Shown: positions 1-64,000 of the stretch, piece after piece
How positions within the stretch are numbered: the first letter of the stretch is position 1
Layout of the letters: each line of letters begins with the position of its first letter
Assembly: GCA_023130975.1 (NCBI GenBank)
Contig: JAGMAD010000006.1
Span: 87,187 to 151,186 of the forward strand
Direction: 5' to 3'
Length of the DNA stretch: 64,000 nt
Source: Candidatus Parcubacteria bacterium
Lineage (GTDB): Bacteria; Patescibacteriota; Minisyncoccia; Minisyncoccales; JAGMDC01
Program-made: the position numbers and the translations under genes
The notes under the pieces: generated by a model
What the model saw: the letters and a program-made list of their open reading frames with translations, nothing else
Databases searched by the model: none
What the model was told of the DNA's origin: nothing

Positions 1-330
1 TTTAGCATAGTCAGGATCCATAGCATGTTCGGCATCAATAAAAGCACCCACTCCTCCTCTTTTTTGGGCTTCAGCCAAAATATGCAGTGCCAATGAGGTT
101 TTTCCCGTTGCCTCACCGCCATAAATCTCGATTACTCTTCCTCGGGGAACACCACCTACACCCAAAGCCATATCTAAAGAAATTGAACCAGTAGGAATAA
201 CATCAACATCCACGGCTTCTATGTCTTTTAATTTCATAATCGCACCTTCGCCAAACCGTTGTTTAATCTCATCAACTGCTTCTTCTAAATCCCCCTCTTT
301 CTCTTTTTTTGTTTCTTTTGGTTTAATCAT
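1..330 (-). CDS. recA: RecA recombinase, N-terminal 110 codons (gene runs off the left edge)
   Basis: Not in the ORF track (edge-truncated). Own translation of the minus strand from ATG at 330-328 gives [110 protein letters not shown]. This is the canonical RecA N-terminus with Walker A. Confidence 0.9.
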
Positions 331-385
331 GTTTATTTTATAATACTATTCTTTTTATTGTTCGTCAAAAAATCCTAACGAGCAA

Positions 386-535
386 ATTCTAACTTTTAGT
401 GAAAAGTTAAAAGTGAAAAATGAAAAGTTAAAATTTTAAGTTAAAAGTTTAATTTATTAAATTTTTTCTTGAATTCTAACTTTTAACTTTTAATTGTGAC
501 TTTTAACTTCTAACTTTCTACTTTTAACTTATGAT
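386..535. repeat. Intergenic block of AAAAGTT / AACTTTT heptamer words in opposed orientation (imperfect ~50-nt inverted repeat)
   Basis: 401-458 is gtgaaaagttaaaagtgaaaaatgaaaagttaaaattttaagttaaaagtt. 479-531 is aacttttaacttttaattgtgacttttaacttctaactttctacttttaac. The direct repeat aattctaactttta occurs at about 386 and 472. Confidence 0.6.
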
Positions 536-540
536 ATCGG

Positions 541-582
541 TCATTGGTCATTGGTCATTGGTCATTGGGATTTGAGATTTGA
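541..582. repeat. (TCATTGG)x4 followed by (GATTTGA)x2, spanning the ftsK stop codon
   Basis: Read directly from the sequence. On the minus strand CCAATGA units encode ..NDQ and supply the TGA stop at 557-555. Confidence 0.85.
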
Positions 583-2825
583 TCGTTTTCTCTAATGTAT
601 ACTTCCCTGGGCTTTGCTCCTTCTGCTGGTCCAACCACCCCTCTTTCCTCTAAGGTATCTACCAACCGGGCAGCCCGGGCATAACCAAGCCGCAATCTCC
701 GCTGGAGCAAAGAAGCAGAGGCCTTTTTTGACTCAATAACTATTCTCTTTGCTTCCTCATAAAGAGGATCTTCAGTATAAAAACTTTCTTCTTTTTCCAG
801 GACTTCTTCTAAAGGGCTCACTAAATTGGTCTCTGATATTTTTGAGCTACCTTCAGAAATTTCTTTTTCAACTTTCTCTTTTTCTTCTAAGTCATCGCTT
901 GATGGAGCTTCGCTTTTTTTTAACCAATTACTTACCTTTCTAATTTCTTTTTCGGAAATATAAGCATTCTGAATTCTTCTTGGCTTAACAATTTCGGCAG
1001 AAATAAAGAGCATATCTCCAGCACCCAAAAGTTTTTCTGCCCCAGCCATATCTAAAATGGTCCGTGAATCCACCTGGGAAGCAACCTGAAAAGCAATCCG
1101 ACTGGTAATATTGGCTTTAATAAGACCAGTGATTACTTCTACTGACGGTCTTTGAGTAGCTACAATTAAATGAATGCCTACTGCCCGGGACATCTGGGCT
1201 AAACGGACAATTCCGGCTTCCACATCTCTTCCACGAGCAGCCATTACATCAGCTAATTCATCAATAATCAAAACAATATAAGGCAAAGGTTCTAAAATCT
1301 TTTCTTCTGGTTTGGAATCTTGTGCTTGGGACCTGGAATTTCTGGCTATAATCTCATTATAGCCAGTTATATCTCTTGCCTTTATTTCAGATAAAAGGTC
1401 AAATCTCCTTTCCATTTCTGTAATCAGCCATTTCAAAACATTAACTGTTTTTTGAGGAGTTAAAATCACTGGAGACAGAAAATGAGGTAGGCCGTTATAG
1501 ACGGAAAATTCTACCCTTTTGGGATCAACTAAAATAAATCTTAAACTTTCCGGAGAATTGTGATAAAGCAAACTGATAATAATATTGTTAAGACAAATAG
1601 TTTTTCCACTGCCAGTGCTTCCAGCCACTAAAAGATGGGGCATTTTGCCTAAATCAGCAAAAACCGGATTACCAGCCACATCTCTTCCTAAAGTAAAAAT
1701 GAGTTTAGAAGAAAAATCCTGAAACTCTGGCTGTTCTAATAAATTTCTTAATCCTACTCTGGCCCTGCCTCTATTGGGCAGTTCAATCCCTACCAATGAC
1801 CGGCCAGGAATAGGAGCTTCAATTCTGATGGGATGGGCAGCTAAAGCTAAGGATAAATCACTATTTAAAGCAGTTATTTTTGACAATTTTACTCCTTCTG
1901 CTGGTTTAAAAGTATATTGAGTAACCGTTGGCCCGATATTCACTTCTGACATTTCTACCGCAACATCAAAATTTTGAAGAGTTCTCTTAATGATGGCGGA
2001 ATTGACTTTAGTGTCTCCAGAAGTAGGAGAACCCTCGTCTTTGGCTAATAAATTTAAGGGCGGCGGCTGGTAGATTTCTCCTGGAAAAGCAGCAAAAGAT
2101 TTTGTTTCTAATTTAAAAATAGAAGAATTCTTTCTTTCTCTCTCTGGCATAGAAACTTCAAATTTTTCTTGGACTAACTCAGGTTTAGATTCTTTTTTCT
2201 TTAGAATGCTATTAATTATTGATTTTTCTCCCTCGCCCTCCGGAGCTTTAGCGAAGGAGGGTTCTTTTTCTTTTTCCAAAATTTCTTTCTCTTTTTTGAT
2301 AAGACGAGGACTGATTTGCCAAAGAATCAACCCGCCAATAATAATTACTGCTATGAATATAATAGTTGTCCCTAAAACGCCAAATGCTTTCACCAAAGGA
2401 ACTGATGTTAAATAACCCAGCCATCCTCCTTGTTTTACTTCCTCGTCTAAACTCAAAATTCCAAAAACCCCAGATACGCTTATAATTAAAATAATGATCC
2501 CGAAAAAAATAGCTAATTTATTCTTTTTGGTTTTCATTTCTGGCTCATATTTCTGTTTAAAAAAAACTATGCCTCCTAAAACAAAAAGTAAAGGTAGCAG
2601 AAAAAGCGCCTTGCCAATCAATAAGTCAGAAAGCTCCATAAAAACTCTGCCTGCTTTGCCAAATAAATTAAAGAAAGAAAGAGAGACAATTACTGCTCCG
2701 AAGAACATTAAAACCCCATAGATTTTTCTCTTGGTTTCTTCAAGTAAATCAAGCCGAAAAAGAGGCCTCCTTTTCCTTTCTATCGCGGTTTTTTTATTCT
2801 TTTTGTGTTTCTTTTTTTTAGCCAT
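555..2825 (-). CDS. ftsK: DNA translocase FtsK/SpoIIIE
   Basis: 756-aa ORF with N-terminal TM helices, Walker A GSTGSGKT, Walker B VLIIDELAD and a C-terminal winged-helix gamma domain (LLQRRLRLGYARAARLVDTLEERG). Confidence 0.9.
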   Translation of the reverse strand: MAKKKKHKKNKKTAIERKRRPLFRLDLLEETKRKIYGVLMFFGAVIVSLSFFNLFGKAGRVFMELSDLLIGKALFLLPLLFVLGGIVFFKQKYEPEMKTKKNKLAIFFGIIILIISVSGVFGILSLDEEVKQGGWLGYLTSVPLVKAFGVLGTTIIFIAVIIIGGLILWQISPRLIKKEKEILEKEKEPSFAKAPEGEGEKSIINSILKKKESKPELVQEKFEVSMPERERKNSSIFKLETKSFAAFPGEIYQPPPLNLLAKDEGSPTSGDTKVNSAIIKRTLQNFDVAVEMSEVNIGPTVTQYTFKPAEGVKLSKITALNSDLSLALAAHPIRIEAPIPGRSLVGIELPNRGRARVGLRNLLEQPEFQDFSSKLIFTLGRDVAGNPVFADLGKMPHLLVAGSTGSGKTICLNNIIISLLYHNSPESLRFILVDPKRVEFSVYNGLPHFLSPVILTPQKTVNVLKWLITEMERRFDLLSEIKARDITGYNEIIARNSRSQAQDSKPEEKILEPLPYIVLIIDELADVMAARGRDVEAGIVRLAQMSRAVGIHLIVATQRPSVEVITGLIKANITSRIAFQVASQVDSRTILDMAGAEKLLGAGDMLFISAEIVKPRRIQNAYISEKEIRKVSNWLKKSEAPSSDDLEEKEKVEKEISEGSSKISETNLVSPLEEVLEKEESFYTEDPLYEEAKRIVIESKKASASLLQRRLRLGYARAARLVDTLEERGVVGPAEGAKPREVYIRENDQISNPNDQ

Positions 2826-2915
2826 AATATCATCTGTAGTTTATTTTATCACAAAAACCAAATTTCTACAAAAAAACGACTATGGTTTTACAGCCGTCTT
2901 CATTAAAGATTAAAT

Positions 2916-2953
2916 CTGTCACAAATCAGTACGATCGTTCTATTTTGTGACAG
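2916..2953 (-). terminator. Hairpin downstream of rpoC (10-bp stem CTGTCACAAA/TTTGTGACAG)
   Basis: Perfect 10-bp inverted repeat with an 18-nt loop containing the palindrome ACGATCGT. A moderately U-rich tract follows on the minus strand. Confidence 0.45.
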
Positions 2954-2967
2954 TTTAAAGATCGCTC

Positions 2968-5900
2968 CTATTTCTTAAAGCCTGTGCCGGCCGGGATTAG
3001 TTTGCCGATAATAACATTTTCTTTCAGTCCCTTTAATTTATCTTTTTTGCCCTCTAAAGATGCTTTGATTAAAACTCGTGATGTTTCCTGAAAAGAAGCA
3101 GCAGACAAGAAACTGTCTGTGGTCAAAGACACTTTTGAAATTCCAAGTAAGACCTGCTGGGTCTTGATTGGTTTTTTCCCCTCTTTTTTGAGACGAGCAT
3201 TTTCTTCAGCCACTTCTGCCTGCTCTAAAATTTCTCCTTTAAATAAGAAACTCTCTCCTGGATCTTTAATTTTTAAGCGGGAGAACATCTGGCGGACAAT
3301 GATTTCAATGTGTTTATCATGAATAACTGCTCCTTGGGAAGCGTAAATGTTCTGAATCTCTTTGACAATATAGCGCTGGGTCTCTTTAAGTCCAACTAAT
3401 TTAAATAATTCTCTTAAGTCTAAACTTCCTTCGCAAAGCTGCTCTCCTTTTTCAATATTTTCTCCGACTTTTACCCAGACAGCTCTTTTTCCCGGAAGCT
3501 TGTATTCAACAACTTCAGATTCTTCTTTCTTCGTTTTCAATTTTGGGTTTTGGGATTTGGGATTTGTTTGGGATTTGGGATTTGGGATTTGGGATTTTAC
3601 TCTAATTATCCCTTCTGGCGTTATATCGGTTACTTTCCCATCTACTGAAGAAACTAATGCTTTTCCCGAAGGAACCCGGGATTCAAAAACTTCCTCTACT
3701 CGAGGCAGGCCCTGGGTGATGTCGCCAGCGCTTGCTACTCCGCCAGTATGAAAAGTCCTCATAGTAAGCTGGGTGCCCGGCTCTCCAATGGCCTGGGCAG
3801 CTACAATTCCTACGGCCTGTCCTGTCTTGACTAATTTGTTTTTACCAAGATCCCAGCCATAACATTTTCGGCAAATTCCTCTTTTTGACCTACAGCTCAC
3901 TGGAGAACGGACACTTAATTTTTCAATTCCGGCATCAATAATTTCTTTCGCTTTTTCTTGATTAATAATCTCTTCTGTCTTTACGATAGTTTTGCTTTTG
4001 TCTTTTGATTTAAGACCTGGGACTTTGATATCTTCCAGGGCCACCCTTCCAATAATTTTAAAAAGGAAATCTTGATTGGATTCATCAGCGTCTTTTTTAA
4101 AAACAGTAATTCCTGTTTTATCTTTACAATCTTCCTCTGTTATTATTACTTCATGAGCTACATCAATCAACCGTCTGGTAAGATATCCAGCTGTAGAAGT
4201 TCGCAGAGCAGTATCAGTTGTTCCTTTTCTGGCTCCATGAGTAGAAATAAAATACTCTAAAGCATTAAAACCTTCTTTAAAAGAACTCTTCACCGGCAAT
4301 TCAATAATTTGACCAGCCGGGTTAATGACTAAACCTTTCATACCAGACATCTGAACCGGCTGAGCCCAAGAACCCCTGGCTCCAGAATCAACGATAGAGA
4401 AAACCGAGCCCAAGGGAGGCAGGGCCTGGGGAACCAGTTTTTCTATCTGAGATTTAGTTTTTTGCCAAACCTCAATGGTTTTAGCCACTCTTTCTTCTTT
4501 AGACAACAATCCTTTTTTATAGTGTTTATATATTGTTTCTACATCTTTTTCCGCTTCTTTTACCAGGGTTTTCTTTTCTTTAGGAACAATTAAATCATCC
4601 ATCCCCCAAGTAATACCAGACAAGGTTGAATAATTAAAACCCAAGTCCTTAATTTTATCAAGACAACGTCCAACGGTCTCATTATCGTAGCTTTCAATAA
4701 TATTATTAACTATTTTTTCTATTTTTTTTGCATTCACTCCCTCATTAACAAAAGGATAATTATCCGGAAGAGTTATGTTGAAAAGAATTCTTCCTACCGA
4801 TGTTTCTTTTAATTCTCCTTCTTTGAATCTTACTTTTATTTTCGCCCTTAAATCCACTAAGCCGGTATCTTTAGCTAAAATTGCTTCATTTTTAGAACCG
4901 AATATCTTGCCCTGGCCAAGAGCATCTTCCTTTATTTTAGTAATCCAATAACAGCCAAGAACAATATCCTTATTGGGTGTAGATACCGAGGTTCCGGTAG
5001 CTGGTTTTAATAAATTAACAGTAGAAAGCATCAATTCTCTGGCTTCTTTTTGCGACTCATCTGAAAGAGGTAAATGAACTGCCATCTGGTCTCCGTCAAA
5101 ATCAGCATTAAAGGCGCCGCAAACCAAAGGATGAATTCTAATTGCCTCGCCTTCAATAAGAACAGGTTGGAAGGCCTGAATTCCTAAGCGATGCAAAGTA
5201 GGCGCTCGGTTTAATAAAACCAATTTATCTTTGACAACCTCTTCTAAAATAGCCCAGACATCATCTGTTTCATCTTCAATAAGCCGGCTTGCCCCCCTGA
5301 CATTGTAAGCTAATTCTTTATCTAAAATGCCTTTAATAACAAACGGTTTAAAAAGTTCCAGAGCCATTTTTTTAGGCAAACCACACTGGTTGAGTTTTAA
5401 GTCCGGCCCAACCACAATCACTGACCTGCCGGAATAATCTACTCTTTTTCCTAAAAGATTTTGTCTAAACCTGCCTTGCTTTCCTTTAAGCATATCGGCC
5501 AAGGATTTTAAAAGCCGCTGACCACCGGTAGTTGCCTGAGTCATTGTTCCTTTTCTCATTGTATTATCTATCAAAGCATCTACTGCTTCCTGAAGCATTC
5601 TTTTTTCGTTCCTAACAATAACTTCCGGAGCATTAATTTCTAAAAGATATTTTAAGCGATTATTTCTATTAATTACTCTTCGATAAAGGTCATTTAAATC
5701 AGAAGAAGCATATCTCCCTCCGTCTAACTGAACCATTGGTCTTAAATCCGGAGGCAAAACAGGAAGAACTGTTGAAAACATCCATTCAGGACGGATATCT
5801 GCTTCTAACATTTTTTGGAGCATTCTTAATCTTCTCAAAAATTTTCTCCGCAACAGCAAAGAGCTTTCTTTTTTTTCTCTGGGATCATCTTTTTTTTCTC

Positions 5901-6684
5901 TATCTTTTTCGGAACTATCTATACTGCCTTCTTTTGACTTTATCTTTTGAGGATTAGAGAGCATCAAAGATTTGTATTCTTTCTCCAGTTCTTTCACTAT
6001 TTTCTTTAAATCAATCTCCTCAAAAATTTTTCTTAATGTTTCTGCCCCGGTACCGGCTTTAAAAATTTGGCCATATTTTAGAGAAAGATTATGATAATCA
6101 ATTTCAGAAATAATCTTCAGGGGCTTCAGACCTAAAACTTCCTCTCTTGCCCTATCCTTAGCTATCTTTAACTCTTCTTTTTTAACTTTTAACTTTTCAC
6201 TTTTAACTTTTAACTTTTGTTGGTATTCTTTATCAATTTCCTCTAAGACCTTTTTCTTTGCTTCCTCATCAACTTCTGTAATGATATAGGAAGCGAAATA
6301 TATCACTTTTTCCAACTGCTGGACAGGAATATTTAAAACCGTTCCTATCCTGGAAGGAACTCCTCTTAAAAACCAGATGTGAGAAACCGGACAAGCTAAT
6401 GCTATATGACCCATTCTTTCTCTTCTTACTGATGACTTGGTCACTTCTACTCCACATTTATCGCAAACCACTCCTTTGTAACGAATTCTTTTATACTTTC
6501 CACAATAACATTCATAGTCCTTTTGAGGACCAAAAATTCTCTCGCAAAAAAGACCGTCCTTTTCCGCTCTTTGAGTCCGGTAATTTATTGTTTCTGGTTT
6601 GGTTATCTCACCATGAGACCATTTCAAAATCTCCTCTGGCGAAGCCACTTTTATGATAATTGATTCTAAATCAGCAACATGCAT
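2968..6684 (-). CDS. rpoC: RNA polymerase beta' subunit
   Basis: 1238-aa ORF with the N-terminal Zn-ribbon CxC..C..C and the NADFDGD catalytic motif. Beta'-like along its whole length. Confidence 0.97.
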   Translation of the reverse strand: MHVADLESIIIKVASPEEILKWSHGEITKPETINYRTQRAEKDGLFCERIFGPQKDYECYCGKYKRIRYKGVVCDKCGVEVTKSSVRRERMGHIALACPVSHIWFLRGVPSRIGTVLNIPVQQLEKVIYFASYIITEVDEEAKKKVLEEIDKEYQQKLKVKSEKLKVKKEELKIAKDRAREEVLGLKPLKIISEIDYHNLSLKYGQIFKAGTGAETLRKIFEEIDLKKIVKELEKEYKSLMLSNPQKIKSKEGSIDSSEKDREKKDDPREKKESSLLLRRKFLRRLRMLQKMLEADIRPEWMFSTVLPVLPPDLRPMVQLDGGRYASSDLNDLYRRVINRNNRLKYLLEINAPEVIVRNEKRMLQEAVDALIDNTMRKGTMTQATTGGQRLLKSLADMLKGKQGRFRQNLLGKRVDYSGRSVIVVGPDLKLNQCGLPKKMALELFKPFVIKGILDKELAYNVRGASRLIEDETDDVWAILEEVVKDKLVLLNRAPTLHRLGIQAFQPVLIEGEAIRIHPLVCGAFNADFDGDQMAVHLPLSDESQKEARELMLSTVNLLKPATGTSVSTPNKDIVLGCYWITKIKEDALGQGKIFGSKNEAILAKDTGLVDLRAKIKVRFKEGELKETSVGRILFNITLPDNYPFVNEGVNAKKIEKIVNNIIESYDNETVGRCLDKIKDLGFNYSTLSGITWGMDDLIVPKEKKTLVKEAEKDVETIYKHYKKGLLSKEERVAKTIEVWQKTKSQIEKLVPQALPPLGSVFSIVDSGARGSWAQPVQMSGMKGLVINPAGQIIELPVKSSFKEGFNALEYFISTHGARKGTTDTALRTSTAGYLTRRLIDVAHEVIITEEDCKDKTGITVFKKDADESNQDFLFKIIGRVALEDIKVPGLKSKDKSKTIVKTEEIINQEKAKEIIDAGIEKLSVRSPVSCRSKRGICRKCYGWDLGKNKLVKTGQAVGIVAAQAIGEPGTQLTMRTFHTGGVASAGDITQGLPRVEEVFESRVPSGKALVSSVDGKVTDITPEGIIRVKSQIPNPKSQTNPKSQNPKLKTKKEESEVVEYKLPGKRAVWVKVGENIEKGEQLCEGSLDLRELFKLVGLKETQRYIVKEIQNIYASQGAVIHDKHIEIIVRQMFSRLKIKDPGESFLFKGEILEQAEVAEENARLKKEGKKPIKTQQVLLGISKVSLTTDSFLSAASFQETSRVLIKASLEGKKDKLKGLKENVIIGKLIPAGTGFKK
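3541..3597. repeat. GGGATTT heptamer array inside rpoC
   Basis: Sequence is ttttgggttttgggatttgggatttgtttgggatttgggatttgggatttgggatttt. The minus-strand frame reads VKSQIPNPKSQTNPKSQNPK. Confidence 0.9.
6179..6219. repeat. AACTTTT/CACTTTT heptamer array inside rpoC
   Basis: Sequence is ttttaacttttaacttttcacttttaacttttaactttt. It encodes QQKLKVKSEKLKVKK in the rpoC frame and uses the same words as the intergenic tracts at 480-535 and 15253-15287. Confidence 0.85.
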
Positions 6685-6787
6685 AGTAATTAATTTTTAA
6701 TTTTGTAATTTTTAAATAATTTTTAATGTCTAAATTTTTAAACAAGAATAGAAAAAACAAAAAAGTTTAAAAATTAAAAATTAGGAT

Positions 6788-6835
6788 TTAATTACGAAGT
6801 AATCAAGGTTCTTGAACAAAGCGAAAGGTTCTTAT
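6788..6835 (+). repeat. 48-nt element, copy A (TTACGAAGTAA and CAAGGTTCTTG palindromes) in the rpoB-rpoC spacer
   Basis: Copy A is ttaattacgaagtaatcaaggttcttgaacaaagcgaaaggttcttat. Copy B at 44173-44221 shares 28 identical nt, then a 5-6 nt variable patch, then 15 identical nt. Confidence 0.85.
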
Positions 6836-6867
6836 TTATAAAATTAAAAATTAGAAAATTAGAAATT

Positions 6868-9800
6868 TTATTCCTCTTCCTCTGGTTTTTCTTTTATCTC
6901 TATATTAAGCCCCAGAGATTTTAATTCTAAAACCAAAAGGTTAAAAGAAGCCGGAATATTGGGATTTCTAATTTTCTCTCCTTTTAAAATTGCCTCATAA
7001 GCATTAGCCCTGCCCGTGACATCGTCTGATTTTATGGTCAACATTTCCTGTAAAATATGAGCAGAACCATAGCCCTCTAATGCCCAAACTTCCATCTCCC
7101 CAAATCTCTGTCCGCCAAATTGGGCTTTTCCGCCTAATGGCTGCTGGGTAATCAAAGAATAAGGACCGATAGAACGCATGTGGATTTTGTCTTCCACCAT
7201 ATGAATTAATTTCATTAAATAAGAATAGCCAACCGTAATTTTCTCTGGAAAAGGAAAGCCGTTTCTTCCGTCAAATAATTTAAGTTTTCCATTTTCGGGA
7301 AGACCGGCTTTTTTAAACTCTCCTTTAATATCTTCTTCATTGGCTCCAGCTAAAGAAGGAGTAACCGCTAAATAATTCAATTTTTTAGCCACTAATCCTA
7401 AATGGGTTTCCAGTATCTGTCCAATATTCATTCGCGAAGCAACCCCTAAGGGATTTAAAATAACATCAATAGAAGTACCGTCTTCAAGAAAAGGCATTTC
7501 TTCTTCTGGCATAACTTTAGAAATTACGCCCTTGTTTCCATGTCTTCCGGAAAGCTTATCCCCTGCTCCAATTTTGCGAATTTCGGCAACTTCTACCTGA
7601 ATTCTCTTTATAATTCCCGGCTCTAATTTATCTCCTTTTTCTCTGTCAAAAATTTTCACTTCTACCACTCTTCCTTTTTTACCATGTTCCATCCGTAAAG
7701 AGCTGTCTTTGACTTCTTTGGCTTTCTCTCCAAAAATTGCTCTCAATAATCTTTCTTCCGGTGTTAAATCTACTTCTCCTTTGGGAGAAATTTTTCCGAC
7801 TAAAATATCATTGGGACTAACATCAGCTCCAAGCCGAACTATTCCTTCTTCATCTAAATCCTTTAGTTTTTCTAAACCGACATTGGGAATATCTGAAGTA
7901 GTAATTTCCGGACCTAACTTTGTTTCCCTGACGTCGCAGATAAAACTTTCAATATGGATAGAAGTAAAGTAATCATTTTTTACCAATCTTTCTGAAATAA
8001 TAATGGCATCCTCATAGTTCCCTCCTCTCCAGGGCATAAAAGCTACTAAAACGTTTTGACCCAATGCCAAATATCCTCTATTAATAGAACCGCCGTCAGC
8101 CAAAATATCTCCCCTTTTTACTCTTTGTCCTTTTTCAATAACTGGCTTTTGATGTAAGCAAGTATATTGATTAGTTCGGATAAATGTCCGTAAATCATAT
8201 GTTTTTGGTTTCCCGCTTTTTGGTTTTAAAGTTATATGGCAAGCGTCTACTTCTGTTATTATTCCTTCTTCTTCTGCTACTACTGCCTGTCCTGAATCCT
8301 TGGCTACTTTCTCTTCCAAACCAGTAGCAACCAGAGGTAGTTCCGGCTTCACTAAGGGAACTGACTGCCTCTGCATATTAGAACCCATTAATGCCCGGTT
8401 AGCATCATCGTTTTGTAAAAATGGAATAAGAGAAGTGGCCACAGAAATGGACTGCTGGGGAGAGACATCAATAAAATCAATTCTTTCTTTCTTAATTTCG
8501 CCCGGCTGTCCCTGAATTCTCGCCTCAACTATTTGGGGGATAATATTGCCTTTTTCGTCAATAGGCACTCCGGCATGAGCAATGTTAAATTTTTCCTCCT
8601 CATAAGCAGTAAGAAAATGAAGTTCTGAACTAACTTTGCCTTTTTTTATTTTAAAATAAGGGGTTTCAATAAAACCATAAGGATTAATCCTGGCATAGCT
8701 GGATAGATGGCTCACTAAACCGATATTGGCACCTTCTGACGTCTGAATAGGACAAATTCTTCCATAGTGGGAGGGCTGAACATCTCTTACTTCAAAACCA
8801 GCTCTTTCTCTGGTTAAGCCGCCCGGACCAGTAGCAGTCAAAGTTCGCTTATGTTCAAGTTCAGCCAAAGGATTTTCATTATCCATAAATTGGGAAAATT
8901 GACTGGAAGCAAAAAATTCCTTTGTCACGGCCATAAAGGGTTTGGGATTAATAAGTTGAGTTGGAGTCAAAAGAGAAATATCTAAAGTAGACATCCTGTC
9001 TCTTATAATTCTTTCCATCCTCATCATCCCTACTCTTAAACGGTTTTGAAGCAACTCATTTATGGTTCGCACTCTCCGATTTCCTAAATGGTCAATTTGG
9101 TCTGCTTTTGCTTCTGGGTCATTATTTAAACGGATAATTTCTTTGACTACTTCTATTATATCTTCAAGATGCAAGACCCTGTCTTCTACGGTAATATCTT
9201 CTTTGGGATGAATCTTCTGTGCCTTTTTCAATTCTGGCAGACGTTCCAGGGTCTTCCAGCGCCCTACTTTAGATAAATCATATCTATTAAAATTAAAAAA
9301 CATATTTTCAATCAGCTCTTTAGCCGAATCAGAACTGACTAAATCACCAGGTCTTAATCTCTGATAAACTTCCACTGCGGCTTCCGCTTGACTATGGCTA
9401 AGGTCCTTAGCCAAGGTTTTTTCAATATACTTAATCTCTCCTTTATCAACATCTTTAAAAACCTTTTTAATATCTTCGTCTTTTTCTAAACCGAAAGCCC
9501 TTAATAAAGTGGTAGCCGCTACTTTTCTTTTCCGGTCAATTTTAACGCCGATAAAACCAGAGGACTCAGTTCCAAATTCAAGCCAAGCTCCTCTGTTGGG
9601 AATAATCTTTGCCCCAAAATGACTCTTACCGTTTATGTCTTGACTGGTGAAAAAGGCGCCCGGAGAACGGATAAGCTGGGAAATTACCACTCTTTCAACG
9701 CCGTTAACAATAAAAGTTCCTCTTTCAGTCATCAAAGGAAAATCAGACAAAAAAACTTCTTGTTCTTTTGTCTCTTTTGTTTTAAGATTGACCAGTTTTA

Positions 9801-10068
9801 CTTTTACCCTTAAAGAGGCCTCAAAAGAATCATTATTTCGCTTTGCCTCTAAATCGTTTTTGTATTTTGGTTTTGACAATTTATAATCCAAAAACCAGAG
9901 TCCCAGCTCTTTCCCGGTATGGTCGCGAATGGGTGAGACCTCAGAAAAAAGTTCCTTCAAATCCTTTTCCCAGAATTGCTGCCAATTTCTTTGTTGAACT
10001 TCCAATAAATAAAATAAAGGTAAATGGACTTTTGACTTTCCAAAATTTTTAATTTTTATCTCCTCCAT
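6868..10068 (-). CDS. rpoB: RNA polymerase beta subunit
   Basis: 1066-aa ORF, beta-like along its whole length (e.g. ..GEMEVWALEGYGSAHILQEMLT..). Confidence 0.97.
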   Translation of the reverse strand: MEEIKIKNFGKSKVHLPLFYLLEVQQRNWQQFWEKDLKELFSEVSPIRDHTGKELGLWFLDYKLSKPKYKNDLEAKRNNDSFEASLRVKVKLVNLKTKETKEQEVFLSDFPLMTERGTFIVNGVERVVISQLIRSPGAFFTSQDINGKSHFGAKIIPNRGAWLEFGTESSGFIGVKIDRKRKVAATTLLRAFGLEKDEDIKKVFKDVDKGEIKYIEKTLAKDLSHSQAEAAVEVYQRLRPGDLVSSDSAKELIENMFFNFNRYDLSKVGRWKTLERLPELKKAQKIHPKEDITVEDRVLHLEDIIEVVKEIIRLNNDPEAKADQIDHLGNRRVRTINELLQNRLRVGMMRMERIIRDRMSTLDISLLTPTQLINPKPFMAVTKEFFASSQFSQFMDNENPLAELEHKRTLTATGPGGLTRERAGFEVRDVQPSHYGRICPIQTSEGANIGLVSHLSSYARINPYGFIETPYFKIKKGKVSSELHFLTAYEEEKFNIAHAGVPIDEKGNIIPQIVEARIQGQPGEIKKERIDFIDVSPQQSISVATSLIPFLQNDDANRALMGSNMQRQSVPLVKPELPLVATGLEEKVAKDSGQAVVAEEEGIITEVDACHITLKPKSGKPKTYDLRTFIRTNQYTCLHQKPVIEKGQRVKRGDILADGGSINRGYLALGQNVLVAFMPWRGGNYEDAIIISERLVKNDYFTSIHIESFICDVRETKLGPEITTSDIPNVGLEKLKDLDEEGIVRLGADVSPNDILVGKISPKGEVDLTPEERLLRAIFGEKAKEVKDSSLRMEHGKKGRVVEVKIFDREKGDKLEPGIIKRIQVEVAEIRKIGAGDKLSGRHGNKGVISKVMPEEEMPFLEDGTSIDVILNPLGVASRMNIGQILETHLGLVAKKLNYLAVTPSLAGANEEDIKGEFKKAGLPENGKLKLFDGRNGFPFPEKITVGYSYLMKLIHMVEDKIHMRSIGPYSLITQQPLGGKAQFGGQRFGEMEVWALEGYGSAHILQEMLTIKSDDVTGRANAYEAILKGEKIRNPNIPASFNLLVLELKSLGLNIEIKEKPEEEE

Positions 10069-10205
10069 AGATACTATAAAAACAAAAACTACCCTAATCT
10101 GAGATTTTTAGGGTTGAGAGTTTTACTTAAGTTTTAAAAAAAAGAAGTAATCAATGTGAAAAATTTAATACTTCTAAAAAAATTTTAGAAACCGTTAGTA
10201 TTTAC

Positions 10206-10234
10206 AGTATATTCTATTTCCTTAAAATTGTCAA
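10206..10234 (-). promoter_or_regulatory. Sigma70-type promoter upstream of rpoB
   Basis: The minus strand reads TTGACA (10234-10229), a 17-nt spacer, then TATACT (10211-10206). The start codon lies about 135 nt downstream. Confidence 0.6.
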
Positions 10235-10325
10235 CCCCGCACCTTTTCTGGATATCCAAACTTGATAAACAAGTTTGGTAATCGTCAAACTTTATGTTTG
10301 ACGGAAATCCAGAAAAGGTGCGGGG
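10235..10325 (-). terminator. Perfect three-helix palindromic element (probable terminator or insulator)
   Basis: A 19-bp outer stem (10235-10253 with 10307-10325) encloses hairpins CCAAACTTG-ataaa-CAAGTTTGG and CGTCAAAC-tttat-GTTTGACG. It starts immediately after the upstream stop codon and ends at the -35 box. Confidence 0.6.
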
Positions 10326-10961
10326 TCAAGTTTTTAAAATCATTATTTCCCTTCCTTCTTTTGGCAAGTCCTTTCTTTTTATAGATAATTTATTTTGTGA
10401 CTCAACTGATTTTCCACCCATCACTTTTAAAAAGTCATCTACTTTTTTCAATTTTACTTTTAGCTTTGGAATATGATAAAACATAGGGATGACAATTCTC
10501 GGCTCTATCTGGCTGACAATCTTTGCCGAAACTTGAGCATCTTCGCCTACCGGCACCATTAAAATATCTACATTGCCTATTTTTTCCAATTGTCCGTTTT
10601 TTAATTCTTTCTCTTTGATAGAACCTAAATGGCAGACCCGTATTCCCTCTGCTTCAATAATATAAATATTGGCTGCTTCGTTTTTGCCTTTTTCTTTTTC
10701 ATTTGCTTCTATTGATATTCCTTGGATAAAAACATCTTTTATATCATACTCACCCGGTTCATCAATGAAAAAATAATCTCTCGTTTTAATTTTGCCGGCA
10801 TCGCAGTTTTTATTGGTGAACAATAAAATATCCGATTCCAGTTTCGGCACATTTAAACCAATATCATTCTGAAAAGGGTCAATAACTATTTTTACAGAAC
10901 TATCTTTTCCCTTGGCAGTAATGATTTGAAAACAAGATTGACCAAACCAAGTAATATTCAT
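10326..10961 (-). CDS. MBL-fold (UPF0173-like) protein with a degenerate metal-binding motif
   Basis: 211-aa ORF. The N-terminus MNITWFGQSCFQI..KIVIDPF resembles beta-lactamase-fold hydrolases. The expected HxHxDH position reads FTNKNCDAG. Confidence 0.5.
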   Translation of the reverse strand: MNITWFGQSCFQIITAKGKDSSVKIVIDPFQNDIGLNVPKLESDILLFTNKNCDAGKIKTRDYFFIDEPGEYDIKDVFIQGISIEANEKEKGKNEAANIYIIEAEGIRVCHLGSIKEKELKNGQLEKIGNVDILMVPVGEDAQVSAKIVSQIEPRIVIPMFYHIPKLKVKLKKVDDFLKVMGGKSVESQNKLSIKRKDLPKEGREIMILKT

Positions 10962-10979
10962 AGATTCTTTATTCGTTGA

Positions 10980-12509
10980 TTATTTGGCATATTCTACTAT
11001 TCTCTTTTCTCTAATCACTGTTATCTTAATCTCTCCCGGATATTTTAATTCTTCTTCAATTCTTTTGGCAATCTGCCGGGCCAGCTTATTAGCTGTTAAA
11101 TCATCTATTTCTTCTGGTTTTACAAAAACCCTGATTTCCCTGCCTGCCTGAAGCGCCCAAGCCTTTTCCACCCCGGCAAAAGAACCAGCAATCTCCTCCA
11201 ACTCACCTAACCGTTTAAGATAATTCTCAACCGTATCCTTTCTGGCTCCTGGCCTGGCTCCGGAAATAGCATCTGCTGTTTGGACTAAAACTGCTTCTAT
11301 GCCCTCTACCGGATATTCTCCGTGATGGGATTTCATAGCATCAATAACTTCTTTTTCTATCCCAAATCTTTCTAAAACCTTTATCCCTATTTCAGTATGG
11401 GACCCCTCCACTTTCCAGTCAAGGGCTTTACCAATATCATGCAAAAGACCTGCTTTCCGAGCTACCTGGGAATTTGCTCCAATTTCTGACGCCAGGGCGC
11501 CAGCTAAATGAGAAACCTCAATAGAATGAAGCAAAACATTTTGGCCATAGCTTGTCCGAAACCGAAGTCGTCCTAAAAGCTGGACAATTTTAGGGTCAAG
11601 GCCAACAATGCCTGTTTCGTAAACCGCTTGCTCACCGGCTTCTTTTATCTGGGAAACAATTTCCTCTTCTGCCTTAGAAACCATTTCTTCAATTCTGACT
11701 GGCTGAATCCGGCCGTCCTGAATTAATTTCTCCAAAGCGGTTTTGGCAATCTGCCGGCGAATAGGGTCAAAGCCGGAAATAACTACTACCTCTGGGGTTT
11801 CATCAACTATTATTTCTACGCCGGTTAAACTCTCCAAAGCTCTAATATTCCTACCTTCCTTGCCAATAATTCTTCCTTTTATTTCATCATTAGGCAAAGA
11901 AACATTAGTAGTGGTAATTTCCTGGGCTTGGGAGAAAGAGCATCTTTGAATAACTGAAGCCAAAATTTCTTTAGCTCTCTTTTCCAGTTTTTCCATTCCT
12001 TCTTTTTCCAAATTTCTCATCTTTTCCAAAATCTCCAGCTCGTTTTCCTTTTCTACGCTTTTAAGTAATTCTTTTTTGGCATCCTTTTGGGATAATTGAG
12101 AAATTTTTTCTAATTTTTCTACTGCTTCTTTTTTGTAGTTTTCTAAATTCTCTTTTATCTGTTTTAGCTTTTCTACTTTTTCATAGAATTCCTTTTCCTT
12201 TTCTTCAAAATGAGAAATTTTCCTGTCTAAAATATTTTCTCTTTTCAATAAAACCTGTTCGGTTTTTAAAAGATTTTTTCTTCTTCTATCTTCTTCTCTT
12301 TTGGCTGAATCCAATATAGCAGAATATTTTTCTTTGGCTTCAGAGATTAATTCTTCTGCTTCTTTTTTTGCTTGAGCATGCTTTTTCTGAATTTTCTCTT
12401 CTAAGGTGCCGACTTGTTTTTTGGCAATTGACTGGCGAGCATAGTAACCCAAAACCGAACCCAGCAAAAGACAAACTACGCCCACTAAAAGAGGGATTAA
12501 TGAATTCAT
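10980..12509 (-). CDS. rny: Ribonuclease Y
   Basis: 509-aa ORF with an N-terminal TM anchor, a long coiled coil, a KH domain ([16 protein letters not shown]) and an HD domain (LLHDIGKA). Confidence 0.9.
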
Positions 12510-12626
12510 AATTAAAAATGGATGGCTGGTAATTCAACATAATAATAAATTAGCAATGAATAATTTGATTATCCCTGATGAGATACCAAACTCCATATTA
12601 GTTTTTAAAATTAATTTTAATCAACT

Positions 12627-13214
12627 CTAAACTTTTTTTGTAATTACTTGGTCAATAATGCCGTATTCCTTGGCTTCCTGGGCTGATAAATAAAAATCCC
12701 GGTCAGTATCTTTAGTAATTCTGGTTAAGGGTTGGCCGGTATGCTTAGCTAAAATTTTATTCAGCTTTTCTTTTATCTTGACAATCTGTTTTGCCGTAAT
12801 CTCAATTTCCACTGCTGCTCCGCTGATGCCTCCGCCAGCCACCTGGTGAAGCAAAATCTCAGCGCTGGGCAAAGCAAATCTCTTTCCTTTGGCACCAGCC
12901 GCTAAAAGAGTTGCTCCCATTGAAGCGGCCATGCCAATACAAACAGTGGAAATAGGCGATTGGACATACTGCATTGTATCATAAACCGCCAAGCCGGAAG
13001 TGACTATTCCGCCTGGAGTATTAATATAAAGCTGGATGTCTTTTTTGGGATCTTTGGAAGCCAAAAAAAGCATTTGAGCAATCACAGAATTTGCTACCGG
13101 ATCAGTAATTGGTCCGGTTAAGAAAACAATCCGCTCTTTTAATAATCGGGAATAAATATCAAAAGCCCGTTCTCCATATTTAGTTTTTTCAATAACAGTT
13201 GGAATTAAATTCAT
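12627..13214 (-). CDS. clpP: ATP-dependent Clp protease proteolytic subunit
   Basis: 195-aa ORF containing ..[18 protein letters not shown].. and the GMAASMG active-site Ser context. Confidence 0.93.
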
Positions 13215-13219
13215 AATAT

Positions 13220-14419
13220 TTAAATTTTTTCTTTTTTACTTTTAGTTTTATTTTTAGTTTGACCTTTTTTGTCTTCGATTTTAACTTCTTTCTCTGTTTC
13301 CGGGCTTCTCACATCTATCTTCCAGCCAGTTAATTTTGCTGCTAAACGAACATTCTGACCTTCTTTGCCAATAGCTAAAGAAAGCTGGTCTTCCGGCACT
13401 AAAACTAATGCCTTGTTTTTAGGCATAATCTTTACTTCTAAAACTTTTGCCGGCGACAAAGAATTGGCAATGTATTTTTCCGGCTCATCAGAATATTCAA
13501 TAATATCAATTTTCTCTCCGCCTAACTCATTAATCACTGCCGCCACCCTTGTTCCTCTCTGGCCAACCATGGCGCCAATAGGATCCATTCCTTCGCTGTC
13601 AGAAAGAACAGCAATCTTGGAACGGGAACCTGCTTCTCTGGCAATGGACTTTATAGAAACCTGGTCGGCAGAAATTTCTGGTACCTCCAACTCAAAAAGT
13701 TTTGACACCATCTTGGGATAAGCCCGAGACAAGATTATTTGGGGTCCCTTAGGCGTATTTTCCACATTTAAGATATAAAGCCGAAATCTCTGATTTGGCC
13801 GATAAAACTCTCCTGAAATCTGCTCTTCTCTTGGCAGAATACCTACTGTTTTGCCAATATCAAAAAAAACTGCTCCTGGTTCAATTCTCTGAACTAAACC
13901 AGAAATTATTTCTCCTTTTTTTGATTCGTATTCCTGAAGAATTGATTCCCTCTCTGCTTCTTTAATTTTTTGTAAAATCACCTGTTTGGCTGTTTGAGCG
14001 GCAATTCGGCCATAATCCTCCTGGGCTTCTAAAACCATTTCTATTTCATCTCCGGCTTTTATTTTTGGCTCTATTTTCTTCGCCTCTTCCAGCATAATAT
14101 GCTTTTCTGGATTAAAGCGGATTTTTTCTTTATCCGCCGTAGCTTCAGCGAAGGCGGGCTCCCCTTCTTCCTTTAATTTCTCGAGCTCCTCCTCAGAATA
14201 AATCATTTCATCGGAAACAACTAATTTCACCTGCCAGAACTTTGTATCTCCTGTTTTTGGGAAAAGTTTAGCTTTAACAATCTGACCCTTTTTACCATAA
14301 TCCTTTTTGTAGGCAGCAGCCAGGGCTTGCTCAATAACCTCTATAACTTTCTCTTGAGGAATTCCTTTTTCTTCAGCGATTTGTGCCATAGCTGAAGTAA
14401 ATGACTTGATTTCAAACAT
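13220..14419 (-). CDS. nusA: Transcription termination/antitermination factor NusA
   Basis: 399-aa ORF with an N-terminal domain, an S1 domain ([22 protein letters not shown]) and two KH domains. Confidence 0.9.
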
Positions 14420-14436
14420 AATAATTTTTAAAAAGT

Positions 14437-14456
14437 GTCCGTTGAAAAGAACGGAC
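14437..14456 (-). terminator. Hairpin GTCCGTT/AACGGAC followed by U5 (after tRNA-Ala, in the nusA leader)
   Basis: 7-bp stem with a 6-nt loop. The minus strand continues ACUUUUUAAAAAUU. Confidence 0.45.
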
Positions 14457-14463
14457 TATTTTT

Positions 14464-14492
14464 AGTTTAGCAAACTTCAAAAGCCCTGTCAA
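14464..14492 (-). promoter_or_regulatory. Candidate promoter for nusA
   Basis: The minus strand reads TTGACA (14492-14487), a 17-nt spacer, then TAAACT (14469-14464). Confidence 0.35.
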
Positions 14493-14500
14493 CTTTTTTG

Positions 14501-14574
14501 TGGACCCGAGGGGAGTCGAACCCCTAACCTCCTCGATGCCATCGAGGCGCGCTAACCAGTTGCGCCACGGGCCC
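14501..14574 (-). tRNA. tRNA-Ala (anticodon GGC)
   Basis: Manual cloverleaf: GGGCCCG TG GCGC AACTGGTTA GCGC G CCTCG ATGGCAT CGAGG AGGTT AGGGG TTCGACT CCCCT CGGGTCC A. The G3:U70 Ala identity pair is present and CCA is not encoded. Confidence 0.9.
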
Positions 14575-15084
14575 TTATTTAGTCCTGGTTAAAATCTTTC
14601 TGCTTTTTGTTTCAACGTCTTTGCGAAATGCTGATAAAATTTTTCTTCCCAGAATTATATGTTGTTCAATAATTTTTTTCCAGATATGATTAAGATAAAC
14701 CATATTTAAAAACAGAACAGCAATAATAATTATGGCGTCGTAGCTCTGGCGCAGCAAATAATTATTATCAAGATGAAGCCACATACCAAATTCATCAAAA
14801 GCCAAAGCCAGCCCAATACCATAGATTTTAGCTATCCTCAAATGATTTTCTTGGTTTTTATAGGTTAGTAATAGAAATCCGACAATAGCTAAAATAAAAA
14901 TGCCAAAATTAAAATGATGAATTTCTATCCCTTTTATCATCAAAGATATTTCTGGAATATATCCATAAGTCCAAGCATAAACCAAGACCCTTATTATCAC
15001 AAAAGTGGCAAAAAAATAAACCAAAATAACAAATGGGATTTTTCGGTTATGCTTTCCAAAAAGATTATAATAAAGTTTGTTCAT
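14575..15084 (-). CDS. Hypothetical polytopic membrane protein
   Basis: 169-aa ORF with about four hydrophobic helices. No family recognised. Confidence 0.5.
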   Translation of the reverse strand: MNKLYYNLFGKHNRKIPFVILVYFFATFVIIRVLVYAWTYGYIPEISLMIKGIEIHHFNFGIFILAIVGFLLLTYKNQENHLRIAKIYGIGLALAFDEFGMWLHLDNNYLLRQSYDAIIIIAVLFLNMVYLNHIWKKIIEQHIILGRKILSAFRKDVETKSRKILTRTK

Positions 15085-15092
15085 ATTTATTA

Positions 15093-15164
15093 TGCCCTTG
15101 GGAAGAGTCGAACTTCCATTTTCTCCTTAGGGGGGAGATATTCTATCCATTGAATTACAAGGGC
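15093..15164 (-). tRNA. tRNA-Arg (anticodon CCT) with C at position 33
   Basis: Manual cloverleaf: GCCCTTG TA ATTC AATGGATA GAAT A TCTCC CCCCTAA GGAGA AAAT GGAAG TTCGACT CTTCC CAAGGGC A. Confidence 0.75.
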
Positions 15165-15244
15165 AAAATAGTTGGGAACTATTCTACCTGCCCCGTTGAA
15201 ATTACGAAGTAATTTCTTTACGGGGTCCGTTGAATTACGAGGGC
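15165..15244 (-). pseudogene. tRNA-Arg 5'-half remnant interrupted by a 35-nt palindromic hairpin
   Basis: The minus strand reads GCCCTCGTAATTCAACGGA-[CCCCGTAAAGAAATTACTTCGTAATTTCAACGGGG]-CAGGTAGAATAGTTCC.. and has no T-arm or 3' acceptor. The 19-nt 5' end differs by 1 nt from the tRNA-Arg(TCT) gene at 16516-16587. Confidence 0.5.
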
Positions 15245-15252
15245 AATATTTC

Positions 15253-15287
15253 AACTTTTAACTTTTCACTTTTCACTTTTCACTTTT
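15253..15287. repeat. (AACTTTT)x2 (CACTTTT)x3 heptamer array
   Basis: Read directly from the sequence. Intergenic, upstream of the htrA-like gene. Confidence 0.85.
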
Positions 15288-15346
15288 ACGATAGCATATC
15301 TTTTTCTTGTTGACAATTATATTTTGTGCTACACTAATTATGTATT

Positions 15347-16372
15347 ATGGAAAAATCACCGATTATTGAAATCGTAAAAAGGGCCTGTCCAGCTGTTATC
15401 ACTATTGTTATTTCTAAAGACCTTCCTAAAATAGAGGGCTTTTATATGCTTCCTTTTGGCGGTCAGAGTTTTGTGGTGCCTAAAATAGAAAAAGGCAGGA
15501 AAGAAAAAACAAAAATCGGGGGCGGCTCTGGTTTTATTATTTCTTCTGACGGTTTGGTTCTTACCTCCCAGCATGTAGTCGGAGATCCCCAGGCCGACTA
15601 CACAGTTATTTTAGAACCAGAGAAAAAATATTCTGCCAAGGTGTTAGCCCGCGACCCAATCAACGATATCGCTATATTAAAAATTCAAGCTAAAAACTTG
15701 CCATTTTTAGAGTTGGGCGATTCAAACCAAATTGAACTTGGTCAAAGCGTGATTGCTATTGGCAATGCCTTGGGAGAATTCCATGATACAGTAAGCACTG
15801 GCATTGTCTCTGGACTAAGCAGAACTATTACTGCTTTTAACAGCATTGCCCAGCAAGCAGAGAATTTAAGAGGCCTGATTCAGACCGATGCCGCTATCAA
15901 CCCTGGCAATTCCGGCGGACCCTTGGTTGATATTGAGGGAAAAGTTATTGGCCTTAATACGGCTATGGTCGCTATGGCTCAAAACATTGGTTTTGCTATC
16001 CCCATAAATTATGCTAAAAAGGATTTAGCAGAAGTAGAGAAATATGGAAAAATCAGAATGCCTTTCTTGGGTCTGAGATACATTCTTCTAAATAAAGAAA
16101 TAGCGGAAAAAAATAAGCTGCCGGTTAATTACGGCGCCTTGGTTGTTAGAGAGGCCCTGGGCGAATCAGCTGTGGTTAAAGGTTCAGCAGCTGAAAAAGC
16201 TGGCTTAAAAGAATTTGATATCATTTTGGAATGCGCAGGCAAAAAAATCACTGCCGATAATCCTTTGTCATCTATTTTACAGGAACACAAAATAGGAAAG
16301 GAGATTGGATTAAAAATTTTAAGAAACAAAAAAGAAATATTAACCAAAGTGAAATTAGAAGAAAAAAAATAA
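15347..16372 (+). CDS. HtrA/DegP-family serine protease with PDZ domain
   Basis: 341-aa ORF with a trypsin-like core (..TSQHVV.., DIAILKI, GNSGGPL) and a C-terminal PDZ-like segment. Confidence 0.85.
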   Translation: MEKSPIIEIVKRACPAVITIVISKDLPKIEGFYMLPFGGQSFVVPKIEKGRKEKTKIGGGSGFIISSDGLVLTSQHVVGDPQADYTVILEPEKKYSAKVLARDPINDIAILKIQAKNLPFLELGDSNQIELGQSVIAIGNALGEFHDTVSTGIVSGLSRTITAFNSIAQQAENLRGLIQTDAAINPGNSGGPLVDIEGKVIGLNTAMVAMAQNIGFAIPINYAKKDLAEVEKYGKIRMPFLGLRYILLNKEIAEKNKLPVNYGALVVREALGESAVVKGSAAEKAGLKEFDIILECAGKKITADNPLSSILQEHKIGKEIGLKILRNKKEILTKVKLEEKK

Positions 16373-16431
16373 ATGTTTAGAGGCCGAATCCCTAAACATT
16401 GAAAATCCCGGCTGAAAATGGCTGGGATTTT
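16372..16431. terminator. Tandem hairpins between the htrA-like gene and the tRNA pair
   Basis: The first hairpin is AATGTTTAG/CTAAACATT (16372-16400), overlapping the TAA stop. The second is AAAATCCCGGC/GCTGGGATTTT (16402-16431), flanked by A and T runs, so it looks bidirectional. Confidence 0.6.
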
Positions 16432-16435
16432 TAGT

Positions 16436-16512
16436 TGGGGCGGACGAGGAGATTTGAACTCCCCCTAAAAACTCCACAGGTTTTTGTGCTAAGCCACTAC
16501 ACTACGTCCGCC
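16436..16512 (-). tRNA. tRNA-His (anticodon GTG), with G-1 and encoded CCA
   Basis: Manual cloverleaf: G GCGGACG TA GTGT AGTGGCTTA GCAC A AAAAC CTGTGGA GTTTT TAGG GGGAG TTCAAAT CTCCT CGTCCGC C CCA. Confidence 0.9.
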
Positions 16513-16515
16513 ATA

Positions 16516-16587
16516 TGCCCTCGCGAGGAATCGGACCTCGATCTAGAACTTAGAAGGTTCCTATTCTATCCGTTGAACTACGAGGGC
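16516..16587 (-). tRNA. tRNA-Arg (anticodon TCT)
   Basis: Manual cloverleaf: GCCCTCG TA GTTC AACGGATA GAAT A GGAAC CTTCTAA GTTCT AGATC GAGGT CCGATTC CTCGC GAGGGC A. Confidence 0.85.
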
Positions 16588-16615
16588 AAGATAACTATAT
16601 TATAAAATATAATTT

Positions 16616-16945
16616 TTAATCCGTCAATCCTTCTTCATCTGAAACGATAACTTCTTCCTTAAACAAATCCGGGTAGTTTTTTGTATCGGTTTCATTAAAT
16701 TTTATTTCCCGTTCTATCCATTTATTGGAAACATTTTCTAAAATCTCTTTTTTAAATTGAATTGGTTTTTTAGAAATCTGCGGTTCTTTTTTCTCAATTA
16801 AAATGCTGTATTTATAGAACAAAACCCCGCCAAAAATCAAGGCAAAGACAACCAAAAGCATAAAAGAACGAAAAGCATGTTTTGCTAAATCCCTTGACAG
16901 TTTTTTAAAAAATTTTTCTAATTTGTCTGTTTTTATTTTTTTCAT
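16616..16945 (-). CDS. Small single-pass membrane protein, last gene of the pilus operon
   Basis: 109-aa ORF with one TM helix (FMLLVVFALIFGGVLFY). No family recognised. Confidence 0.45.
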   Translation of the reverse strand: MKKIKTDKLEKFFKKLSRDLAKHAFRSFMLLVVFALIFGGVLFYKYSILIEKKEPQISKKPIQFKKEILENVSNKWIEREIKFNETDTKNYPDLFKEEVIVSDEEGLTD

Positions 16946-16966
16946 ATATTATCTATTATCCAATAT

Positions 16967-17527
16967 CTACTTCGTGTAGACCTTTATCATCAAATCAGCC
17001 CAAACATCTCCTTCTACATTATCGTGAGACCTAAATTCTTTCTCTTTTTCAGATAATTTCCTTATATTTAAATTAGAAATTTCAATAAGATAAGGAGCGG
17101 TTTCTATCTTTTCCAAGAATTTCAGAATATTAGGAAATGAACCGTTAAGAGATAATTGATAATTGCTAAAATTCCATTTTTCTGATTCTGCTTTTTTAGA
17201 AAAAGTAGCGGATATTTCAATCGCCAAAAAAGAATCTTTTGCCTTTTCTTCTAAAAACTCAATAAACTCAATAGGGGTTTCTCGATTAATAAACAAATTA
17301 TCAATTCTTTTTAGTTCTTCTTGACGGCTCTGATAAAAATCTCTTAATTGATTAAAATTCTCTTTCCTGAGCTGCAGTTCAGCAAAATTATTTTTTTGAA
17401 GTATAAAATCTTGGGAATCTTTTTTAATATCAGTCAAAAGAGGACAAATAATAAGAAATATAAAAATTAAAATGACTAAAGCAAAAAATACTAAAGATGT
17501 ATAAATTTTTTTATTTAGAGGCATCAT
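16967..17527 (-). CDS. pilO: PilO-like type IV pilus assembly protein
   Basis: 186-aa ORF with an N-terminal TM helix then a coiled coil. Its position after pilM-pilN and the 4-nt overlap with pilN support the call. Confidence 0.5.
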   Translation of the reverse strand: MMPLNKKIYTSLVFFALVILIFIFLIICPLLTDIKKDSQDFILQKNNFAELQLRKENFNQLRDFYQSRQEELKRIDNLFINRETPIEFIEFLEEKAKDSFLAIEISATFSKKAESEKWNFSNYQLSLNGSFPNILKFLEKIETAPYLIEISNLNIRKLSEKEKEFRSHDNVEGDVWADLMIKVYTK

Positions 17528-18072
17528 ATTTTAAGGTTTAAAGAGAAATCTATATCAATGGGTTTTGTCCAGGTAGCGGAAGGGAAGTCAATTTTACCTT
17601 TGAAGAGTTCTTTTTTTTCTTCAAGATTGGTCTTAAATTCAGATAAAAGTTCCCTGGTAGGAGAAAAACCAGAAAGAGAAACTAAAAACTTACTATCTTT
17701 TTCTTTGCTGGAATTGATGGAAATTGTCTTTAAATAAACCCCGGAAGGCAAAACAAATGAAAGTTCTTCTAAAATTTCAATTAGGGAAATTTGATTTTGG
17801 TAAAAAAGCTCTAATTCCAAGATATCTTTATTAAGGCACCTTATTTTTGTTTCTAATCTTTCAATTTCTGAAAACTCCATTGCTTTTCGGGACCGCTCAA
17901 TAAATTCTTTTTCTACTTCAAGCTGGCTAGAAACATAAATCTTTATAGAAAATAAAATCAAACTCAAAGAAACCAGAAAAAGCAAAACAAAAATTCCCAA
18001 AATGAGAACAATTTTATACTGTTCTTCTCTTAATAATTCTTTTTTATTTTTTGGCGGAAGTAAATTAATCAT
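17524..18072 (-). CDS. pilN: PilN-like type IV pilus assembly protein
   Basis: 182-aa ORF with the MINLLPP N-terminus typical of PilN, followed by a TM helix. It overlaps pilM by 8 nt. Confidence 0.65.
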   Translation of the reverse strand: MINLLPPKNKKELLREEQYKIVLILGIFVLLFLVSLSLILFSIKIYVSSQLEVEKEFIERSRKAMEFSEIERLETKIRCLNKDILELELFYQNQISLIEILEELSFVLPSGVYLKTISINSSKEKDSKFLVSLSGFSPTRELLSEFKTNLEEKKELFKGKIDFPSATWTKPIDIDFSLNLKI

Positions 18073-19204
18073 CTTTTTTTATACCACGAAGGGCTAAGCC
18101 AATGGCAGTAGTGTATTTCAAAGATTCTTCTAACGACATTTCTATTTCTTTGGAAATATTTATCCAAGGATTTCCTGCTTGAGTTAAAGTTTTTAATTCA
18201 AGAGAAAGAAATTTAGAGAGACCTTTCAGATTAGCCCCGTCACCGCATAGAATAATTCTTTCCACCCTTTTTCCGTTTTTAGGAAGATGATTGCTAAATT
18301 CATGCGATTGATAATAATCAAGATACGCCTTTGTTTGCTCAATTAAATCAGTAAGAATAGGAATTAATGCTTCAAAAACTCTTTCTTCGCAAATAATTTC
18401 TTTTTTAAATCGTTTTTCGTTTTTCTTTGCCTTCAAACGAATTCTCTCCGGTCCCTTAAGTCCGTATTTTATTTTTAATTTCTCTGCTTTATTAATATCA
18501 ATTTCTAATGCCCGGGAAACTGCTTCGGTAAATTTTTGGCCAGAAATAGGAATAGAAGAAGTAAATCTTAAAGAATTATTTTTAAAAATTATAAAGCCGG
18601 TTCTGGTAGCTCCTAAATCAATTAAAAGAATGGGTTCCGAGCTTTTTCCCTGTTTTATTAAAGCCCGGGCAATAGAGATGGAATCAACCTCTAACGCCTT
18701 AATCTGAAGCCCGGCTTTTTTAAAACAGGAAACATAACCATCCACTATCTCTTTAGGCATAGCCGCAATCAAAACTTCAAGATAACTCTGCTTGCTGCTT
18801 AAGGGAGGAATAATCTGAAAATCAAGATAAACCTTATGGAGAGGAACCGGGATATAGTTTTCTGCTTCAAACCTAATAGCGCTTTCTATCTCTTCCTTTT
18901 CCATTTTCGGCATTTTAATTATTTGTAAAAACGCTTTTTCCTCTGGCAAAGAAACAATCACATAATTTGTCTTTATTTTTTCTCCTTTCACACTGCTCAT
19001 TGTTTTTCTGATAAGCTTTACTAAACCCGGTTCATTTCTGATTATTCCTTTTCTTATTATCCCCGGCTTTATGCCTGTCTGGCTAAAAGAAGCTAAAGAC
19101 AAGCCATCGCCTTTTTTCTTAAGCTTCACAATCCTTATAGACAAATCAGACATGTCTATGCCAAATGCTTCTGGATTTAAATTTAGATAATCTAATATTT
19201 TCAT
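18065..19204 (-). CDS. pilM: PilM, actin-like pilus assembly ATPase
   Basis: 379-aa ORF with the FGIDMSDLSIRIVKL start and LIDLGATRTGF phosphate-binding-like motifs. Confidence 0.7.
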   Translation of the reverse strand: MKILDYLNLNPEAFGIDMSDLSIRIVKLKKKGDGLSLASFSQTGIKPGIIRKGIIRNEPGLVKLIRKTMSSVKGEKIKTNYVIVSLPEEKAFLQIIKMPKMEKEEIESAIRFEAENYIPVPLHKVYLDFQIIPPLSSKQSYLEVLIAAMPKEIVDGYVSCFKKAGLQIKALEVDSISIARALIKQGKSSEPILLIDLGATRTGFIIFKNNSLRFTSSIPISGQKFTEAVSRALEIDINKAEKLKIKYGLKGPERIRLKAKKNEKRFKKEIICEERVFEALIPILTDLIEQTKAYLDYYQSHEFSNHLPKNGKRVERIILCGDGANLKGLSKFLSLELKTLTQAGNPWINISKEIEMSLEESLKYTTAIGLALRGIKKDD

Positions 19205-19208
19205 ATAC

Positions 19209-20513
19209 TTATTCTATTTCCTTCCAATTAGCTATTTTCCAACCACCAGACGGTCCGCTGGAAAAAGCGGTGTTTTGAAGACCTACTTCGTATTCAACTT
19301 CTGCATTATTATCAAGATAAATTTTGTATCCAGCAGCTTCTCTAATTTTTATATTATTGCGTAATCGAATTAAACCATCAGAAGTATAAAAAACTGCTCC
19401 TTCAGCATTATTATCAACGTCAATAGCAGGACTTGAAGTATCTAAAGATGGATTGGTAGAAAGAAGCATTATATAACTTCCTTCTTCTCCAGACCCTTGA
19501 AGGACAACGCCTGGATTAATATCAATTTTTCCATCAGCAACAATCACACCACTTGTGGAACCATAACCAGAATCCAGTTTTATAGTAGCATTATTTTCGG
19601 TTGTGATATCTTGAGTTACGTAAAGTGTACCAGTCATTATTAAAGTGGCACCGTTGCTCACGATTAAATTTCCTGTGATTTGTTGAGGCCCTAAGGACTT
19701 AGTTTCTCCCACATTTATCGTATAATCCCCAACATAAATACAGCTTGGATTATTATTACAGCTCGCCTCATCTTTCCAATTATTAATTTGCGTATCAGAA
19801 ATTGGTAAAGGAATAGGGTCTATCTCGTTAGGTCGAGTTTTCTTTGCTACTCCAGCATTACAGGTTACTGGATCGGGAGCGCCAGAAACACAGGTTAAAG
19901 TTCCTCCAATATCAGAATGGCTACAGGTATGAACTGTGGCATTTTCCCCAACCCACAACCATTCAATTTTCTTTCCATTATTAGCCACTATAATATCATC
20001 AGTTATATTAAGATTTGCTCCAAATTCTCCGCTTAAATTAACAACGTCTCCGTTTGAAAAAACATTACCCTTAATTCTGCTGTTGCTTCTCATTTCCATT
20101 CCTCCATCACCAACTTGAGCGCCGTAATAAAAAGAGACGTCTATGGTAGAAATGGTTATCACTACGCTAACTTTTCTGATATATCCATCAATGTTTCCTT
20201 CTGAAATTATCTCCCTGGTTCCGGCAATAATATCTCCAACATATCGAGTAGCTGTCCCCTCTCCTATATTTAAACTGCTGGGGTTAAAAACAGGTAGTTT
20301 TATATTTGTATTATTTCTTAGAAGTATATCCTCTATTCCTGCTTCTGCTATATAATAATTTTTTAAAGATTTGACAAAATTCTTAGTTATCTGTCTTTCA
20401 TTTAAAACTAAATTGGAAAAAGCTAAAGTAATAATCAAAGAAAAAGACATTATAATAATAACGGTTGTCATTAAGGCAAATCCTTTTCTGTTGTTTTTAG
20501 GTAAATTCTTCAT
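19209..20513 (-). CDS. Large PilX-like / pseudopilin-like protein (434 aa from the ATG at 20513)
   Basis: The N-terminus is MKNLPKNNRKGFALMTTVIIIMSF, a pilin-like hydrophobic helix without Glu5. The ATG overlaps the upstream TGA (ATGA coupling). The track start at 20615 would overlap the upstream gene by 106 nt. Confidence 0.55.
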   Translation of the reverse strand: MKNLPKNNRKGFALMTTVIIIMSFSLIITLAFSNLVLNERQITKNFVKSLKNYYIAEAGIEDILLRNNTNIKLPVFNPSSLNIGEGTATRYVGDIIAGTREIISEGNIDGYIRKVSVVITISTIDVSFYYGAQVGDGGMEMRSNSRIKGNVFSNGDVVNLSGEFGANLNITDDIIVANNGKKIEWLWVGENATVHTCSHSDIGGTLTCVSGAPDPVTCNAGVAKKTRPNEIDPIPLPISDTQINNWKDEASCNNNPSCIYVGDYTINVGETKSLGPQQITGNLIVSNGATLIMTGTLYVTQDITTENNATIKLDSGYGSTSGVIVADGKIDINPGVVLQGSGEEGSYIMLLSTNPSLDTSSPAIDVDNNAEGAVFYTSDGLIRLRNNIKIREAAGYKIYLDNNAEVEYEVGLQNTAFSSGPSGGWKIANWKEIE

Positions 20514-21025
20514 TTTTTTCTTAAGGCACCGCTTGAAACTAAACTTATTTCTCTTTGATATTTTTCTTTTGGAGAACGGCAACGAGCTGTAATCTCTATT
20601 TTTACTGAAGAACAATCTGTTAAAGAGGACAGATAAGTAAAATTCAAATTAGTAATCTCTATTTTTTCTGATGTTAAAGATTGAGGGTCTTGGCCTTCTC
20701 TTTTTAAATACAATCTTCCGTTATCCAAATAAAAATCAACATAAGTTTTATTTTCTCCAGAAGGAGGATTTAAATTGGTTTCCAAACTAATCTGGTCTGT
20801 AGTGAAGCTGGTTGGACTATAAACAGTTGAAGCATATTTTATTTCTGAAAGCATACTGTTCAAAGCAAAATGAGTATTGTTTAAAATTTCCTTATCAAAC
20901 CGAGAAATATTGTAAAACTCAACCAATCTTAATGCTCCAGTTAAAACAGCTCCGCTGATTATGGAAAAAACTACTAAATAAACCAAAATTTCAACGAGGG
21001 TAAAACCGGTTTTCATTTTATTCAT
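20510..21025 (-). CDS. Type IV pilin-like protein (prepilin motif G|FTLVE)
   Basis: 171-aa ORF starting MNKMKTGFTLVEILVYLVVFSII. Confidence 0.8.
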   Translation of the reverse strand: MNKMKTGFTLVEILVYLVVFSIISGAVLTGALRLVEFYNISRFDKEILNNTHFALNSMLSEIKYASTVYSPTSFTTDQISLETNLNPPSGENKTYVDFYLDNGRLYLKREGQDPQSLTSEKIEITNLNFTYLSSLTDCSSVKIEITARCRSPKEKYQREISLVSSGALRKK

Positions 21026-21541
21026 TTAATAATTAAAATTGGTCAGATAAGAAATTAGGGTCACTTCTTTATCTTTTCCGTTTTCCTGCCAACTTACTAT
21101 TGTAGTAATTTTTCTAGAATTTTCGTCATCATTTACAGAATTGTAAACGTCTTCAATGTCTCCTGTATCAGGGTCTCGAGAGAGTTTTTCAAAAACAATT
21201 TTTCGGCTGAAACGGTTGTCAATAAGGCCAGGATCAATAAAGGTTAATTCCCAGCTATTTGCTGAAATAATCGGGTAATGAGTATCATTGAGGTCAAGGT
21301 CAAGCTCTCCAATTCCAGTTTTTCCATCAGCTGCATCTATCCAAGCCACCTGGTCTCTGATATTGCGAATCGCTTCTATTCCTTCTTTTGCTAAATAAGC
21401 AGCTTTCATCTCATTCTTATTTTCTTTTGAAATATTCAAAGACAAAACAGCAATCTGATAAAAACCTGCGCTCGCTATTGTTAAAACAAAGATGGCGATT
21501 ATTAATTCTGCTGCACTAAAACCTTTTTGATGAAGAATCAT
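21026..21541 (-). CDS. Type IV pilin-like protein (G|FSAAE)
   Basis: 171-aa ORF starting MILHQKGFSAAELIIAIFVLTIA. Confidence 0.75.
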   Translation of the reverse strand: MILHQKGFSAAELIIAIFVLTIASAGFYQIAVLSLNISKENKNEMKAAYLAKEGIEAIRNIRDQVAWIDAADGKTGIGELDLDLNDTHYPIISANSWELTFIDPGLIDNRFSRKIVFEKLSRDPDTGDIEDVYNSVNDDENSRKITTIVSWQENGKDKEVTLISYLTNFNY

Positions 21542-21542
21542 A

Positions 21543-22403
21543 TTATTGTAGTTCAGGTTCGCTTGTAAAAATTGATGTTCCTTTAAATGCCTGGCTGTCT
21601 GGATTATAAATAATTAAACTGCCGGCCTCGCCGCTAATAGAAATAGTCAGTCCTTTATTATTATACCTTAAATCCCGATGAATAGAGAAAAGCGTATCAG
21701 GATTATTTAGCCGATGAGTATGAATATGAAGCAACTGATCATCAGTGCCTACTGTTATTGTCCCCTCCCAATTAAACTGGCTACCTTCTATAAAATCACT
21801 GATTTTAATGTCTTCGGTGGTCAGAGGGTCGTCAAAAGTTAAAGTTATTATTTCATTAACAGTATCTATGTTCCGGCTGTAGACAAAATGCGTATGCCGA
21901 GAATCAGTTATCCGAGTATTCAGGGGTGAAAAATCCTCGCCTTTAATGGTTGCTTCTCCAGAAGATTCTATTTTTATAATCCGGTATTTTTCAGAATTAT
22001 TTTTTAGTTGAATTTTCACAGTGCCAAAATGGGAAGTATTGCCTGTAAGCCGAGCAAAAACTGCTTCACTGCCTCCTTCATTTAGGTCTAATCCTGAATC
22101 AAGGATAGGAATTTCAAGCCGGGAAGAAAAATTATATATTTTATTATCAGAAGCAGCTGGATTATAAGTGTCTCCTTTAAATAAAACGCATTTCTCCTGT
22201 TCAAAATGAACTCCGTAACTGGAAGCTCCTTCTGAAGCTAAAGTTTTTGATTGAGCCAATGTTAAAGCATTTAAAATCATTTGAGCATTAGTATTAAGAT
22301 CGCTTTGAGAACGAAAAGAAAAATAAGAATTTACTGCAGCTGAACATAAAATAACAATAATAGCTATTGCCACCAAAACTTCAATTAAAGTAAAACCCTT
22401 CAT
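21543..22403 (-). CDS. Type IV pilin-like protein (G|FTLIE)
   Basis: 286-aa ORF starting MKGFTLIEVLVAIAIIVIL. Confidence 0.8.
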   Translation of the reverse strand: MKGFTLIEVLVAIAIIVILCSAAVNSYFSFRSQSDLNTNAQMILNALTLAQSKTLASEGASSYGVHFEQEKCVLFKGDTYNPAASDNKIYNFSSRLEIPILDSGLDLNEGGSEAVFARLTGNTSHFGTVKIQLKNNSEKYRIIKIESSGEATIKGEDFSPLNTRITDSRHTHFVYSRNIDTVNEIITLTFDDPLTTEDIKISDFIEGSQFNWEGTITVGTDDQLLHIHTHRLNNPDTLFSIHRDLRYNNKGLTISISGEAGSLIIYNPDSQAFKGTSIFTSEPELQ

Positions 22404-22404
22404 A

Positions 22405-22523
22405 AAATGTCTAATATCTAATTGATCTAATGTCTAATCAATGTCTAATTCCAAAATGCCTAATGCCTAAAATTTTAATTATTTAGTCATTGGGATTTGG
22501 GATTTGATTAGAAATTAGAAATT
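22405..22523. repeat. Intergenic heptamer-word tract (TGTCTAA/TGCCTAA, TCATTGG, GATTTGG, TTAGAAA)
   Basis: The tract reads aaatgtctaatatctaattgatctaatgtctaatcaatgtctaattccaaaatgcctaatgcctaa ... tcattgggatttgggatttgattagaaattagaaatttt. Confidence 0.8.
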
Positions 22524-22528
22524 TTATT

Positions 22529-23773
22529 TTACATTGCTCCCATCATTGAATACATTGGCTGAATCATAGAAACAGCGAAAAAACCGACCGCTCCTCCAAC
22601 AATAAGCATCAAGACCGGTTCTATAATAGAAGATAGATTCTTAGTAGCATTGGAAACCTCTTCTTCGTAAAAATCAGCCATTTTTTCTAAAATCTCTGAT
22701 GTCTCACCGGTTTCTTCTCCGACTTTTATCATCTGGACAATAATCAAAGGATAAATATCCGTATAAGACATTAAAACATCAGACAGCTTTTCTCCTTTTC
22801 TTACTTTTTTCACTGCTTCCAATAATGCCTTTTTGTAATAAAAATTATTTAAAGACTGAGAAGTAATCTCCAGGCCCCGAACAAGGGGAATACCAGCAGA
22901 AATCAGGGAGCTTAAAGTTCTTGATGTAAAAGCAGTATTTGTTTTCTTTACCAAAGAGGAAATAACCGGGATTTTCAGCAAAAAAGCGTCAAGATTCTTT
23001 TTTCCTTTTTTGGTTTTTAATGCTGTCCGAAAAAGAAAACCAGAAACAAGCAAAATCAAAATAAACAGATACCATCTTTCAGTCATAAAAGTGCCGAGAA
23101 AAATCACAAATCTGGTAGTAGCCGGCAGTTCCATCTCTAAATCTGCGAAAACAGCTGCTAAACTTGGCACCACTATAACAAGCATTAAAGCCCCAATACC
23201 GAGCATGGCTACGATAATTACTGCCGGATAAATCATTGCTCCTATTATTTTTGATTTCAACTCTACTTCCCTTTCTATCTGCCGAGTCAAGGATTTTAAA
23301 ACATCCTCTAATGTCCCTGATTCTTCTCCTGCCCTGACCATATTAGAAAAAAGTTCAGGAAAGATATTGGGAAATCTTTCCAGAGATTCAGAAAAACTCT
23401 TTCCTTTTATTATCTCTGTTTTTATTTTCAACAAGGCATCTTTGAATTTTTTGTTTTCAGAAACTGAAGCTAAAGTATTCAAAGCCCCGGGAAGAGACAT
23501 ACCAGCACTAATCATAATGCGCAAATTTCTGGTAAAAAACAATTTTTCTTTTGCGCTTACCCCTAAAAAAGGAAGAGAAATCTCCATCTTTTTTTTCTTC
23601 CGCCAGCTGACGGATTTTTTTCTTGTTTCTGCTTTAATTAAAATATAACCCTGGCCGCGCAAAATCCGAGCCAATTCGTATTCATCTTTGGCTTCGCTTT
23701 TTCCGGAATGCACTTCTCCTTTTAATGATTTGGCTGTATAAAAATAATTAGGCACAATGCTTTTGCTTCGCAA
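22529..23773 (-). CDS. pilC: PilC / GspF-family pilus platform protein
   Basis: 414-aa ORF with two GspF-type repeats and three TM segments. The track start is TTG, so the exact start is uncertain. Confidence 0.85.
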   Translation of the reverse strand: MRSKSIVPNYFYTAKSLKGEVHSGKSEAKDEYELARILRGQGYILIKAETRKKSVSWRKKKKMEISLPFLGVSAKEKLFFTRNLRIMISAGMSLPGALNTLASVSENKKFKDALLKIKTEIIKGKSFSESLERFPNIFPELFSNMVRAGEESGTLEDVLKSLTRQIEREVELKSKIIGAMIYPAVIIVAMLGIGALMLVIVVPSLAAVFADLEMELPATTRFVIFLGTFMTERWYLFILILLVSGFLFRTALKTKKGKKNLDAFLLKIPVISSLVKKTNTAFTSRTLSSLISAGIPLVRGLEITSQSLNNFYYKKALLEAVKKVRKGEKLSDVLMSYTDIYPLIIVQMIKVGEETGETSEILEKMADFYEEEVSNATKNLSSIIEPVLMLIVGGAVGFFAVSMIQPMYSMMGAM

Positions 23774-23776
23774 AAG

Positions 23777-23874
23777 AATTTCTAATTTCTAATTTCTATT
23801 AAATTTCTAATTCTTTAATTTTTAATTGAAAATTTTGGAATTGAAAATTCAATGAAAATTGAAAATTGAAAATT
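23777..23874. repeat. Intergenic heptamer tract: (AATTTCT)x3 ... (GAAAATT)x3
   Basis: Read directly from the sequence. It lies in the divergent region between pilC and rpsT. Confidence 0.85.
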
Positions 23875-23966
23875 AATGCTTGATATTTATATATAGTTTA
23901 TTTTTCTATTTTAACATAATTGCTATTGTCTAACAATCAAAAGAGTGTTATACTCTTGGTAGAAAT

Positions 23967-24233
23967 ATGCCTATTACTAAATCAGCTAAAAAGGCATTGC
24001 GCCAAAATATCAGACGAAGAAAAAGAAATCTAATCTATAAAAATAAAATAAAAGACCTTATAAAAAAGGTTAAAGCTTTGCTTGGAGAAAAGAAAATAAA
24101 AGAGGCGAAAGAACTTCTGCCTCAAATTTATAAAGCATTGGACAAATCAGCCAAAAAGGGAGTAATCAAAAAAAATACTGCTTCTAGAAAAAAATCAAGA
24201 ATAACCAAGATGGTAAACCCTAAATCTCTGTAA
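23967..24233 (+). CDS. rpsT: 30S ribosomal protein S20
   Basis: 88-aa basic ORF starting MPITKSAKKALRQNIRRRKRNL. Confidence 0.9.
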   Translation: MPITKSAKKALRQNIRRRKRNLIYKNKIKDLIKKVKALLGEKKIKEAKELLPQIYKALDKSAKKGVIKKNTASRKKSRITKMVNPKSL

Positions 24234-25152
24234 TAAGCATATCCAAAGCTGTAATGGGTTCTATCCTTCCTGTTTTAATATTCAAATCTACCTCAAATAG
24301 TTTTTGGTAGATTTTTTTTAATTCATCTAACCTGAACTTTTTTGCCTGAAAAAAACTTTTTCTGACAACATAAGGATGAATCCCGGGAATTTTGGGCGGA
24401 TAAAAAGATTGTTTTTCTGAAACAGAACTCTTTACTGCAAGCAGATTCCTGAACTGGAAACTTATCATTGAAAAAAGATATAAAGGAGAATCACCTTTTT
24501 CTAAATGCTTATGTATTAAAGAAAGAGCCAGCTTTTTATTTTTTAGGGCAATGGCATCAATGGTTTTAAAAATATCTGTTTCAATTTTCGGTTTAACCAA
24601 AAAATTGACATCTTTAAACGTAATCATCTCTTTGTTTTTATAACTGACTAATTTATTTATTTCATTTGACATACGCCATAAGTCATCACCGACATAATCA
24701 ATCAGTAATTCCAATGCCTTTGGTTCAATCTTTGTCCTGTGATTGTCAAATTCTTTCTTAATCCAATTTTTTAATTTTAGGCCTTCTAATTGCCTAAATT
24801 CCTGGCAACGCGCCTGTTTTTTAAGTAAATTAAAAAAACTATTATTTTTAGGAAATTGCTGATCCTCATAAAATAAAATTATGTCTTTTAATTCTTTAAT
24901 CTTTTTGATGTTTTTAGAAAATTTTTCTTTAAAATACTGGCTGGAAAAAGCATTTTTCAAAATAATTAATTTTTTCTCTTGAAACATTGAATTTACCTGA
25001 AGATGTCTTTCAAAATCCTCGTATTTCTCTTCTTTAATATCTAAGTATTTCAAATTCAATCCGCTTTTATGGATTTTTCTGTGACTTTCAACTATTTCAT
25101 TTAATTTTTGACCAGACCTATATGTATCCGGACCATACAAAAATATAATCAT
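24220..25152 (-). CDS. holA: DNA polymerase III delta subunit
   Basis: 310-aa ORF with the MIIFLYGPDTY start typical of HolA. It converges on rpsT with a 14-nt overlap. Confidence 0.7.
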   Translation of the reverse strand: MIIFLYGPDTYRSGQKLNEIVESHRKIHKSGLNLKYLDIKEEKYEDFERHLQVNSMFQEKKLIILKNAFSSQYFKEKFSKNIKKIKELKDIILFYEDQQFPKNNSFFNLLKKQARCQEFRQLEGLKLKNWIKKEFDNHRTKIEPKALELLIDYVGDDLWRMSNEINKLVSYKNKEMITFKDVNFLVKPKIETDIFKTIDAIALKNKKLALSLIHKHLEKGDSPLYLFSMISFQFRNLLAVKSSVSEKQSFYPPKIPGIHPYVVRKSFFQAKKFRLDELKKIYQKLFEVDLNIKTGRIEPITALDMLITEI

Positions 25153-25167
25153 ATGAGATATTTTTTC

Positions 25168-27183
25168 TTAATAGGGTAAAGTAAAATAGAATTTTGTTCC
25201 TCTGTCTTCTTTGGATTTAAACCAAATTCTGCCTTTATGTGCCTCAATAATATTTTTGGTAATGTAAAGACCTAAGCCTCTGCCTTCAGTATCAATACGG
25301 ACTACATTACTGGCTCTAAAAAATTTAGTGAACATTCTCTCCTGCTGGTCCTGGGGAATTCCTGTCCCATTATCTTCAATTGAAAACTCTATCTCTTTTT
25401 TAGCCTTTTTTAAAGCGATCATTATCTTGCCGCCAGGTTTTGTATATCTAACAGCGTTTTCTAAAAGATTTTCAACAACCAAGATTATTTTTTCTCTGTC
25501 CGCCATTACTTTTGGCAGTTTCCTTTTTGGTTCTATTAAATCAAATTTGATTTTTTTTGTTTTAATTTCTTTTTGATATGAGTTGACTGATAATTGAACT
25601 ATATCTTTGATATCCACTAAGCTCTTTTTGAGAAGATACTTTCCTTCTTCAATGGAAGTTACATTTAAAAGGTCATTTATTAAAAAAATCATCTTTTCAT
25701 TGGCGTCATAGCTTCCCTTAATAAATTTTTTCTGTTTTCCAGTGATTTTACCTAAATTTCCTTCTAAAAACATCTTTAAAGCCCATTTAATTCCTGAAAG
25801 AGGCGTCCTTAATTGATGAGCAGCTAAAGAGACAAACTCTGTCTTCATATTTTCAATTCTTTTTTCCCGAGTGATATCGTGAAAAATAACTAAAGTTCCT
25901 GATTTTCTTTTTTCTTTCATTATGGGAAGAATACTTATCTCTAAAATTAAATCTTCCTGAATTTTAAATTCTCTTCTTAAAATTTTCTTATTTTTATTAA
26001 GCAATGAAAAACTGTCTCTAAAAATTTCTACTAAAAATTTAAACTTAGGAAAAGAATCCAATTCTAAAATACTTTTGCCAATTAAATCTTGGTTTTTTAT
26101 ATTGAAAAAAATCTCAGCCCGAGGATTAATGAGAGAGATTTCGTCTTTATCATTAAGAACTAACAAGCCATCAGCGAAATTATGAATAATGGATAAAGTT
26201 TTGTTTTTTTCCTCTTCACTAATTGCTTTTGCTCTCTTGGTTTCTTTTAAGGTTTCTTCTAACTGTTTTCTGTTAGAATAAATTTCATTTGCGGTTTTAT
26301 TCAAGCTTTTAGATAAATCAATGACTTCTTTGTCTAAACTACCAGAGAAAAAAGTAGTTTTTTGCCCTTCTTCTAAATTTTTGGCTGATTCTTTGATTTC
26401 TAAAAAAGCAGAATAAATTGAAGAAAAAATCATTTCACTTAAAATACTAAAAATTGTCAGGGATAACAAAGAGAAAAATATCAAGGCCGGAGTTAAGGGA
26501 AAAACAAAGGTTAAAAGCACTACCAAAATAAGGCCTATTAGAACAATAAAAAACTTGGACTTTATTTTTAAAGAGATAAAATGGGATTCTTCAAATGGAA
26601 TACCCCTATCTGCCAAGGCCATTTTACATTCTTTCCTGGCTGGCGCTGTTAATATCTCATAAAGAGGAGAAACACAGATACAAGTGATAAAAAGAGCGAT
26701 AAAACCACCAGTTAAGATAATAGGAATGTTTATTAATTGTTTGCTAAAGAACCATTCGGTCAGGGCAATAAAAAAAATCACGCCTAAAGTAGATCTCCAA
26801 GCAGTATTAAGCATCACAATATTTATTTTAGAGAGAGAATGATGAATATTAAGAAGAGTTTCTTTTGAAAGATAGGAAGAAATATGTCCGTTGATAATAT
26901 TGTCGTTGAGAATTTTTAATTCTTTTTTCTCCCATTTTTTTCCGAAAAGCCGAGATAATCCATATAAAAAAAAGATAAGAATAGATGCAAAACTTACAAA
27001 AAAAATTAAGGATAAGATAAATATCCCTGTTGTGCCAGTTATCTCAAAATTGGCTTGACCAACTATAATTATAATAGAACCCCCAAAGCCGGCTGCTACA
27101 ATACCCCAAAAAATAGTAGGAACTACTACTGCTAAACTATAAGGAGTTCTCTTTAATAGCCAGTTAAATAACCTAAAGAACAT
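25168..27183 (-). CDS. Sensor histidine kinase (polytopic N-terminus, PAS-like, HisKA, HATPase)
   Basis: 671-aa ORF with H-box MKTEFVSLAAHQLRTPL, N-box LLENAVRYT and G-boxes DNGTGI / GRGLGL. Confidence 0.85.
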   Translation of the reverse strand: MFFRLFNWLLKRTPYSLAVVVPTIFWGIVAAGFGGSIIIIVGQANFEITGTTGIFILSLIFFVSFASILIFFLYGLSRLFGKKWEKKELKILNDNIINGHISSYLSKETLLNIHHSLSKINIVMLNTAWRSTLGVIFFIALTEWFFSKQLINIPIILTGGFIALFITCICVSPLYEILTAPARKECKMALADRGIPFEESHFISLKIKSKFFIVLIGLILVVLLTFVFPLTPALIFFSLLSLTIFSILSEMIFSSIYSAFLEIKESAKNLEEGQKTTFFSGSLDKEVIDLSKSLNKTANEIYSNRKQLEETLKETKRAKAISEEEKNKTLSIIHNFADGLLVLNDKDEISLINPRAEIFFNIKNQDLIGKSILELDSFPKFKFLVEIFRDSFSLLNKNKKILRREFKIQEDLILEISILPIMKEKRKSGTLVIFHDITREKRIENMKTEFVSLAAHQLRTPLSGIKWALKMFLEGNLGKITGKQKKFIKGSYDANEKMIFLINDLLNVTSIEEGKYLLKKSLVDIKDIVQLSVNSYQKEIKTKKIKFDLIEPKRKLPKVMADREKIILVVENLLENAVRYTKPGGKIMIALKKAKKEIEFSIEDNGTGIPQDQQERMFTKFFRASNVVRIDTEGRGLGLYITKNIIEAHKGRIWFKSKEDRGTKFYFTLPY

Positions 27184-27190
27184 ATTGGAT

Positions 27191-27556
27191 TCACTCCAGT
27201 ATTTTCTTCAGTTTTTCAATGATTTCATTAGGAGTGAAATGAGCTTTGATAAGATAATCAGTTGCCCCTAAATTTAACCCTTTCTCTATGTCCTCTTTCT
27301 GACCCAAATTAGATAAAATAATAACCGGTATTTGAGACAGTTCTGGCTTTTTCTTGATTTGAGCTAAAACCTCAAAACCGTCTATTCCTGGCAGAATAAG
27401 GTCAAGTAAAATCAAATCCGGTTTTTCTTCTTCAATCTTCTTCACCCCTTCCTCTCCGTCAATTGCTTCAGGCACCTCATAACCCTCACTGGTTAATTTT
27501 TTAACAATCAGTTCTCTTAAAAATTTGTCATCTTCTACAATTAAAATTTTTTTCAT
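27191..27556 (-). CDS. Single-domain response regulator (receiver only)
   Basis: Starts MKKILIVEDD and contains ..DLILLDLILPGIDG... The ATG at 27556 is preferred over the track TTG at 27568, which would overlap the upstream stop. Confidence 0.85.
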   Translation of the reverse strand: MKKILIVEDDKFLRELIVKKLTSEGYEVPEAIDGEEGVKKIEEEKPDLILLDLILPGIDGFEVLAQIKKKPELSQIPVIILSNLGQKEDIEKGLNLGATDYLIKAHFTPNEIIEKLKKILE

Positions 27557-27560
27557 AATA

Positions 27561-27926
27561 TTAGCCAATTTGTTTCTTTACTTTTTCAATTACTTCCATG
27601 GGGTCAAATTCGGTCTTAATCAACCAATCCCTGGCTCCTAACTCCTTCGCTCTTTCTAATTCCACTTCCTGGCCAGAATTAGAAATAATCACCACAGGAA
27701 TATTCTTTAAACTTTCATCTTCCCGCATTTCTTCCATAACCTGAAAGCCGTCTTTCTTGGGCATAACAATATCAAGCAAAATAAGATCAGGCATTACCTT
27801 TCTCATTAACTCAAGTCCTGCTTCTCCGTTTTCGGCAATGGAAACATCGTACCCTTCAGCTATTAATTTTTTTTGAAGTAAACTAAGAAGAATTTCTTCG
27901 TCTTCAATAATTAAAAGTTTTTTCAT
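27561..27926 (-). CDS. Single-domain response regulator (receiver only)
   Basis: 121-aa ORF starting MKKLLIIEDE and containing ..DLILLDIVMPKKDG... It has an ATGA overlap with the upstream kinase. Confidence 0.85.
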   Translation of the reverse strand: MKKLLIIEDEEILLSLLQKKLIAEGYDVSIAENGEAGLELMRKVMPDLILLDIVMPKKDGFQVMEEMREDESLKNIPVVIISNSGQEVELERAKELGARDWLIKTEFDPMEVIEKVKKQIG

Positions 27927-29386
27927 ATTGGTAGTTTAAAGCAAAAAGTAGACCCCTCGCCTTCTTTGGATTCAAACCAAATCCGACCTTTGTGAGCTTC
28001 AATAATATTCTTGGCAATATATAGGCCTAAGCCCGTCCCTTCAGTATCTATTCTCATTACATTAGCCCCCCGAAAAAACTTAGAAAAAACCCTGTCTAAC
28101 TGGTCGCCGGGGATGCCTATCCCAGTGTCTCTGACACAAAGCTCTATACTCATATTAGCACGTCTTAGAGAAACTGTCACCTCTCCATTAGAAGGACTGT
28201 ATCTAATGGCGTTTTCCACCAGATTTTGAATAGCCAAGCTTATTTTTTCATTATCTAATTTAATTCTAGGCAGTTTTTCTCCCGGCTTTTTTAAAACAAG
28301 CTTAATATCCTTTTGCTTGGCTTCCTCTTGAAAAGAATTAACTATGGACTGGCATATTTCTTCAATGTCAAAAAGAAAAACCTTAAAAACATACCTTCCT
28401 TCTTCAATTCTGGTAACATTTAAAAGGTCGTTAATCAAAGTAATCATCCTTTCATTGCTCTTATATGTTTTTTCTAAAAACTCTTTCTGCTTTTCACTGA
28501 TGGCTCCCAAGTCGCCGTCCAGCAACATCCTCAAAGTCCACTTGATGGCTGATAAAGGAGTTCTCAGCTGATGGGCAGAAATACTTACAAACTCGGTCTT
28601 CATATTTTCAATCATTTTCTCCCGAGTGATATCATGCAAGCTAACCAGGGTTCCTATTTTTTCTCTGTTCCTTAAAATAAAAATGGCTGACACCTCTAAA
28701 ACCAAGTTTTTATGCACTACTAATTCTTCTCTAAAAACTTCCTTTCTTTCTTCTCCTAAAATATTAACTAATTTCCCAAAATTTCCAAACCTATGAAGTT
28801 CAGAAATATCTTTATTGGCTACTTCCTCGGTCTCAACATTGAGAAACTCCTTTGCCCGGGGATTAATTAAAGAAAGATTATTCTTCTTATCAAAAACCAA
28901 TAAGCCGTCGCTGAAATTATTAATAATATCCAAGGTTTTGTTCTTTTCCTCCTCTGTTCTTAAACGGGCCTCGTTTAAATAAACATTAAAATTTTTCAAA
29001 CTCTTTATGGTCTCATTAAATGTTTCTGCCAACTCTCCGATTTCTGTGCCAGTAGCAGCTGGAATGCTTACATTTAAATTCCCTTTTCTTATTTCCTGGC
29101 AGGCAAAAGTTATTTCTTTTAACGGCTTTATAACCCTCCTTAAAAATAAAAGCAGGACAGCAACAAAGAGAAGCAATATGCTAAAAATAGTCAAAACATC
29201 CCGGCGCCAGATTTCTCCAATTGTTTCATCTATCTCTACTTGGCTGGGTTCTTGAACCGCCATCTTCATTAAATCAGCCCTATTCTGGTTAAGGGAAAAA
29301 AATATCAGGCCCGAACTTATTACGAGCAGAACAAGAGAAATAAAAATAATCTTGGTATATATAGAATAACGCATAATAATAATCAA
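27923..29386 (-). CDS. Sensor histidine kinase (2 TM, HAMP-like, PAS-like, HisKA, HATPase)
   Basis: 487-aa ORF with H-box MKTEFVSISAHQLRTPL. The core is paralogous to the kinase at 25168-27183. Confidence 0.85.
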   Translation of the reverse strand: MIIIMRYSIYTKIIFISLVLLVISSGLIFFSLNQNRADLMKMAVQEPSQVEIDETIGEIWRRDVLTIFSILLLFVAVLLLFLRRVIKPLKEITFACQEIRKGNLNVSIPAATGTEIGELAETFNETIKSLKNFNVYLNEARLRTEEEKNKTLDIINNFSDGLLVFDKKNNLSLINPRAKEFLNVETEEVANKDISELHRFGNFGKLVNILGEERKEVFREELVVHKNLVLEVSAIFILRNREKIGTLVSLHDITREKMIENMKTEFVSISAHQLRTPLSAIKWTLRMLLDGDLGAISEKQKEFLEKTYKSNERMITLINDLLNVTRIEEGRYVFKVFLFDIEEICQSIVNSFQEEAKQKDIKLVLKKPGEKLPRIKLDNEKISLAIQNLVENAIRYSPSNGEVTVSLRRANMSIELCVRDTGIGIPGDQLDRVFSKFFRGANVMRIDTEGTGLGLYIAKNIIEAHKGRIWFESKEGEGSTFCFKLPI

Positions 29387-29396
29387 TGATTAATAA

Positions 29397-30311
29397 TTAT
29401 GGCAGCCGCTCTGTCAAGCTGTAAAAATTATATTCTTTCAACATTTCAACAATCTTTTCTTTCCTCTTCGGCTCAAGGGAAGGCGGTTTCCATTGGCACT
29501 TTTCTAAATTAAAATCTATATCAGCGTCCATACGCGCTTTTGCCAAGTCATAAGATAAAAACACCTGGTCTTTGTAGTCCAGCAAAATCTCTTTAACCTT
29601 CGGCTTCAAATCCCAAGCCTCTCCTTTTTCTATGGCTTTATAAAGCTCGGTAATACTGCCGTATTCTTGAAGCAGTTCAGCCGCTCTCTTCTTACCAATG
29701 CCAGTGGCGCCCGGAATATTGTCAGAAGGATCGCCGGCCAAGGCCTTAAAATCAACTACCTGTTTTGGCAAAATCCCGAACCGCTCTTTTACTTTTTCCT
29801 CATCATAAATAACTGTTTCTTTTATACCCTTGCCCAAGGCATAAACCTTGACATTTTTATTCACCAGTTGGAGAGCATCTAAATCACCTGTAAGAATATA
29901 AATCTCAATCTCTGGCCCCCCACCACTTTTAGGATAAAAGTGGTGGGGGGTTTGGGCTATTTTAGCAATAGTAGCAATCAAATCATCTGCCTCAAATTCT
30001 TGTTTTTCAAAAAGGGGAATATTAAAACTTTTTAAAATTTCCTTTATTTTAGGAATTTGGGCATAAAGTTCTTCTGGCGCCTTTGGTCTCTTTGCCTTGT
30101 AGCCAGTAAACATTTTTTGCCGAAAGCTTGGTGCCGGAAAATCAAAACAGGCAGCAATATAGTTTGGTTTTAAGTCCTTTAAGGTTTTTAAAAAAACTAA
30201 TAAAAAGCCATAGACCGCATTAACCAAGACACCTTTTTTTGTTGTTAATGGAGGCAAGGCATGATAAGCCCGATGAACTAAAGCATTACTGTCAATAATT
30301 ACCAATTTCAT
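29397..30311 (-). CDS. 5'-3' exonuclease (FEN / Pol I N-terminal-domain family)
   Basis: Starts MKLVIIDSNALVHRAYHAL and contains ..EADDLIATIAK..ILTGDLDALQLV..GIGKKRAAELL. The ATG at 30311 is preferred over the TTG at 30320. Confidence 0.85.
   Translation of the reverse strand: MKLVIIDSNALVHRAYHALPPLTTKKGVLVNAVYGFLLVFLKTLKDLKPNYIAACFDFPAPSFRQKMFTGYKAKRPKAPEELYAQIPKIKEILKSFNIPLFEKQEFEADDLIATIAKIAQTPHHFYPKSGGGPEIEIYILTGDLDALQLVNKNVKVYALGKGIKETVIYDEEKVKERFGILPKQVVDFKALAGDPSDNIPGATGIGKKRAAELLQEYGSITELYKAIEKGEAWDLKPKVKEILLDYKDQVFLSYDLAKARMDADIDFNLEKCQWKPPSLEPKRKEKIVEMLKEYNFYSLTERLP
29916..29950. repeat. GC-rich palindromic element (family 2) inserted in-frame in the exonuclease gene
   Basis: Sequence is CCCCCCACCACTTTT-aggat-AAAAGTGGTGGGGGG. 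The arms are identical to those of the hairpin at 45551-45585. It encodes ..TPHHFYPKSGGGP... Confidence 0.85.
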
Positions 30312-30323
30312 AATCACCAATGA

Positions 30324-30350
30324 AATGATTGATCTCAGAGATCAATCATT
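30324..30350. promoter_or_regulatory. 27-nt perfect palindrome AATGATTGATCTC-a-GAGATCAATCATT
   Basis: Read directly from the sequence. It lies between the stop of the membrane/TPR gene and the exonuclease start. Confidence 0.4.
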
Positions 30351-30357
30351 CCCTCAA

Positions 30358-32673
30358 TTATTCGCGCAACTCCCTTATTTTGTCTCTCACATCCTCATTA
30401 TCCGGATTCAATTCTAAAACTTTTTCAAACTCAGCAATCGCCTTTGCCTTTTCTCCTTTTGAGCTATAAGCCACTCCAAGAGAGTAATGGGCATTGGAAT
30501 GATTTGGCACCAAATCAACCACCCTCTCAAATTGAGAAATTGCCTCGTTTACCCTGTCTTGATTAAAATAAAGCCGTCCAAGCTGAAAAAGAACTTCTGT
30601 ATTAAGAGGAAAAGAACCTGCCAAACCCTCTAATTTAGCAATCGCGCCAGCAATATTTTCTTCTCTTTCCTCCATTAGGACTATTTGAAGCGAAGCACCA
30701 ATATAGTTGCTTTTCAGCTCTTCCCCTTTTCTAAATGATTCTCTTGCTTCATTATTTTTCTCTGAACCCAAATAGATCTTTCCTAATTCAGTATAAAGAA
30801 TAGGATTATTTGGCTCTAACTCAATAGCTCTATTAAAGGATTTTTCCGCCCATTCCAGAGAGCCGGTAACCATGCCTCTGATATCCCGATAGATAACTCC
30901 TAATGTTTCCCAAGCCACTACGCTGTTGGGACTGATTTCCGAAGCCATTTTTGCTTCATCAAGGCATTTTTTTATCTTCTCCTGGGCTAAAACCACATTT
31001 TGCTTTTCTCCGGGCTTCATTGCTTCAGCCAAAACCTCACTCAGGTAAAAACGGGCTAAAACTACTCTATACTGGCTGAAATGAGGATTTAATCTCTTTG
31101 CTTCTTCCAGCAAATCAGTATTTACAGCTATGCCTGTTTGTACTGCCTGGCTATACTTCATATCAGCCCGATAGAACTTCTGGCCAAAATAAAAGCTGCC
31201 CAATATCCCTAAGCCGAAGATAATTAAGCAAGATGTCAGCACCAAGCTCATCTCTGGAAAATTCTCAAAAGAAACTTTTTTCTCTTTGACTGGCGACTGC
31301 CAGGAAACCACTGCTATTGCTAAAACCAGCCAGAAAGTAAATGCTAAAGTAGTATTCTGATAATAAAGCAGCTGCCCTATAAACAAAGCCAAAAAAGTCA
31401 TTAACAAAGGCATTGTTAAATTATTTGAGATTTGGGATTTAATACTCTTCAAGAAAACCAGAGAAATCAGCAAAAAAAATCCGATAATACTCAAATAAGC
31501 CAGCATCCCCAATATCCCTATAGTGCTTAATATTTCTACAATATGGCTTCCCGGACGGTCAAACCTAATTTGCCAAAAACGGCTCTCATTAAATTCAACT
31601 GGCTTTTGCATGGAAAAATCGTGAAAGAAAGTGCCTATTCCTGAACCTATGGCTCCGTTTTTCAGATTATCAGTGACAGTGTTAAATCCAATCTTCCAAG
31701 AAGTCCCTTGGTCTAAAACTTCTTCTTTGACCAGGGGCCCGGTTTTCAATCCTTCCTGCATTACGCCTGAAAAATCAGCATTTAAACCAACCACAGCAAT
31801 AATAATAAAAAATATCGGCACTAAGAGGCGATTAACGTTTTCTTTAAATATCCTTGCTGTCAAAGCCATTGCTAAAAACAAAACCAAAGTTATAAGCAAA
31901 ACCAACCAAGCTGAAGAAAAATCAACAATAAGCAAAATCCCCAAACCAAGAATTAACAAAAGCCAAATCTTTATCTGCTTTAATCCCTTTAAAGAGCAAA
32001 GAAGCAAGCCAATACTTAAAACCGTTAATACCGCAACAAACATTGCCAATGCCTCTAAACTGCCGGCTATCGGATTAAATGTTTTTGGCGACATTATTTG
32101 AGACAATGATAAATTATTAGTAATCAATGATATTTTGCCCCAAACCCCTAAAATTGACAAATAACTTATTAACATTACAAAAAACCCAGAAGCCAAAAAC
32201 GCTTTCAACAACCTCTGAACACTAATCAATGATGAATTATCAATATTCCCTTTATCTTTCAACTTTGAACTTTTAACTGTAACTTTTAACTTCTCCAGAT
32301 TTAATCCTCCATTATTCGTTATCAAAAAATAAAGCGCTCCCAATGACAACAAGCCAATCAATCCATCACTGAATTTTCCATAAAAACCAAATAAACTGGA
32401 CATTTTATCCACTGAGAAAATAGCTGAAAAAACAGCTATTACTAAAAATGCCAAAATCGGCAAGTCCAATGGTGTCCGTCTGAACCGTATTTCTTTATCA
32501 ACAACAACCATCTTTGCCAGCCAGGCAAAAAGAGCAATGCTGACCAAGAAAGACAATAAATACTGCTTGTTAATTTCAAATGCCTCAAAACTAAAAGGCA
32601 GAAAAAATAAAGGCAGCAGAAAAACAAGCGAATAAATGCTTCCTCTTAAAATACGATTCAATACATTTGACAT
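30358..32673 (-). CDS. O-antigen-ligase (Wzy_C)-like polytopic membrane protein with C-terminal TPR repeats
   Basis: About 12 TM helices, then TPR-like repeats (..AHYSLGVAYSSKGEKAKAIAEFEKVLELNPDN). The ATG at 32673 (MSNVLNRIL) is preferred over the track start at 32721. The family call rests on architecture only. Confidence 0.55.
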   Translation of the reverse strand: MSNVLNRILRGSIYSLVFLLPLFFLPFSFEAFEINKQYLLSFLVSIALFAWLAKMVVVDKEIRFRRTPLDLPILAFLVIAVFSAIFSVDKMSSLFGFYGKFSDGLIGLLSLGALYFLITNNGGLNLEKLKVTVKSSKLKDKGNIDNSSLISVQRLLKAFLASGFFVMLISYLSILGVWGKISLITNNLSLSQIMSPKTFNPIAGSLEALAMFVAVLTVLSIGLLLCSLKGLKQIKIWLLLILGLGILLIVDFSSAWLVLLITLVLFLAMALTARIFKENVNRLLVPIFFIIIAVVGLNADFSGVMQEGLKTGPLVKEEVLDQGTSWKIGFNTVTDNLKNGAIGSGIGTFFHDFSMQKPVEFNESRFWQIRFDRPGSHIVEILSTIGILGMLAYLSIIGFFLLISLVFLKSIKSQISNNLTMPLLMTFLALFIGQLLYYQNTTLAFTFWLVLAIAVVSWQSPVKEKKVSFENFPEMSLVLTSCLIIFGLGILGSFYFGQKFYRADMKYSQAVQTGIAVNTDLLEEAKRLNPHFSQYRVVLARFYLSEVLAEAMKPGEKQNVVLAQEKIKKCLDEAKMASEISPNSVVAWETLGVIYRDIRGMVTGSLEWAEKSFNRAIELEPNNPILYTELGKIYLGSEKNNEARESFRKGEELKSNYIGASLQIVLMEEREENIAGAIAKLEGLAGSFPLNTEVLFQLGRLYFNQDRVNEAISQFERVVDLVPNHSNAHYSLGVAYSSKGEKAKAIAEFEKVLELNPDNEDVRDKIRELRE

Positions 32674-32768
32674 ATTTAATATATACTTTTTCTTGAAAAC
32701 CGCCCACAGGCAATTAATCAAGCATTAAATTAATGATAAATGATTAATGATCAATAATCAATGATTAG

Positions 32769-35700
32769 TTATTCAAAGTGTGTCCCTAATCCAGCATTGT
32801 AATCTTGAAGAATTTGTGCTGCAGAACGGGCATAATTGTAAATCCTGACCTCGTCGATTGTGCCGTTAAAATGTTCTGTCCCCCAAATTGGAGCTCTTCC
32901 TATTTGTAAATTAGCTGATAACGCTGAAACTATTGCGCCAGGATTTGTCTTTATTCCGTCTTCAACGCCATTCAAATATATTTTTTTGTAACTCGTTCCA
33001 CTTTGAACAGCCGCCACATGATACCAAACGCCTGTTGTGAGCGCGGTTATGCTATTTACGTCATAAAAGGAAGAGAGAGTTACAAATTGCAATTTGTTAT
33101 CGATTGTCACGCGAAAACCATATCCATTAATTCTCCACATCCCTTGTTTGCCTGCGATATGTTGCCATGCCCCTAATGCATTTAGCTTCACCCACGCTTC
33201 AATCGTAATCGAGTCAGTGATATCCAAAGACGAATCGTTGCCGCAGTTGACATAAGTCGCTGAGCCGTCGAAGTCATACGCTGTGCCGTATTGGCCCTGA
33301 ACCCAGCCGCCAGAACCAGGAGTAATGGTGCCGTCATTATTGTTCCAACTTTCGTCAAACGCGGTGGTACCGTTGCCTTCGTTAAACCGCCAATGGCCCA
33401 CAGGCCGCCCGCGGTTGTAGTGATAGCGGATTTCCTCCGTCCCCAGCGCCCGATTGTAAATCCTGACATCGTCTAAAATCCCTGCCATATAATCGCTATT
33501 TGCCTCGCCCATATTAAAACTCGCTGAGGCAATAGCGTCTGCAACAACAACTACATGATTCCATTTACTGGCAGAAAGAGTTGAGCCTGTCGCCCCATTA
33601 ACATAAGTAGTTGAATTAGTGAAGCCGGCAGTCAAATCAATATCATTGCTGGCAATTGAAATATATTGAGTATTATTTATCAATTCTAAAATTCCGTCAT
33701 CAGCATTAGAATCCTTAATCCAAAATTCTGTTGTTTTGACCGAACCAACATTGCCTGCTAAAACATTAGTGGAACCATCAAAACTAAAGCCAGTGCCGTA
33801 TTTTCCCGAAGTATAAGTTTCGGAACCAGTGACTGTTCCATTATGACCTCCGTCACTAATATCATCAACATTTCCTTCAAAATTCCAGTAGCCATTTAAG
33901 CCATAATCAATCATTGCCGCGTGCCCAGTCCCGTCCCCAAACCGGGCGACAAAACCCTCGTTATAATCCGCGCGTATCTCATCCGCGCTCCGCGCGTAAT
34001 CATAAATCCTGATCTCGTCTATTGCGCCGGTGGTATAATCAGAGTTCGCTTCGCCGATTTTGGTGCTGGCGGCTGAAATACCTGTATCTGTGGTTACGGC
34101 TATATGATTCCAGCCAGAAAAAAGCGAACTCGTTTCAATACCATTGACATAAATAGTTGGGCTGGTGAAATTCGTGGCAGTAATAGCGCTGCTGGCTACT
34201 GAAATATAAGTATCATTGTCAATCAATTCTAAAATACCGTCATCTGTTTGACTGGTATTCAGCCAAAATTCCACTGTTTTTATACCGGTGCCAATATTGC
34301 CGCAGTTGACATAAGTCGCTGAGCCGTCGAAGTCATACGCTGTGCCGTATTGGCCTTGAACCCAGCCGCCAGAACCAGGAGTAATAGTGCCGTCATTGTT
34401 GTTCCAGCTTTCGTCAAACGCGGTGGTGCCGCTGCCTTCGTCAAACCGCCAATGGCCTACAGGCCGCCCGCGGTTGTAGTGATACCTTATCTCGTCAGCC
34501 CCCAACACCCGATTATAAATCCTGACCTCGTCGATTGTGCCGTCAAAACACAAAGCTCTATTCGATCTTAAATCTCCAATAGTAAAAACACTAGTCCATG
34601 GGTTAGTACCAACATTATCAAAAGAAAGTTTTTCTACGCCGTTAACATATACCTTGGACGTTGAACCATATATAGCTGTTGCTACAATATGAAACCAATT
34701 TGTTGTGTTAATATTTGCCCCAGAAGTCAAATGACCATCTGAAGATGATTGATAAGCATGAAAATAAATTTCTGTTCCTTGTATTGAAAACCAAAGAGGA
34801 TAGCCTTGTTCAGCACTTGCTGAAGAAGCCATAATTCCGCAATTAAAACCAGTACAATCTATTCTATCTGTTTTAATCCAGCACTCTGCTGTGTATTCAT
34901 TTCCTATCCCCAAATCACCAATACCAACATAATCATCAACCCCGTCAAACTCCAAGGCCCCGCCTTTTTTGCCAGAAGTCCAAGAAGCGCCGGATATTGT
35001 ACCGTCGTTACTATTTGATGAATAATCATTGATAATTGATCCGCCGCCCTCGTCCATTGACCAATAGCCAACCAGCCCGTTGTTCATCATCGCCGCATAG
35101 CTAGTCCCGTCCCCAAACCGCGCCGCAAACCCGGCATTGTAATCAAGGCGAATTTCTCCTGCGGTCCGCTCATAGGCATAAATTTTAACATCGTCAAGTT
35201 TTCCGTCTAACCCACCGTCAGTATAACCTAATTTAATAGAGGTAAGAGAAACATCAGAAGTAGAAGTTAAAACAACATAATGCCAGTTAGTAGTAATAGT
35301 GTCAGTATCAACGCCATCAACAAAACAATTATCCCAGGCGCCATAAGACATTACTCCAGCGCTTACTGTTATGCCTGTGCCGTCGCCGGAGATAATACTT
35401 TCAGTAGTGGTATCAAGATTTGTCCAAAAACTAATGGTTCTGGCGTTGCTGATATTATTGGCAATGGAAACATAATCACCTGAAGCGTCAGCAAACTGAC
35501 CAGCGCTTCCGAATTTACCAGTAGCCCAATGTGTTCCAGTACCGTTCCAGGTACCGTTGTTGTTATTATCGGTAGTGTCATAAGCGGTGGTACCGGTGCC
35601 TTCGTTGAATTTGTATTCTGCGCAGGGTCCGCCGCGGTTGTAGTGATACCGGATTTCCTCTGTACTCAACGCCCGATTGTAAATCCTGACCTCGTCGATT

Positions 35701-36383
35701 GTGCCGTTGAAATATCTTGTGCTACCACCACGTGAACCTATATAAAAGTTTTCGACACTTGATGGTGGTGCTAAAGGTTCAGAAGCATCTGTTCCTCTAA
35801 CACCATTAACATAAATTATTGTATTTGTTCCATCATATACTCCTGTAATATGATGCCATTGTAATGAACTTATTGATGAACCGACGGCACGCTTGGTTAA
35901 TAGATCCCCATTACTGTAAAAATACGGAGTATTATCTATCATAAGTAAATCATATACGATAGGACTTCTTCCCGCTATTGTTTGTGTGCCCTTCCAACCA
36001 TCCCCTTTCACCCACGCCTCAATCGTAATCGCATCAGTGATATTAAGCGAGGTATCACTACCGCAGTCAATATAATCATTCATGCCGTCGAAGTCCAGCG
36101 CACCGTTGATTTTGCCGTTAGACCAAGAAGGCATATTAGCCACAGTGCCGTTGCCAAGCGCACCGTTGTTGACACTGCCAGTTGCCGCGGCATTGTAGGC
36201 CGTGTCACCCATTCCTTCGTCAAATGACCAATAACCAACCAGTCCCCGGGTCATTGTGTCATCGGGAATAGTTCCTCCGCCCCCGAACCAACCTCCTATT
36301 CCAATAATAAAACCAGCTGTCATTAAAGTTCCGGCAGCAGTAATTATTGATATCCACTTTTTACGGGAAAAGGTTAGTTTCAT
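32769..36383 (-). CDS. Membrane-anchored protein with six LamG/ConA-like lectin modules
   Basis: 1204-aa ORF with an N-terminal TM helix. Six modules each end (I/L)D(E/D)(V/I)(R/K)IY..R.....EI...YN.G, as in Laminin_G_3-type domains. Confidence 0.7.
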   Translation of the reverse strand: MKLTFSRKKWISIITAAGTLMTAGFIIGIGGWFGGGGTIPDDTMTRGLVGYWSFDEGMGDTAYNAAATGSVNNGALGNGTVANMPSWSNGKINGALDFDGMNDYIDCGSDTSLNITDAITIEAWVKGDGWKGTQTIAGRSPIVYDLLMIDNTPYFYSNGDLLTKRAVGSSISSLQWHHITGVYDGTNTIIYVNGVRGTDASEPLAPPSSVENFYIGSRGGSTRYFNGTIDEVRIYNRALSTEEIRYHYNRGGPCAEYKFNEGTGTTAYDTTDNNNNGTWNGTGTHWATGKFGSAGQFADASGDYVSIANNISNARTISFWTNLDTTTESIISGDGTGITVSAGVMSYGAWDNCFVDGVDTDTITTNWHYVVLTSTSDVSLTSIKLGYTDGGLDGKLDDVKIYAYERTAGEIRLDYNAGFAARFGDGTSYAAMMNNGLVGYWSMDEGGGSIINDYSSNSNDGTISGASWTSGKKGGALEFDGVDDYVGIGDLGIGNEYTAECWIKTDRIDCTGFNCGIMASSASAEQGYPLWFSIQGTEIYFHAYQSSSDGHLTSGANINTTNWFHIVATAIYGSTSKVYVNGVEKLSFDNVGTNPWTSVFTIGDLRSNRALCFDGTIDEVRIYNRVLGADEIRYHYNRGRPVGHWRFDEGSGTTAFDESWNNNDGTITPGSGGWVQGQYGTAYDFDGSATYVNCGNIGTGIKTVEFWLNTSQTDDGILELIDNDTYISVASSAITATNFTSPTIYVNGIETSSLFSGWNHIAVTTDTGISAASTKIGEANSDYTTGAIDEIRIYDYARSADEIRADYNEGFVARFGDGTGHAAMIDYGLNGYWNFEGNVDDISDGGHNGTVTGSETYTSGKYGTGFSFDGSTNVLAGNVGSVKTTEFWIKDSNADDGILELINNTQYISIASNDIDLTAGFTNSTTYVNGATGSTLSASKWNHVVVVADAIASASFNMGEANSDYMAGILDDVRIYNRALGTEEIRYHYNRGRPVGHWRFNEGNGTTAFDESWNNNDGTITPGSGGWVQGQYGTAYDFDGSATYVNCGNDSSLDITDSITIEAWVKLNALGAWQHIAGKQGMWRINGYGFRVTIDNKLQFVTLSSFYDVNSITALTTGVWYHVAAVQSGTSYKKIYLNGVEDGIKTNPGAIVSALSANLQIGRAPIWGTEHFNGTIDEVRIYNYARSAAQILQDYNAGLGTHFE

Positions 36384-36460
36384 AGTTGGTTTAATTTTAA
36401 ATGATAAATTATTAAAAGTTCAAACAAAAAACAAAAAAATACAAGTTAAATATTAAATTC

Positions 36461-36509
36461 CAATGACCAAATCCCAATGCCCAACCAAATCATAAATCCT
36501 AAATCCCAA
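36461..36509. repeat. Intergenic 7-nt periodic tract (CCAATGA CCAAATC CCAATGC CCAACCA AATCATA AATCCTA AATCCCA)
   Basis: Read directly from the sequence. Confidence 0.8.
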
Positions 36510-36902
36510 TTATTTCTTTGTATTAGAATTGCGGATTATGGCAGCTAAAATCAAATTTAATTCCTGTGCTTCTTTCCATAAGATTCTTATTTCATCTCTA
36601 AATTGAGGAAAAGTGTGAGCAATTATTCGCAACCAGTATTTTGTCTCTTTTGTTTCTTTCTTAGCAATAGCAATTTTGTTCAAAAAATCCTTTTTAGAAT
36701 TGGCTTCATCTGCTTCACTATAATTTGCTCCTATGCTGGTTCCAGACCTTACCAATTGATTTATTAAAGGTTTAGTGATTGAATTCTGCGGAAGCTTTCT
36801 CAAAAAATCAACAATATCCTTACTAAACTTTATAGTTCTTTCCTCAAGGTCGTATTTTTGTTTGGGATTTATTGAATTGGGATTTGATTGGTCATTGGTC
36901 AT
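36510..36902 (-). CDS. Four-helix-bundle protein (23S rRNA IVS protein / Avd-like family)
   Basis: Contains ..LINQLVRSGTSIGANYSEADEANSKKDFLNKIAIAKKETKETKYWLRII... The probable start is the ATG at 36902 (MTNDQSNPNSINPKQKYDLEER), and the track start is 36974. Confidence 0.7.
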   Translation of the reverse strand: MTNDQSNPNSINPKQKYDLEERTIKFSKDIVDFLRKLPQNSITKPLINQLVRSGTSIGANYSEADEANSKKDFLNKIAIAKKETKETKYWLRIIAHTFPQFRDEIRILWKEAQELNLILAAIIRNSNTKK

Positions 36903-36972
36903 TGGGATTTGGGGCTTAAATAAATAAGTTTTGGCTTTTTTGTTTTGTGTTTTGGATTTGCATAGATTAGAC

Positions 36973-37014
36973 ATTGAAAATTCATTGATAATTGGTCATT
37001 GAAAATTGAAAATT
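36973..37014. repeat. Six heptamers ending in ATT (ATTGAAA ATTCATT GATAATT GGTCATT GAAAATT GAAAATT)
   Basis: Read directly from the sequence. The tract runs up to the stop codon of the 2162-aa gene. Confidence 0.8.
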
Positions 37015-40000
37015 TATTCTTCCGGGGGTGGTCCTTCAGCTGGTGGTTCTTCAGGTGGAACATAGGTTCCGAGTGCTTCTTGCTCTTCTGTTGGTTTTTC
37101 GTCGTCAATCCCGCAATCGCTCAAATCAGTGCAAGTCCGGGTTTGGGTAAAGGGCTCTTCGCTGGCAACTGTTTCTGGCAAAGGCGACCATTCGATGCAG
37201 AACCAATCAGGGATACAGACAGGCGGCTCCGGCTCAGGTTCAGGTTCCGGTTCAACACCATCTTCTGGCGACGTGGTTGTGTCAACTGGAGGAATATCTA
37301 AGATATCTGGAACATCTGGTGGGACATTTGGTTCGCTCCCTTCGGGAGCGGCTGGCTCAGGCGACTGACCATCAGTCACCAATAATTGATCATTGATCTC
37401 TGGACAAGGGCCTTGTTCCTTAACCCATTCGCCGTTTTCAATCCAGGTACACCAGATTTCGCCAGTGGTTTTATCCTGCATCTCAATTTGTTCAGCCACT
37501 ACTGTTTTTGCCTTTAATTTTTGGACTTCTAAAGTGCCGTATTCACTGACAATTAAGCCGAGAGGAAAGAGATTATTGATAATTGATAATTGGTCATCAT
37601 TGAGAATATTACCCTCCTCGTCAGTGATAACTGCCAAGTCATAACCCTGCCAGCTGACATTAACCAGGGTCATTACCTTGCCGATTTCGCTTTCCATTTC
37701 TACGCAATTTTTAACTTTTATATCGCTTCTCCCTTGTTCTTCGTTTTTAATAAAGCTGATTTCACAATTAGTTACTGTGCCGTCAAACGGCTCAAATGCC
37801 CGGCCAATAATTCTGCCAGCGCCAGTGGCTTTCATTGCCACGCCTGGCGACGAAGAAGAAGTCAGGAAATCGCCGATTTCAACAGGCCCATTTTCCAGAT
37901 TAACTTTGACCGGCACTCGACCGATTAAAGAAACCGGTCGGGTTTTAGCTATAACCTCGCCTGCATCAGTGCTAATTTCGCCATAGCCGCCGCCCAGAGT
38001 AGTGGATGGCTGGCTGGCAATCACTCCCACTAAATTAGAATCGTAAGCCGAAGCAGATTTTTCAACAAAGTATTTTGACTCATCAGTGATTTCTTCAATG
38101 GCATTGGTTTTGAGAATAGAAACAACATCGCCTGGCTCAACTGACAGGTCAAAAGTATAATAACTTTCAGCAATATCAGCGCCGCTGTCAGCATGAGTAA
38201 TTTCCAGCCAATTACTACCGTCATAAACAAGCACAGCAGTATCTTGAGTGTTATCCAAAGTAAGATGGCCGCTTAACTGAAGATTTCCAGTAGCGTCTTT
38301 CAAGACCACGCTCCGGTCAGTATGTTCTGCCCGAAGCACTAAAATATCGCCTTCGCTTCCGCCATTGATAGTATCTAAATCATCAGTAGCACCATCGCTT
38401 TCAGTGTCAATCTTATGGTAGGTCTGGGTTGCTGTAACCACCCCTGAAGCAATAGTTAATTCTGTAGCACCAGCGAAGTTTGCCATAGCAATCTCGGAGA
38501 TATCTCCGCCCGTGGCATTAGAGGAAGGCAGAGTACCATTAGTAGTATCGCTGCAGTCATCAGCATAATGGGTGGTCGGCGCAACAATGGCAATGCCGTC
38601 AGCCACGGCTGACGCGGTTTCGCCAGCTGACATAGAAGAAACTCTTCGGTAAAGTTTATAAGAAGTGGCGCCAGGAACCGCACTCCAGGTAACAGTGACT
38701 TTTTCGTCGTCACTATCGCCTGACATTGCCTGGGAGCCCTCTGCGGAAATAGTGGTCTCGCCATTGTCATTTAAAGCAGTGACCCGGTAATAATATGTGC
38801 CGCTACTGGAGCAGGAACCGCCGCTGGCAGTGATGCTGGTAGCAGGCGTGCCGGTCTGGGAAATATCCAGTTTGTTAATAGTAATATTGCCGCCAGTTAA
38901 AGTTAAATTCTGCTTAACTGTTAAGTCGCTGCCGCCGCTTCCAGTGCCGCCAACAGCCACATCGCCGTCAGGTCCGACCATAAACGCGTAGCCGCCGCCA
39001 TCCATACCCAAGACCTTAAACCCGCCGTAGACCAAATCGCTATGCTGAACATTCACCAGAACATCACCGCCTTTGGCATAAGCTAAGTGATAAATAGAGT
39101 TGGCTGCCGGGTCGCCCAAAGTAGCATCCCAGTCAGCCACAGTAATTGTATTATTTGCATTGTCAGTAATTGTTTGGGTCTGGCCCTTGCCAGTTCCGGC
39201 AATAATGGAAATACTGCCGTTAATCCATTCGTCAGCGGTCCAGGATTTATTACTGTCAGTTAAAACAGGATCAGAGAAAGAAGTACATATCCCGGAATCA
39301 CCAGTTGCTTCATTGGAACGGGTAGTCAGGGTTAAGTTTTCTGGATGATTGGGATCGCCGGCAGAAATAGTCAAATTCCCCTGGGAAGTAATATATGATG
39401 TGCCTGTACTTAAGAAAGCCAGGTCATAGTCAATGCCGACATCACCGCCGACATCAACACTCAATGGCCTGCTAAGCACAATATTCGGGTTGCCGATTTC
39501 AATCATTGTTGTCAGGGAACCGCCTGAAGCTGTTTTGAAAAGCATCTTGCCCGTGTAATTTGTATTGTCAATGTTGGTAATAGCTGATTCAATTGCGCCA
39601 ATTATTGTGGCGCCGCCAGTTGTTCTGTTGACAACCATATTTATTTTTGTTCCAGAAGCAACAGTGGCAGTGCCTAAATTTTCTATCCGCAAACCAGCTG
39701 TCACTGCGCCAGCAGAATCAGTTCGAACTGTTAACTTATCAGTCGGCGCCGTTGTACCAATCCCGACATCACCGGCAACAACAATCAAGCCGTAATTAGT
39801 AGTGGCACCGCTGGCAGAAAAGTAGCCAGCAATGTTGGTAGAAGTTGTGCCAGTGTTGGCAACTGAAGAATATAATCCATAAGTAGTATGAGAAGCATTG
39901 GTATTGGCGCCGGAGCGGGCAAGATTGAGAAGTTTTGAGGTCCCACTTGCTCCTCCGGCAGTAGAACTGGAAGTAATATCTAAACCAGTGCCTGTTGTCA

Positions 40001-43000
40001 AACCATCAACTGAAAGAGCTATTCCAGTGCCAGTGGTAATTGAATCACCAGTTAATTCAAGAAGCCCTGTAGTATCATTGGAAACAACATCAAGTTTGTA
40101 ATCTGGGCTGGTGGTGCCGATGCCCAGGTTGCCGCCAAAATAGGCGTCTCCGCTGCCGGAGATGTTGCCGGCGCTGAATAAACCCCCAGAACCGATATTA
40201 ACCCCACCGCTAATCTGGAGTTGGCCCTGAGCGATAATGTCATTTCTTACCTGCAGATTTCCTGCCTCTAAGCTGTGCACCACTCCTGATGTAGCCTCTA
40301 TTCCTGAGACATCGATTACCTTAAGGTCATCGCTGTCCACATCAACCACATAGGCATATCTACCTGAGACATAGACAGAGTAAGGGCCAGTGCCAATGGC
40401 TAAACTCCCGGCTAAGCTGGGTGAAGTCGGGTCTGAGACATCGATTACCTTAAGGTCATCGCTGCCAAGATCAACCACATAGGCATATCTGCCCGAGACA
40501 TAAACAGAGCGAGGCAGAGTGCCAATACCTAAGCTCCCGGCTAAGCTGGGTGAAGTGGGGTCTGAGACATCGATTACCTTAAGGTCATCGCTGTCAGAAT
40601 CAACCACATAGGCATATCTGCCTGAGACATAAACAGAGTAAGGGTCAGTGCCAATGGCTAAACTCCCGGCTAAGCTGGGTGAAGTCGGGTCTGAGACATC
40701 GATTACCTTAAGGTCATCGCTGATAGAATCAACCACATAAGCATATCTGCCTGAGACATAGACAGATATAGGGGCAAGGCCAATGCCCAAACTCCCGGCT
40801 AAGCTGGGTGAAGTCGGGTCTGAGACATCGATTACCTTAAGGTCATCGCTGACAGCATCAACCACATAGGCATATCTGCCCGAGACATAAACAGAGCGAG
40901 GCAGAGTGCCAATACCTAAACTCCCGGCTAAGCTGGGTGAAGTCGGGTCTGAGACATCGATTACCTTAAGGTCATAGCTGATAGAATCAACCACATAAGC
41001 ATATCTGCCTGAGACATAGACAGAGTAAGGGTAACTGCCAATGCCCAAACTCCCGGCTAAGCTGGGTGAAGTGGGGTCTGAGACATCGATTACCTTAAGA
41101 TCATTGCTGCTAATATCAACCACATAGGCATATCTGCCCGAGACATAGATAGAATAAGGGCCAGTGCCAATGCCCAAACTCCCGGCTAAAACAGGGTCTG
41201 CGGGTAATTGAAGGAAATTGCCTTTCTCAATAGTCAATTTCTCACTTGGGCTGGTGGTGCCGATGCCGACATTAGCATTAAGTATGTTAATCTCATCTGT
41301 TGCTTGATTGTCAAACTCTATTCTTCCAGCGCTTCCACCCAATCCAATCCAGGCATCATCTGGCATAACAATATTTCCGCTTGATGATATTGACAATGCT
41401 CCAGCTGTTATAGTTCCAGTTGTTGTTAAATTCTCATCGTCAAAAGATATGTCGCCGCCAGTGGCAGTAAAAGTTAAATCACCGCTGCTGTCCACTGCCA
41501 CAGAAAGATAATTAGAAGCGTCATAGGCGACAGTGAGTTGAGGAGTGCTTGTTGAAGTGATTGTTGTTTGGCCGCCATTAGCAATAACAAAGTTGTCTGT
41601 GCCATCGGTTTGGAAACGAGCAATATTGCCTGTACCTTGCTGATCTACCCGCAAGCCGTCTGATGAAGAAGTTGCTGTAAAAACAGCAGAGCCGGAATAG
41701 GTCTGGGCGCCGCTAACAGTAAGGTCGCCGCCGACAGTAACATTACCGTCTGTTTCAACTGTAAAGTTAGTGTCGCCAACAGTTAGGTCAGCACCAGTAA
41801 CATCCAAGCCAGCAGTAGCATCAACATTTCCGCCAAGTGTAATCTGGCCTGTTGATTGAGTCAAAGTATTATTGATGGTCACTGGTCCGCTAAAAGTAGA
41901 AGTGGCAGCCACGGTTAATTTATCAGAAGTTTCTCCGCCTAAGACAGTATCGTCGCCAACTCCTAAATCATGAACAGCAGCAGAACCAGAAACGCCTAAG
42001 GAAGCAAAAGTGCCATGTCCGCCAACCTGAACTCCTTGCGAACCAATATATATTGGAGCGCTGGAAACAACTGTTTGAGGAGGAGTGGCTTGAAGTTTTT
42101 TAGTAATTTTTTGGAGGGTTTCTATATCAGCTTCCCAACCAGTGATTTCAGCTAATTGGGTTTTGAATTCAGCCAATGATTCCTCGTCAAGAACTTTTAA
42201 TTCTTTAGTGATTTCTTTGATGGGTTCTATTTGGGTAATTTTTTGAATCTCTTTGATAATTTCTTTTTGAGGCAGACCTTCTCTTTCCATTTTTTCAATC
42301 CTTGCCTGAAGGATTTCTAATTCTTGTTTTAACTCCTCATCTATTTTTTCTTTTTCAGCAACGATTTTCTTTTCTGTCCTCCCCCCCCAAGGAGAAACGA
42401 GAAACTCGTATGCTTTAACAAACGGACTTTTGATTGCCTGATATGTCTGGCTTAATTTTTGTTCTATCGCATCATTGGTATTTTGATATCCTTGTTTGAA
42501 AGTAATGCCTGTCTTGACTATTTTCTGGCCAATGTTTGACGGTGCTTCTTTTATTATTTTACCTACAACAACGGCCTGTTCTCCATACCATTGGCTAAAT
42601 CTTTGAAAAACATTAATGCCGTATTTGAGGTCGTCGCCTGTCTCGCCAGTTACCTCGGCTAAAAAGGAGTAAGTACTCTTACTTGTTGACAAAATACTTG
42701 CTCCTAAATCATAAAAGTAATTTTTTGTTTCTGCCTTTAATTTGTCTGACTCTATTATTACTTTTTTCCTCCATTTATTTAATGATCTATTCATTTCTGC
42801 TAAAAATTGACTGAGAAATGTTTTTGAATTTGCTAAAGAGGTATCTATTACTGTTTTTGAGTTTATCACAGAACTGCCTATTATTGTTGTTAATTCATCC
42901 AAAACATTGTCAGCTTTTTGAGAGACAACCGATAGTCCTTTGGAGCTAATGCCGGCAACAAAACTCATTGTTTGTTTGAAATCCTGAACCGGATGCAAAT

Positions 43001-43502
43001 CAATTTCAGACAGGACTGCAGAGGTATTTTCAAAAGTTGCGGAGATACGATCTCTGCTGATTTTTACATCTTCTAAAGCACTGGAAGTAGCAGAGAACAG
43101 TTCTTTGCTGGTTTTTGTCAGAGTATCCTTGACCGACCAAATAGCATCTTTACCAATCCATTCAACAAGTTCAGGATTGTCCTGAACCTGCTGAAGGACA
43201 AAGACAATGCCAGTTGTAAGTAAAGAAAAAACCAAAACTCCAGCTATTGCGTATCGTAAAGCGTATCGGAGTTTTGGTTGCTTGAATAAGCTTGAAAACG
43301 ATATTCCTGCTTTTTTAACCTCTTTGTGTTTCTTTGAATTGCTCTTTAGGTATTCCTCCAGCCATTCTTTTTTAGTTACCCAGTTCCTGCCGAATTTAAT
43401 TGCCTTTAATTTTCCTTGTCTGGCCCTCAATGATAAATACTCCTGTGAGTAATCGCAGTATCGGGTTGCTTGTGTAAGAGAGATATAATCGTTTTCAGAC
43501 AT
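37014..43502 (-). CDS. Giant surface protein: N-terminal HTH, TM helix, coiled coil, beta-helix-like repeats, seven LVIVD repeats, FN3-like domain, Pro/Glu-rich tail
   Basis: 2162-aa ORF. Residues 5-55 (DYISLTQATRYCDYSQEYLSLRARQGKLKAIKFGRNWVTKKEWLEEYL) look like an excisionase/MerR-type HTH. The TM helix is at about aa 84-104 (43191-43253). The FN3-like segment is VTVTWSAVPGATSYKLYRR (about 38650-38700). The tail is EPEPEPEPEP. Confidence 0.6.
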   Translation of the reverse strand: MSENDYISLTQATRYCDYSQEYLSLRARQGKLKAIKFGRNWVTKKEWLEEYLKSNSKKHKEVKKAGISFSSLFKQPKLRYALRYAIAGVLVFSLLTTGIVFVLQQVQDNPELVEWIGKDAIWSVKDTLTKTSKELFSATSSALEDVKISRDRISATFENTSAVLSEIDLHPVQDFKQTMSFVAGISSKGLSVVSQKADNVLDELTTIIGSSVINSKTVIDTSLANSKTFLSQFLAEMNRSLNKWRKKVIIESDKLKAETKNYFYDLGASILSTSKSTYSFLAEVTGETGDDLKYGINVFQRFSQWYGEQAVVVGKIIKEAPSNIGQKIVKTGITFKQGYQNTNDAIEQKLSQTYQAIKSPFVKAYEFLVSPWGGRTEKKIVAEKEKIDEELKQELEILQARIEKMEREGLPQKEIIKEIQKITQIEPIKEITKELKVLDEESLAEFKTQLAEITGWEADIETLQKITKKLQATPPQTVVSSAPIYIGSQGVQVGGHGTFASLGVSGSAAVHDLGVGDDTVLGGETSDKLTVAATSTFSGPVTINNTLTQSTGQITLGGNVDATAGLDVTGADLTVGDTNFTVETDGNVTVGGDLTVSGAQTYSGSAVFTATSSSDGLRVDQQGTGNIARFQTDGTDNFVIANGGQTTITSTSTPQLTVAYDASNYLSVAVDSSGDLTFTATGGDISFDDENLTTTGTITAGALSISSSGNIVMPDDAWIGLGGSAGRIEFDNQATDEINILNANVGIGTTSPSEKLTIEKGNFLQLPADPVLAGSLGIGTGPYSIYVSGRYAYVVDISSNDLKVIDVSDPTSPSLAGSLGIGSYPYSVYVSGRYAYVVDSISYDLKVIDVSDPTSPSLAGSLGIGTLPRSVYVSGRYAYVVDAVSDDLKVIDVSDPTSPSLAGSLGIGLAPISVYVSGRYAYVVDSISDDLKVIDVSDPTSPSLAGSLAIGTDPYSVYVSGRYAYVVDSDSDDLKVIDVSDPTSPSLAGSLGIGTLPRSVYVSGRYAYVVDLGSDDLKVIDVSDPTSPSLAGSLAIGTGPYSVYVSGRYAYVVDVDSDDLKVIDVSGIEATSGVVHSLEAGNLQVRNDIIAQGQLQISGGVNIGSGGLFSAGNISGSGDAYFGGNLGIGTTSPDYKLDVVSNDTTGLLELTGDSITTGTGIALSVDGLTTGTGLDITSSSTAGGASGTSKLLNLARSGANTNASHTTYGLYSSVANTGTTSTNIAGYFSASGATTNYGLIVVAGDVGIGTTAPTDKLTVRTDSAGAVTAGLRIENLGTATVASGTKINMVVNRTTGGATIIGAIESAITNIDNTNYTGKMLFKTASGGSLTTMIEIGNPNIVLSRPLSVDVGGDVGIDYDLAFLSTGTSYITSQGNLTISAGDPNHPENLTLTTRSNEATGDSGICTSFSDPVLTDSNKSWTADEWINGSISIIAGTGKGQTQTITDNANNTITVADWDATLGDPAANSIYHLAYAKGGDVLVNVQHSDLVYGGFKVLGMDGGGYAFMVGPDGDVAVGGTGSGGSDLTVKQNLTLTGGNITINKLDISQTGTPATSITASGGSCSSSGTYYYRVTALNDNGETTISAEGSQAMSGDSDDEKVTVTWSAVPGATSYKLYRRVSSMSAGETASAVADGIAIVAPTTHYADDCSDTTNGTLPSSNATGGDISEIAMANFAGATELTIASGVVTATQTYHKIDTESDGATDDLDTINGGSEGDILVLRAEHTDRSVVLKDATGNLQLSGHLTLDNTQDTAVLVYDGSNWLEITHADSGADIAESYYTFDLSVEPGDVVSILKTNAIEEITDESKYFVEKSASAYDSNLVGVIASQPSTTLGGGYGEISTDAGEVIAKTRPVSLIGRVPVKVNLENGPVEIGDFLTSSSSPGVAMKATGAGRIIGRAFEPFDGTVTNCEISFIKNEEQGRSDIKVKNCVEMESEIGKVMTLVNVSWQGYDLAVITDEEGNILNDDQLSIINNLFPLGLIVSEYGTLEVQKLKAKTVVAEQIEMQDKTTGEIWCTWIENGEWVKEQGPCPEINDQLLVTDGQSPEPAAPEGSEPNVPPDVPDILDIPPVDTTTSPEDGVEPEPEPEPEPPVCIPDWFCIEWSPLPETVASEEPFTQTRTCTDLSDCGIDDEKPTEEQEALGTYVPPEEPPAEGPPPEE
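40304..41206 (-). repeat. Seven tandem 129-nt (43-aa) LVIVD-type repeats, probably a seven-bladed propeller
   Basis: CTGAGACATCGATTACCTTAAG recurs at 40304, 40433, 40562, 40691, 40820 and 40949, with a 2-mismatch variant (..AAGATC) at 41078. The unit is YAYVVDxxSxDLKVIDVSDPTSPSLAGSLGIGxxPxSVYVSGR. Confidence 0.9.
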
Positions 43503-43530
43503 AAATTAATGAGATCCGATATTAAAAATT

Positions 43531-43551
43531 TTGCTTAATTCGGTTAAGCAA
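43531..43551 (-). terminator. Hairpin TTGCTTAA-ttcgg-TTAAGCAA after tsaE
   Basis: 8-bp stem. The minus strand continues AAUUUUUAAU. Confidence 0.45.
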
Positions 43552-43607
43552 TTATTACTTTATTTTCTTATAATCAAGAGGGCTTGTCAAATGAAAACTG
43601 TGGATAA

Positions 43608-44066
43608 CTATCGGACGTCAAAAACAGTAATTTTTCTGGTGTTTTTGTTAATGAACTTGAACTTTATTTTGATAATGTTTTTGGGCAGGATTTTTTCTAT
43701 TTTTTCTGACCATTCTATGGCTATAATATTTTCTGGGTTAGAAATAATCTCCTGAAAACCAATTTCTAAAATTTCCTCTGGTTTTTGAATACGGTAGCAA
43801 TCAATGTGGATTAGATATTGGATATTAGATTTTGGATTTTGGATTTGGAATTTCTTCATTATTACAAAGGTGGGGCTAAGGATTTTTTCTTTAATGCCAA
43901 CTCCTTTGGCAAAGCCCTGAAGAAAAGTTGTTTTGCCTGCGCCCAAATCTCCAACTAATCCAATTAGTAAAGCGCCTTTCTTTTGAGGAAGTTTTAGAAT
44001 TTTTTTTGCCAAGTTTTGTCCCAGCTTTTTTGTTTGAGATGAATTAAAGGTTTGATATTTTTCCAT
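43608..44066 (-). CDS. tsaE: tRNA t6A biosynthesis ATPase TsaE
   Basis: 152-aa ORF with Walker A GDLGAGKTTFLQGFAKG and the typical ..SPTF.. and ..HIDCYR.. motifs. Confidence 0.85.
   Translation of the reverse strand: MEKYQTFNSSQTKKLGQNLAKKILKLPQKKGALLIGLVGDLGAGKTTFLQGFAKGVGIKEKILSPTFVIMKKFQIQNPKSNIQYLIHIDCYRIQKPEEILEIGFQEIISNPENIIAIEWSEKIEKILPKNIIKIKFKFINKNTRKITVFDVR
43808..43853. repeat. Degenerate heptamer array (ATATTGG ATATTAG ATTTTGG ATTTTGG ATTTGGA) inside tsaE
   Basis: Read directly from the sequence. It encodes ..KFQIQNPKSNIQYLI.. on the minus strand. Confidence 0.7.
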
Positions 44067-44130
44067 ATTGACTATATTGATGATTTAAGTTAATTTGAAA
44101 TAATACTTAGTTAGCTTACTGACTATTTTT

Positions 44131-44221
44131 TTGCGAAGCAAAAAATCAAGGTTCTTGCCAAAGGCAAGGTTCTTAATTACGAAGTAATCAAGGTTCTTGA
44201 GCGATAGCGAAAGGTTCTTAT
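44131..44221 (+). repeat. Array of TT(A/G)CGAAG(T/C)AA and (C/A)AAGGTTCTT motifs, including copy B of the 48-nt element (44173-44221)
   Basis: Sequence is ttgcgaagcaa aaaatcaaggttcttg ccaaaggcaaggttctt aattacgaagtaatcaaggttcttgagcgatagcgaaaggttcttat. AAGGTTCTT occurs four times here and twice at 6806-6832. Confidence 0.85.
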
Positions 44222-44226
44222 ATCAT

Positions 44227-45549
44227 ATGAATAAAAAAATAACTGGTCAAATTGTAATATTGCCGACTAAGCTTTCTAATCTTCAAAAGAAAGTAAAAAA
44301 TATTTCTGATTTCAAAAAAAACATTGAAACGGTTTTAGAAAAAAACATTACTGAAATTCTGGAAAATATTTTAGTCGGAGCAATAAATTTAGATGCTTCA
44401 GATATCCATATTGAGCCGAGAAAAAAAGAAACAAAAATCAGGATAAGGATTGACGGCATACTCCAAGAAGTTATTTCTCTCCAGAAAGATATATACCAAG
44501 CCCTGGTTTCCAGGATTAAACTCTTAAGCGGTATAAAACTAAATATTTCTGACCGTGCTCAGGACGGCAGATTTTCTATTATTTTTCAAAAAAGCCAGAA
44601 AGAAAAGGAAGACAAGGAAACCATTGAAATCAGAACCTCTTTCCTGCCTTCTGAGCACGGGGAGTCAATTGTTTTAAGAATTTTAAATCCTAAATCCCTG
44701 ATTGAGATTGAGGCCTTGGGATTAAGAAAGGACTTGCTGGCTATTGTTTTGCAAGAGATAAAAAGGCGGAATGGAATGGTTATTGTGACTGGCCCCACTG
44801 GCTCTGGAAAGACCACCACCCTTTACACTTTTCTAAAAAAAATTCAAAGACCGCAAATTAAAATCATAACCATTGAAGACCCGATTGAATATCATCTCAA
44901 AGGAACTTCCCAGACCCAAGTAAAGCCGGAAAAAGGATATGATTTTGCCAATGGTCTCCGTTCTATTATGAGACAGGACCCGGACGTCATTCTGGTGGGA
45001 GAAATCAGGGATTTGGAAACAACTAAAATTGCTATTCAGTCAGCCCTGACCGGCCATTTAGTTTTGACCACCTTACATACTAACGATGCTGCTGGAACCA
45101 TTGCCCGGTTAATTAATTTGGGCGCTAAAGCGGGCAATATTGGACCGGCTGTCAACGTGGTGATTGCCCAAAGATTGGTAAGAAAAGTTTGTCAGAAATG
45201 CGGTAAATTAGAAAAAGCCTCTAAGATAGAAATGGAAAAAATAAAAAAGGGCTTGAAGGGTATTTCCAAAGAAGTTAAAGTTCCAAAAATTGGCCAGGGG
45301 TTGAAAATTTTAAAAGCAAAAGGATGCCGGCACTGCAACTGGACTGGTTACAGAGAAAGGACAGGAATTTTTGAAGTGATTTTGATTGACGAGGAAGTGG
45401 AAAAATTTATTTTAGAAAATCTTTCTATTGCCGCTTTGAGAGAAAAGGCGCTGAAAAAAGGAATGGTAACAATAAGGCAGGACGGCTTGCTTAAGATTTT
45501 AAGCAAAGAGACCAGCATAGAAGAAGTAGAAAGGGTGACTGGAGAATAA
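44227..45549 (+). CDS. pilB: PilB/GspE-family pilus assembly ATPase
   Basis: Walker A GPTGSGKTTTLY, Asp/His boxes and a C-terminal CxxC..CxxC zinc motif. The ATG at 44227 (MNKKITGQ) is preferred over the track TTG at 44197, which lies in the repeat. Confidence 0.85.
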   Translation: MNKKITGQIVILPTKLSNLQKKVKNISDFKKNIETVLEKNITEILENILVGAINLDASDIHIEPRKKETKIRIRIDGILQEVISLQKDIYQALVSRIKLLSGIKLNISDRAQDGRFSIIFQKSQKEKEDKETIEIRTSFLPSEHGESIVLRILNPKSLIEIEALGLRKDLLAIVLQEIKRRNGMVIVTGPTGSGKTTTLYTFLKKIQRPQIKIITIEDPIEYHLKGTSQTQVKPEKGYDFANGLRSIMRQDPDVILVGEIRDLETTKIAIQSALTGHLVLTTLHTNDAAGTIARLINLGAKAGNIGPAVNVVIAQRLVRKVCQKCGKLEKASKIEMEKIKKGLKGISKEVKVPKIGQGLKILKAKGCRHCNWTGYRERTGIFEVILIDEEVEKFILENLSIAALREKALKKGMVTIRQDGLLKILSKETSIEEVERVTGE

Positions 45550-45719
45550 ACCCCCCACCACTTTTGTTCCAAAAGTGGTGGGGGGAAAAATAGCCCAAGG
45601 CTGGGGGCAAAACTTCAGTTTAAAACCATAGTTCAGAATTTCTCTGAGGAATAATCCGGCACTACCTGGGTTATCCGTTAACTAAGGGAAATTCCTACGT
45701 CCCCAGCCTTGGGCTATCT
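45543..45719 (-). ncRNA. Candidate small structured RNA (about 175 nt), identity unknown
   Basis: It has its own TTGACA-16-TATAAT promoter. A 17-bp perfect closing helix (45590-45606 with 45701-45717) encloses about 94 nt containing short hairpins. It ends with U5, a 15-bp GC hairpin and UUUAUU. Confidence 0.5.
45551..45585 (-). terminator. GC-rich hairpin (family 2 palindrome), U-tract on the minus strand only
   Basis: Sequence is CCCCCCACCACTTTT-gttcc-AAAAGTGGTGGGGGG. The minus strand continues TTTATTCTCC and the plus strand continues AAAAATAG. Confidence 0.65.
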
Positions 45720-45725
45720 ACCTTA

Positions 45726-45753
45726 ATTATAATGGATATTATGAATTTGTCAA
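45726..45753 (-). promoter_or_regulatory. Consensus sigma70-type promoter pointing at the candidate sRNA
   Basis: The minus strand reads TTGACA (45753-45748), a 16-nt spacer, then TATAAT (45731-45726). Confidence 0.6.
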
Positions 45754-45799
45754 CCCCCACACCAAACGAACATAGCTCTGTTATGGTGTGGGGGTTGAC
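45749..45799. repeat. GC-rich palindromic element (family 1): GTCAACCCCCACACCA..TGGTGTGGGGGTTGAC
   Basis: 16-bp arms with a 19-nt spacer. It shares CCCCCACACCAAACGA(A/G)CAT with the element at 48296-48363. Confidence 0.85.
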
Positions 45800-46982
45800 C
45801 CTTTTGTTTTTGTTTGTTGGTTTTTTGTTTTTTGGAGTCGGTTTTAATACCGATTTTATTTTAGCTGATGAATCGTCTAAGGTAGTAATCAACGAAATTG
45901 CATGGATGGGCACAAAAGAGTCGTATAACAATGAGTGGATTGAATTATACAATAATAGTGAGACGTCTGTAAATCTTGACGGCTGGATATTAAAAACTAA
46001 TGACGGCAGTCCGGAAATTGAATTAACAGGCAGAATCTCGGCTAAAAGTTTTTATTTATTGGAAAGAACTGACGACGAAACAGTAGCTAGTATTTTAGCT
46101 GACCAAATCTATAAAGGAGGATTGGCTAACAAAGGCGAATATTTGAAGCTTTTTGATGAACAGGGAAATTTGATTGACGAAGTGGAATGTTCTGATGGTT
46201 GGTTTGCCGGAGACAATAAGACCAAACAAACAATGGAAAGGTCTGTTGAAGTCAAACTTCAACAACCTCATTGGCAGACAAGCCAAAATCCCGGGGGCAC
46301 ACCAAAAAAACAGAATAGTCAGCTAGCTGAGGAAGCGGTTGAGGTCAAGCCTAAACATCCTCAAGGAATTATTACCTATCCTGGTGGTATAGTTGTGAAC
46401 GAAGTACTCCCCTCTCCTGAAGGCCCTGATGCAGAAAATGAATGGATAGAAATTTTCAATGAAAATATCTTTGAGGTTGACATTTCTGGTTGGAAAATTT
46501 CTGACACAGTAGGCAGTGTTAAGAGTTATACTTTTTCCAAAGGAATAAAAATTTCCGGCAAAGGGTTTTTGCTTTTCAACAGGCCAGAAACAAAAATTAC
46601 TTTGAATAATAGCGGTGAAGGAATAAAAATTTTTAACCCTAATGGAGAAATCGCTGATGAGATAAATTTTGGAAAAGCGCTTTTGGGACAGTCGTATAAT
46701 AAGTTTGAGTCTCAATGGCAGTGGTCAGAAAATTTAACACCCGGCTCTGCGAACATCGCTTCTGAAATAAAAAAAGAAATTTCAGAAGACAGTGCCCCAG
46801 AGATTATAGAGAAGAATCTGGAGGAGAACAAAAATCCTCTCTTATTATCTTCGCTGTTAGGATCTCCGTTGTCAAAGAAGAACAAGAATCCTTTATTTAA
46901 ATTGTTAATGATTGCTTTATCTATTGCTGTTTGTTTTGGTTTTTTAATTTTATTTTTAAAAAAGAAATTGAAAACTGATTAA
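45783..46982 (+). CDS. Lamin-tail-domain (LTD) protein with two LTD modules and a C-terminal TM helix
   Basis: Contains VVINEIAWMG..NEWIELYN..LDGW and IVVNEVLPSP..NEWIEIFN..ISGW. The probable start is the ATG at 45783 (MVWGLTLLFLFVGF signal anchor), and the track start is 45732. Confidence 0.6.
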   Translation: MVWGLTLLFLFVGFLFFGVGFNTDFILADESSKVVINEIAWMGTKESYNNEWIELYNNSETSVNLDGWILKTNDGSPEIELTGRISAKSFYLLERTDDETVASILADQIYKGGLANKGEYLKLFDEQGNLIDEVECSDGWFAGDNKTKQTMERSVEVKLQQPHWQTSQNPGGTPKKQNSQLAEEAVEVKPKHPQGIITYPGGIVVNEVLPSPEGPDAENEWIEIFNENIFEVDISGWKISDTVGSVKSYTFSKGIKISGKGFLLFNRPETKITLNNSGEGIKIFNPNGEIADEINFGKALLGQSYNKFESQWQWSENLTPGSANIASEIKKEISEDSAPEIIEKNLEENKNPLLLSSLLGSPLSKKNKNPLFKLLMIALSIAVCFGFLILFLKKKLKTD

Positions 46983-47021
46983 AAATTTGGTAAGATAGAA
47001 GCATAATAGATTAAAAAAATT

Positions 47022-47759
47022 ATGTCAGGCCATTCACATTTTTCAAGTATCAAACATAAAAAAGAGATTACCGATGCTAAGCGGGGCAAGATTTTTTCTA
47101 AATTAGCCCGGCAGATTTCTGTTGCTGTCAGAGAAAAAGGAAGCGATCCAGAAACTAATTCTGGTTTGCGTTTGGTTATTGAAAAAGCCAAATCTGTCAA
47201 TATGCCTAAAGACAACATTGAAAGAGCCATAAAAAGAGGAACAGGCGAATTAGCAGAAGAAAAGTTAGAGGAAGTAATGTATGAGGCCTATGGTCCGGGC
47301 GGAATAGCTATTATTATTGAAGGAATTACTGACAATAAAAACAGGGCTTTAGGAGAAATTAAGCAGATTTTAAATCAGGCAGGAGGGAAATTAGCTGACA
47401 GCGGTTCAGTAAAATGGATGTTTGAAAGGAAAGGAGCAATAATCATAGAAATTCCGAAATCCGAAATCCGAAATCCGAAATTTAAAGAAAATTTAGAATT
47501 AAAAGTTATTGAGGCAGGCGCAGATGATATTTATTGGCATAACGAGACATTAGATGTTTACACCAAACCCGAGGACTTGGAAAAGGTTAAGAAAAATTTG
47601 GAAGAGCAAGGAATCAGGGCTGAGTCCGCTTCATTGGATTGGGTGGCAAAAGATGAAATTAAATTAGAAGAAAAAGAAGCAAAAGCAGCTGAAAGATTAT
47701 TTGAATTATTGGACGAAAACGAAGCAGTTCAAGAAATTTATTCTAATCTTAAAACATAA
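47022..47759 (+). CDS. yebC: YebC/PmpR-family transcriptional regulator
   Basis: 245-aa ORF starting MSGHSHFSSIKHKKEITDAKRGKIFSKLAR. Confidence 0.92.
   Translation: MSGHSHFSSIKHKKEITDAKRGKIFSKLARQISVAVREKGSDPETNSGLRLVIEKAKSVNMPKDNIERAIKRGTGELAEEKLEEVMYEAYGPGGIAIIIEGITDNKNRALGEIKQILNQAGGKLADSGSVKWMFERKGAIIIEIPKSEIRNPKFKENLELKVIEAGADDIYWHNETLDVYTKPEDLEKVKKNLEEQGIRAESASLDWVAKDEIKLEEKEAKAAERLFELLDENEAVQEIYSNLKT
47464..47491. repeat. (CCGAAAT)x4 inside yebC
   Basis: Read directly from the sequence. It encodes IPKSEIRNPKF in frame. Confidence 0.9.
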
Positions 47760-47761
47760 CT

Positions 47762-48256
47762 ATGATTATTATAGGTATTGATCCGGGAACTGCCACAACC
47801 GGATATGGAATTATAAAGGCGAAAAACCTAAAGCGAAAAGCGAAAAATAATTTAAAATGCCTGGGTTACGGCTGCATTAAAACCAGTCCGGAATTTAGCG
47901 ACGGCGAACGATTAAAAAAAATAAATCAGGAACTAAACAAAATAATTCGAAAATATAAACCAAAAGTTTTAGCAGTAGAAAATGTTTATTTTTTTAAAAA
48001 CCTGAAAACCGCCATGCCAGTAAGTCAGGCCAAAGGAGTAATATTATTCACGGCCAGCCGTAAAAAAATTCCTATTTATGAATTTACACCACCCCAGGTT
48101 AAAATGGCGATTACGGGCTACGGAAGGGCAGAGAAAAAAGAGATTCAGAAAACAATAAAAAGCATTCTGAATTTAAAAGAAATACCAAAATCAGATGACG
48201 CGGCAGATGCTTTAGCCATAGCGGTCTGTTATACAATCCTTGTAAAAACGAGTTAA
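47762..48256 (+). CDS. ruvC: Holliday junction resolvase RuvC
   Basis: 164-aa ORF starting MIIIGIDPGTATTGYGII and containing ..AVENVYF.. and ..DAADALAIA. Confidence 0.9.
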   Translation: MIIIGIDPGTATTGYGIIKAKNLKRKAKNNLKCLGYGCIKTSPEFSDGERLKKINQELNKIIRKYKPKVLAVENVYFFKNLKTAMPVSQAKGVILFTASRKKIPIYEFTPPQVKMAITGYGRAEKKEIQKTIKSILNLKEIPKSDDAADALAIAVCYTILVKTS

Positions 48257-48283
48257 TGTTTAGAGTTTGAGCCTCTAAACATT
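48255..48283 (+). terminator. Hairpin AATGTTTAGAG/CTCTAAACATT overlapping the ruvC stop codon
   Basis: 11-bp stem with a 7-nt loop. It uses the same sequence as the hairpin at 16372-16400. Confidence 0.5.
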
Positions 48284-48295
48284 GAAAGGGGTTGA

Positions 48296-48363
48296 CCCCC
48301 ACACCAAACGAGCATAAATTTCATTTGTTTGCGCATAGCGCAATGCTCGTTGTGGTGTGGGGG
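48296..48363. repeat. GC-rich palindromic element (family 1), about 20-bp arms with one bulge
   Basis: CCCCCACACCAAACGAGCAT pairs with ATGCTCGTTGTGGTGTGGGGG. An inner hairpin TTGCGC-ata-GCGCAA is present. GGGGTTGAC flanks both sides. Confidence 0.85.
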
Positions 48364-48391
48364 TTGACAAGATATCTAAAAAAAATATAAT
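48364..48391 (+). promoter_or_regulatory. Consensus sigma70-type promoter for the small acidic protein gene
   Basis: TTGACA (48364-48369), a 16-nt spacer, then TATAAT (48386-48391), directly abutting the 3' arm of the palindrome. Confidence 0.6.
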
Positions 48392-48479
48392 GGTGGTATA
48401 GATAGGAAAAGGTCGATAACAATTAGAATAGAAATTAAAAATCACTCTTTTTTTATAAAGAGTGATATACTTTAAAATT

Positions 48480-48761
48480 ATGATTTACGAATTTATTGGT
48501 CAAGACACAGAAGGAGGAGGAGAAGAGGAAGAAAAAGAGAAAACTCCTGCTTCTACCGAAGAAGAAACTGGTTCTGAAGAAGTAACTAGCCAGGACACAG
48601 GAGTAGGAACTCCTGAAGAAGGTACTACTGAAGGTACTCCTGAAAGCGCTCCTGAAGGCGCTCCTGAAACTGAAGAAGGTAAGAGAGAAGAAGAGAAAGA
48701 GGGTGAAAAAGAAGGTGAAGAGGGCGAAAAAGAAGAAGAGGGAGAAACTCCGGTTGTATAA
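48480..48761 (+). CDS. Small polyacidic low-complexity protein (Glu/Gly/Thr/Pro-rich)
   Basis: Sequence is MIYEFIGQDTEGGGEEEEKEKTPASTEEETGSEEV..EGEKEEEGETPVV. It is bracketed by a consensus promoter and a strong terminator. The track start is the GTG at 48462. Coding status is not certain. Confidence 0.4.
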   Translation: MIYEFIGQDTEGGGEEEEKEKTPASTEEETGSEEVTSQDTGVGTPEEGTTEGTPESAPEGAPETEEGKREEEKEGEKEGEEGEKEEEGETPVV

Positions 48762-48765
48762 TTTT

Positions 48766-48790
48766 AAAACCCCGCTTTCGGCGGGGTTTT
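48766..48790. terminator. Bidirectional intrinsic terminator AAAACCCCGC-tttcg-GCGGGGTTTT
   Basis: GC stem flanked by A4 and T4, lying between convergent genes. Confidence 0.8.
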
Positions 48791-49967
48791 AAAATATTTT
48801 AACAAATCTTCTCTTGCCTGCTTGAATTATCATCCCCTTTTTTGTCTTAATATCTTTCTGCCAGTCATCTTGAACTTTATTATCAATTTTCACTCCTTTT
48901 TGTAAAATTAATCTTTTAGCTTCTGATTTTGAGGGGGCTATTTTTGTTTCAACAAGTAGTTCTAATATATTCAATGACTTTTCTGTAATTTTGATTTCAG
49001 GAATTTTAGAAGGCAGTTTTTTTTCTTTAAAAATCTTGTTAAATTCCTGTTCGGCAGATATGGCTTTTTTTTCTCCATGATGTGTTTTGACTATCTCTTT
49101 AGCTAACCTTGCCTTGGCGCTTCTTGGATTGGTTATTTTCTTAACTTCATCCATTGAAACTCTAGCACAAAGCTCAAAACCTACATTGATTAAACTGTCC
49201 GGCCACCTCATTATCTTGCCATACATTTCTTTCGGACTTTCGTCTAAATTAATCATATTTGCTTCTGTTTTCCCCATCTTTTTCCCTGTGGGATCAACTA
49301 ATAACTTAGTTGTTAAAACAAACTTTTCCTTATTTTTTAACTTTTTCATTAGTGTCCGGCCAGCCAGCATATTAAAGGTTTGATCATTGCCGCCAATTTG
49401 CATATCAACATTCATAGTGACTGCGTCGTAAGCTTGAAATATTGGGTATAAAAACTCATGTAAATGAATATCCTTACCTGCTTTTATCCGTTTCTGAAAC
49501 ATATCTCTTTCTAATAATCGAGCCACAGTAAACTTAGAAGCCAACTCAAGCATGTCTTTGGGCTTCAATTTATTAGTCCATTCTTCGTTGTGTAGAAACT
49601 CAATATTGAACTTTTTAATGTCTAAAATTTTACCAATTTGATTTTTATAATTTTTGGCGTTTTCTAAAACTTGTTCACGGGTCAATGGTTTTCTCGGCGA
49701 GCTCTTATCGGTCGGGTCACCAATGGTAGCTGTAAAATCGCCTATTAAAACAATGATTTCGTGTCCTAAATCTTGAAATTGGCGCAACTTCTCTAAAACT
49801 ACCCCATGGCCAAGATGAAGTTTGCCTGTTGGGTCAATGCCGTTATAAATTCGAAGCTTTTTGCCGGACTTCAAGACTTTTTCCAATTCTCGACGACTTG
49901 GATAGATGCTCTCTACTCCTCGTGTTAAAACCTCTTCAATTTTTTTTGGATTGGTATCTACTTTCAT
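48789..49967 (-). CDS. tyrS: Tyrosyl-tRNA synthetase
   Basis: Contains GIDPTGKLHLGH (HIGH motif), KMGKT (KMSKS motif) and a C-terminal S4-like domain. The ATG at 49967 (MKVDTNPKKIEEVLTRG) gives the usual N-terminal length. The track start at 50042 adds 25 atypical residues. Confidence 0.9.
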   Translation of the reverse strand: MKVDTNPKKIEEVLTRGVESIYPSRRELEKVLKSGKKLRIYNGIDPTGKLHLGHGVVLEKLRQFQDLGHEIIVLIGDFTATIGDPTDKSSPRKPLTREQVLENAKNYKNQIGKILDIKKFNIEFLHNEEWTNKLKPKDMLELASKFTVARLLERDMFQKRIKAGKDIHLHEFLYPIFQAYDAVTMNVDMQIGGNDQTFNMLAGRTLMKKLKNKEKFVLTTKLLVDPTGKKMGKTEANMINLDESPKEMYGKIMRWPDSLINVGFELCARVSMDEVKKITNPRSAKARLAKEIVKTHHGEKKAISAEQEFNKIFKEKKLPSKIPEIKITEKSLNILELLVETKIAPSKSEAKRLILQKGVKIDNKVQDDWQKDIKTKKGMIIQAGKRRFVKIF

Positions 49968-49984
49968 ATTGTCATCATAAAAAC

Positions 49985-50006
49985 CTGCCTTGCTAACGCT
50001 CGGCAG
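49985..50006 (-). promoter_or_regulatory. Terminator-like hairpin in the tyrS leader
   Basis: The minus strand reads CUGCC-gagcguuagcaa-GGCAG followed by GUUUUUAUGAUGACAAUAUG, which ends in the start codon. Confidence 0.4.
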
Positions 50007-50074
50007 AACCTTGTAATTGTTTCGTTCGGTTACCAAACACATAAAGTATTATGTGCTTGGTCTCCTCGCTCACA

Positions 50075-50103
50075 ATTATAGCAAAATTAGAAAAATTTGC
50101 CAA
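50075..50103 (-). promoter_or_regulatory. Sigma70-type promoter for tyrS
   Basis: The minus strand reads TTGGCA (50103-50098), a 17-nt spacer, then TATAAT (50080-50075). Confidence 0.55.
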
Positions 50104-50170
50104 ATCAAGTTGAATAAATTAGAATTAGAAATAAGAATTGATAATCACTAATAACTGATAATTGATCATT

Positions 50171-52147
50171 ATGGCAAGAAGAATTTATCATCGGAAAATT
50201 TTGGGAGAGACAAAAAGGATAAAGAGAATTAAAATAATTTTAAAATTATTTGTTTTTGCTTTTGTTTTTTTTGTGTCTTTTTGTTTGCTCTTGTTTTTCT
50301 ATTATGCTAAAGACCTGCCCAGACCGGAGAAATTTATGGAAAAACAGTTTATTGAATCAACAAAAATATACGACAGAACTGGCGAGGTTCTTTTATATAA
50401 CATTTATGGAGAAGAAAAAAGAACCATTATAGCTATGGAATCAGTGCCAGAACAATTGATCCAAGCCATTATTACAGCTGAAGACAGAAGCTTTTACAAA
50501 CATCATGGCATTGATTATAGGGGCGTTATGCGGGCGATATTAGTAAACCTTAAGTTAAAAAAGCCGGCTCAGGGCGGCTCTACTATTACCCAGCAGTTAA
50601 TCAGGTCCAGTTTTTTAACTCTCAATAAAACTGCTGAAAGAAAAATAAGGGAAATTATTCTAACCATAGAGTTAGAAAGAAAATACACTAAAGACCAAAT
50701 AATGGAATGGTATTTAAATCAAGTCCCTTTTGGTTCTAATGCTTATGGCGTAGAAGCGGCTAGCCAGACCTATTTTAAAAAATCAGTCCAGGACTTATCT
50801 TTGGAAGAATCAGCTATTCTTGCCTCGCTCGTTTGCGGACCGAGCCGGCTCTCTCCTTATGGTCAAAACAAAGACAGATTATTAGGAAGAAAAGATTATG
50901 TCTTGGAAGGAATGGCAAAACAAGGGTATATATCAAAAGAGGAAGCAGAAGAGGCAAAGAAAAGAGAAATATCTTTTGCTCCCAAACTTGTGGAAATCAA
51001 AGCGCCTCATTTTACCCTTTATGTCAAAAGCCAGTTAGAAAGAGAATACGAAAGAGAATACGGTAGTAATTTTTTAAAAGAAAACGGATTAAAGGTCTAT
51101 ACTTCTCTGGATTGGGAGCTTCAGCAATTAGCAGAAAAAGCAGTGGAGGAAAGAGCAAAAATAAACAAGAATTACCGGGCGCATAATGCTGCTTTGGTTG
51201 CTTTAAATCCGAAAAACGGCGAGGTTTTGGCAATGGTCGGCTCAAAAGATTATTTCGCTGAATCCTATCCTGAAGGATGTACTTCAGGAAAAGATTGTTT
51301 ATTTGAACCAAAGGTAAATATTCCTATTTACGGCATTGGCAGGCAGCCCGGCTCTGCCTTCAAACCATTTGTTTATGTTACTGCCTTTCAAAACGGCTAT
51401 GACGATAAAACTATTGTTGTGGACGAAAAAACAAACTTTGGCCTTTGGGGAGATGAAGAATATATTCCTCAAAATTATGATGGAAAATTCAGAGGAGAAG
51501 TAACTCTAAGAGATGCCTTGGCACAATCAATTAATGTACCGTCAGTAAAGGTCTTAGTTAATTTTTGCGGCCCTACAGTACAGGAAAGCATTGAGAACAG
51601 CGTTAAGACCGCTCAAAGATTAGGCATTACTACCTTAAGACCTCCCTACGGACCAGCCATTGTTTTAGGCGGCTGGGAAGTAAGATTACTGGAAATGACT
51701 TCTGCTTATGGTATTTTTGCTACCGAGGGATTAAAAATACCGCCAGTAACTATTTTAAGAATTGAAGATGCTGATGGAAAAATAATTAAGGAAAACAAAA
51801 AAACCAGCCAAAGGGTTTTAGGCATTAATGAAACACGCCTCGTCAATGACATTCTTTCAGACAACGAAGCCAGAGCGCCGCTGTTTGGTTTTAATTCCTC
51901 TTTGTACGTCAAGGGCTATGATACAGCAGCCAAAACTGGAACTACCCAAGAGTATAAAGATGCCTGGACTATTGGGTACAGCCCTTCTTTGGTTTGCGGC
52001 GTCTGGGCTGGAAATAATAATAATTCTCCAACAAATAAAAAGCCAGGGGTAACCCTGTCAGCTCCTATTTGGAAGGCATTTATGTCAGAAGCGCTTCAAA
52101 AATTCCCTAAAGAAAATTTTATACAACCAGAAAAAGAATCTTTATAA
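50171..52147 (+). CDS. Class A penicillin-binding protein (glycosyltransferase + transpeptidase)
   Basis: GT51 motifs (EDRSFYKHHGID, GGSTITQQL) and transpeptidase motifs (SAFKP, KTGTT). The ATG at 50171 is preferred over the track TTG at 50162. Confidence 0.9.
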   Translation: MARRIYHRKILGETKRIKRIKIILKLFVFAFVFFVSFCLLLFFYYAKDLPRPEKFMEKQFIESTKIYDRTGEVLLYNIYGEEKRTIIAMESVPEQLIQAIITAEDRSFYKHHGIDYRGVMRAILVNLKLKKPAQGGSTITQQLIRSSFLTLNKTAERKIREIILTIELERKYTKDQIMEWYLNQVPFGSNAYGVEAASQTYFKKSVQDLSLEESAILASLVCGPSRLSPYGQNKDRLLGRKDYVLEGMAKQGYISKEEAEEAKKREISFAPKLVEIKAPHFTLYVKSQLEREYEREYGSNFLKENGLKVYTSLDWELQQLAEKAVEERAKINKNYRAHNAALVALNPKNGEVLAMVGSKDYFAESYPEGCTSGKDCLFEPKVNIPIYGIGRQPGSAFKPFVYVTAFQNGYDDKTIVVDEKTNFGLWGDEEYIPQNYDGKFRGEVTLRDALAQSINVPSVKVLVNFCGPTVQESIENSVKTAQRLGITTLRPPYGPAIVLGGWEVRLLEMTSAYGIFATEGLKIPPVTILRIEDADGKIIKENKKTSQRVLGINETRLVNDILSDNEARAPLFGFNSSLYVKGYDTAAKTGTTQEYKDAWTIGYSPSLVCGVWAGNNNNSPTNKKPGVTLSAPIWKAFMSEALQKFPKENFIQPEKESL

Positions 52148-52149
52148 AA

Positions 52150-52172
52150 TGTTACGTGTTACGTGTTACGTG
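52150..52172. repeat. (TGTTACG)x3 at the PBP/dnaN convergent junction
   Basis: Read directly from the sequence. It overlaps the dnaN stop codon. Confidence 0.9.
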
Positions 52173-53335
52173 GCTTTAATCGGCATTATGACATAAAGAT
52201 AGGTTGCATCTCCTACTGGTTTTAACACTGATGGTCCTTCCTCTCCGTTCATTTCAAAAATCACTTCAGAGCTTCTTATATTAGCCAGTCCTTCAATCAA
52301 AAACCTCCAGTTAAAAGAAACCTTTATTTCTTTGCCAGTGATTTTAGAAGAAAGAGAAGATTTATTTTCTCCCAGTTCCGAGCTTTGGGAAAAAATTTCT
52401 ATCTCTTTTTTAGAAGGCACGGCTTTTAATCTTATTTCATTTGTCTTGCCGCTGAAAAGAGAAGCGGTTTTTATTTTGTTTAAAAATTCGTTTCTATTTA
52501 AAATAAGCTGTGTTTCGTATTTTTTAGGGATAATTTCTTGATAATCAGGATACTCTCCCTCAATTAATCTGGAAATAAGCTGAATTTGGGGTTTAGAAAT
52601 TTCTGGAAACAACACCTCAAATAAAACCTGATTAGAGGAAAAATATATCCTGATTTTTTTTGAATCTATTTTTTTCGCTCTCTCTCCTTCTTTTTCAGAA
52701 AAGATATTAAGGAGCTCTCTGCTTGCTTTTAAAGGAAGTATAAAAGAATACCCTTTTTCAGAAATTAAATCACTGTTAATTTTATTTTCAAAATATAATG
52801 TTTTTTCTGCCAACCTAAAACTGTCAGTGGCTGTTATTTTCAGCCGTTCTTTTTGAAAATCAAAATATATTCCGGATAATTCCACTCTTGTTTGATTAGG
52901 AGTAGTGAAATTAATTACCTGGGAAATTCCCTCATAAAAAGGAGTGGTCTTTATTTCTAAATAGTCCTTGGTTTCAATCTTAGGAATAATAGGAAATTCT
53001 TCAGGATCCTGTCCTTTAATTTGGGCTTTTTGATTTTTACAATCAAGATGGAGAATATTATTTTTAACTTCTAAATTTATTTTTTCTTCTGGTAAAAAAT
53101 TAATAAAATCAGACAAAAGTTTGGCTGGTATTGCTATTTTTCCTGGTTTTTCTATTTTAGATAAAGCCCAGTATTTTATAGCTATTTCAAGGTCAGTAGT
53201 AATAAGATTTAAAAGATTATTATCAGTAGAAATTAAAACATTATTTAAAATAGGAAGAGTAAGATTTTTTGTTGTTATTTTTTCTGTGATATCTAATCCT
53301 TTTTTTAAGTTTTCTTTTAGAATTATTGTTTTCAT
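52166..53335 (-). CDS. dnaN: DNA polymerase III beta sliding clamp
   Basis: 389-aa ORF immediately downstream of dnaA. Its length and three-domain repeat pattern are typical of DnaN. Confidence 0.85.
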   Translation of the reverse strand: MKTIILKENLKKGLDITEKITTKNLTLPILNNVLISTDNNLLNLITTDLEIAIKYWALSKIEKPGKIAIPAKLLSDFINFLPEEKINLEVKNNILHLDCKNQKAQIKGQDPEEFPIIPKIETKDYLEIKTTPFYEGISQVINFTTPNQTRVELSGIYFDFQKERLKITATDSFRLAEKTLYFENKINSDLISEKGYSFILPLKASRELLNIFSEKEGERAKKIDSKKIRIYFSSNQVLFEVLFPEISKPQIQLISRLIEGEYPDYQEIIPKKYETQLILNRNEFLNKIKTASLFSGKTNEIRLKAVPSKKEIEIFSQSSELGENKSSLSSKITGKEIKVSFNWRFLIEGLANIRSSEVIFEMNGEEGPSVLKPVGDATYLYVIMPIKAT

Positions 53336-53563
53336 ATTTTTGTTTTAATAACTATTAATTATTAATTAAATAGAATTTGTTATTATTAGATATGTGTATT
53401 TCTTTTATTTTTGCTTAATTTAGCTATAAATTTAGATGTGAATAAAATGTTGATGAAGAATAATTTTTATTGGTTTGTTTTTGAGTGCCTATTTTAATTC
53501 CCATATTTCCATTTCTTTTCCCTTAGTTTTCCTCTATTTTCCCACTGTATTTCTCTTGTATTT
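53336..53563. other. dnaA-dnaN spacer with DnaA-box-like sites and a very AT-rich stretch (possible second oriC half with DUE)
   Basis: TGTGaATAA (53437-53445) and TGTtGATgA (53448-53456) lie 11 bp apart. The stretch 53341-53390 is almost pure A/T. Confidence 0.45.
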
Positions 53564-54922
53564 TTAAACAGAATATATCCTGTGTTTTATTAAATTTACC
53601 TCTTCAAAAAGTCTTTCATTTTCTTTTATTTCTCTGGAGATTTTTTCAAAAGCATGGATAGCTGTAGTATGGTCTTTTCCGCCGAATTTCCTGCCAATAA
53701 AAGGAAAAGAGTAATTCAACGATTCTCTTAAAATATACATTGCTATTTGTCTAGGGAAAACGATTTCTTTTTTTCTTGAAGCAGCGATAAGATCTTTTTC
53801 TTTCAAATCGTAAAATTCAGCCACTGTTTGAATAATTTTTTTAGGACTAACCATTTTTGCCGGGCCAGAAATTATATTTTTTAAAAGTGTCTTAGCTATC
53901 TGACAATCAGGAATTTGATTATTTAGTTTTTGGTAGGCAATTAATCTGTTTAAGGCACCCTCTAATTCCCTAATATTTTCTTTAATATTGGAACTAATAT
54001 ATTCTAAAACATCATTGGAAAGATTTATTCCTTTTTCCTGAGATTTGACCTTTAAAATAGCCATTCTTGTTTCATAGTCAGGGAAACCAATATCAGCAAT
54101 CATTCCTCCTTCAAACCGGGAGCGCAACCGTTCTTCCAAACTGGAGATTGCTTTTGGCGGACGGTCTGAGGAAAGGATTATCTGCTTATTTTTTTCATAT
54201 AAGGCATTGAAAATATGGAAAAATTCCTCTTGGGTTTTTTCTTTGCCAGCTAAAAACTGAATATCATCAATAATTAAAACGTCAATTTTTCGGTGATTAT
54301 TTTTAAACTCCTCAATGCTGTGATTTTTAATTGAAGAGACGACGCCGGAAATAAATTTTTCAGATGTAATATACTTTGTTTTCTTGTCAGGAAAATTTTT
54401 AACCGTCTTATTGCCAATGGCTTGGATAAGATGGGTTTTGCCTAAACCTACTCCGCCGTAAATAAATAAAGGATTATAAATTGTGCCTGGATTTTTGGAA
54501 ATAGCCCAAGCCGCAGCATGGGGAAGTTCGTTAAAAGGCCCTACTACAAAGTTTTCAAACAAATAACGAGGGTTTAGATTAGAGATTTTATTAATCTTAA
54601 ATTCTTCAAATTGGAGCTGTTCTTCGTCTGGGTAGTGATCTGTAATTCGGGATCGCTCTTTCTTTACCTCCAGCCCGGTCCTGGGTACTTCATATTTTAT
54701 TTCTTTAACGTTTTCATTTAAACTGTGGGCAATTTTTAAAATAGTTTTATTGTATTTGTTTTCTAACCATTCTTTAGAAAAATGATTAGGGACTGAAATC
54801 ACGATTTTTCCTTCTTGTTTTAAAAGAATTTTAGTGTTTTTAAACCAGGTTGCAAAATTAGCTGGAGAGGTATTGAATTGGATTTGGGCAAGTATTGCTT
54901 GCCAGAGTTCTTCCTTAGTCAT
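53564..54922 (-). CDS. dnaA: Chromosomal replication initiator DnaA
   Basis: 452-aa ORF with Walker A GGVGLGKTHL, an AAA+ core and the C-terminal DNA-binding helix (..GGKDHTTAIHAFEKI..). Confidence 0.95.
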   Translation of the reverse strand: MTKEELWQAILAQIQFNTSPANFATWFKNTKILLKQEGKIVISVPNHFSKEWLENKYNKTILKIAHSLNENVKEIKYEVPRTGLEVKKERSRITDHYPDEEQLQFEEFKINKISNLNPRYLFENFVVGPFNELPHAAAWAISKNPGTIYNPLFIYGGVGLGKTHLIQAIGNKTVKNFPDKKTKYITSEKFISGVVSSIKNHSIEEFKNNHRKIDVLIIDDIQFLAGKEKTQEEFFHIFNALYEKNKQIILSSDRPPKAISSLEERLRSRFEGGMIADIGFPDYETRMAILKVKSQEKGINLSNDVLEYISSNIKENIRELEGALNRLIAYQKLNNQIPDCQIAKTLLKNIISGPAKMVSPKKIIQTVAEFYDLKEKDLIAASRKKEIVFPRQIAMYILRESLNYSFPFIGRKFGGKDHTTAIHAFEKISREIKENERLFEEVNLIKHRIYSV

Positions 54923-55111
54923 AATGTATTTTCATCATATCACATTGTCAAATAAAATAAAATAAATATAAAAATAAAATAATACCTGAAATCTGTTGAT
55001 AAACTGTGGAAAAAATGTGGGGAAAACACATAACACATAACACATAACAATATATTGTTTTTTGTTTTTAAATATGATAATGTTAAAATATTAGAATGTT
55101 AAAACGTTAAA
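54923..55111. other. dnaA-rpmH intergenic region, a probable oriC segment
   Basis: Three same-orientation DnaA-box-like 9-mers at 11-bp phasing: TGTtGATAA (54994-55002), TGTGGAaAA (55005-55013) and TGTGGggAA (55016-55024). The rpmH-dnaA-dnaN synteny is classical. Confidence 0.6.
55027..55049. repeat. (CACATAA)x3, the reverse complement of (TTATGTG)x3
   Basis: Read directly from the sequence. It is an inverted, one-transition variant of the array at 52150-52172. Confidence 0.9.
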
Positions 55112-55246
55112 ATGAGCATCACTTATCAACCTAAAAAAAGAAAAAGGAAAAAAACTCATGGGTTTTTAAATAGAAAGAGAACAAAAGGAGGGAAAAGGGT
55201 TCTGGCGCAGAGGAGAAGAAAAGGAAGGAAGAAACTTACAGTTTAA
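55112..55246 (+). CDS. rpmH: 50S ribosomal protein L34
   Basis: Not in the ORF track (44 aa). Own translation gives [44 protein letters not shown]. Confidence 0.9.
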
Positions 55247-55248
55247 TT

Positions 55249-55587
55249 ATGTTAGTAAAAGAAAACCGTCTTAAAAACAAGAAAGATTTTGATATAGTGT
55301 TTAGAGAGGGGAAAGGATATAAGGGGGATTTTTTATTTTTGAAAGTTAAAAATAATAATTTAGGATTTAGTAGATTTGGCATTGTAGTGGGTAAAAAAGT
55401 TTCCAATAAAGCTGTGATTCGCAATAAAATCAAAAGGCGTCTAAGAGAAATATTAAGAAAGAAAACAGACAGAATAAAAAAAGGCGTGGATATCATATTA
55501 ATAACCCTTCCGGGCATAGAAAAACAAGGGTTCAAGGATTTGGAAAACGAGGTTGAGAAAGTATTAAAAAAAGCAGAAATAATATGA
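55249..55587 (+). CDS. rnpA: RNase P protein component
   Basis: 112-aa basic ORF containing ..[12 protein letters not shown].. and ..[14 protein letters not shown]... Its position after rpmH supports the call. Confidence 0.85.
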
Positions 55588-55793
55588 TTAAAAGTTTAAT
55601 TTTTAGAATTATAAGGTTTTATCAGAAGTTTGTCTCTCCTGCCCTTGGAGAGCATTGTCGCTTTTATCCCAGCTGTTCAGAATATTGTTTTTTAGCTATT
55701 AAAAAATATGGTATACTTAAAGGGTTGTTTTTAGGAATAAAAAGAATTTTAAGATGCCATCCTTTTAATGAAGGAGGAATAGATTTACCATAA
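55584..55793 (+). CDS. yidD: Membrane protein insertion efficiency factor YidD
   Basis: 69-aa ORF containing ..[22 protein letters not shown]... Confidence 0.85.
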
Positions 55794-55796
55794 AAA

Positions 55797-56555
55797 ATGT
55801 TTGAATTATTTACTTCATTTTTTCATATTGTTCTTTATCAGCCATTGTTTAATGGTTTAATTTTATTATATCAATATATTCCGGGCCGCGATTTCGGCAT
55901 TGCTGTAATTGTTTTAACTATTTTAATAAGGTTAATAATGTATCCTTTGGGGACAAAAGGTATTAAAGCCCAAAAAGCTCTTTCTGAACTTCAGCCGAAG
56001 ATGAAAGAAATTCAGGACAAGTTCAAGCAAGACAAAGAAAAGCAAGGCAGGGCAATGATGGAGCTTTATAAAAAAGAAAAAATCAATCCCCTTTCTGGAT
56101 GCCTGCCTCTATTGATTCAGCTTCCAATTATTATCGCTCTTTATCAGGTCTTTTTATCATTTAAAGAAGCAGGTCTAGGACCTGACCAGCTTCATGCCTT
56201 GTATCCTTTTGTCCATTTTGCCAATGACATTAGCACTTCATTTTTGGGCATTATAGAACTTACAGAGCCATTTTGGCCCTTGGCTATTTTGGTTGGTGTT
56301 TTACAATTTTTCCAAACAAAAATGATAACCCCTCAACAAAAAGGCCTTTTTTCTAAATCAAAAAAGCAGGATACAATGGCTCAGTTTTCAAATATGATGC
56401 AAAAACAAATGCTTTACTTCTTCCCTGTTTTTATTGTTCTAATTCTTTGGCGATTAGCTTCGGTGGTCGCTTTATATTTACTGGTCTTTACTTTATTTAG
56501 CATTGTCCAGCAATATTTTACTTTAAAGAAAGATAAACTAAAACCTACAGATTAA
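55797..56555 (+). CDS. yidC: Membrane insertase YidC (short form)
   Basis: 252-aa ORF with five TM helices and the ..MMELYKKEKINPLSGCLPLLIQLPI.. motif. Confidence 0.85.
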   Translation: MFELFTSFFHIVLYQPLFNGLILLYQYIPGRDFGIAVIVLTILIRLIMYPLGTKGIKAQKALSELQPKMKEIQDKFKQDKEKQGRAMMELYKKEKINPLSGCLPLLIQLPIIIALYQVFLSFKEAGLGPDQLHALYPFVHFANDISTSFLGIIELTEPFWPLAILVGVLQFFQTKMITPQQKGLFSKSKKQDTMAQFSNMMQKQMLYFFPVFIVLILWRLASVVALYLLVFTLFSIVQQYFTLKKDKLKPTD

Positions 56556-56564
56556 AATGCTTCT

Positions 56565-57044
56565 ATGATTAAACAAGAAAATTTAGAGATAATTAAAAAA
56601 ACTGCTGAGGAATTTTTCAAAAAGATCTGTTTTGAACCAGAAATTATTGAAGTAAAATCCCTGCCTAATGAGGAAACGGTTTCTATTGATTTAGAAATGG
56701 AAGAACCTCAGATTTTGATTGGTGAAAGAGGTCAGACCTTGGCTGAAATTCAGCATTTATTAAAAGCGATGTTAAGAAGAAAAATAGCAGAACAGTTTTA
56801 TATCAATGTTGATATTAATGATTACAAAAAGAAAAAAAGCGAGTATCTAAAAGAGATGGCTCGTTCAGTAGCTGATGAAGTGGCTTTGTCTAAGAAAGAA
56901 AGAGTTCTTGGGCCAATGCCTGCTTATGAAAGAAGGATTATCCATTTGGAGCTAGCTGAAAGAGAAAATATTGTTGCAGAAAGCATTGGCCAAGAGCCGG
57001 AAAGAAGAGTGGTGATTAAACCAGCTGATAAGCCGATAAACTAA
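56565..57044 (+). CDS. jag: Jag/KhpB-like RNA-binding protein (KH + R3H)
   Basis: 159-aa ORF containing ..PMPAYERRIIHLEL.., which is R3H-like. Its position after yidC supports the call. Confidence 0.75.
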   Translation: MIKQENLEIIKKTAEEFFKKICFEPEIIEVKSLPNEETVSIDLEMEEPQILIGERGQTLAEIQHLLKAMLRRKIAEQFYINVDINDYKKKKSEYLKEMARSVADEVALSKKERVLGPMPAYERRIIHLELAERENIVAESIGQEPERRVVIKPADKPIN

Positions 57045-57064
57045 TAAACTGGTAAGTAGTAAGT

Positions 57065-57090
57065 AAAAAAACCGCTGAGAGGCGGTTTTT
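57065..57090. terminator. Bidirectional intrinsic terminator AAAAAAACCGC-tgagag-GCGGTTTTT
   Basis: GC stem flanked by A and T runs, between convergent jag and the island. Confidence 0.8.
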
Positions 57091-57137
57091 CTGTAATGTC
57101 ATAATATGAAGAATTAGATATATCTATATTTTCCTTC

Positions 57138-58496
57138 TTATTCTACATTTATGATAAAATATGCTCGAGGTTTTACTCCGTCAGGGTTAGGATCATAGAC
57201 ATCCTCTCCTTTTATAGTAGAATAACAATTTGTGTAAGATGGTTTTTCAAAAAGTTGACATATTCTAGGTCTTCCCTCTTCATCTTTCTCTTCACCAAGA
57301 GGTACAGTCATAATTACAACAACATATGGTCCGTTGATTTCAAAGGATTTAATCCGTTTATCTGCAGATTCTCCAGCCAGTTCTCCCTCCTCAAATGTGT
57401 GACCTTCAAGGCTAGCTACCGCCATTACGCTGCCTATTTCACGCTCTACTGTAAACTTACTTCCCTTACAATCAAGCGAGTCATAAAAAACTACATTACC
57501 AGATACATCTTTAGACAAATCCACGGTAAATACATACACAGAAGAAAGATTATTGTTTCCTATTGTAATATTAGAAGAAGGAAAAGGAAGGGGTTTGGAA
57601 AAATCTGATATTTCTGTAACATTTGGTAGTGGCGTATCTTCCATTGCTATTTCCTCTGGTAAAACTATTCCACATAAATGTGTAAAGTTTGGTTCAGTAA
57701 ATAAAACTACCCCCTTAGCTATTTCTTCGTTGACGTGGTTAATTTTTAGTGATTGAGTATTATTATCCCATATGTCGAGATTGGCTGCGCTGCCAGAGAG
57801 ATAGAGCGGATGCCTTGTGCTGCTTCCGAAACCAGTTTCTTTATAAAGATAAACCCCTGGCCTGTTCCAGAGGAAAAAGAAGGATTTTCCCGAGGTAGAA
57901 TCCGTAGAGCCGGTTCCGCTATTCTCAATTTCTGTTACGTTTCCTTTATATCCTTCTTCTGTATAGGCAAAGACCGAATATAATTCTTCGGGAGGACTGA
58001 TAAATTCTATTGATACTACGTCAAAATCTTTAATACTTGGAATGCTTGACGCATAATATCTTTTTTCATCTTCATTATTTATTAAATAAACTCCGTTAAC
58101 CGGCTTTAAGGGCTCCATTTCTTTTAAGATTGCTAATTCTGGATTAATAGTAGTCAAAATTAAATAACATAGAAGTAAAAGAACTAAACCAATTATTCCG
58201 CTGAGTATTCGGGATTTAGCGTCACTAATTTTAGTTGGGTCACCAGCTGAAATTAAATAAACAATTCCTCCATAAACCATCACGGCAAAAGCTAAAATTC
58301 CTCCAAGCATTACAGCAAAGTTAAAAATATATTTTATGTATCCAGGCAGTTTTGTTTCTCCGGTTGGCGCTTCTCCTCCTATTCCAGGATATTCAATTTC
58401 TAAATCCCTTTCAGCAAGACAAAAACTACTACAAAACAAAATTAGTAAAGCAGCGAAAAAAAAGATGAAAATAAATTTTTGACCAGTTTTAGTCAT
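57138..58496 (-). CDS. VirB2/TrbC-like (T4SS-pilin-like) domain fused to a ~330-aa beta-rich C-terminal module (paralogue 1)
   Basis: 452-aa ORF. The signal peptide ends ..FCLA|ERDLEIEYPGIGGEAP. Two TM helices are separated by SAGDPTKISDAKS, followed by TTINPELA. The central part is near-identical to 60839-62170. Confidence 0.55.
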   Translation of the reverse strand: MTKTGQKFIFIFFFAALLILFCSSFCLAERDLEIEYPGIGGEAPTGETKLPGYIKYIFNFAVMLGGILAFAVMVYGGIVYLISAGDPTKISDAKSRILSGIIGLVLLLLCYLILTTINPELAILKEMEPLKPVNGVYLINNEDEKRYYASSIPSIKDFDVVSIEFISPPEELYSVFAYTEEGYKGNVTEIENSGTGSTDSTSGKSFFFLWNRPGVYLYKETGFGSSTRHPLYLSGSAANLDIWDNNTQSLKINHVNEEIAKGVVLFTEPNFTHLCGIVLPEEIAMEDTPLPNVTEISDFSKPLPFPSSNITIGNNNLSSVYVFTVDLSKDVSGNVVFYDSLDCKGSKFTVEREIGSVMAVASLEGHTFEEGELAGESADKRIKSFEINGPYVVVIMTVPLGEEKDEEGRPRICQLFEKPSYTNCYSTIKGEDVYDPNPDGVKPRAYFIINVE

Positions 58497-58517
58497 TTGA
58501 AAATTGAAAATTAATCC

Positions 58518-59492
58518 TTACTTTCCTTCGCAGCAAAAGTAATTATCCATAAAATCTCTAATTGCTTCTCGGCATTCCAGGCTGTCTTTATTTGTTTCGC
58601 AGATTGGTTGAATGTTCTCTTCTATAAATTCCTTAAACATACTGGTTTCAGAAGCATAATAAGGATAGCAATGGGGGAAAGGAATTATTTTATCTTCAAA
58701 ATAACCTAAGATATTAAGTTCACCTAAATATATTTTATCCAAAGCTATTTCACAACTCAAGGTCCTCATATTTGTTTTTGTCTCTTTAAGCGCAAATTCA
58801 TAACCAATAAGACATTCCTCTAATTTTACTCGCGAATTAAGAAGTTTATTTAGAATTTTCCAGCGATTCGGGTCCTCATCCGATAAATTTTCTGCTTCTA
58901 TTAAGTTTATTATTCTCTCAGTAGAATCCGCGATGTTTTGAGGTCTGGGCTCAAGGGAGTTGTAATAATCTTCAATATTATTATAATGATTTTCTATTTC
59001 ATTGTAGGTATTATTTATTTCGTTCATTGGACAAGGTTCACCTGTACAAGGAGTACAAGAGCATTTGACACAAATACCTTCAATTTCTATACAGTTACAA
59101 TCACCGGGATCACAAGGAGTATCAGCGCAATCTTTACAACTGTCTGGGCCGGTCAAGTCAATTAACTTCCATGCCGCTTCTATTTCTAATTCTGCTTCGT
59201 CTCTTTCTGCTAATGCTTCCTCTACTTCTGCTGTTCCTTCATTATAAATATTTTCAAGTTCATCAATTATTTTTTGAGCAAAATCTTCAGTTTCATCAGT
59301 GGTCTCACCAATAGGAATTTTGCCTTTTGGAAACTCGGCATATTTTGTTTCTATAACTGGATCTACTACACACTTTTCTTTTTCTCCCCAAGCAAAAACC
59401 TGGCTATTTTTATTATAGAATAAACTTGAACATAACAAAAGCAAAGAAATCAAGGAAATAAAAATAATTTTGTGGATATTGCTATTTTTCAT
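58518..59492 (-). CDS. Secreted Cys-rich acidic protein
   Basis: Starts MKNSNIHKIIFISLISLLLLCSS (signal peptide) and contains the Cys cluster CKDCADTPCDPGDCNCIEIEGICVKCSCTPCTGEPCP. The ATG at 59492 overlaps the upstream stop by 11 nt. The track start is 59567. Confidence 0.5.
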   Translation of the reverse strand: MKNSNIHKIIFISLISLLLLCSSLFYNKNSQVFAWGEKEKCVVDPVIETKYAEFPKGKIPIGETTDETEDFAQKIIDELENIYNEGTAEVEEALAERDEAELEIEAAWKLIDLTGPDSCKDCADTPCDPGDCNCIEIEGICVKCSCTPCTGEPCPMNEINNTYNEIENHYNNIEDYYNSLEPRPQNIADSTERIINLIEAENLSDEDPNRWKILNKLLNSRVKLEECLIGYEFALKETKTNMRTLSCEIALDKIYLGELNILGYFEDKIIPFPHCYPYYASETSMFKEFIEENIQPICETNKDSLECREAIRDFMDNYFCCEGK

Positions 59493-60831
59493 ATTCTTCT
59501 GCAGGAAAGTAAAAACTAGCTGGTTCGCCGTCAAGATTATATACATTACATAGCTTCCCTTCTTCATTTAAACCGTATTTAAGACATAGCTCCGGATTAT
59601 CCTCGTCAAATGTTATACAATTAAATACTCGGCAATATTCTGAGATGTCAAAATTTTCAAACAACACTTTATCTATTTCTCGCCCAAGCGGTACATTTAA
59701 TTTTTTATATTCATATTTAGCTAAATTGTTTCTTTGACCGTAAGGGAATTTTACTAATTCTTCAGCATCTTTTAGATAATCTAAGTCCGGAATTAACTCT
59801 TCGTCCCTTAACTTTTTTAATCTCTCAAGAGCTTCATTTACTGTTAAAAATTTTGAGTTGTCCGGGTCACCGTCCTCTATTAATATTATAATTTCTTCTC
59901 TTTTTTCCTCCATTTCCTCTATAGTAGCTGGCATAGTATCATTTCTAAGGGTTTCCATTTCTTCCCTATGAGGGCAGGTATCACCTGTGCAATCGCATTG
60001 CTGGTTAGCGCAGCTGCAGCTGGAATCACATTCATTACAGGCGCATTCAGCGGCATAATCTCTTAATTCCTCAGATTCATTTTTCAGTTCCTCAGCTATA
60101 ATTTTCAGCTCCTCGGATTTAACTCTTAACTCCTCGGATTTAATATTGATTGCTCCCAAAAGTTTTTTTATACAATCTAATCGGTCATGGTCTTCTAATA
60201 AGGCAATTTTATTGCCTTCCTCGTCATAATCATAGCAATAGCGAAAATCAGTATCACGAGCAAACTCATCATCCATAGTGTTCTGAATGATTTCTCCGGT
60301 TCGGCAATCTATTAGATTTCTATCCTCATCAAAACAGCTTAAATTTTTAGTTAAAATGATTTCCGCTAAAAGTCCAATTGGAATTTCTTGATAATATGTT
60401 GTTTTTATCTCTGGGGGGCCATATTCTGGCGGTTCATCAGGTTCAAAGGGTTTTAAATCCTCAAGTTTTAAAATAGCCAGTTCAGGGTTGATAGTAGTTA
60501 AAATTAACCAAGAAGAAAGCAAGAGAACCAATCCGATAATTCCACCCAACATCCAGGACTTAGCATCACTTGTTGCTGTTGGAGAGCCAGCAGAAAGGAG
60601 CCAGCGGATTCCTCCAAATAGCAAGACAGCAAAAGCTAAAATCGCTCCCAAGAGCATAGAGAAATTAAAAATGTATTTTATGTATTCGGGCAAAGTCGTG
60701 TCTGCAGTCGGCGCTTCTCCTCCTATTTCAGGATAGGTGAGTTCCTGGGCAGATACAAAATTACTACAAACAAGAGCTGCTATCACAACAGAAAGAAAAA
60801 CTAAAATAATTTTTTGCTTTTTTTTGGTCAT
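59482..60831 (-). CDS. VirB2/TrbC-like pilin domain fused to a coiled-coil / Cys-rich C-terminal module (paralogue 2)
   Basis: 449-aa ORF. The signal peptide ends ..FVSA|QELTYPEIGGEAP and is followed by a two-helix hairpin. It has SEELRVKSEELKIIAEELKNESEELR repeats and the Cys cluster ECACNECDSSCSCANQQCDCTGDTCPH. Confidence 0.55.
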   Translation of the reverse strand: MTKKKQKIILVFLSVVIAALVCSNFVSAQELTYPEIGGEAPTADTTLPEYIKYIFNFSMLLGAILAFAVLLFGGIRWLLSAGSPTATSDAKSWMLGGIIGLVLLLSSWLILTTINPELAILKLEDLKPFEPDEPPEYGPPEIKTTYYQEIPIGLLAEIILTKNLSCFDEDRNLIDCRTGEIIQNTMDDEFARDTDFRYCYDYDEEGNKIALLEDHDRLDCIKKLLGAINIKSEELRVKSEELKIIAEELKNESEELRDYAAECACNECDSSCSCANQQCDCTGDTCPHREEMETLRNDTMPATIEEMEEKREEIIILIEDGDPDNSKFLTVNEALERLKKLRDEELIPDLDYLKDAEELVKFPYGQRNNLAKYEYKKLNVPLGREIDKVLFENFDISEYCRVFNCITFDEDNPELCLKYGLNEEGKLCNVYNLDGEPASFYFPAEEYEK

Positions 60832-60838
60832 TTTAAGT

Positions 60839-62170
60839 TCAATCTGTAAGAGGAAATATTAATATTGAACGGATCTTTACTCCGTCTGGCTCTGGATCAT
60901 AAACACTGGTTCCCTTTAAGGTTGGGATACAGGTGGTCCCTTTTGGTTTTTTGAAAAATTGGCAAACACCAGGATTATTAATATCAGCGGGATATTGAGG
61001 TTCAGTAATAAGAACAACTCCAAAGTTTCCGTTAGTCGCGTTAATTTCAAGAGACATAATGTTTTCATCTAATGGTTCTTCGCTATGGCTAAATTTATAT
61101 CTATAGATACTGTCTTCCTCAAATTTATAGTTGTCAGGGTCTTCAGCAATACTTAAACCCGTTACTTCGGCAGGACCATCAACTACATATTTTTTTCCTT
61201 TACATTCAATTGAATCATAAAAAGTTATATCACCGCTCGGTTTGTTATTAACATCAAGAGAAAATACTATGATTGAAGAAACATCATATCCTATTGGAGG
61301 TTCATTATTACTGCCTGATGATTGTGTTAAATCCGAGATGTCTTGATTGTAAATCAAACTGCATTTACCCATAAATCCCTGCTCGCTAAATGGAATTACT
61401 CCATAAAAGCGCTCATTTGGTACTTCCCTGCATTCAATTGATTTGACTTTTTTGTCCCAGTCGTCAATATTAGTTAGGCTGTTAGAAAGATGTAAGGGCG
61501 GTCTTTGGTCAATGCCAAAATCAGTTTCTTCATAAAGATAGACGCCGGGTCTATTCCAGAAAAGATGAAAAGATTTTCCTGAGGTAGATTCCGTACTACC
61601 TGCCCCGTCATTTTTAATTTCTGTTACGCTTCCTTTATATTCTTCTTCCGTATAGGCAAAGACCGAATATAATTCTTCGGAAGGACTGATAAATTCTATT
61701 GATACTATGTCAAAATCTTTAATACTTGGAACACTTGACGCATAATATCTTTTTTCGCCTTCATTATTTATTAAATAAACTCCGTTAGCCGGCTTTAAGG
61801 GTTCCATTTCTCCAAAGATAACCAGGTCTGGATTGATAGCGGTTAAAATTACATAAGAGCCGAGTAAGAGCACTAACCCAGTAATTCCGCTAAACATCCA
61901 GGATTTCGCCTCTCCAATTGCTGTTGGAGAGCCAGCAGAGAGTAACCAGCGGATTCCTCCAAACACCAAGACAGCAGAAGCTAAAATCGCTCCCAATATA
62001 ATAGAGAAATTAAAAATGTATTTTATGTATTCGGGTAAGGTTGTGTCTGCAGTCGGTGCTTCTCCTCCTATTTCAGGATAGGTGAGTTCCTGGGCAAAAC
62101 AAAAACCCGTTAAGAAAAAAACAAAAAAGAAAATAGTTAATAAAAATAATATTGTCCGTAATATTGCCAT
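60839..62170 (-). CDS. VirB2/TrbC-like pilin domain fused to a ~330-aa beta-rich module (paralogue 3)
   Basis: 443-aa ORF. The signal peptide ends ..FCFA|QELTYPEIGGEAP and is followed by a two-helix hairpin. It is mosaic: the 5' part resembles 59482-60831 and the middle resembles 57138-58496. Confidence 0.55.
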   Translation of the reverse strand: MAILRTILFLLTIFFFVFFLTGFCFAQELTYPEIGGEAPTADTTLPEYIKYIFNFSIILGAILASAVLVFGGIRWLLSAGSPTAIGEAKSWMFSGITGLVLLLGSYVILTAINPDLVIFGEMEPLKPANGVYLINNEGEKRYYASSVPSIKDFDIVSIEFISPSEELYSVFAYTEEEYKGSVTEIKNDGAGSTESTSGKSFHLFWNRPGVYLYEETDFGIDQRPPLHLSNSLTNIDDWDKKVKSIECREVPNERFYGVIPFSEQGFMGKCSLIYNQDISDLTQSSGSNNEPPIGYDVSSIIVFSLDVNNKPSGDITFYDSIECKGKKYVVDGPAEVTGLSIAEDPDNYKFEEDSIYRYKFSHSEEPLDENIMSLEINATNGNFGVVLITEPQYPADINNPGVCQFFKKPKGTTCIPTLKGTSVYDPEPDGVKIRSILIFPLTD

Positions 62171-62175
62171 AGTAA

Positions 62176-62206
62176 TTGGCTGTTGATGTCAAACATCAAC
62201 AGCCAA
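62176..62206 (-). promoter_or_regulatory. Perfect 14-bp hairpin between the small membrane gene and the first pilin-fusion gene
   Basis: Sequence is TTGGCTGTTGATGT-caa-ACATCAACAGCCAA, with no U-tract. It may be an intra-operon processing or stability element. Confidence 0.4.
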
Positions 62207-62211
62207 CAAGT

Positions 62212-62676
62212 TTATTCTTTTATTTCTTCTTTTACTGTTGAACCAATTTCTGAAATAACAAAAATAGTCCAAAACGGCAAGGCGCCTAAAAGAGGAATTA
62301 GTTCTCCTAAGGTAGCTAATCCAAATCTTAATCCAGTTTTAGATCCTCTTTTTCCAGCTTTTTTCAAGAATTTTCTTGTTTTTTTAACCATTCTTTTTCT
62401 TTCTTCTCCTCTTTCTGCCACTTCCCTGATTAATTCTTCTTTTTTTTCTTCGCCTTCTCCTTTCACTGCTTTTTTTATTGCTGAACGAAAAACTAGCCAG
62501 GCTCCAAAAAAGAAAATGCCCATAATATCAGGTATAAAAGAAAAAACTTCCCCAATTCCAACAATCACGTCTAAAATTAGACAAATTATTCCTATTAAAT
62601 CCAATAAAGCAGCCAGAAAAATCATTAAGATTGCTTCTGGGATTAATAAAAGTCCTGTTGGATTAAAAAGAGACAT
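62212..62676 (-). CDS. Small polytopic membrane protein with a basic/acidic linker, function unknown
   Basis: 154-aa ORF with N-terminal TM helices, a KKAVKGEGEEKKEELIREVAERGEERKRMVKKTRKFLKK linker and a C-terminal TM helix. The start-to-stop gap to the ATPase gene is 2 nt. Confidence 0.5.
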   Translation of the reverse strand: MSLFNPTGLLLIPEAILMIFLAALLDLIGIICLILDVIVGIGEVFSFIPDIMGIFFFGAWLVFRSAIKKAVKGEGEEKKEELIREVAERGEERKRMVKKTRKFLKKAGKRGSKTGLRFGLATLGELIPLLGALPFWTIFVISEIGSTVKEEIKE

Positions 62677-62678
62677 AA

Positions 62679-64000
62679 TTATTCCATTTGTTGTTTAGCT
62701 TTTTTGATTTTCAGGACTTCTTCAGGAGAAGTAGTAATGATTTGTTCTTCAGCATAAGAAGCAACAACGCTGATTGCTACATGTTTTTGGCCAGCGAAAA
62801 ATAGTCCCTCCCCAACTGCTGACTCTAAAAGCATATATTTTTCTTGGTCGGTTAAATTAAATGTTTTTTGAACTATATCAATGGTGGCTGGGCTTTGTTT
62901 CATTAAAAGCTGTAAAGATGAATTAGCGATAATCGGCTGGCCGTATTCGGATTTCATAAAGTCAGATACATCTTGGGTAATAGTAGTGACTCCTAACCAA
63001 TATTTCCGCGCTCTCTTACAAACCCCGAACAGGAAAGAAGCGCCGTCTTCGGATTGCATTATCCACCAGGCCTCATCTACTACCAATATTCTTTTTTTAA
63101 GCTCAGCGCGAATTGAATTCCAAATATACCTCATTATGACATACATCGCCATTGGCTTAAGACCTTCTTCCATATCCCTAATTCCAAAAACCACAAATTT
63201 ATTCTTCATTGAAATATTGGAAGGTTGATTAAAAAACTGGGCAAATGTTCCTTTAGTAAATTTTGTTAAACGTTTAACCAAGGATTCAGCCCCTTCCATT
63301 GTTTCCAGGACTGCCTCCAGGTCTTCCATTAAAGGAGTGTTTTGATTCCAAGTAGAAGGATCGCTTTCCGGAGTAATGTCTTTAGCTGCATATGCCTCGG
63401 TAAGAGCTCGGTCTATAATAGCGTCTTCTTCCGGGGTTAAGCCGCCAAGCATAATTCTTAATAATCCTACCAGATTTGTAATATTTGAACGAAGCACATC
63501 TTCGGGTTTTTCATCTTCCCGAGGCATGGACAGTTCAAAAGGATTAATATGATTAGGAGAAGATAAAGAAACATCAATATAAGAACCCCCTACGCTGTCA
63601 GAGAGGACCTTATATTCGTTTTCCGGGTCAATAATGATACAGTCGGTTCCCAACATTAAAGAACGAAGAATCTCCAACTTCACGAAAAACGACTTTCCCG
63701 CTCCGCTTTTTGCGAATATAACCGAGTTTGCATTCTCCAAACTGAAGCGGTCAAATAAAATTAAAGAACTATTGTGCTGATTAATTCCATAGAGAATCCC
63801 TTCGTTTGAGGAGAGGTCAAAAGAGATAAAAGGAAAGATGCTTGATAAGGGGTCAGTATTAACAGTAGTATGAATACCCATCTGGTCTAATTCGTAAGGA
63901 GAGCAGGAAAGAAAAGCTTCTTTTTGTCGATAAAGGGCTGGTTTTATATAGACAAGACGGGATTCTAAAACAGAACGCAAATCCATTTCAACATCTCTTA
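62679..64000 (-). CDS. VirB4/TraC-class type IV secretion ATPase, C-terminal part (ORF open to the right edge)
   Basis: Walker A AKSGAGKSFFVK and Walker B ILVVDEAWW. There is no stop between the track M at 63986 and the window end (..RDVEMDLRS..). Confidence 0.7.
   Translation of the reverse strand, partial: RDVEMDLRSVLESRLVYIKPALYRQKEAFLSCSPYELDQMGIHTTVNTDPLSSIFPFISFDLSSNEGILYGINQHNSSLILFDRFSLENANSVIFAKSGAGKSFFVKLEILRSLMLGTDCIIIDPENEYKVLSDSVGGSYIDVSLSSPNHINPFELSMPREDEKPEDVLRSNITNLVGLLRIMLGGLTPEEDAIIDRALTEAYAAKDITPESDPSTWNQNTPLMEDLEAVLETMEGAESLVKRLTKFTKGTFAQFFNQPSNISMKNKFVVFGIRDMEEGLKPMAMYVIMRYIWNSIRAELKKRILVVDEAWWIMQSEDGASFLFGVCKRARKYWLGVTTITQDVSDFMKSEYGQPIIANSSLQLLMKQSPATIDIVQKTFNLTDQEKYMLLESAVGEGLFFAGQKHVAISVVASYAEEQIITTSPEEVLKIKKAKQQME

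Follow-up and report, generated by a model that had tools for sequence, protein, structure and literature searches.

Tandem arrays of a seven-nucleotide unit lie in frame within rpoC, yebC, tsaE and other genes of a Parcubacterial genome, and the question raised by this locus is how arrays whose unit is not a multiple of three arise and persist inside such genes. The stretch of DNA analysed, referred to throughout as the window, is 64,000 nt long and comes from a metagenome-assembled genome of Candidatus Parcubacteria (Minisyncoccales, CPR). Genes were identified with NCBIfam, insertions were placed by alignment to solved structures and relatives, and an Rfam scan of the window returned four tRNAs and nothing else. 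In universally conserved genes, unlike in spacers, the ancestral sequence, frame and structure are known, so that the history of an array, from its birth and seeding register to its growth and decay, can be traced through one lineage after another. The best explanation, with a probability of about 0.7, is local tandem duplication and slippage of heptamers filtered by selection.

Heptanucleotide arrays across the window

Each array listed in an earlier note on this DNA was found, and every peptide quoted there was reproduced by translation; the coordinates were correct as well, save for the yebC array, which lies about 10–16 nt to the left of the 47464–47491 given for it. Exact tandem runs of period 7 and at least 14 nt number 45 in the 64-kb window, compared with three each for periods 8 and 9, and TRF reports 38 period-7 arrays. 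Within coding sequences, 23 period-7 runs of ≥14 nt were observed where codon shuffles give 4.3 ± 2.0, together with nine of ≥17 nt (0.17 expected) and two of ≥21 nt (0 expected), while the 5.56 kb of intergenic DNA holds 22 runs of ≥14 nt against 0.84 expected. Periods 5, 6, 8 and 9 showed no excess over chance in the window scan, with codon shuffles as the reference for coding sequences. Array density is roughly tenfold higher in spacers (~4 per kb) than in coding sequences (0.39 per kb), and among 80 loci compared it ranges from 0 to 1.1 per kb. More than 25 unit types occur within the 64 kb, and a single locus is internally homogeneous, AAATCCC being typical of rpoC, AAATCCG of yebC and AAATCCA of tsaE. 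Long perfect spacer arrays include those at 539–568, 15261–15287 and 55025–55049. The principal spacer arrays, for which no strand is assigned, are as follows.

398–530, ftsK-recA spacer: (AAAAGTT/G)n followed by an inverted copy, (AACTTTT)n
6690–6867, rpoB-rpoC spacer: AAAAATT- and AAAATTA-type arrays
15249–15288, intergenic: (AAAAGTG)x3-(AAAAGTT)x2, ~85 nt from tRNA-Arg
22406–22523, spacer made up almost entirely of successive arrays: AATGTCT, AATGCCT, AAATCCC and AAATTAG
23777–23874, spacer: AAATTAG x3 and AAAATTG x3
36422–36509, spacer downstream of the four-helix-bundle (4HB) gene: AATGACC/AAATCCC/AAATCCT units
52150–52172, spacer between convergent genes: (TGTTACG)x3.3, overlapping the stop of 52166–53335 (minus strand)
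55025–55069, intergenic: (AACACAT)x3.6 and (TTGTTTT)x2

These arrays are heptanucleotide simple-sequence repeats of a known, slippage-prone and STRR-like class, and as a mutational feature they extend over the whole genome of this Parcubacteria lineage. Repeats of this kind have been on record since 1990. Reverse-complemented and rotated, the CCAATGA unit of the window becomes TTGGTCA, the STRR2 unit reported by Mazel et al. in 1990, and AAATCCC is one base removed from the STRR1-type AATCCCC. Cyanobacterial STRRs and long SSRs share with the arrays of the window their tandem 7-nt units, several families per genome with the same units at many loci, and a hundreds-fold, mainly intergenic excess specific to period 7. 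The window differs from them in its tiny-genome CPR host and in the minority of arrays, still a visible fraction, placed in frame within core genes; consensus contigs from three or four samples showed none of the copy-number polymorphism on which STRR fingerprinting depends. Heptanucleotides are summarised as the most abundant class of long SSR in many prokaryotes, and the accounts given of them in these sources treat their origin as unexplained, with polymerase-related slippage proposed (Mrazek 2007, as summarised in PMC4679880; PMC4692102). The literature on heptamer repeats in CPR/Patescibacteria yielded nothing relevant.

Arrays within conserved genes

The gene for the β′ subunit contains two arrays.

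2968–6684, minus strand: rpoC, unsplit, 1238 aa
3541–3597, minus strand: rpoC array 1, (AAATCCC)n, including a partial unit of 4 nt (AAAC) and a variant unit, AAAACCC
6167–6218, minus strand: rpoC array 2, AAAAGTT/AAAAGTG units in a 21-nt higher-order repeat of 2.5 copies

Array 1, which translates over 3541–3597 as VKSQIPNPKSQTNPKSQNPK and whose peptide is also given as KSQIPNPKSQTNPKSQNPK, occupies a hypervariable loop of 6–38 aa after the trigger loop (β′ jaw region) and holds an exact 18-nt (six-codon) tandem duplication at 3549–3584, composed of 7 + 7 + 4 nt. Array 2 encodes QKLKVKSEKLKVKK over 6180–6218 and lies in an N-terminal insertion that B. subtilis and C. difficile β′ both lack; the G variant of the array falls precisely at the position of the TAA that uninterrupted AAAAGTT units would create. 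The equation of three units with one 7-aa peptide repeat holds for this second tract only, since partial units give the first tract periods of 7, 6 and 5 aa. Similarly, the proposal that arrays are inserted in multiples of three units describes the 21-nt repeat at 6167–6218 and is ruled out as a general rule by the 18-nt duplication in array 1 and by the yebC array, which overwrites its loop without changing the length. Within 6180–6218, 36 nt are 100% identical in the related lineage L033, whereas over the whole gene, codons for the same amino acid agree in just 62% of cases. At least this array is old and stable, with no visible slipping.

Further arrays lie inside other genes.

47022–47759, plus strand: yebC
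47448–47481 (exact run 47453–47481), plus strand: yebC array, (AAATCCG)x4.7, encoding EIPKSEIRNPKF
43608–44066, minus strand: tsaE
43810–43853, minus strand: tsaE array, AAATTCC/AAATCCA/AAAATCC/AATATCY units
30358–32721, minus strand: gene for a TPR/membrane protein
32251–32292, minus strand: TPR/membrane array, AAAAGTT-type units with TCA and ACA variants
47815–47846, plus strand: ruvC array, AAAGCGA-type units, encoding KAKNLKRKAK and absent from the earlier list
45802–45834, plus strand: LTD-domain protein array, TTTTTGT-type, in a hydrophobic N-terminal segment, LLFLFVGFLFFG

The yebC array lies in a loop that is 4–7 aa longer than in solved YebC structures and equal in length to that of Parcubacterial relatives, from which it differs in sequence, so that there is no net insertion relative to the clade. 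The one contig with a variant YebC (L165) is the same as the window from yebC nt ~300 onward and is thus uninformative on the array; it appears to be recombinant or chimeric. The tsaE array, which translates as KFQIQNPKSNIQ (peptide also given as KFQIQNPKSNIQYLI), adds 5 aa to a loop, presumably a β-hairpin turn, relative to H. influenzae YjeE (1htw), and the ruvC array lengthens the protein by 6 aa compared with E. coli RuvC (1hjr). The TPR/membrane array translates as EKLKVTVKSSKLK (peptide also given as KLKVTVKSSKLKDK) and forms a hydrophilic segment after a conserved LYFLITNN motif, in a loop between membrane helices; this segment is 6 to 27 aa shorter in eight relatives. The LTD-domain array is the sole in-gene array with a T-rich sense strand.

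Alignment against solved structures and relatives places all internal arrays in alignment gaps or hypervariable segments and the rest at gene ends, which bears out the suggestion that they are tolerated only in surface loops. In rpoC, tsaE, yebC and ruvC they lie at relative positions of 0.11–0.83, and the longest perfect run inside any gene is 31 nt (4.4 units). Residues repeated within an array always use one codon, often a rare one; TCC accounts for 13% of Ser codons, CCC for 16% of Pro and ATC for 15% of Ile.

Arrays at gene ends

Arrays overlap the stop codons of ftsK and of the genes at 16967–17527, 52166–53335 and 37014–43502, and a further array overlaps a possible start.

555–2825, minus strand: ftsK
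539–582, minus strand: ftsK 3′-end array, AAATCTC, AAATCCC, then (CCAATGA)x4.3 (539–568)
36510–36974, minus strand: 4HB gene
36887–36910, minus strand: 4HB N-terminal array, AAATCCC plus (CCAATGA)x2.7, with an in-frame ATG at 36900–36902 opening MTNDQ

The C-terminus of FtsK reads ...NDQISNPNDQ*, where the codons for ISNPNDQ and the TGA stop (555–557) are themselves array and three units follow beyond the stop, confirming that CCAATGA units supply the last residues and the stop of this gene. Past the end of the γ-domain (GAKPREVY), the tails of relatives range from 4 to 45 aa and are unrelated in sequence. The parallel claim that such units supply the start of the 4HB gene is correct in that an ATG lies inside the array, though this start most likely predates the array, which is built on an orthologous ATGACCAAT start; the orthologue in L036 begins ATG ACC AAT (MTN), and degenerate units after the array add ~10 aa ahead of the conserved KYDLEER. 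Gene starts and ends beside arrays are consequently unreliable in annotation: three starts, at 36974, 36902 or 36872, compete for the 4HB gene (120 aa from ATA in the NCBI call, 154 aa in the ORF list and the array ATG as a third), and the FtsK tail and stop are array-made.

Different units at the same loops of relatives

Clear lag-7 signal was detected at the RpoC jaw in 6–7 of 50 lineages, and the units differ among them. Where the window has AAATCCC, L030 (88% RpoC identity) has AAATCCG in every unit, a wholesale change of the kind that homogenisation within an array predicts. Other lineages carry AAACCCC/AAAACCC (L023), AAATCCA/AAATGTC (L010 and L006), ACAATTG plus AAAGTCA (L019) or AGAATTA (L018). 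The TsaE loop likewise holds (AAGTTTC)x4 in L087 and L100, and the YebC loop holds AATTTCC in L088 and CGAATTN in L091.

The units also correspond to the codons at the site. In TsaE, the K-F-Q residues are written AAA TTC CAA in the window, where the units are AAATTCC/AAATCCA, and AAG TTT CAA in L087 and L100, where the units are AAGTTTC. RpoC arrays begin at conserved K-S codons, and the array-less RpoC of L005 reads AAA TCC CAA ACC at this point, equivalent to ~1.4 units. The comparison gives first examples both of units that copy local codons and of different units that arise in one loop. Units that follow a lineage's own codons and differ from lineage to lineage favour local duplication or slippage with selection over ready-made arrays. 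The earlier note had argued for an insertion mechanism and against local slippage; this is not supported by the unit sequences, which track the lineage's synonymous codons in TsaE, RpoC and the 4HB gene.

Probable origin by local duplication and slippage under selection

Under the preferred explanation, a heptamer that the site already contains would be duplicated in tandem, and the resulting array would then grow or shrink through out-of-register realignment during replication or repair. Spacers would accumulate arrays almost freely, at ~4 per kb, while in genes nearly all such events would be eliminated. Survivors within genes would be those that keep the frame through a net change of 3n nt, achieved by 21-nt blocks, by partial units (18 nt = 7 + 7 + 4) or by equal-length overwriting; that remain stop-free in frame, with units like AAATCCN or a point variant where a stop would fall; that encode a hydrophilic, K/S/Q/N/P-rich peptide; and that sit in a length-variable surface loop or at a gene end. 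Arrays at gene ends would rewrite a C-terminal tail and stop, as in ftsK, or extend an N-terminus, as in the 4HB gene. What the sequences show directly is the statistical excess, where the arrays lie, how units differ in the loops of relatives and how they match local codons; a slippage process and a selective filter are inferred. Stop-free units (15/22 in-gene arrays against 11/23 spacer arrays with stops on both strands) were rejected as independent evidence, as ORFs are stop-free by definition.

The earlier argument that slippage would be lethal in essential genes is weak, given that perfect runs do not exceed 4.4 units. Slippage is rare at such low copy number, and selection clears frameshift mutants. 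The preferred explanation gives no reason for 7 nt over 6 or 8, and the lack of copy-number variation among assemblies from three or four samples and the age and stability of the rpoC array at 6180–6218 count against it. Borg elements offer a partial parallel, in that local tandem repeats in their ORFs add hydrophilic, disorder-prone peptides, partial repeats at the edges are regarded as seeds and slippage is discussed (PMC9879509), though Borg repeats in genes are all divisible by three, whereas here the unit is 7 nt and frame is kept via three-unit blocks, partial units or compensation.

Alternative origins

Ready-made arrays or short composite seeds could instead have been dispersed by insertion, copying or gene conversion, with selection keeping the cases that fall in frame in loops. 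This origin is unlikely, although it would account for features that are unexpected under purely independent local seeding, namely the recurring unit families (AAATCCN at ≥6 loci, AAAAGTK at 5 and AATGACC at 3) and the exact 13-mer AAATCCCAATGAC, found at 561–573, 22486–22498 and 36898–36910 with two further copies at one mismatch. The ftsK end and the 4HB start also have 24 nt in common, and AAATCCN and AATGACC units turn up again elsewhere in Parcubacteria, one such place being downstream of ftsK in L036. In addition, small mobile-looking elements land in frame in the same loops: a ~37-nt CTGGAC...GACTCCCCGNAGGGTTGCA hairpin element is present in rpoC of L030, L006 and L022 and in yebC of L088, and a GC-rich hairpin lies inside the window's own 5′-3′ exonuclease gene. 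The hairpin elements of the clade fit the description of small mobile elements and are separate entities from the arrays; the L030/L088 element was searched for in the window and is absent.

Against dispersal stand the codon-tracking units described above, the number of different units within 64 kb and the yebC array, which substitutes loop sequence with no net insertion. Around same-unit arrays, no shared flanks, element ends, terminal repeats or target duplications were found, the flanks having only further heptamers in common, and these arrays differ in length and ends, unlike the full-length copies with defined ends of MITE/REP-type elements. Geobacter genes are known to contain elements of four heptamers (PMC2700814), which is in keeping with the preferred explanation; the 49 copies of GGACCGG elements in Geobacter metallireducens constitute one GC-rich family, traced genome-wide by BLAST and read as regulatory, whereas the unit types here are many, AT-rich and matched to the sequence around them. 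The TAACTGA repeats of Beggiatoaceae, cyanobacteria and Bacteroidetes consist of one heptamer repeated 2–6+ times at many loci, with a patchy distribution and no known spreading mechanism (PMC4679880); they are a single unit placed nearly always just upstream of start codons, unlike the arrays of the window.

It is less probable still that the arrays are selected functional DNA or RNA elements, such as G-quadruplexes, protein-binding sites, terminators or promoters, or phase-variation contingency loci. The template strand of rpoC 3541–3597 reads (GGGATTT)n with eight GGG tracts in two groups of four, the loops between tracts being 4 nt long, and so matches the canonical pattern of a putative G-quadruplex. 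Several arrays have about four units, the AAAAGTT arrays that face each other in inverted orientation after ftsK form a stable long hairpin rich in A and U (z = −4.4), and the rpoC array at 6180–6218 is better conserved than synonymous sites. Related GGGNATC repeats of Xanthomonas and Nostoc, which are alike in their G3-tract heptamers, in having about four units and in lying near ORF ends and sometimes over stop codons, prefer four units and form G-quadruplexes in vitro (PMC4692102). In the window, this type (GGGATTT) is limited to rpoC array 1 and to 22490–22506, which has two G3 tracts, and only rpoC 3541–3597 has at least four G3 tracts spaced 7 nt apart. Most units are without G tracts, and AAAAGTT, AATGACC, AAATTAG, AAAATTG and AAATCCG cannot form a G-quadruplex, which rules this structure out as a general cause; the units at one site also differ among lineages.

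Phase-variable contingency loci resemble the in-gene arrays in that non-triplet units lie inside frames and each single-unit slip shifts the frame. Long perfect tracts characterise such loci; the genes concerned are usually dispensable ones with surface or restriction functions, the tract tends to lie towards the 5′ end, and on and off alleles coexist in populations. The in-gene tracts of the window are, by contrast, short, interrupted and in essential genes, away from the long perfect tract, dispensable gene and 5′ position of contingency loci, and on/off switching of rpoC or tsaE would not be viable. No out-of-frame or length alleles were present in assemblies or in protein clusters (90%-identity clusters of 1–2 members each).

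Selection of the peptide repeats themselves (KSQxxNP, KLKVKSE) at the protein level, with nucleotide periodicity as a by-product, is very improbable. NPKS-like motifs do occur in the RpoC loop of several lineages, and QKLKVKSEKLKV is common to the window, P0005, P0006 and L033. Identical units are nevertheless present in non-coding DNA, the corresponding sites of other lineages hold unrelated peptides or lack an insertion, the peptide shared with L033 uses identical codons, and repeated residues keep one codon; a peptide conserved with varied codons was not found. These observations uphold the view that the nucleotide periodicity is primary.

An assembly or sequencing artefact, of which repeats are a classic cause, has a negligible probability, since contigs from three further samples match the window at 99.985–100% over 5–10.7 kb including arrays, ORFs of conserved proteins stay intact across the arrays, and similar arrays occur in many independent MAGs.

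Significance for Parcubacteria

The arrays supply conserved proteins with small lineage-specific insertions and are probably not phase-variation switches, and they offer a concrete mutational source for the many such insertions in CPR core proteins. It is conceivable, though rather doubtful, that Parcubacteria possess a heptamer-generating or -spreading process of their own, either a property of the replisome or repair machinery or a dedicated enzyme, as heterocystous cyanobacteria may. Were this the case, such a process, together with tiny hairpin elements in or next to arrays, would keep writing peptides into the permissive loops of core proteins, among them RpoC, RecA, YebC, TsaE, RuvC and the 5′-3′ exonuclease. 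Non-triplet repeat machinery would in that case account for much of the lineage-specific sequence inserted into CPR core proteins, with AAATCCN, AATGACC and the exact 13-mer as its signature.

Gene assignments and integrity of the sequence

NCBIfam assignments in the window, whose G+C content is ~36%, name ftsK, an unsplit rpoC of 1238 aa, rpoB, tsaE, yebC, a TPR/membrane protein and a four-helix-bundle (4HB) protein, in agreement with the earlier note. Translation reproduces every peptide quoted there, and its coordinates hold for all arrays except that of yebC, which was misplaced by ~10-16 nt. Exact protein matches trace the sequence to the metagenome assemblies ZHAN22-2 (SAMN18200500-502), with proteins named Candidatus Parcubacteria bacterium at NCBI, and the nearest RpoC relatives carry the labels Nealsonbacteria or Minisyncoccales. 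The main genes and arrays (head-to-tail 7-nt repeats, named by their unit) are as follows.

555-2825, minus strand, ftsK
2968-6684, minus strand, rpoC
3541-3597, rpoC array 1, (AAATCCC)n with a 4-nt partial unit
6167-6218, rpoC array 2, a 21-nt higher-order repeat
30358-32721, minus strand, membrane/TPR protein gene
36510-36974, minus strand, 4HB gene
43608-44066, minus strand, tsaE
47022-47759, plus strand, yebC, with its array at 47448-47481

Contig L165 (sample SAMN18200505), compared with window positions 44751-48100, is ~85% identical upstream and 100% identical from ~nt 300 of yebC onward, reflecting either a strain-strain recombination breakpoint or a chimeric assembly. The cumulative GC skew reaches its minimum at ~44 kb (44067-44196), where genes switch from mostly minus to mostly plus, possibly as at a replication origin or simply as a coding-strand effect. 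An ORF at 37014-43502 (2162 aa) contains a 129-nt unit repeated 6.9 times with 89% matches (40304-41189), a region of ~47% G+C, above the rest of the window.

Excess and build of heptamer arrays

Exact tandem runs of at least 14 nt number 45 at period 7 in the window, vs 3 at period 8 and 3 at period 9. Compared with codon-shuffled genes, coding sequence holds 23 period-7 runs of at least 14 nt (4.3 ± 2.0 expected), 9 of at least 17 nt (0.17 expected) and 2 of at least 21 nt (0 expected), and periods 5, 6, 8 and 9 show no excess over chance. Spacers, 5.56 kb in total, hold 22 period-7 runs vs 0.84 expected, a density of 4 per kb vs 0.39 per kb in genes (~tenfold), and many consist of hardly anything besides successive degenerate arrays; heptamer arrays are rarer within genes than between them, yet clearly enriched there as well. 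Across 80 rpoC loci of Parcubacteria, arrays occur at densities between 0 and 1.14 per kb (0.70, near the top, in the window), and the trait is thus patchy in the clade. The ftsK-recA spacer (398-530) comprises (AAAAGTT/G)n followed by an inverted (AACTTTT)n and folds into a hairpin that is long and AU-rich (z = -4.4), in which no terminator of the classical kind was detected.

Of the 14 period-7 arrays that TRF places wholly within genes, twelve have a sense strand rich in A and code for K/S/Q/N/P/I-rich peptides. In a thirteenth (17151-17169) A and T are about balanced, and the remaining one, the sole clearly T-rich case, codes for a hydrophobic segment at the N-terminus. Array 1 of rpoC includes an exact 18-nt tandem duplication, equal to six codons. 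In array 2, AAAAGTG replaces AAAAGTT at each third unit, exactly where a pure array would give TAA, and the TPR-gene array shows a stop-avoiding change of the same sort (TCA). The third frame of CCAATGA is TGA, and it is this TGA that stops ftsK. The codons that the arrays use are less common choices for the residues they encode (TCC 13% of Ser, CCC 16% of Pro, ATC 15% of Ile), and the DNA level is therefore where the periodicity is primary.

Placement in proteins

RpoC array 1 follows closely on the trigger-loop helices, in the stretch from IIRVKS to VVEYKLPGK, at what we take from E. coli beta' (jaw, residues 1149-1190) to be the jaw hairpin. Its loop has 36 residues vs ~15 in Thermus beta' (1282-1298) and spans 6 to 38 aa among 52 Parcubacteria. 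The array 2 segment is without counterpart in Firmicute beta' and is hypervariable within the clade. Relative to three solved bacterial YebC proteins, the array-coded loop of YebC is extended by 4-7 aa. The TsaE array adds 5 aa relative to H. influenzae YjeE in a loop that is presumably a beta-hairpin turn, and an array in RuvC, absent from the earlier list, accounts for 6 aa beyond the E. coli protein. In the TPR protein, the array falls within a hydrophilic segment that follows a conserved hydrophobic motif and is 6 to 27 aa shorter in eight relatives. The array-coded tail of FtsK comes after the conserved gamma-domain end GAKPREVY, past which the tails of relatives measure 4-45 aa and are unrelated in sequence.

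RpoC residues ~238-275 (about 5860-5975) form a further charged, low-complexity insertion of ~35-40 aa, SLMLSNPQKIKSKEGSIDSSEKDREKKDDPREKKESS, found in full only in the three closest relatives (RpoC proteins P0002-P0004); P0005-P0007 have shorter versions at this site and P0064 an unrelated insert.

Comparison with relatives

Jaw loops of related loci carry arrays of other units: AAATCCG x3 in L030 (88% RpoC identity), AAACCCC/AAAACCC in L023, AAATCCA/AAATGTC in L010 and L006, (ACAATTG)n plus (AAAGTCA)n in L019, and AGAATTA in L018. A strong lag-7 signal is present in six or seven of 50 such loops. The arrays start at conserved Lys-Ser (or Lys-Pro) codons, and L005, which has no array, reads AAA TCC CAA ACC there, or ~1.4 units of AAATCCC. 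Between the orthologous rpoC arrays of the window and L030, the same position differs in every unit (C vs G), as homogenisation within an array would predict.

For TsaE, the conserved K-F-Q is written AAA TTC CAA in the window, where the array is AAATTCC/AAATCCA, and AAG TTT CAA in L087 and L100, where the same loop holds (AAGTTTC)x4; the unit tracks each lineage's own synonymous codons. The YebC loop is as long as that of its relatives in Parcubacteria, L091 and L093 among them; the array overwrote variable loop sequence without adding length. L088 and L091 have heptamers of their own in this loop. The 4HB array had been proposed to supply the ATG start of its gene, a claim that the orthologue in L036 makes unlikely, as it already begins ATG ACC AAT AAC AAA TAT (MTNNKYNLEER). 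The window reads CCA ATG ACC AAT GAC CAA ... KYDLEER, so that the array was most likely built on a pre-existing start region, with an N-terminus ~10 aa longer; three annotated starts compete (36974, 36902 and an ATA at 36872). These comparisons point to a probable local origin of the arrays.

Other small elements

In a 5'-3' exonuclease gene (29397-30320, minus strand), the GC-rich sequence CCCCCCACCAC-loop-GTGGTGGGGGG at 29916-29950 forms a hairpin and is read in frame as QTPHHFYPKSGGGP. An intergenic hairpin at 45551-45585 has identical arms and is missing from L165 as a clean 33-nt indel; the pair resembles a very small palindromic mobile element. Other Parcubacteria contain a dispersed element of ~37 nt, CTGGAC-(variable hairpin)-GACTCCCCGNAGGGTTGCA, which is absent from the window (L030 13166-13201; L006 5144-5179 and 1860-1877; L022 10500-10564; L088 589-625). 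It lies in frame, often immediately following a heptamer array, with the peptide motif TPRRVA, and is hosted by both variable sites of rpoC and by the yebC loop. The palindromic AATCCGCCAGCTGGCGGAGAAAAAG (peptide NPPAGGEK), found in the RpoC jaw loop of L033 (~13100) and at the recA start of L033, L010 and L009, is a second small element landing in coding loops and termini.

Between the T2SS-ATPase and LTD-protein genes, a 130-nt intergenic segment (45590-45717, plus strand) has a long and highly stable fold (-61.3 kcal/mol, z = -8.5), matched no Rfam family at the gathering threshold, and is largely conserved in the portion aligned to the 85%-identical L165. ATTACGAAGTAAT stands beside one to three copies of CAAGGTTCTT in three spacers: rpoB-rpoC (6791-6813), next to tRNA-Arg (15201-15213), and between the divergent tsaE and T2SS-ATPase genes (44147-44198). 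A hairpin with arms GTTGACCCCCACACCAAACGA and TGGTGTGGGGGTTGAC has two copies (45754-45798 and 48296-48367). The first overlaps the LTD-protein gene start given in the ORF list and could not be aligned in L165, and the second follows ruvC.

Origin of the arrays

We favor a reading, at a probability of about 0.7, in which 7-nt units duplicate in tandem and slip locally, with selection as the filter. The process would act genome-wide. To survive in a gene, an event would have to keep the frame (through 21-nt blocks, equal-length overwriting or 7+7+4 duplications), bring in no stop, yield a hydrophilic peptide and land in a length-tolerant loop or at a terminus. Slippage is rare at copy numbers as low as 4.4 units or fewer, and lethal frameshifts are simply lost. 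Perfect runs never exceed 4.4 units, and the special stabilization that the earlier note had offered as one way to escape lethality is therefore unnecessary; variant units interrupting an array, as in rpoC array 2, add stability. The observation of in-frame arrays in essential genes is confirmed, and the interpretation given in the earlier note is supported in part only.

Several observations sit poorly with a purely local model. Spread of array seeds by dispersal or insertion is a less likely origin, and it draws on an exact 13-mer, AAATCCCAATGAC, in which an AAATCCC unit is joined to an AATGACC unit. This sequence occurs at 561-573 (ftsK end), 22486-22498 (spacer) and 36898-36910 (4HB start), all gene boundaries, with two additional copies bearing one mismatch (see also 36455-36481), and the ftsK-end and 4HB-start arrays have 24 identical nt in common. 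The units AAATCCN, AAAAGTT, AAATTAG, AAAATTG and AATGACC recur at other Parcubacteria loci; in L036, of only 68% RpoC identity, AAATCCC...AATGACC units cluster on the downstream side of ftsK. That units recur at many loci is likewise the hallmark of cyanobacterial STRRs. Array 2 of rpoC and its L033 counterpart agree at 100% identity across 36 nt, whereas same-amino-acid codons match just 62% gene-wide; that array is old and stable. No copy-number variants were seen in any assembly compared.

A selected function, such as that of G4 or regulatory elements, is improbable as the source of the arrays, and selection at the protein level is more improbable still. An artefact is hardly credible, since over 5-10.7 kb the window agrees at 99.985-100% identity with contigs of three other samples, and the arrays are not assembly noise.

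Relation to known repeats

The window arrays belong to a known class, the heptanucleotide repeats, reported cases of which include cyanobacterial STRRs, the GGGNATC repeats of Xanthomonas and Nostoc, and TAACTGA in Beggiatoa. As relayed in part by later papers, heptanucleotides outnumber all other long-SSR classes in many prokaryotes, and slippage linked to the polymerase has been proposed for them (Mrazek 2007, via PMC4679880; PMC4692102). Geobacter has 49 four-heptamer elements, both "within genes" and "between genes" (PMC2700814), and SSRs of coding regions are concentrated at termini and wherever indels are tolerated (PMC3315296). Tandem repeats of Borgs yield disordered protein segments, with intragenic units that are always divisible by three (PMC9879509), in contrast to the 7-nt units of the window. 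For CPR/Patescibacteria, a literature search turned up no account of heptamer repeats. The main value of these arrays lies in the natural experiment that they offer on the birth of heptamer arrays, and in the lineage-specific loop insertions that they bring to CPR core proteins.

Follow-up and report, generated by a model that had tools for sequence, protein, structure and literature searches.

Why does an exonuclease gene carry, in frame, a perfect GC-rich palindrome that recurs elsewhere in the window (the whole 64,000-nt stretch of DNA analysed here), and does the palindrome act on that gene or simply reside in it? The first copy is a solo hairpin repeat at 29916..29950 on the minus strand, reading CCCCCCACCACTTTT-atcct-AAAAGTGGTGGGGGG in the mRNA sense; re-reading of the sequence agrees with the preliminary description, which had reported a perfect hairpin with the forward-strand sequence CCCCCCACCACTTTT-aggat-AAAAGTGGTGGGGGG. 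A repeat finder widens its arms to 16 nt around a 3-nt loop with 100% complementarity, and its RNA folding energy is −28.6 kcal/mol. The GC content of the hairpin is 57%, vs 38% for the exonuclease gene and 36.6% for the window, and its 3′ flank (CCAGAG) lies within the coding sequence and has no T-tract of the kind found in intrinsic terminators. The sole other copy in the window, as had been claimed and as our search also found, is a solo repeat with identical arms and the loop gttcc at 45551..45585 (no strand assigned), located 1 nt past the stop codon of a pilB-like gene. The 16th pair is altered on both sides between the two copies (A-T vs G-C). Their likeness is not due to chance, one 15-mer occurring four times and forming two perfect palindromes. 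The density of the hairpin is low, 2 per 64 kb, which bears on readings as a DNA-uptake sequence or a Chi-like site.

The host gene encodes an intact, stand-alone 5′-3′ exonuclease of the FEN/Pol I N-terminal type (PF02739+PF01367; 29397..30311, minus strand). The open reading frame spans 29397..30320 on the minus strand, and NCBI KAU51_03120 matches without a difference the protein read from MKL (304 aa). In the alignment of orthologues, no change is seen at any of the catalytic acidic residues D10, D60, E110, D112, D113, D146, D148, D197 and D200. As previously described, the hairpin is read in frame and leaves the frame intact: 12 inserted codons (ACC CCC CAC CAC TTT TAT CCT AAA AGT GGT GGG GGG; 29916..29951, minus strand) are translated as TPHHFYPKSGGG. 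In close orthologues, a 5-residue loop (KEQVL or QKQIY) stands where the exonuclease has the 12 hairpin codons, making the loop 7 residues longer than in CPR orthologues. The linker of E. coli Pol I had been described as roughly a dozen residues shorter, and alignment to the Taq (1TAQ) and M. smegmatis (6VDE) Pol I structures, counting the residues between the EADD and TGD motifs, indeed gave 11 residues fewer. The hairpin is missing from orthologues L197 and L002, which are 85–86% identical in nucleotide sequence, and from L198. Thus the suspected insertion of a segment of about 12 residues is borne out by close orthologues without the hairpin: the exonuclease hairpin is an insertion.

A second hairpin-bearing exonuclease, L001, has 74.7% identity to that of the window across the gene, with 53% for third positions, and yet it matches in 35 of the 36 bases of the hairpin codons. 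The codons beside the hairpin differ between the two genes, and L199, the sister of L001, lacks the hairpin; the two exonucleases have the element in common and not the flanks. In both genes native codons have been replaced, rather than 35+4 nt having been added, and there is no flanking duplication. Mapping onto an AF2 model placed the insert, as the preliminary description had anticipated, in a coil of lower confidence that joins a helix to a strand (residues 123–136, pLDDT about 71). Could the hairpin be kept there for a function, as a translational pause, an RNase III-type site or a functional Gly/His-rich 12-residue loop? A stem of this stability in a 38% GC gene would slow ribosomes, the same exonuclease loop bears the hairpin in two lineages, and the arms show no decay. 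However, the nearest orthologues in both lineages are without it, and identical nucleotides are found in three frames of unrelated proteins and in non-coding RNAs (see below). Moreover, L002 and L199 have an unrelated GC-rich insert (EQFRQLAE) at the same site, so that the loop seems simply to be permissive. We therefore consider retention for such a function very unlikely, and the inserted peptide is presumably neutral in the exonuclease.

The second copy is located directly 3′ of a small RNA encoded on the minus strand (45586..45719), where it scores as terminator-like with the tail TTTATTCT. This RNA is real and conserved. A five-genome alignment defines a structured RNA with the closing stem AUAGCCCAAGGCUGGGG/CCCCAGCCUUGGGCUAU and 53 pairs, including 6 that show compensatory changes, and the fold has a z-score of −7.6 (186-nt fold, hairpin included). 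A consensus sigma-70 promoter (TTGACA-16 nt-TATAAT, 12/12 matches) at 45726..45753 on the minus strand is positioned for a start at about 45719 and lies in a region that is invariant in the five-genome alignment. Searches of the sRNA region against Rfam, at gathering thresholds and then at E≤10, returned spurious hairpin matches only, and identities as SRP or 6S RNA found no support there. The hairpin at the sRNA site is present in some relatives and missing in others: the site is empty in L074 and L076, occupied by an 83-nt long form in L075 and by an unrelated hairpin in L073.

The preliminary description had noted that a perfect 12-nt complementarity accompanies both hairpins, and AAAATAGCCCAA does adjoin both copies. 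It had offered two explanations, neither of which is supported. The first is sRNA-mRNA pairing, here between UUGGGCUAUUUU in the sRNA and AAAAUAGCCCAA in the exonuclease message; in a regulatory version, such pairing would govern how the message is translated or decays. Consistent with this possibility, the complementarity is perfect and directly adjoins both hairpins, the sRNA is genuine (consensus promoter, conserved fold, 6 compensatory pairs), and the chance of finding the 12-mer beside both copies is estimated to be of the order of 1e-5. Yet the 12-mer is buried in the 19–21-bp closing stem of the sRNA, and an opening-energy calculation yielded −15.2 kcal/mol for the duplex, +20.5 for opening the sRNA and +2.5 for opening the mRNA, a net +7.7 kcal/mol. 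In the predicted interaction the duplex score did not stand out from that of shuffled sequences, being equalled or beaten by 14 of 200 shuffles as well as by 11 of 124 other window segments; scoring of whole-length sRNA-mRNA duplexes was uninformative, since full-length duplexes are forced. Furthermore, the other Minisyncoccales genome with hairpins at both loci (L001/L075) has no such complementarity, and the same 11-mer occurs at 54499 without a hairpin. Both 12-mers are also conserved for other reasons, one as codons and the other as an sRNA stem, which leaves regulatory pairing highly improbable.

According to the second explanation, the complementarity would be a by-product of shared element ancestry, but both 12-mers are native host sequence. 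The one in the exonuclease gene (29952..29963, minus strand) lies outside the element and encodes K-I-A-Q of the helix before the loop; hairpin-free orthologues have AAA ATG GCT CAA (L197) or AAA GAA GCC CAA (L002) at these codons. The other, at 45587-45598, is one arm of the sRNA closing stem, a stem that hairpin-free relatives have as well. Two further roles for the 12-mer were rejected. Other copies lack the flank that an element part or a target-site signature would entail, and copying from the sRNA locus into the exonuclease gene by template switching or ssDNA annealing does not fit the geometry, because the two 12-mers flank the hairpin on opposite sides.

If not regulation, what do the two copies have in common? 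A search for further copies, which the preliminary description had suggested, found them in many genomes, both coding and non-coding. A family-pattern scan gave 71 copies at 68 genome loci, vs an estimated ~4 loci expected by chance, and the compiled set comprises 85 distinct hairpin copies, of which 55 have full 6C/6G arms. The hosts are mostly Patescibacteria, with some Omnitrophota and Leptospira. The family consensus is (A)CCCCCCACCACTTTT-loop-AAAAGTGGTGGGGGG(T), with an element length of 33–39 nt. Ends take the form (A)CCCCCC...GGGGGG(T), with A at position −1 in 29 and G in 19 of the 55 full copies, and in the flanks of other copies A(−1), T(+1) and A(+4) are only weakly preferred. One flank, AAAATAG/CTATTTT in L015, simply prolongs the stem by a common A/T run. 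With the five central bases unconstrained, ACCAC/GTGGT dominates, being found in 21 of ~40 perfect hairpins, and rare arm variants are compensated (ACCGC/GCGGT, ACCTA/TAGGT, ACACC/GGTGT). Loops group by genome: CGCAG or its complement appears five times in one Saccharibacteria MAG, and genomes of the Parcubacteria type have GTTCC, ATTCC, ATTCT and ATCCT. CCCCCACCAC corresponds to the 3′ end of E. coli tRNA-Tyr, but none of the 51 tRNAs in the loci examined matched, and a tRNA origin of the arms would be a lead only.

At least 12 copies lie within protein genes and 11 within RNA genes. The Pfam-confirmed host proteins (n=10) are UvrA, PurL, FtsZ, TsaD, MnmA, MurB (twice), MiaA, PEGA and SLT, and solved homologues have gaps at the insert positions. 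The RNA-gene copies are found in RNase P RNA (P3, P16/17 and the 3′ region), three group I introns and 23S rRNA. None of the six frames of the hairpin arms contains a stop codon, and any copy with a net effect on length divisible by three is therefore simply translated; in-frame copies occur in all three frames as PHHF..KSGGG, PTTF..KVVGG and PPPL..KWWG. It is the nucleotides that are conserved across in-frame copies and not the peptides.

This census also bears on whether the hairpins might be an assembly chimera or GC-rich terminators that came to look alike independently. The second copy does fit the intrinsic-terminator consensus on the minus strand, and the non-CPR matches L020, L022, L036, L038 and L069, which lack the full C6/G6 run, look chance-like. 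On the other hand, most family members have no T-tract after the stem, and ACCAC/GTGGT recurs even with the middle bases left free. The identical exonuclease protein is recorded from four contigs and sources, a hairpin-bearing orthologue was recovered independently from Logan (L001) and from an NCBI MAG (L051), and the exonuclease reading frame is preserved. Artefact or coincidence is effectively refuted by the family census, and we give it next to no weight.

Several observations point to mobility. Direct repeats of 4–5 nt, in the manner of target-site duplications (TSDs), exactly bound CCCCCC...GGGGGG in 7 of 55 copies (13%), vs 0.56 expected; none of 2000 shuffles reached 7, and 41 of the 55 copies have no such repeat. 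In miaA, one hairpin is nested inside the loop of another, and the 83-nt long form is present at two loci of one genome. A scan of 2.9 million viral contigs for the hairpin gave 0 matches and thus yielded no vector. The literature searched on the hairpin sequence itself and on palindromic elements of Patescibacteria contained nothing relevant.

The arms are also found around a gene. They bracket an ORF for a single-domain GIY-YIG protein of 83–86 aa in all five distinct cassettes read at the DNA level (L059, L062, L200, L210 and L219), three of which had been chosen without regard to flanks. The cassette is ~290 nt long and the arms, 15–19 nt, are its terminal inverted repeats; the ORF matches PF01541 (E 4e-20, residues 1–71 covered). 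About a dozen more homologues with extended N- or C-termini have arm-encoded peptides directly before MFYVY or past the C-terminus. L117 represents a different GIY-YIG lineage with its own, different arms, which implies that arms travel with the nuclease. The closest solved relatives of the cassette nuclease are the UPF0213 proteins 1ZG2 and 1YWL (E 1.7e-8), and nothing in NCBIfam scored above the cut-off. No GIY-YIG gene was found within the 64-kb window. GIY-YIG enzymes are hydrolytic nucleases, and we know of no strand-transfer activity among them. The link to this cassette goes beyond what the preliminary description had claimed.

The association could also run in the reverse direction, with a host-maintained palindrome, either REP-like with a structural or regulatory role or a stable helix module, being primary, the GIY-YIG gene a secondary invader homing into its loops, and the hairpins spreading or arising otherwise, for example by recombination or slippage. 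ORF-bearing copies are so far mainly at P3 of RNase P RNA (L059/L200, L219) and solo copies everywhere, the arms serve as functional RNA helices too and stay perfectly paired, with rare variants compensated, and doubled-arm and nested forms suggest slippage-type growth. Against this stand the excess of TSDs at exact element boundaries, which points to the hairpin itself inserting, the L117 lineage with its own arms, and the dispensability of the hairpin at both window sites in close relatives. In addition, the free variation of the loops and the presence of both orientations in transcripts give no sign of a loop-specific function. We regard this order of events as unlikely.

The pairing of hairpin and GIY-YIG gene resembles the Ssn/NTS and RAYT/REP pairs. 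Ssn are single-domain GIY-YIG nucleases that cut ssDNA beside hairpin repeats flanking their own gene, the repeats being present in hundreds of copies (PMC11893778); the nuclease is ~94 aa long without a DNA-binding domain, and only 2% of NTS are intragenic (Chenal et al. 2025, PMC11893778). In both systems the gene of a small single-domain GIY-YIG nuclease of about 85–95 aa (here 83–86 aa) is bracketed by a short hairpin-forming repeat that is dispersed as many solo copies (here at least 55), and each nuclease lineage appears to have its own repeat (cf. L117 arms) in an IS-like arrangement. However, the Ssn gene lies between two complete hairpins, whereas here it sits inside one, with half an arm pair on each side. 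The published SRM motif, HGTCWYN(0-2)YYVSBRHN(0-5)WNVSBRGN(0-2)RNCYNB, had no match by regular-expression scan in the window hairpins, the whole window or the five cassettes, nor in an NTS-like repeat in L050, and the nearest solved nuclease relatives here are UPF0213 proteins. Moreover, NTS are rarely intragenic, whereas our hairpin is commonly in frame in essential genes or within RNase P RNA, rRNA and introns, and its hosts are CPR bacteria, unmentioned in PMC11893778. GIY-YIG ORFs have been found within non-intron insertions of CPR rRNA genes (PMC11270868).

REP/BIME-RAYT systems likewise comprise GC-rich palindromes of 20–40 nt in many copies and a cognate small nuclease/transposase gene flanked by repeats, thought to act on ssDNA hairpins. 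REPs are tagged at one end by the tetranucleotide GTAG or CGTC (PMC3733652), and our hairpin has neither. REPs are extragenic and species-specific, whereas this hairpin has entered protein and RNA genes and its arms are identical across phyla; the enzyme here is GIY-YIG and not HUH/Y1, and only GIY-YIG genes were found bracketed by the arms. The likeness to MITEs consists in terminal inverted repeats that also bound a longer, protein-coding element, in derivatives without an ORF, in short TSDs that are significantly more frequent than expected and in the intermediate 83-nt form. By contrast, no described prokaryotic MITE is nearly as small as the hairpin, the inverted repeats of the hairpin abut, TSDs accompany only 13% of copies, and the parent element encodes no known transposase. 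In fungal mitochondria, GC clusters and double-hairpin elements are likewise short and GC-rich palindromes within an AT-rich genome that they have invaded; they are found between genes, in variable regions of rRNA, in introns and, in frame, inside genes for proteins. The landing sites are similar to those seen here, but those are organelle genomes, the sequences are unrelated, and no dedicated nuclease gene is nested in the palindrome.

Rickettsia palindromic elements (RPEs), with which the preliminary description had compared the hairpin, are palindromic repeats found in frame in small AT-rich genomes of host-dependent bacteria (PMC10969869). The two share in-frame entry into unrelated housekeeping genes and translation as extra surface peptides; the in-frame insertion compatible with protein function that characterizes RPEs is seen here in ten Pfam-confirmed hosts and in the intact exonuclease. 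They differ in that RPEs are ~100–150 bp long, form ten families and are confined to Rickettsia, and the hairpin is 33–39 nt long with arms identical across several CPR classes and other phyla. RPEs encode a family-specific conserved peptide, whereas the hairpin gives different peptides in three frames, also replaces helices in structured RNAs and has an identifiable protein-coding parent form.

Orthologues without the hairpin, dispersed copies and the coil in the AF2 model all favor the original idea of a mobile palindrome tolerated in a protein loop. Accepting that idea and extending it, we think it likely that the exonuclease hairpin belongs, as a solo copy without an ORF, to a dispersed family of DNA palindromes whose arms come from a mini-cassette encoding one GIY-YIG nuclease and are its terminal inverted repeats, and that it is a tolerated passenger. 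The family would spread at the DNA level, both inside a genome and from one lineage to a distant other, most probably by hairpin-directed action of the cassette nuclease, in parallel with REPs and RAYT transposases and with NTS/SRM hairpins and Ssn ssDNA nucleases; that the nuclease mobilizes the hairpin is what we infer. Copies would persist only where harmless, namely, in intergenic spacers, at RNA helix tips and in protein surface loops. The window copy would have landed between the EADD helix and the TGD strand and replaced the native 5-residue loop, and its translation as TPHHFYPKSGGG would make it a passenger and not a regulatory device. Perfect, identical arms across phyla are hard to square with neutral selfish DNA, and there could be a function at the host level. 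More speculatively, and with considerable doubt, the hairpin and its nested 84-aa GIY-YIG gene might constitute a previously unrecognized class of ultra-compact mobile elements, a nuclease gene in the loop of a single DNA hairpin, which moves via ssDNA hairpin recognition and colonizes essential protein genes, RNase P RNA, rRNA and introns across CPR and neighboring phyla. Solo hairpins might then also be ssDNA cleavage tags policing natural transformation in obligately competent, DNA-scavenging hosts.

Many insertions that make the proteins, rRNAs and RNase P RNA of CPR bacteria longer have had no explanation; overall, the family offers a specific origin for some of them, one that can be tested. 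For annotation, the motif peptides PHHF..KSGGG, PTTF..KVVGG and PPPL..KWWG guard against misreading such loops as lineage-specific innovations. The 15-nt arm and the ~84-aa enzyme form a defined candidate nuclease-hairpin pair, possibly with a new ssDNA-cutting specificity. The recently discovered pairing of a small GIY-YIG ssDNA nuclease with a hairpin repeat would thus be extended to a huge uncultured radiation, in which what is new is the architecture, a gene within a hairpin, and the behavior, routine in-frame residence in essential genes.

The stand-alone 5'-3' exonuclease gene of the window (ORF 29397..30320, minus strand; PF02739+PF01367), whose product is identical to NCBI KAU51_03120 from a Candidatus Parcubacteria MAG, carries a GC-rich hairpin at 29916-29950, CCCCCCACCACTTTT-aggat-AAAAGTGGTGGGGGG, matching the preliminary description. 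A repeat finder delimits this copy 1 (I8) as 16-nt arms, 100% complementary, around a 3-nt loop; as RNA it has a folding energy of -28.6 kcal/mol, and its GC content is 57%, versus 38% in the host gene and 36.6% in the window. The sole other copy in the window, already recognized as such, is copy 2 at 45551-45585 (I9), located between the stop codon of a pilB-like gene and a small RNA (sRNA). Its 15-nt arms are identical to those of copy 1, and the 16th pair is altered on both sides between the two copies, A-T versus G-C. Together with one preceding A, copy 1 makes up 12 codons in the exonuclease frame, TPHHFYPKSGGG, in the loop bounded by the EADD and TGD motifs. This loop had been put at about a dozen residues shorter in E. 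coli Pol I, and indeed the aligned EADD-TGD spacing is 11 residues shorter in Taq and M. smegmatis Pol I. The proposed orthologue alignment agrees: most of the 26 orthologues have 5 residues (KEQVL, RKQVL, QKQIY) where the window loop has 12. No catalytic acidic residue varies in this alignment, and the exonuclease gene is therefore intact. On an AlphaFold model (pLDDT 91.4, falling to about 71 at the insert), the inserted segment maps to a coil (residues 123-136) that connects helix 111-122 to strand 137-144.

The same hairpin occupies the same loop in the P0006 orthologue from a Minisyncoccales MAG (loci L001 and L051). The window and L001 exonuclease genes are 74.7% identical overall and 53% identical at third codon positions; across the hairpin, 35 of 36 bases are identical, and the immediately adjoining codons differ. 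Neither the closest relatives of the window exonuclease gene (L197, L002, L198) nor L199, the closest relative of L001, has the hairpin in this gene. Furthermore, the 5' junctions are unlike, the K-I-A-Q codons being retained in the window and not in L001, and both hairpin copies substitute for native codons. As judged from these sequences, copy 1 is an insertion, and the common property is the element rather than the gene segment; the simplest reading would be two separate acquisitions of one mobile sequence into a permissive exonuclease loop. An unrelated GC-rich insert, EQFRQLAE / KQFLQLAE, containing the palindrome GCCAGCTGGC, is found in the same loop in L002 (10340-10365) and L199, one member of each sub-clade; either the loop is a recurrent landing site, or alleles were swapped between lineages.

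The anticipated further copies were found beyond the window. Scanning a single genome per species with the pattern CCCACCACTTT-N5-11-AAAGTGGTGGG yielded 68 loci with 71 copies, both coding and non-coding, against an estimated chance expectation of about 4. The hosts are mostly Patescibacteria (CPR) of many classes, including Saccharibacteria, Nealson-, Nomura-, Zambryski-, Gribaldo-, Wolfe-, Magasanik- and Portnoybacteria and Minisyncoccales; outside Patescibacteria, full-length copies occur in Omnitrophota, Leptospira and one Planctomycetia contig. Several genomes are multi-copy: one Saccharibacteria MAG has about 11 copies, and AH-259-L07 has 7. The full C6/G6 run is present in 55 of the 85 distinct copies, 50 of which also have TTTT/AAAA, and conservation extends to hairpin positions beyond the search pattern. 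Loops range from 3 to 9 nt, 5 nt being commonest, and similar loops tend to share a genome or lineage, a pattern that copying from local masters would produce. In a metagenome scan that allowed any base at the five central arm positions, ACCAC/GTGGT accounted for 21 of about 40 perfect hairpins among the matches listed, and the rare arm variants among them (ACCGC/GCGGT, ACCTA/TAGGT, ACACC/GGTGT) were compensated on both arms. No copy was found in the IMG/VR viral contigs scanned.

In-frame copies, established by open-frame analysis, Pfam and alignment to solved structures, are present in UvrA, a PurS-PurL fusion, FtsZ (C-terminal linker), TsaD, MnmA, MiaA, MurB (at the same site in two genomes), one PEGA-domain protein and one SLT-domain protein; the solved homologues have a gap at the insert position. 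All three frames are in use (PHHF..KSGGG, PTTF..KVVGG, PPPL..KWWG), and the arms contain zero stop codons across six frames; conservation thus lies in the nucleotide sequence and not in a peptide. According to Rfam, the hairpin also replaces parts of RNase P RNA, namely P3 in L033 and, by weaker RNase P matches, in L058 and L062, and P16/17 in L059 and L006, and it lies close to the 3' end of this RNA in L053. Further copies are located in three group I introns (L008, L054, L061) and in 23S rRNA (L010). In the arms, CCCCCACCAC is identical to the 3' terminus of E. coli tRNA-Tyr (..UUCCCCCACCACCA) and GGUGGGG to its 5' terminus, and RNase P P3 is likewise a C-run/G-run helix in the Rfam consensus; derivation of the arms from tRNA or P3 is conceivable.

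Direct repeats of 4-5 nt (TTTA, TCAA, TTGA, TTCT, TATA, TTGG, TAGAA) lie exactly at the CCCCCC...GGGGGG ends of 7 of the 55 full copies versus 0.56 expected, a count of 7 being reached in 0 of 2000 flank re-pairings, and the signal vanishes when the boundaries are moved by 1-3 nt. Flank preferences (A at -1, T at +1, A at +4) would fit a T-N-N-A-like duplicated target. The 35-nt element plus a 4-nt duplication amounts to 39 nt, or 13 codons, and the FtsZ copy (L037) has exactly this arrangement. Flanking duplications are absent from most copies, and in the exonuclease genes the hairpin stands in place of native codons. Composite forms also occur: in miaA (L013, 740-830) one hairpin sits in frame within the loop of another, doubled arms (CCCCACCAC-CCCCACCACTTTT...) are present at L035, L056 and L066 of one Saccharibacteria genome, and an 83-nt long form, whose 53-nt interior is conserved, is found at L012 and L075 (Minisyncoccales genome). 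L031 and L066 apparently represent the same site in simple and doubled form.

Looking for unpaired arms uncovered the parent element. In L059 and L062, the arms are about 260 nt apart and enclose an ORF beginning MFYVY(I/V)LKS...LYIG.T.DL..R..EH, whose product of 83-84 aa is a GIY-YIG nuclease with a single domain (PF01541, E 4e-20). Among its 120 closest database relatives, the longer-annotated members have arm-encoded peptides at their termini: those that immediately precede the start are PHHF, PPPLF or PPTT, and those that follow the end are KVVGG or KSGGG-like. Moreover, three extra homologues, picked by contig number only and then read as DNA, all have arms on both sides (3/3), P0265 (L200) and P0305 (L219) within RNase P RNA P3 and P0261 (L210) in an intergenic spacer. 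The hairpin family, with its protein and RNA contexts, is thereby linked to a nuclease. At L059, L200, L219 and L062, the arms form the RNase P P3 or P16/17 helix, whose loop contains the ~260-nt GIY-YIG ORF; in L062 the RNase P gene measures ~640 nt and carries three hairpin-type insertions. A more distant single-domain GIY-YIG gene (L117, 535-840) has different arms of its own, CCCCGTAGAGAAATTTCGAATT / AATTCGAAATTCTTCTACGGGG; each nuclease thus seems to travel with its own arms, and the data suggest that several such pairs coexist in CPR. A solo CCCCCCACCAC hairpin is located about 30 nt upstream of the L117 gene. No GIY-YIG gene of the cassette type was found within the 64-kb window.

The sRNA next to copy 2 (45586-45719, minus strand, ~134 nt) is a real conserved structured RNA, as indicated by its promoter, fold and compensatory pairs. 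The sigma-70 promoter (45726-45753, minus strand) scores 12/12, TTGACA-16-TATAAT, and the fold has a z of -7.6 for a 186-nt stretch also taking in the hairpin. Across five Parcubacteria genomes, 53 pairs are conserved, 6 of them with compensatory changes, and the position is constant, between the pilB-like ATPase gene and the next gene; the closing stem is 19-21 bp. No Rfam family matched 45586-45719. The hairpin at this site is optional: it is present in the window, where copy 2 scores as the sRNA terminator, takes the 83-nt long form in L075, has an unrelated hairpin in its place in L073, and is missing from L074 and L076, which have none. A second GC-rich hairpin at 45749-45799, GTCAACCCCCACACCA-N19-TGGTGTGGGGGTTGAC, overlaps both the -35 box of the sRNA and the start of ORF 45732..46982 (LTD-domain protein), covering its first ~23 codons. 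L073 retains this hairpin in part; L074, in which the protein begins further downstream, does not have it. It may represent a further inserted palindrome, or its location may be the 5' UTR.

The 12-nt complementarity between the exonuclease mRNA and the sRNA, adjoining the two hairpins, does exist. Regulation through this pairing, as had been proposed, is not supported: in the sRNA the 12-mer is one arm of the closing stem, so that a duplex of -15.2 stands against +20.5 for opening the sRNA and +2.5 for opening the mRNA (net +7.7 kcal/mol), and the complementarity is missing in the Minisyncoccales genome despite hairpins at both loci. Shared element ancestry, the other explanation offered, is likewise not supported, since both 12-mers are already present in relatives without the hairpin and, with the loops oriented alike, lie on opposite hairpin sides. 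A recombination geometry accounting for the complementarity was sought and none was found; the complementarity may be a coincidence or a microhomology effect. A third exact copy of AAATAGCCCAA, at 54499-54509, has no hairpin in its vicinity; chance alone would give about 0.03 exact 11-mers in the window. Elsewhere, the giant ORF 37014..43502 (minus strand) contains palindromic motifs of 17-19 nt (CATCGATTACCTTAAGG...) at a spacing of ~129 nt (40308-40980), which points to tandem 43-residue protein repeats.

No description of the present hairpin was found in the searchable literature. Single-domain GIY-YIG Ssn proteins are site-specific ssDNA nucleases, and their genes are flanked by NTS/SRM hairpin repeats, which number hundreds of copies and produce an IS-like NTS-ssnA-NTS layout (Chenal et al. 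2025; PMC11893778). The CPR family follows the same nuclease-repeat logic. However, its nuclease gene lies inside a single hairpin, the hairpin does not match the SRM search motif, intragenic and intra-RNA copies are common whereas 2% of NTS are intragenic, and the solved proteins nearest to the CPR nuclease are UPF0213. In tsaD at L050 (3146-3218), an in-frame 27-nt inverted repeat, GTCATTCTGAGCGAAGCGAAGAATCCC / GGGACCCTTCGCTCTGCTCAGGGTGAC, directly precedes the hairpin and translates as HSERSEESR...LRSAQGD, about 35 residues being inserted in the loop overall; it resembles the NTS consensus, yet does not match the SRM regular expression. RPEs share the in-frame insertion habit but are ~150 bp and restricted to Rickettsia, whereas REPs have GTAG or CGTC tags and partner Y1 transposases. 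GIY-YIG ORFs of CPR rRNA genes sit in non-intron insertions, and many short ORF-less CPR rRNA insertions are without explanation (Tsurumaki et al. 2024; PMC11270868). By analogy with the Ssn and RAYT systems, we infer that the GIY-YIG nuclease moves the hairpin. Overall, the initial idea of a mobile palindrome tolerated in frame was right, and understated: copy 1 would be a solo copy, that is, a hairpin without ORF, of a GIY-YIG-associated hairpin element, probably translated as a harmless exonuclease loop.

What the first reader, a model, noticed from the sequence alone, without database searches (positions are those of the whole stretch)
37014..43502. 2162-aa protein joining a cytoplasmic excisionase/MerR-type HTH to a transmembrane helix and a giant extracellular adhesin-like body
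Seen:
- Residues 5-55 (DYISLTQATRYCDYSQEYLSLRARQGKLKAIKFGRNWVTKKEWLEEYL) have the spacing of a small winged HTH.
- A single hydrophobic helix follows at about aa 84-104.
- About 2050 further residues contain a coiled coil, Gly/Thr/Ser-rich beta-helix-like repeats, seven LVIVD repeats, an FN3-like segment and a C-terminal Pro/Glu tail (EPEPEPEPEP) with a small 4-Cys patch.

Known: membrane-tethered one-component regulators such as ToxR and CadC combine a cytoplasmic DNA-binding domain with an external sensor. Those have small periplasmic domains.

Inference: either this is a very large surface sensor that couples contact or adhesion to DNA binding, or the HTH-like fold has been repurposed as a cytoplasmic anchor. 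Either option deserves a look, because the gene sits with another giant lectin-like gene and an Avd-like gene.
Basis: partly seen in the sequence, partly recalled or inferred. Interest (0 to 1): 0.6.

Follow-up and report, generated by a model that had tools for sequence, protein, structure and literature searches.

The report
Membrane-anchored surface fibre with cytoplasmic HTH
This 2162-residue protein of an ultra-small (Patescibacteria/CPR) bacterium joins a cytoplasmic excisionase-type DNA-binding fold and one membrane helix to a giant, variable surface fibre; it belongs to an undescribed family of thousands of such proteins whose genes share a conserved promoter signature.

Summary
ORF 37014-43502 (-) is intact and identical to MCK4454314.1 ("hypothetical protein", Candidatus Parcubacteria). 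Residues 4-55 model confidently as a Xis/BldC/MerR-type winged helix, a divergent HTH_17 below the Pfam threshold. A basic linker and one TM helix (about aa 85-104, N-in) follow. The roughly 2050-residue acidic ectodomain includes 7 LVIVD blades.

The architecture recurs widely. An exhaustive HMMER search finds 2037 cluster representatives (99-6890 aa). Nearly all carry 1-3 copies of the same roughly 50-aa module, then one TM, then ectodomains of very different size and content. All credible hits are Patescibacteria; none are in IMG/VR.

Family genes sit at conserved positions: downstream of ligA-ftsW, or downstream of tsaE as in this window. They share a promoter signature: CCGATA repeats and a perfect DnaA-box 9-mer (TTATCCACA) about 9 nt upstream of the -35.

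Best reading, inferred and not shown: a membrane-tethered DNA-binding module, acting like ToxR/VtrA, that controls or tethers the fibre genes, with an adhesin/depolymerase-like ectodomain. A RodZ-like protein anchor remains a serious rival. No DGR is present. This is a new variant of a known kind; interest is moderately high.

The parts
37014..43502 (-). Whole gene: 2162-aa type-II (N-in) membrane-anchored surface protein, identical to MCK4454314.1
43338..43493 (-). Cytoplasmic winged-helix module (aa 4-55), a divergent HTH_17/excisionase-type fold. It is the conserved signature of the family.
   Evidence: Pfam/NCBIfam sub-threshold full-length match. AF2 pLDDT 93-95. Foldseek hits Xis, RdfS, BldC, TraN, RacA. 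Family consensus YISLxEAxKYCxYSQEYLSLRARQGKLKAvKFGRNWVTKKEWLEEYL.
43251..43337 (-). Basic cytoplasmic linker (aa 56-84; 9 K+R, 1 D+E; pI 10.5)
   Evidence: The positive-inside pattern holds across the family.
43191..43250 (-). Single transmembrane helix / signal anchor (aa 85-104)
   Evidence: Hydropathy peak at aa 85-103. AF2 helix at aa 76-108.
42315..43190 (-). Juxtamembrane extracellular region (aa 105-396). It shares family motifs (e.g. FQRFSQWYGEQ, NDAIEQKL) and matches no Pfam family.
41793..42314 (-). Conserved 'neck' module (aa 397-570: KEIIKEIQKITQIEPIKEITKE...APIYIGSQGVQVGGHGTFASLGVSGS...), found in 72 of 108 family members of at least 450 aa
   Evidence: jackhmmer on family members
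41190..41792 (-). G/S/T-rich beta-rich segment (aa 571-771) with a NVGIGTTSP-type motif. No Pfam family.
40305..41189 (-). Seven LVIVD repeats (aa 772-1066; predicted 7-blade beta-propeller), encoded by 129-nt tandem repeats that are about 90% identical
   Evidence: Pfam PF08309 E = 6e-50, 7 stretches. TIGR02276. DNA repeat family D1.
38175..40304 (-). Further G/S/T-rich beta-rich region, including the unverified FN3-like motif (aa 1067-1776)
   Evidence: Composition. No Pfam match.
37641..38174 (-). Conserved C-terminal all-beta domain (aa 1777-1954; ADIAE...GRVPVKV..G.I..GD.LT.S..PG.AMKA). It is shared with other Paceibacteria fibre proteins and resembles the fold of phage capsid decoration/cement proteins.
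   Evidence: Homologues. AF2 pLDDT above 90. Foldseek 8pkh, 5wk1 and 9kzj, all weak matches.
37017..37385 (-). Acidic Pro/Glu-rich tail (aa 2040-2162) with EPEPEPEPEP and four Cys (2096, 2102, 2124, 2130)
43599..43614 (-). Promoter-upstream element CCGATAG-TTATCCACA. It holds the only exact DnaA-box 9-mer in the 64-kb window, 8 nt upstream of the -35.
   Evidence: The same arrangement occurs upstream of 49 of 92 family genes.
43562..43590 (-). Sigma-70-like promoter: TTGACA, 17 nt, GAAAAT
   Evidence: Conserved in homologous loci.
43514..43551 (-). 5' leader with a perfect 8-nt inverted repeat (TTGCTTAA-ccgaa-TTAAGCAA, 43531-43551) and TATCGGAT (43514-43521), the inverted partner of the upstream CCGATA
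   Evidence: Sequence read

Best explanation
What it is (shown):
- An intact gene on the core chromosome of a Parcubacteria (Patescibacteria/CPR) bacterium.
- It encodes a bitopic, N-in membrane protein.
- Its parts are a roughly 55-residue cytoplasmic winged helix of the Xis/BldC/MerR (HTH_17) type, a basic linker, one TM helix, and a roughly 2050-residue acidic ectodomain.
- The ectodomain has family-conserved juxtamembrane and 'neck' parts followed by lineage-specific modules: G/S/T-rich beta repeats, a 7-blade LVIVD propeller, a phage-decoration-like beta domain, and a Pro/Glu/Cys tail.
- It is one member of a very large Patescibacteria-restricted family. In that family 1-3 copies of the same, nearly invariant 50-aa module plus one TM helix are fused to ectodomains of about 20 to more than 6000 aa. 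Those ectodomains carry adhesin, depolymerase or tail-fibre-type modules.

How it most likely works (inferred):
- The ectodomain is a surface fibre for attachment to, or degradation of, a partner cell's surface.
- The cytoplasmic module still binds DNA while tethered to the membrane.
- Family genes carry a shared promoter signature: CCGATA direct or inverted repeats around the promoter, and a perfect DnaA box 9 nt upstream of the -35.
- I therefore propose that the module binds at these promoters.
- The pool of fibre proteins would then feed back on, and co-ordinate, expression of the fibre genes.
- It would also hold the loci at the membrane, as ToxR/VtrA-type membrane-bound regulators do.
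- The DnaA box would add replication or cell-cycle input.

Confidence by step:
- Architecture and family membership: about 0.95.
- N-in topology: about 0.85.
- DNA binding retained: about 0.6.
- Binding at the CCGATA-type sites of its own promoters: about 0.3.
For: Fold and sequence of the module:
- AF2 pLDDT 93-95 for aa 10-50.
- Foldseek best compact matches are DNA-binding Xis 4j2n (rmsd 1.8 A over 47 residues, prob 0.99), RdfS, BldC, TraN and RacA.
- The HTH_17 match covers the full profile.
- The column conservation string (my reading of it) shows that helix 2 and the wing (YSQEYLSLRARQGKLKAxKxGRNW.T) are 80% or more conserved. This is the canonical DNA-contact face. The exposed positions of helix 1 vary.
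- The module is basic: pI 9.5.

Recurrence of the architecture:
- 2037 cluster representatives at E <= 1e-3 and 864 at E <= 1e-10.
- 89 of 93 hits of at least 300 aa have 1-3 HTH modules followed by one TM helix.
- 44 of 47 giant full-length homologues keep the HTH and TM.
- 80 of 80 genome loci show the same architecture.
- The positive-inside rule holds across the family.

Promoter signature:
- Exact TTATCCACA occurs 65 times in 734 kb of loci. 36 copies lie within 200 nt upstream of family genes (1.25% of the space), and most of the rest lie 200-800 nt upstream.
- CCGATA density is 7.25 per kb in the -250..0 bin against about 0.5 per kb background.
- In the window, the only exact DnaA box and the only CCGATA cluster in 64 kb lie at this gene's promoter.

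Precedents:
- BldC, a single-domain MerR-like protein, binds direct repeats as cooperative multimers (PMC5859096).
- The membrane-bound regulators VtrA/VtrB capture their target loci at the membrane (PMC9977878).

Ectodomain repertoire in relatives: Beta_helix/NosD, Peptidase_S74, Laminin_G_3, collagen, pectinesterase and deacetylase domains.
Against:
- The HTH_17 match is below Pfam's threshold, and the Foldseek E-values are not significant because the domain is short.
- The HTH is nearly identical across paralogues and species. That is unusual for specific transcription factors and equally fits a conserved protein partner.
- The recognition helix is too invariant to test co-variation with the DNA motifs.
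- The CCGATA sites have no fixed spacing or position.
- The motifs could be bound by other proteins: DnaA for TTATCCACA, or an unrelated regulator for CCGATA.
- Family members with almost no ectodomain argue against outside-in signalling as the general role.
Confidence: 0.45

Rival explanations
1. RodZ-like anchor. The winged helix no longer binds DNA. Instead it docks the fibre onto a conserved cytoplasmic protein: a cytoskeletal, division or pilus component such as FtsA/PilM, FtsZ, PilB or the SEDS machinery. This would fix where the fibres sit on the cell.
For: - The module is almost invariant across paralogues and species, including exposed residues. This fits one conserved protein partner.
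- 62 of 84 loci place the gene directly downstream of ftsW/rodA.
- The window-type locus lies next to pilB, and a minor-pilin-like cluster lies upstream of ligA-ftsW.
- Precedent, from my own knowledge: RodZ uses a cytoplasmic HTH to bind MreB.
- A conserved PPxNLP-like linker motif occurs in 142 of 373 members.
Against: - All close structural neighbours are DNA binders, and the conserved face is the basic DNA-contact face.
- The synteny block (pilin-like genes, ligA, ftsW) is functionally mixed, so it may only reflect inherited gene order.
- This model gives no reason for the promoter motifs.
Confidence: 0.25
2. Nucleoid-membrane tether, like RacA or Noc. The module binds DNA with little or no sequence specificity, or binds many chromosomal sites. 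It links the chromosome to the envelope in a cell-cycle-controlled way. The variable ectodomain would be a secondary addition.
For: - The fold resembles RacA and Xis-type architectural DNA binders.
- 1-3 tandem copies would raise avidity.
- The promoters carry a perfect DnaA box, and many loci are next to ftsW.
- Short members consisting of little more than HTH plus TM exist.
Against: - This gives no reason why a tether should carry hypervariable giant fibre ectodomains.
- The window holds only one CCGATA cluster, at the gene's own promoter, so there is no sign of many chromosomal sites in this stretch.
Confidence: 0.15
3. Contact-released regulator, by regulated intramembrane proteolysis in a Notch-like manner. 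Pulling on or binding of the fibre triggers cleavage near the TM helix and frees the HTH to act on DNA.
For: - The architecture fits: adhesive ectodomain, single TM with Gly/Ser/Thr residues, cytoplasmic DNA-binding fold.
- A conserved linker motif lies next to the TM in many members.
Against: - No protease site or partner protease was identified.
- Members without an ectodomain cannot work this way.
- The idea rests on architecture alone.
Confidence: 0.08
4. Annotation or assembly artefact: a wrong start codon, or a small HTH gene fused to a surface-protein gene.
For: The 129-nt LVIVD repeats are about 90% identical and could disturb assembly of that part.
Against: - The frame is continuous.
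- The identical protein appears in an independent NCBI record, and a 1-residue variant on another contig.
- The HTH-TM-ectodomain order recurs in hundreds of independent assemblies.
- The promoter lies upstream of the annotated ATG.
- The next Met comes after the TM helix.
Confidence: 0.02
5. Target of a diversity-generating retroelement (DGR), together with the neighbouring Avd-like gene.
For: An Avd-like gene (23S_rRNA_IVP) lies immediately downstream. The LamG plus Avd pairing recurs in L005.
Against: - No reverse transcriptase domain among the 41 longest ORFs of the window scanned with Pfam.
- No template/variable repeat pair in 28-46 kb.
- No C-type-lectin variable region was detected.
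Confidence: 0.02

Closest known systems
ToxR / TcpP / CadC / VtrA-VtrB membrane-bound one-component regulators
   Same: Bitopic N-in topology: a cytoplasmic N-terminal winged-helix DNA-binding domain, one TM helix and an extracytoplasmic C-terminus. These proteins can bind promoters while membrane-inserted and capture loci at the membrane (PMC9977878; PMC7496328).
   Different: - Their DNA-binding domain is OmpR/PhoB-type, not Xis/MerR-type.
- Their outer domain is a small sensor, not a 20-6000-aa fibre, adhesin or enzyme array.
- They are single regulators. This is a multi-paralogue family sharing one nearly invariant HTH, often in 2-3 tandem copies.
RodZ
   Same: A cytoplasmic N-terminal HTH, one TM helix and an external C-terminal domain. 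The HTH is used as a protein (MreB) anchor. It is functionally linked to the SEDS/PBP machinery (own knowledge).
   Different: RodZ has an XRE-type HTH and a small conserved DUF4115 domain. It has no giant variable ectodomain. No Pfam match to the RodZ families was found here.
Excisionase / BldC / TraN / RacA single-domain MerR-like winged helices (HTH_17, PF12728)
   Same: They share the roughly 50-residue beta-alpha-alpha-wing-alpha fold. Xis and BldC bind direct repeats as head-to-tail multimers (PMC5859096). This resembles the tandem modules and the repeated CCGATA sites seen here.
   Different: Those are small soluble proteins, or have soluble partner domains. None is fused to a TM helix and a surface fibre. 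Sequence similarity is sub-threshold.
Phage tail fibres/tailspikes, and giant surface proteins of CPR bacteria and Omnitrophota
   Same: Relatives have modular G/S/T-rich beta-fibre bodies with beta-helix depolymerase-like modules and Peptidase_S74 chaperones. The C-terminal beta domain resembles a phage decoration protein.
   Different: This protein is anchored in the cell membrane by an N-terminal signal anchor preceded by an HTH. The module has no relatives in IMG/VR viral contigs. No PHROG match.

Membership tests
HTH_17 / excisionase-family winged helix (PF12728, TIGR01764) | Sequence match at or above the curated score threshold | tested here: not met
   20.3-22.9 bits against a cut-off of 27. 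TIGR01764: 16.9 against 28.8. The match does cover profile positions 1-50 of 51. 8 of 18 family modules hit HTH_17 at E <= 0.01 (best 1.6e-6), and some homologues carry a precomputed PF12728 hit.
HTH_17 / excisionase-family winged helix (PF12728, TIGR01764) | Beta-alpha-alpha-(beta-hairpin wing)-alpha fold | tested here: met
   AF2 elements: E6-8, H9-12, H20-28, E34-37, E40-44, H45-65, with pLDDT 93-95. Foldseek: Xis 4j2n rmsd 1.8 A over 47 residues; BldC 6ama rmsd 1.7 A over 48 residues; RdfS 8dgl.
HTH_17 / excisionase-family winged helix (PF12728, TIGR01764) | Binds DNA | not testable with these tools
   Indirect evidence only: a basic, conserved helix-2/wing face and conserved motifs at family promoters.
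ToxR/CadC-like membrane-bound one-component regulators | N-terminal cytoplasmic DNA-binding domain, single TM helix, extracytoplasmic C-terminal domain | tested here: met
   Hydropathy, AF2 helix and positive-inside charge pattern. Topology is predicted, not measured.
ToxR/CadC-like membrane-bound one-component regulators | OmpR/PhoB-type winged helix (Trans_reg_C) | tested here: not met
   No Trans_reg_C hit. The only HTH family matched is HTH_17.
ToxR/CadC-like membrane-bound one-component regulators | Compact periplasmic sensor domain that gates transcription | tested here: not met
   The ectodomain is about 2050 aa of fibre, propeller and repeat modules. In the family it ranges from about 20 to more than 6000 aa.
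RodZ | XRE-type HTH (HTH_25) and C-terminal DUF4115 | tested here: not met
   No such Pfam hits at E <= 1.
RodZ | HTH binds MreB | not testable with these tools
   No interaction test was possible. In the window, MreB_Mbl appears only as a weak secondary Pfam match to the PilM/FtsA-like protein.
DGR variable protein with Avd accessory gene | Reverse transcriptase plus a template/variable repeat pair with a variable region at the C-terminus | tested here: not met
   No RT domain among the 41 longest ORFs of the window scanned with Pfam. No TR/VR-like repeat in 28-46 kb.
LVIVD-repeat beta-propeller proteins (PF08309) | Tandem LVIVD repeats above threshold | tested here: met
   166.8 bits against 20.2, 7 stretches.
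Tail-fibre/tailspike proteins with a C-terminal intramolecular chaperone (Peptidase_S74) | Peptidase_S74 domain at the C-terminus | tested here: not met
   Absent from the window protein. Present in family members P0127, P0296, P0306 and P0321.
New Patescibacteria 'HTH-TM-fibre' family (defined here) | 1-3 N-terminal YSQEYLSLRARQGKLKA-type modules, then one TM helix within about 10-260 aa, then a variable ectodomain that often carries the 'neck' module | tested here: met
   Window protein: module at aa 4-55, TM at aa 85-104, neck at aa 397-570. Closest relatives P0124/P0285 are 82% identical over the N-terminus.

The most novel reading that the evidence does not exclude
The N-terminal winged helix, the first part of the protein to leave the ribosome, binds the conserved CCGATA/TTATCCACA sites at its own gene. 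Once the signal anchor inserts, it pins that locus to the membrane. Giant fibre genes would then be transcribed, translated and exported in place ('self-recruiting transertion'). The membrane pool of fibres, or tension or cleavage on contact with a host cell (Notch-like), would feed back on the whole fibre regulon. This would be a minimal outside-in and assembly-control device in bacteria that have very few regulators.
Probability: 0.15. Interest if true: 0.9.

Novelty: new variant of a known kind. Interest (0 to 1): 0.66.

Why it matters
Patescibacteria (CPR) make up a large share of bacterial diversity. Most are uncultured. They are thought to live attached to other cells, and they encode few recognisable regulators.

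This finding identifies a family of thousands of surface-fibre proteins that all carry the same cytoplasmic DNA-binding-type module. Their genes share one promoter signature, including a perfect DnaA box. Public records label them 'hypothetical' or name them after an ectodomain repeat.

Together these give a concrete, testable handle on three questions:
- How these cells build, position and regulate their attachment apparatus.
- Whether surface state is coupled to the chromosome or the cell cycle.
- Whether a Xis-type fold has been recruited for membrane-tethered regulation.

The conserved 50-aa module is also a practical marker for finding the hypervariable surface proteome of these organisms in metagenomes.

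Tried and rejected
- Literature: three full-text searches (Patescibacteria + helix-turn-helix + transmembrane + giant; PF12728/HTH_17; excisionase + Parcubacteria + surface protein) found no description of this architecture. This is absence within that library only.
- PHROGs and PDB sequence searches of the full protein gave no hits. A profile of the HTH modules against PDB gave only spurious ankyrin-consensus matches.
- DGR hypothesis rejected: no RT domain among the 41 longest ORFs scanned, and no TR/VR repeat pair.
- Phage origin of the module rejected: there are no relatives in IMG/VR.
- oriC explanation for the DnaA box: the cumulative GC skew is lowest at about 42-44 kb, gene orientation flips at about 44.1 kb, and dnaA lies 10 kb away. 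However, the same box at the same distance from the -35 occurs at family genes in two different conserved loci across dozens of species. It is therefore a promoter element.
- Co-variation between the recognition helix and the promoter motif could not be tested, because the helix is nearly invariant in the loci available.
- Spacing analysis of CCGATA sites found no dominant period.
- The coiled-coil claim was tested with a heptad-periodicity test against shuffles and was not significant.
- The FN3 claim was tested with Pfam on the segment and gave no fn3 hit.
  - The first search for related loci attempt, with the diverse alignment A2, failed because no stretch was conserved enough. It worked with A3.
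  - The afdb50 fold library was unavailable.
  - The search for homologous proteins listed only hits up to about 1.75 times the query length in two searches. The first list of short proteins was therefore misleading until the exhaustive search.

Full report
**1. The observation**

The ORF at 37014-43502 (minus strand) starts with ATG, runs 2162 codons without a stop, and is identical to NCBI MCK4454314.1, [quoted passage not shown].

The window is core chromosome of a low-GC Patescibacteria genome. It carries dnaA-dnaN, nusA, RNase Y, clpP, tyrS, a class A PBP, yidC, type IV pilus genes and four tRNAs.

- The HTH. Pfam HTH_17 aligns end to end but below threshold, at 20-23 bits against a cut-off of 27. 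TIGR01764 is also sub-threshold.
- A single hydrophobic helix at aa 85-103.
- Seven LVIVD repeats, encoded by 129-nt tandem repeats about 90% identical.
- G/S/T-rich stretches, the EPEPEPEPEP tract and four terminal Cys.

Two details were not verified:
- The K/E-rich stretch at aa 376-470 shows no significant heptad periodicity.
- The "FN3-like" motif has no Pfam fn3 support.

A downstream start is implausible. The next Met (aa 179) lies beyond the only TM helix. A TTGACA-17-GAAAAT promoter precedes the annotated ATG. The HTH is conserved in frame in hundreds of homologues.

**2. The N-terminus**

An AF2 model of aa 1-128, built on 23 sequences, has mean pLDDT 87.6 and 93-95 across aa 10-50. 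It shows a strand, two helices, a beta-hairpin wing and a third helix, followed by a long helix at aa 76-108.

Against the PDB, the compact matches are:
- mycobacteriophage Pukovnik Xis (rmsd 1.8 Å over 47 residues, prob 0.99);
- RdfS excisionase;
- BldC (rmsd 1.7 Å over 48 residues);
- TraN;
- RacA.

All are DNA-binding MerR-like single domains. The E-values are not significant, as expected for a 50-residue domain.

Aa 1-58 have pI 9.5 and the linker pI 10.5, while aa 400-2162 have pI 4.1. Across 311 family members, the 15 residues before the TM helix carry a mean net charge of +1.78 against +0.05 after it. The HTH is therefore predicted to be cytoplasmic and the body external.

**3. A large, unrecognised family**

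An exhaustive HMMER search with aa 1-110 found 2037 cluster representatives (50% identity clusters) at E <= 1e-3 and 864 at E <= 1e-10. Lengths run from 99 to 6890 aa.

- Of 93 hits of at least 300 aa, 89 have one to three HTH modules followed by a single TM helix.
- The HTH-to-TM gap has a median of 40 residues across the family.
- 44 of 47 full-length giant homologues (1200-3617 aa) keep the HTH and TM.

The module is remarkably invariant, with consensus YISLxEAxKYCxYSQEYLSLRARQGKLKAvKFGRNWVTKKEWLEEYL. Helix 2 and the wing are 80% or more conserved, while the exposed positions of helix 1 vary.

The ectodomains are highly diverse.
- About two-thirds of longer members share a juxtamembrane region and a "neck" module, which is aa 397-570 in the window protein.
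- Beyond that they carry Beta_helix/NosD, LVIVD, Laminin_G_3, Peptidase_S74, collagen, FG-GAP, pectinesterase, deacetylase or even intein modules.
- The window protein's conserved C-terminal beta domain (aa 1777-1954, pLDDT above 90) weakly resembles phage capsid decoration proteins.

Public names are "hypothetical protein" or reflect an ectodomain repeat. No Pfam, NCBIfam or PHROG family covers the architecture. Three literature searches found no description.

A scan of one genome per species found 441 confirmed copies. The best 80 are in genomes labelled Nealsonbacteria, Minisyncoccales, Paceibacterota, Komeilibacteria, Portnoybacteria or generic Patescibacteria. A few carry implausible automatic labels. 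None was found in IMG/VR viral contigs.

**4. Genomic position**

In 62 of 84 loci the family gene lies directly downstream of an ftsW/rodA-type gene, with ligA and a pilin-like cluster further upstream.

The window represents a second conserved position: LTD protein and pilB on one strand, then tsaE, then the family gene, then LamG/Avd/5'-3' exonuclease on the other. The same position is seen in L005, L006 and L010, where the family protein is 1131, 443 and 338 aa. So the position is fixed while ectodomain length varies more than six-fold.

The TPR membrane protein downstream in the window is 53% identical to the one that follows the ftsW-linked gene in L001. Several loci have two or three family genes in tandem.

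**5. A shared promoter signature**

Upstream regions of 49 of 92 family genes show this arrangement: (C)CGATA(G), then TTATCCACA(G), then 8-10 nt, then TTGACA, then 17-18 nt, then GAAAATAAnnTAAT. Further TATCGGATA-type elements follow before the ATG.

- TTATCCACA is the consensus DnaA box (own knowledge).
- In 734 kb of loci there are 65 exact copies. 36 lie within 200 nt upstream of a family gene in gene orientation, which is 1.25% of the search space. Most of the others lie 200-800 nt upstream of such genes.
- CCGATA hexamers reach 7.25 per kb in the -250..0 bin, against about 0.5 per kb elsewhere.
- In the window, the single exact TTATCCACA (43599-43607) and the only CCGATA cluster in 64 kb lie at this gene's promoter.
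- The dnaA upstream region has only two one-mismatch boxes.

The same arrangement occurs at both conserved loci in many species, so it is a promoter element and not oriC.

**6. Interpretation**

Shown:
- the gene is real;
- the fold of the N-terminal module;
- the single TM helix and the charge asymmetry;
- the family, its taxonomic range and its synteny;
- the promoter signature.

Inferred: the module is cytoplasmic and most likely still binds DNA. The arguments are that its conserved basic face is the canonical DNA-contact face, and that its fold neighbours bind DNA, in BldC's case as cooperative multimers on direct repeats (PMC5859096).

A nearly invariant HTH and a nearly invariant set of promoter motifs go together across species. 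I therefore favour a membrane-tethered DNA-binding role at the family's own promoters. This resembles how ToxR/VtrA-type proteins work and capture loci at the membrane (PMC9977878). The ectodomain would be an attachment or depolymerase fibre and not a ligand sensor. DnaA would be a likely second input.

This is not a ToxR-family member: the HTH type and the ectodomain both fail that test.

The main rival is a RodZ-like protein anchor. The extreme conservation and the neighbourhood of ftsW and pilB fit it, but the DNA-binder fold neighbours and the basic face do not favour it. A nonspecific nucleoid tether and a proteolytically released regulator remain possible. An artefact or a DGR target are effectively excluded.

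**7. Verdict**

It is a new variant of the bitopic "cytoplasmic HTH, TM, external domain" theme: a Xis-type fold serves as the common cytoplasmic handle of a hypervariable surface-fibre family restricted to Patescibacteria, and the genes share a cis-regulatory signature. The mechanism remains untested. Simple binding and topology experiments, and whole-genome motif scans, would decide between the models.

Noticed in passing
window 43514-43614 (-); loci L001-L084 upstream of family genes: A perfect DnaA-box 9-mer, TTATCCACA, sits about 9 nt upstream of the -35 of roughly half of all family genes and is flanked by CCGATA/TATCGGATA repeats. It is the only exact copy in the 64-kb window, although dnaA-dnaN lie 10 kb away.
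   Followed up: yes
window 44148-44219 (tsaE | pilB intergenic): Four direct copies of AAGAACCTT(G) lie within about 70 nt between the divergent tsaE and pilB genes. A similar GCAAGAACCTTC occurs upstream of the family gene in L008. This may be an operator or iteron-like array.
   Followed up: no
window 38000-42000: The giant gene is much more GC-rich (0.47) than its surroundings (about 0.36). The cumulative GC skew of the window is lowest at about 42-44 kb, where gene orientation also flips.
   Followed up: partly
window 29916-29950 and 45551-45585: Two near-identical 35-nt G/C-clamped hairpins (CCCCCCACCACTTTT...AAAAGTGGTGGGGGG). The second lies directly after the pilB stop codon; the first falls inside the 5'-3' exonuclease ORF (29397-30320). 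They look like a shared terminator-type element.
   Followed up: no
window 40175-41248: The LVIVD blades are encoded by 129-nt tandem repeats 88-92% identical at the DNA level. This suggests recent amplification, and copy number could be misassembled. A database variant differs by one residue (D1016A) inside this array.
   Followed up: partly
window 32769-36974; L005, L015, L021, L053: A multi-Laminin_G_3 (LamG) protein gene repeatedly follows family genes. In the window and in L005 an Avd-like 23S_rRNA_IVP gene accompanies it, without any reverse transcriptase nearby. Avd-like genes also sit between ligA and ftsW in L047 and L080.
   Followed up: partly
L048, L050, L060, L077, L079 (locus coordinates about 5400-6000): Downstream of ftsW, a short family gene (118-212 aa: HTH, TM and almost nothing else) is directly followed by a long one or by a large gene lacking the HTH hit (L050: 852 aa). 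Many contigs, including near-complete genomes (L038, L040, L082), end inside family genes.
   Followed up: no
P0167 (1598 aa family member), also P0297 and P0311: An intein (Pfam PF14890 in the precomputed hits) is inserted within the extracellular fibre part of some family members (P0167 and P0311; P0297 lacks the HTH hit).
   Followed up: no
family-wide, between HTH and TM: A PPxNLP-like motif (e.g. PPENLPIE) occurs in the cytoplasmic linker of 142 of 373 members. It is absent from the window protein and its closest relatives, which have FKQPK(L/F)RYA instead.
   Followed up: partly
window 57138-63986: Three paralogous genes with T4SS_pilin domains (about 450 aa each) lie next to a TraG/VirB4-like ATPase gene. 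This looks like a conjugation or type-IV-secretion-like cluster close to the replication genes.
   Followed up: no
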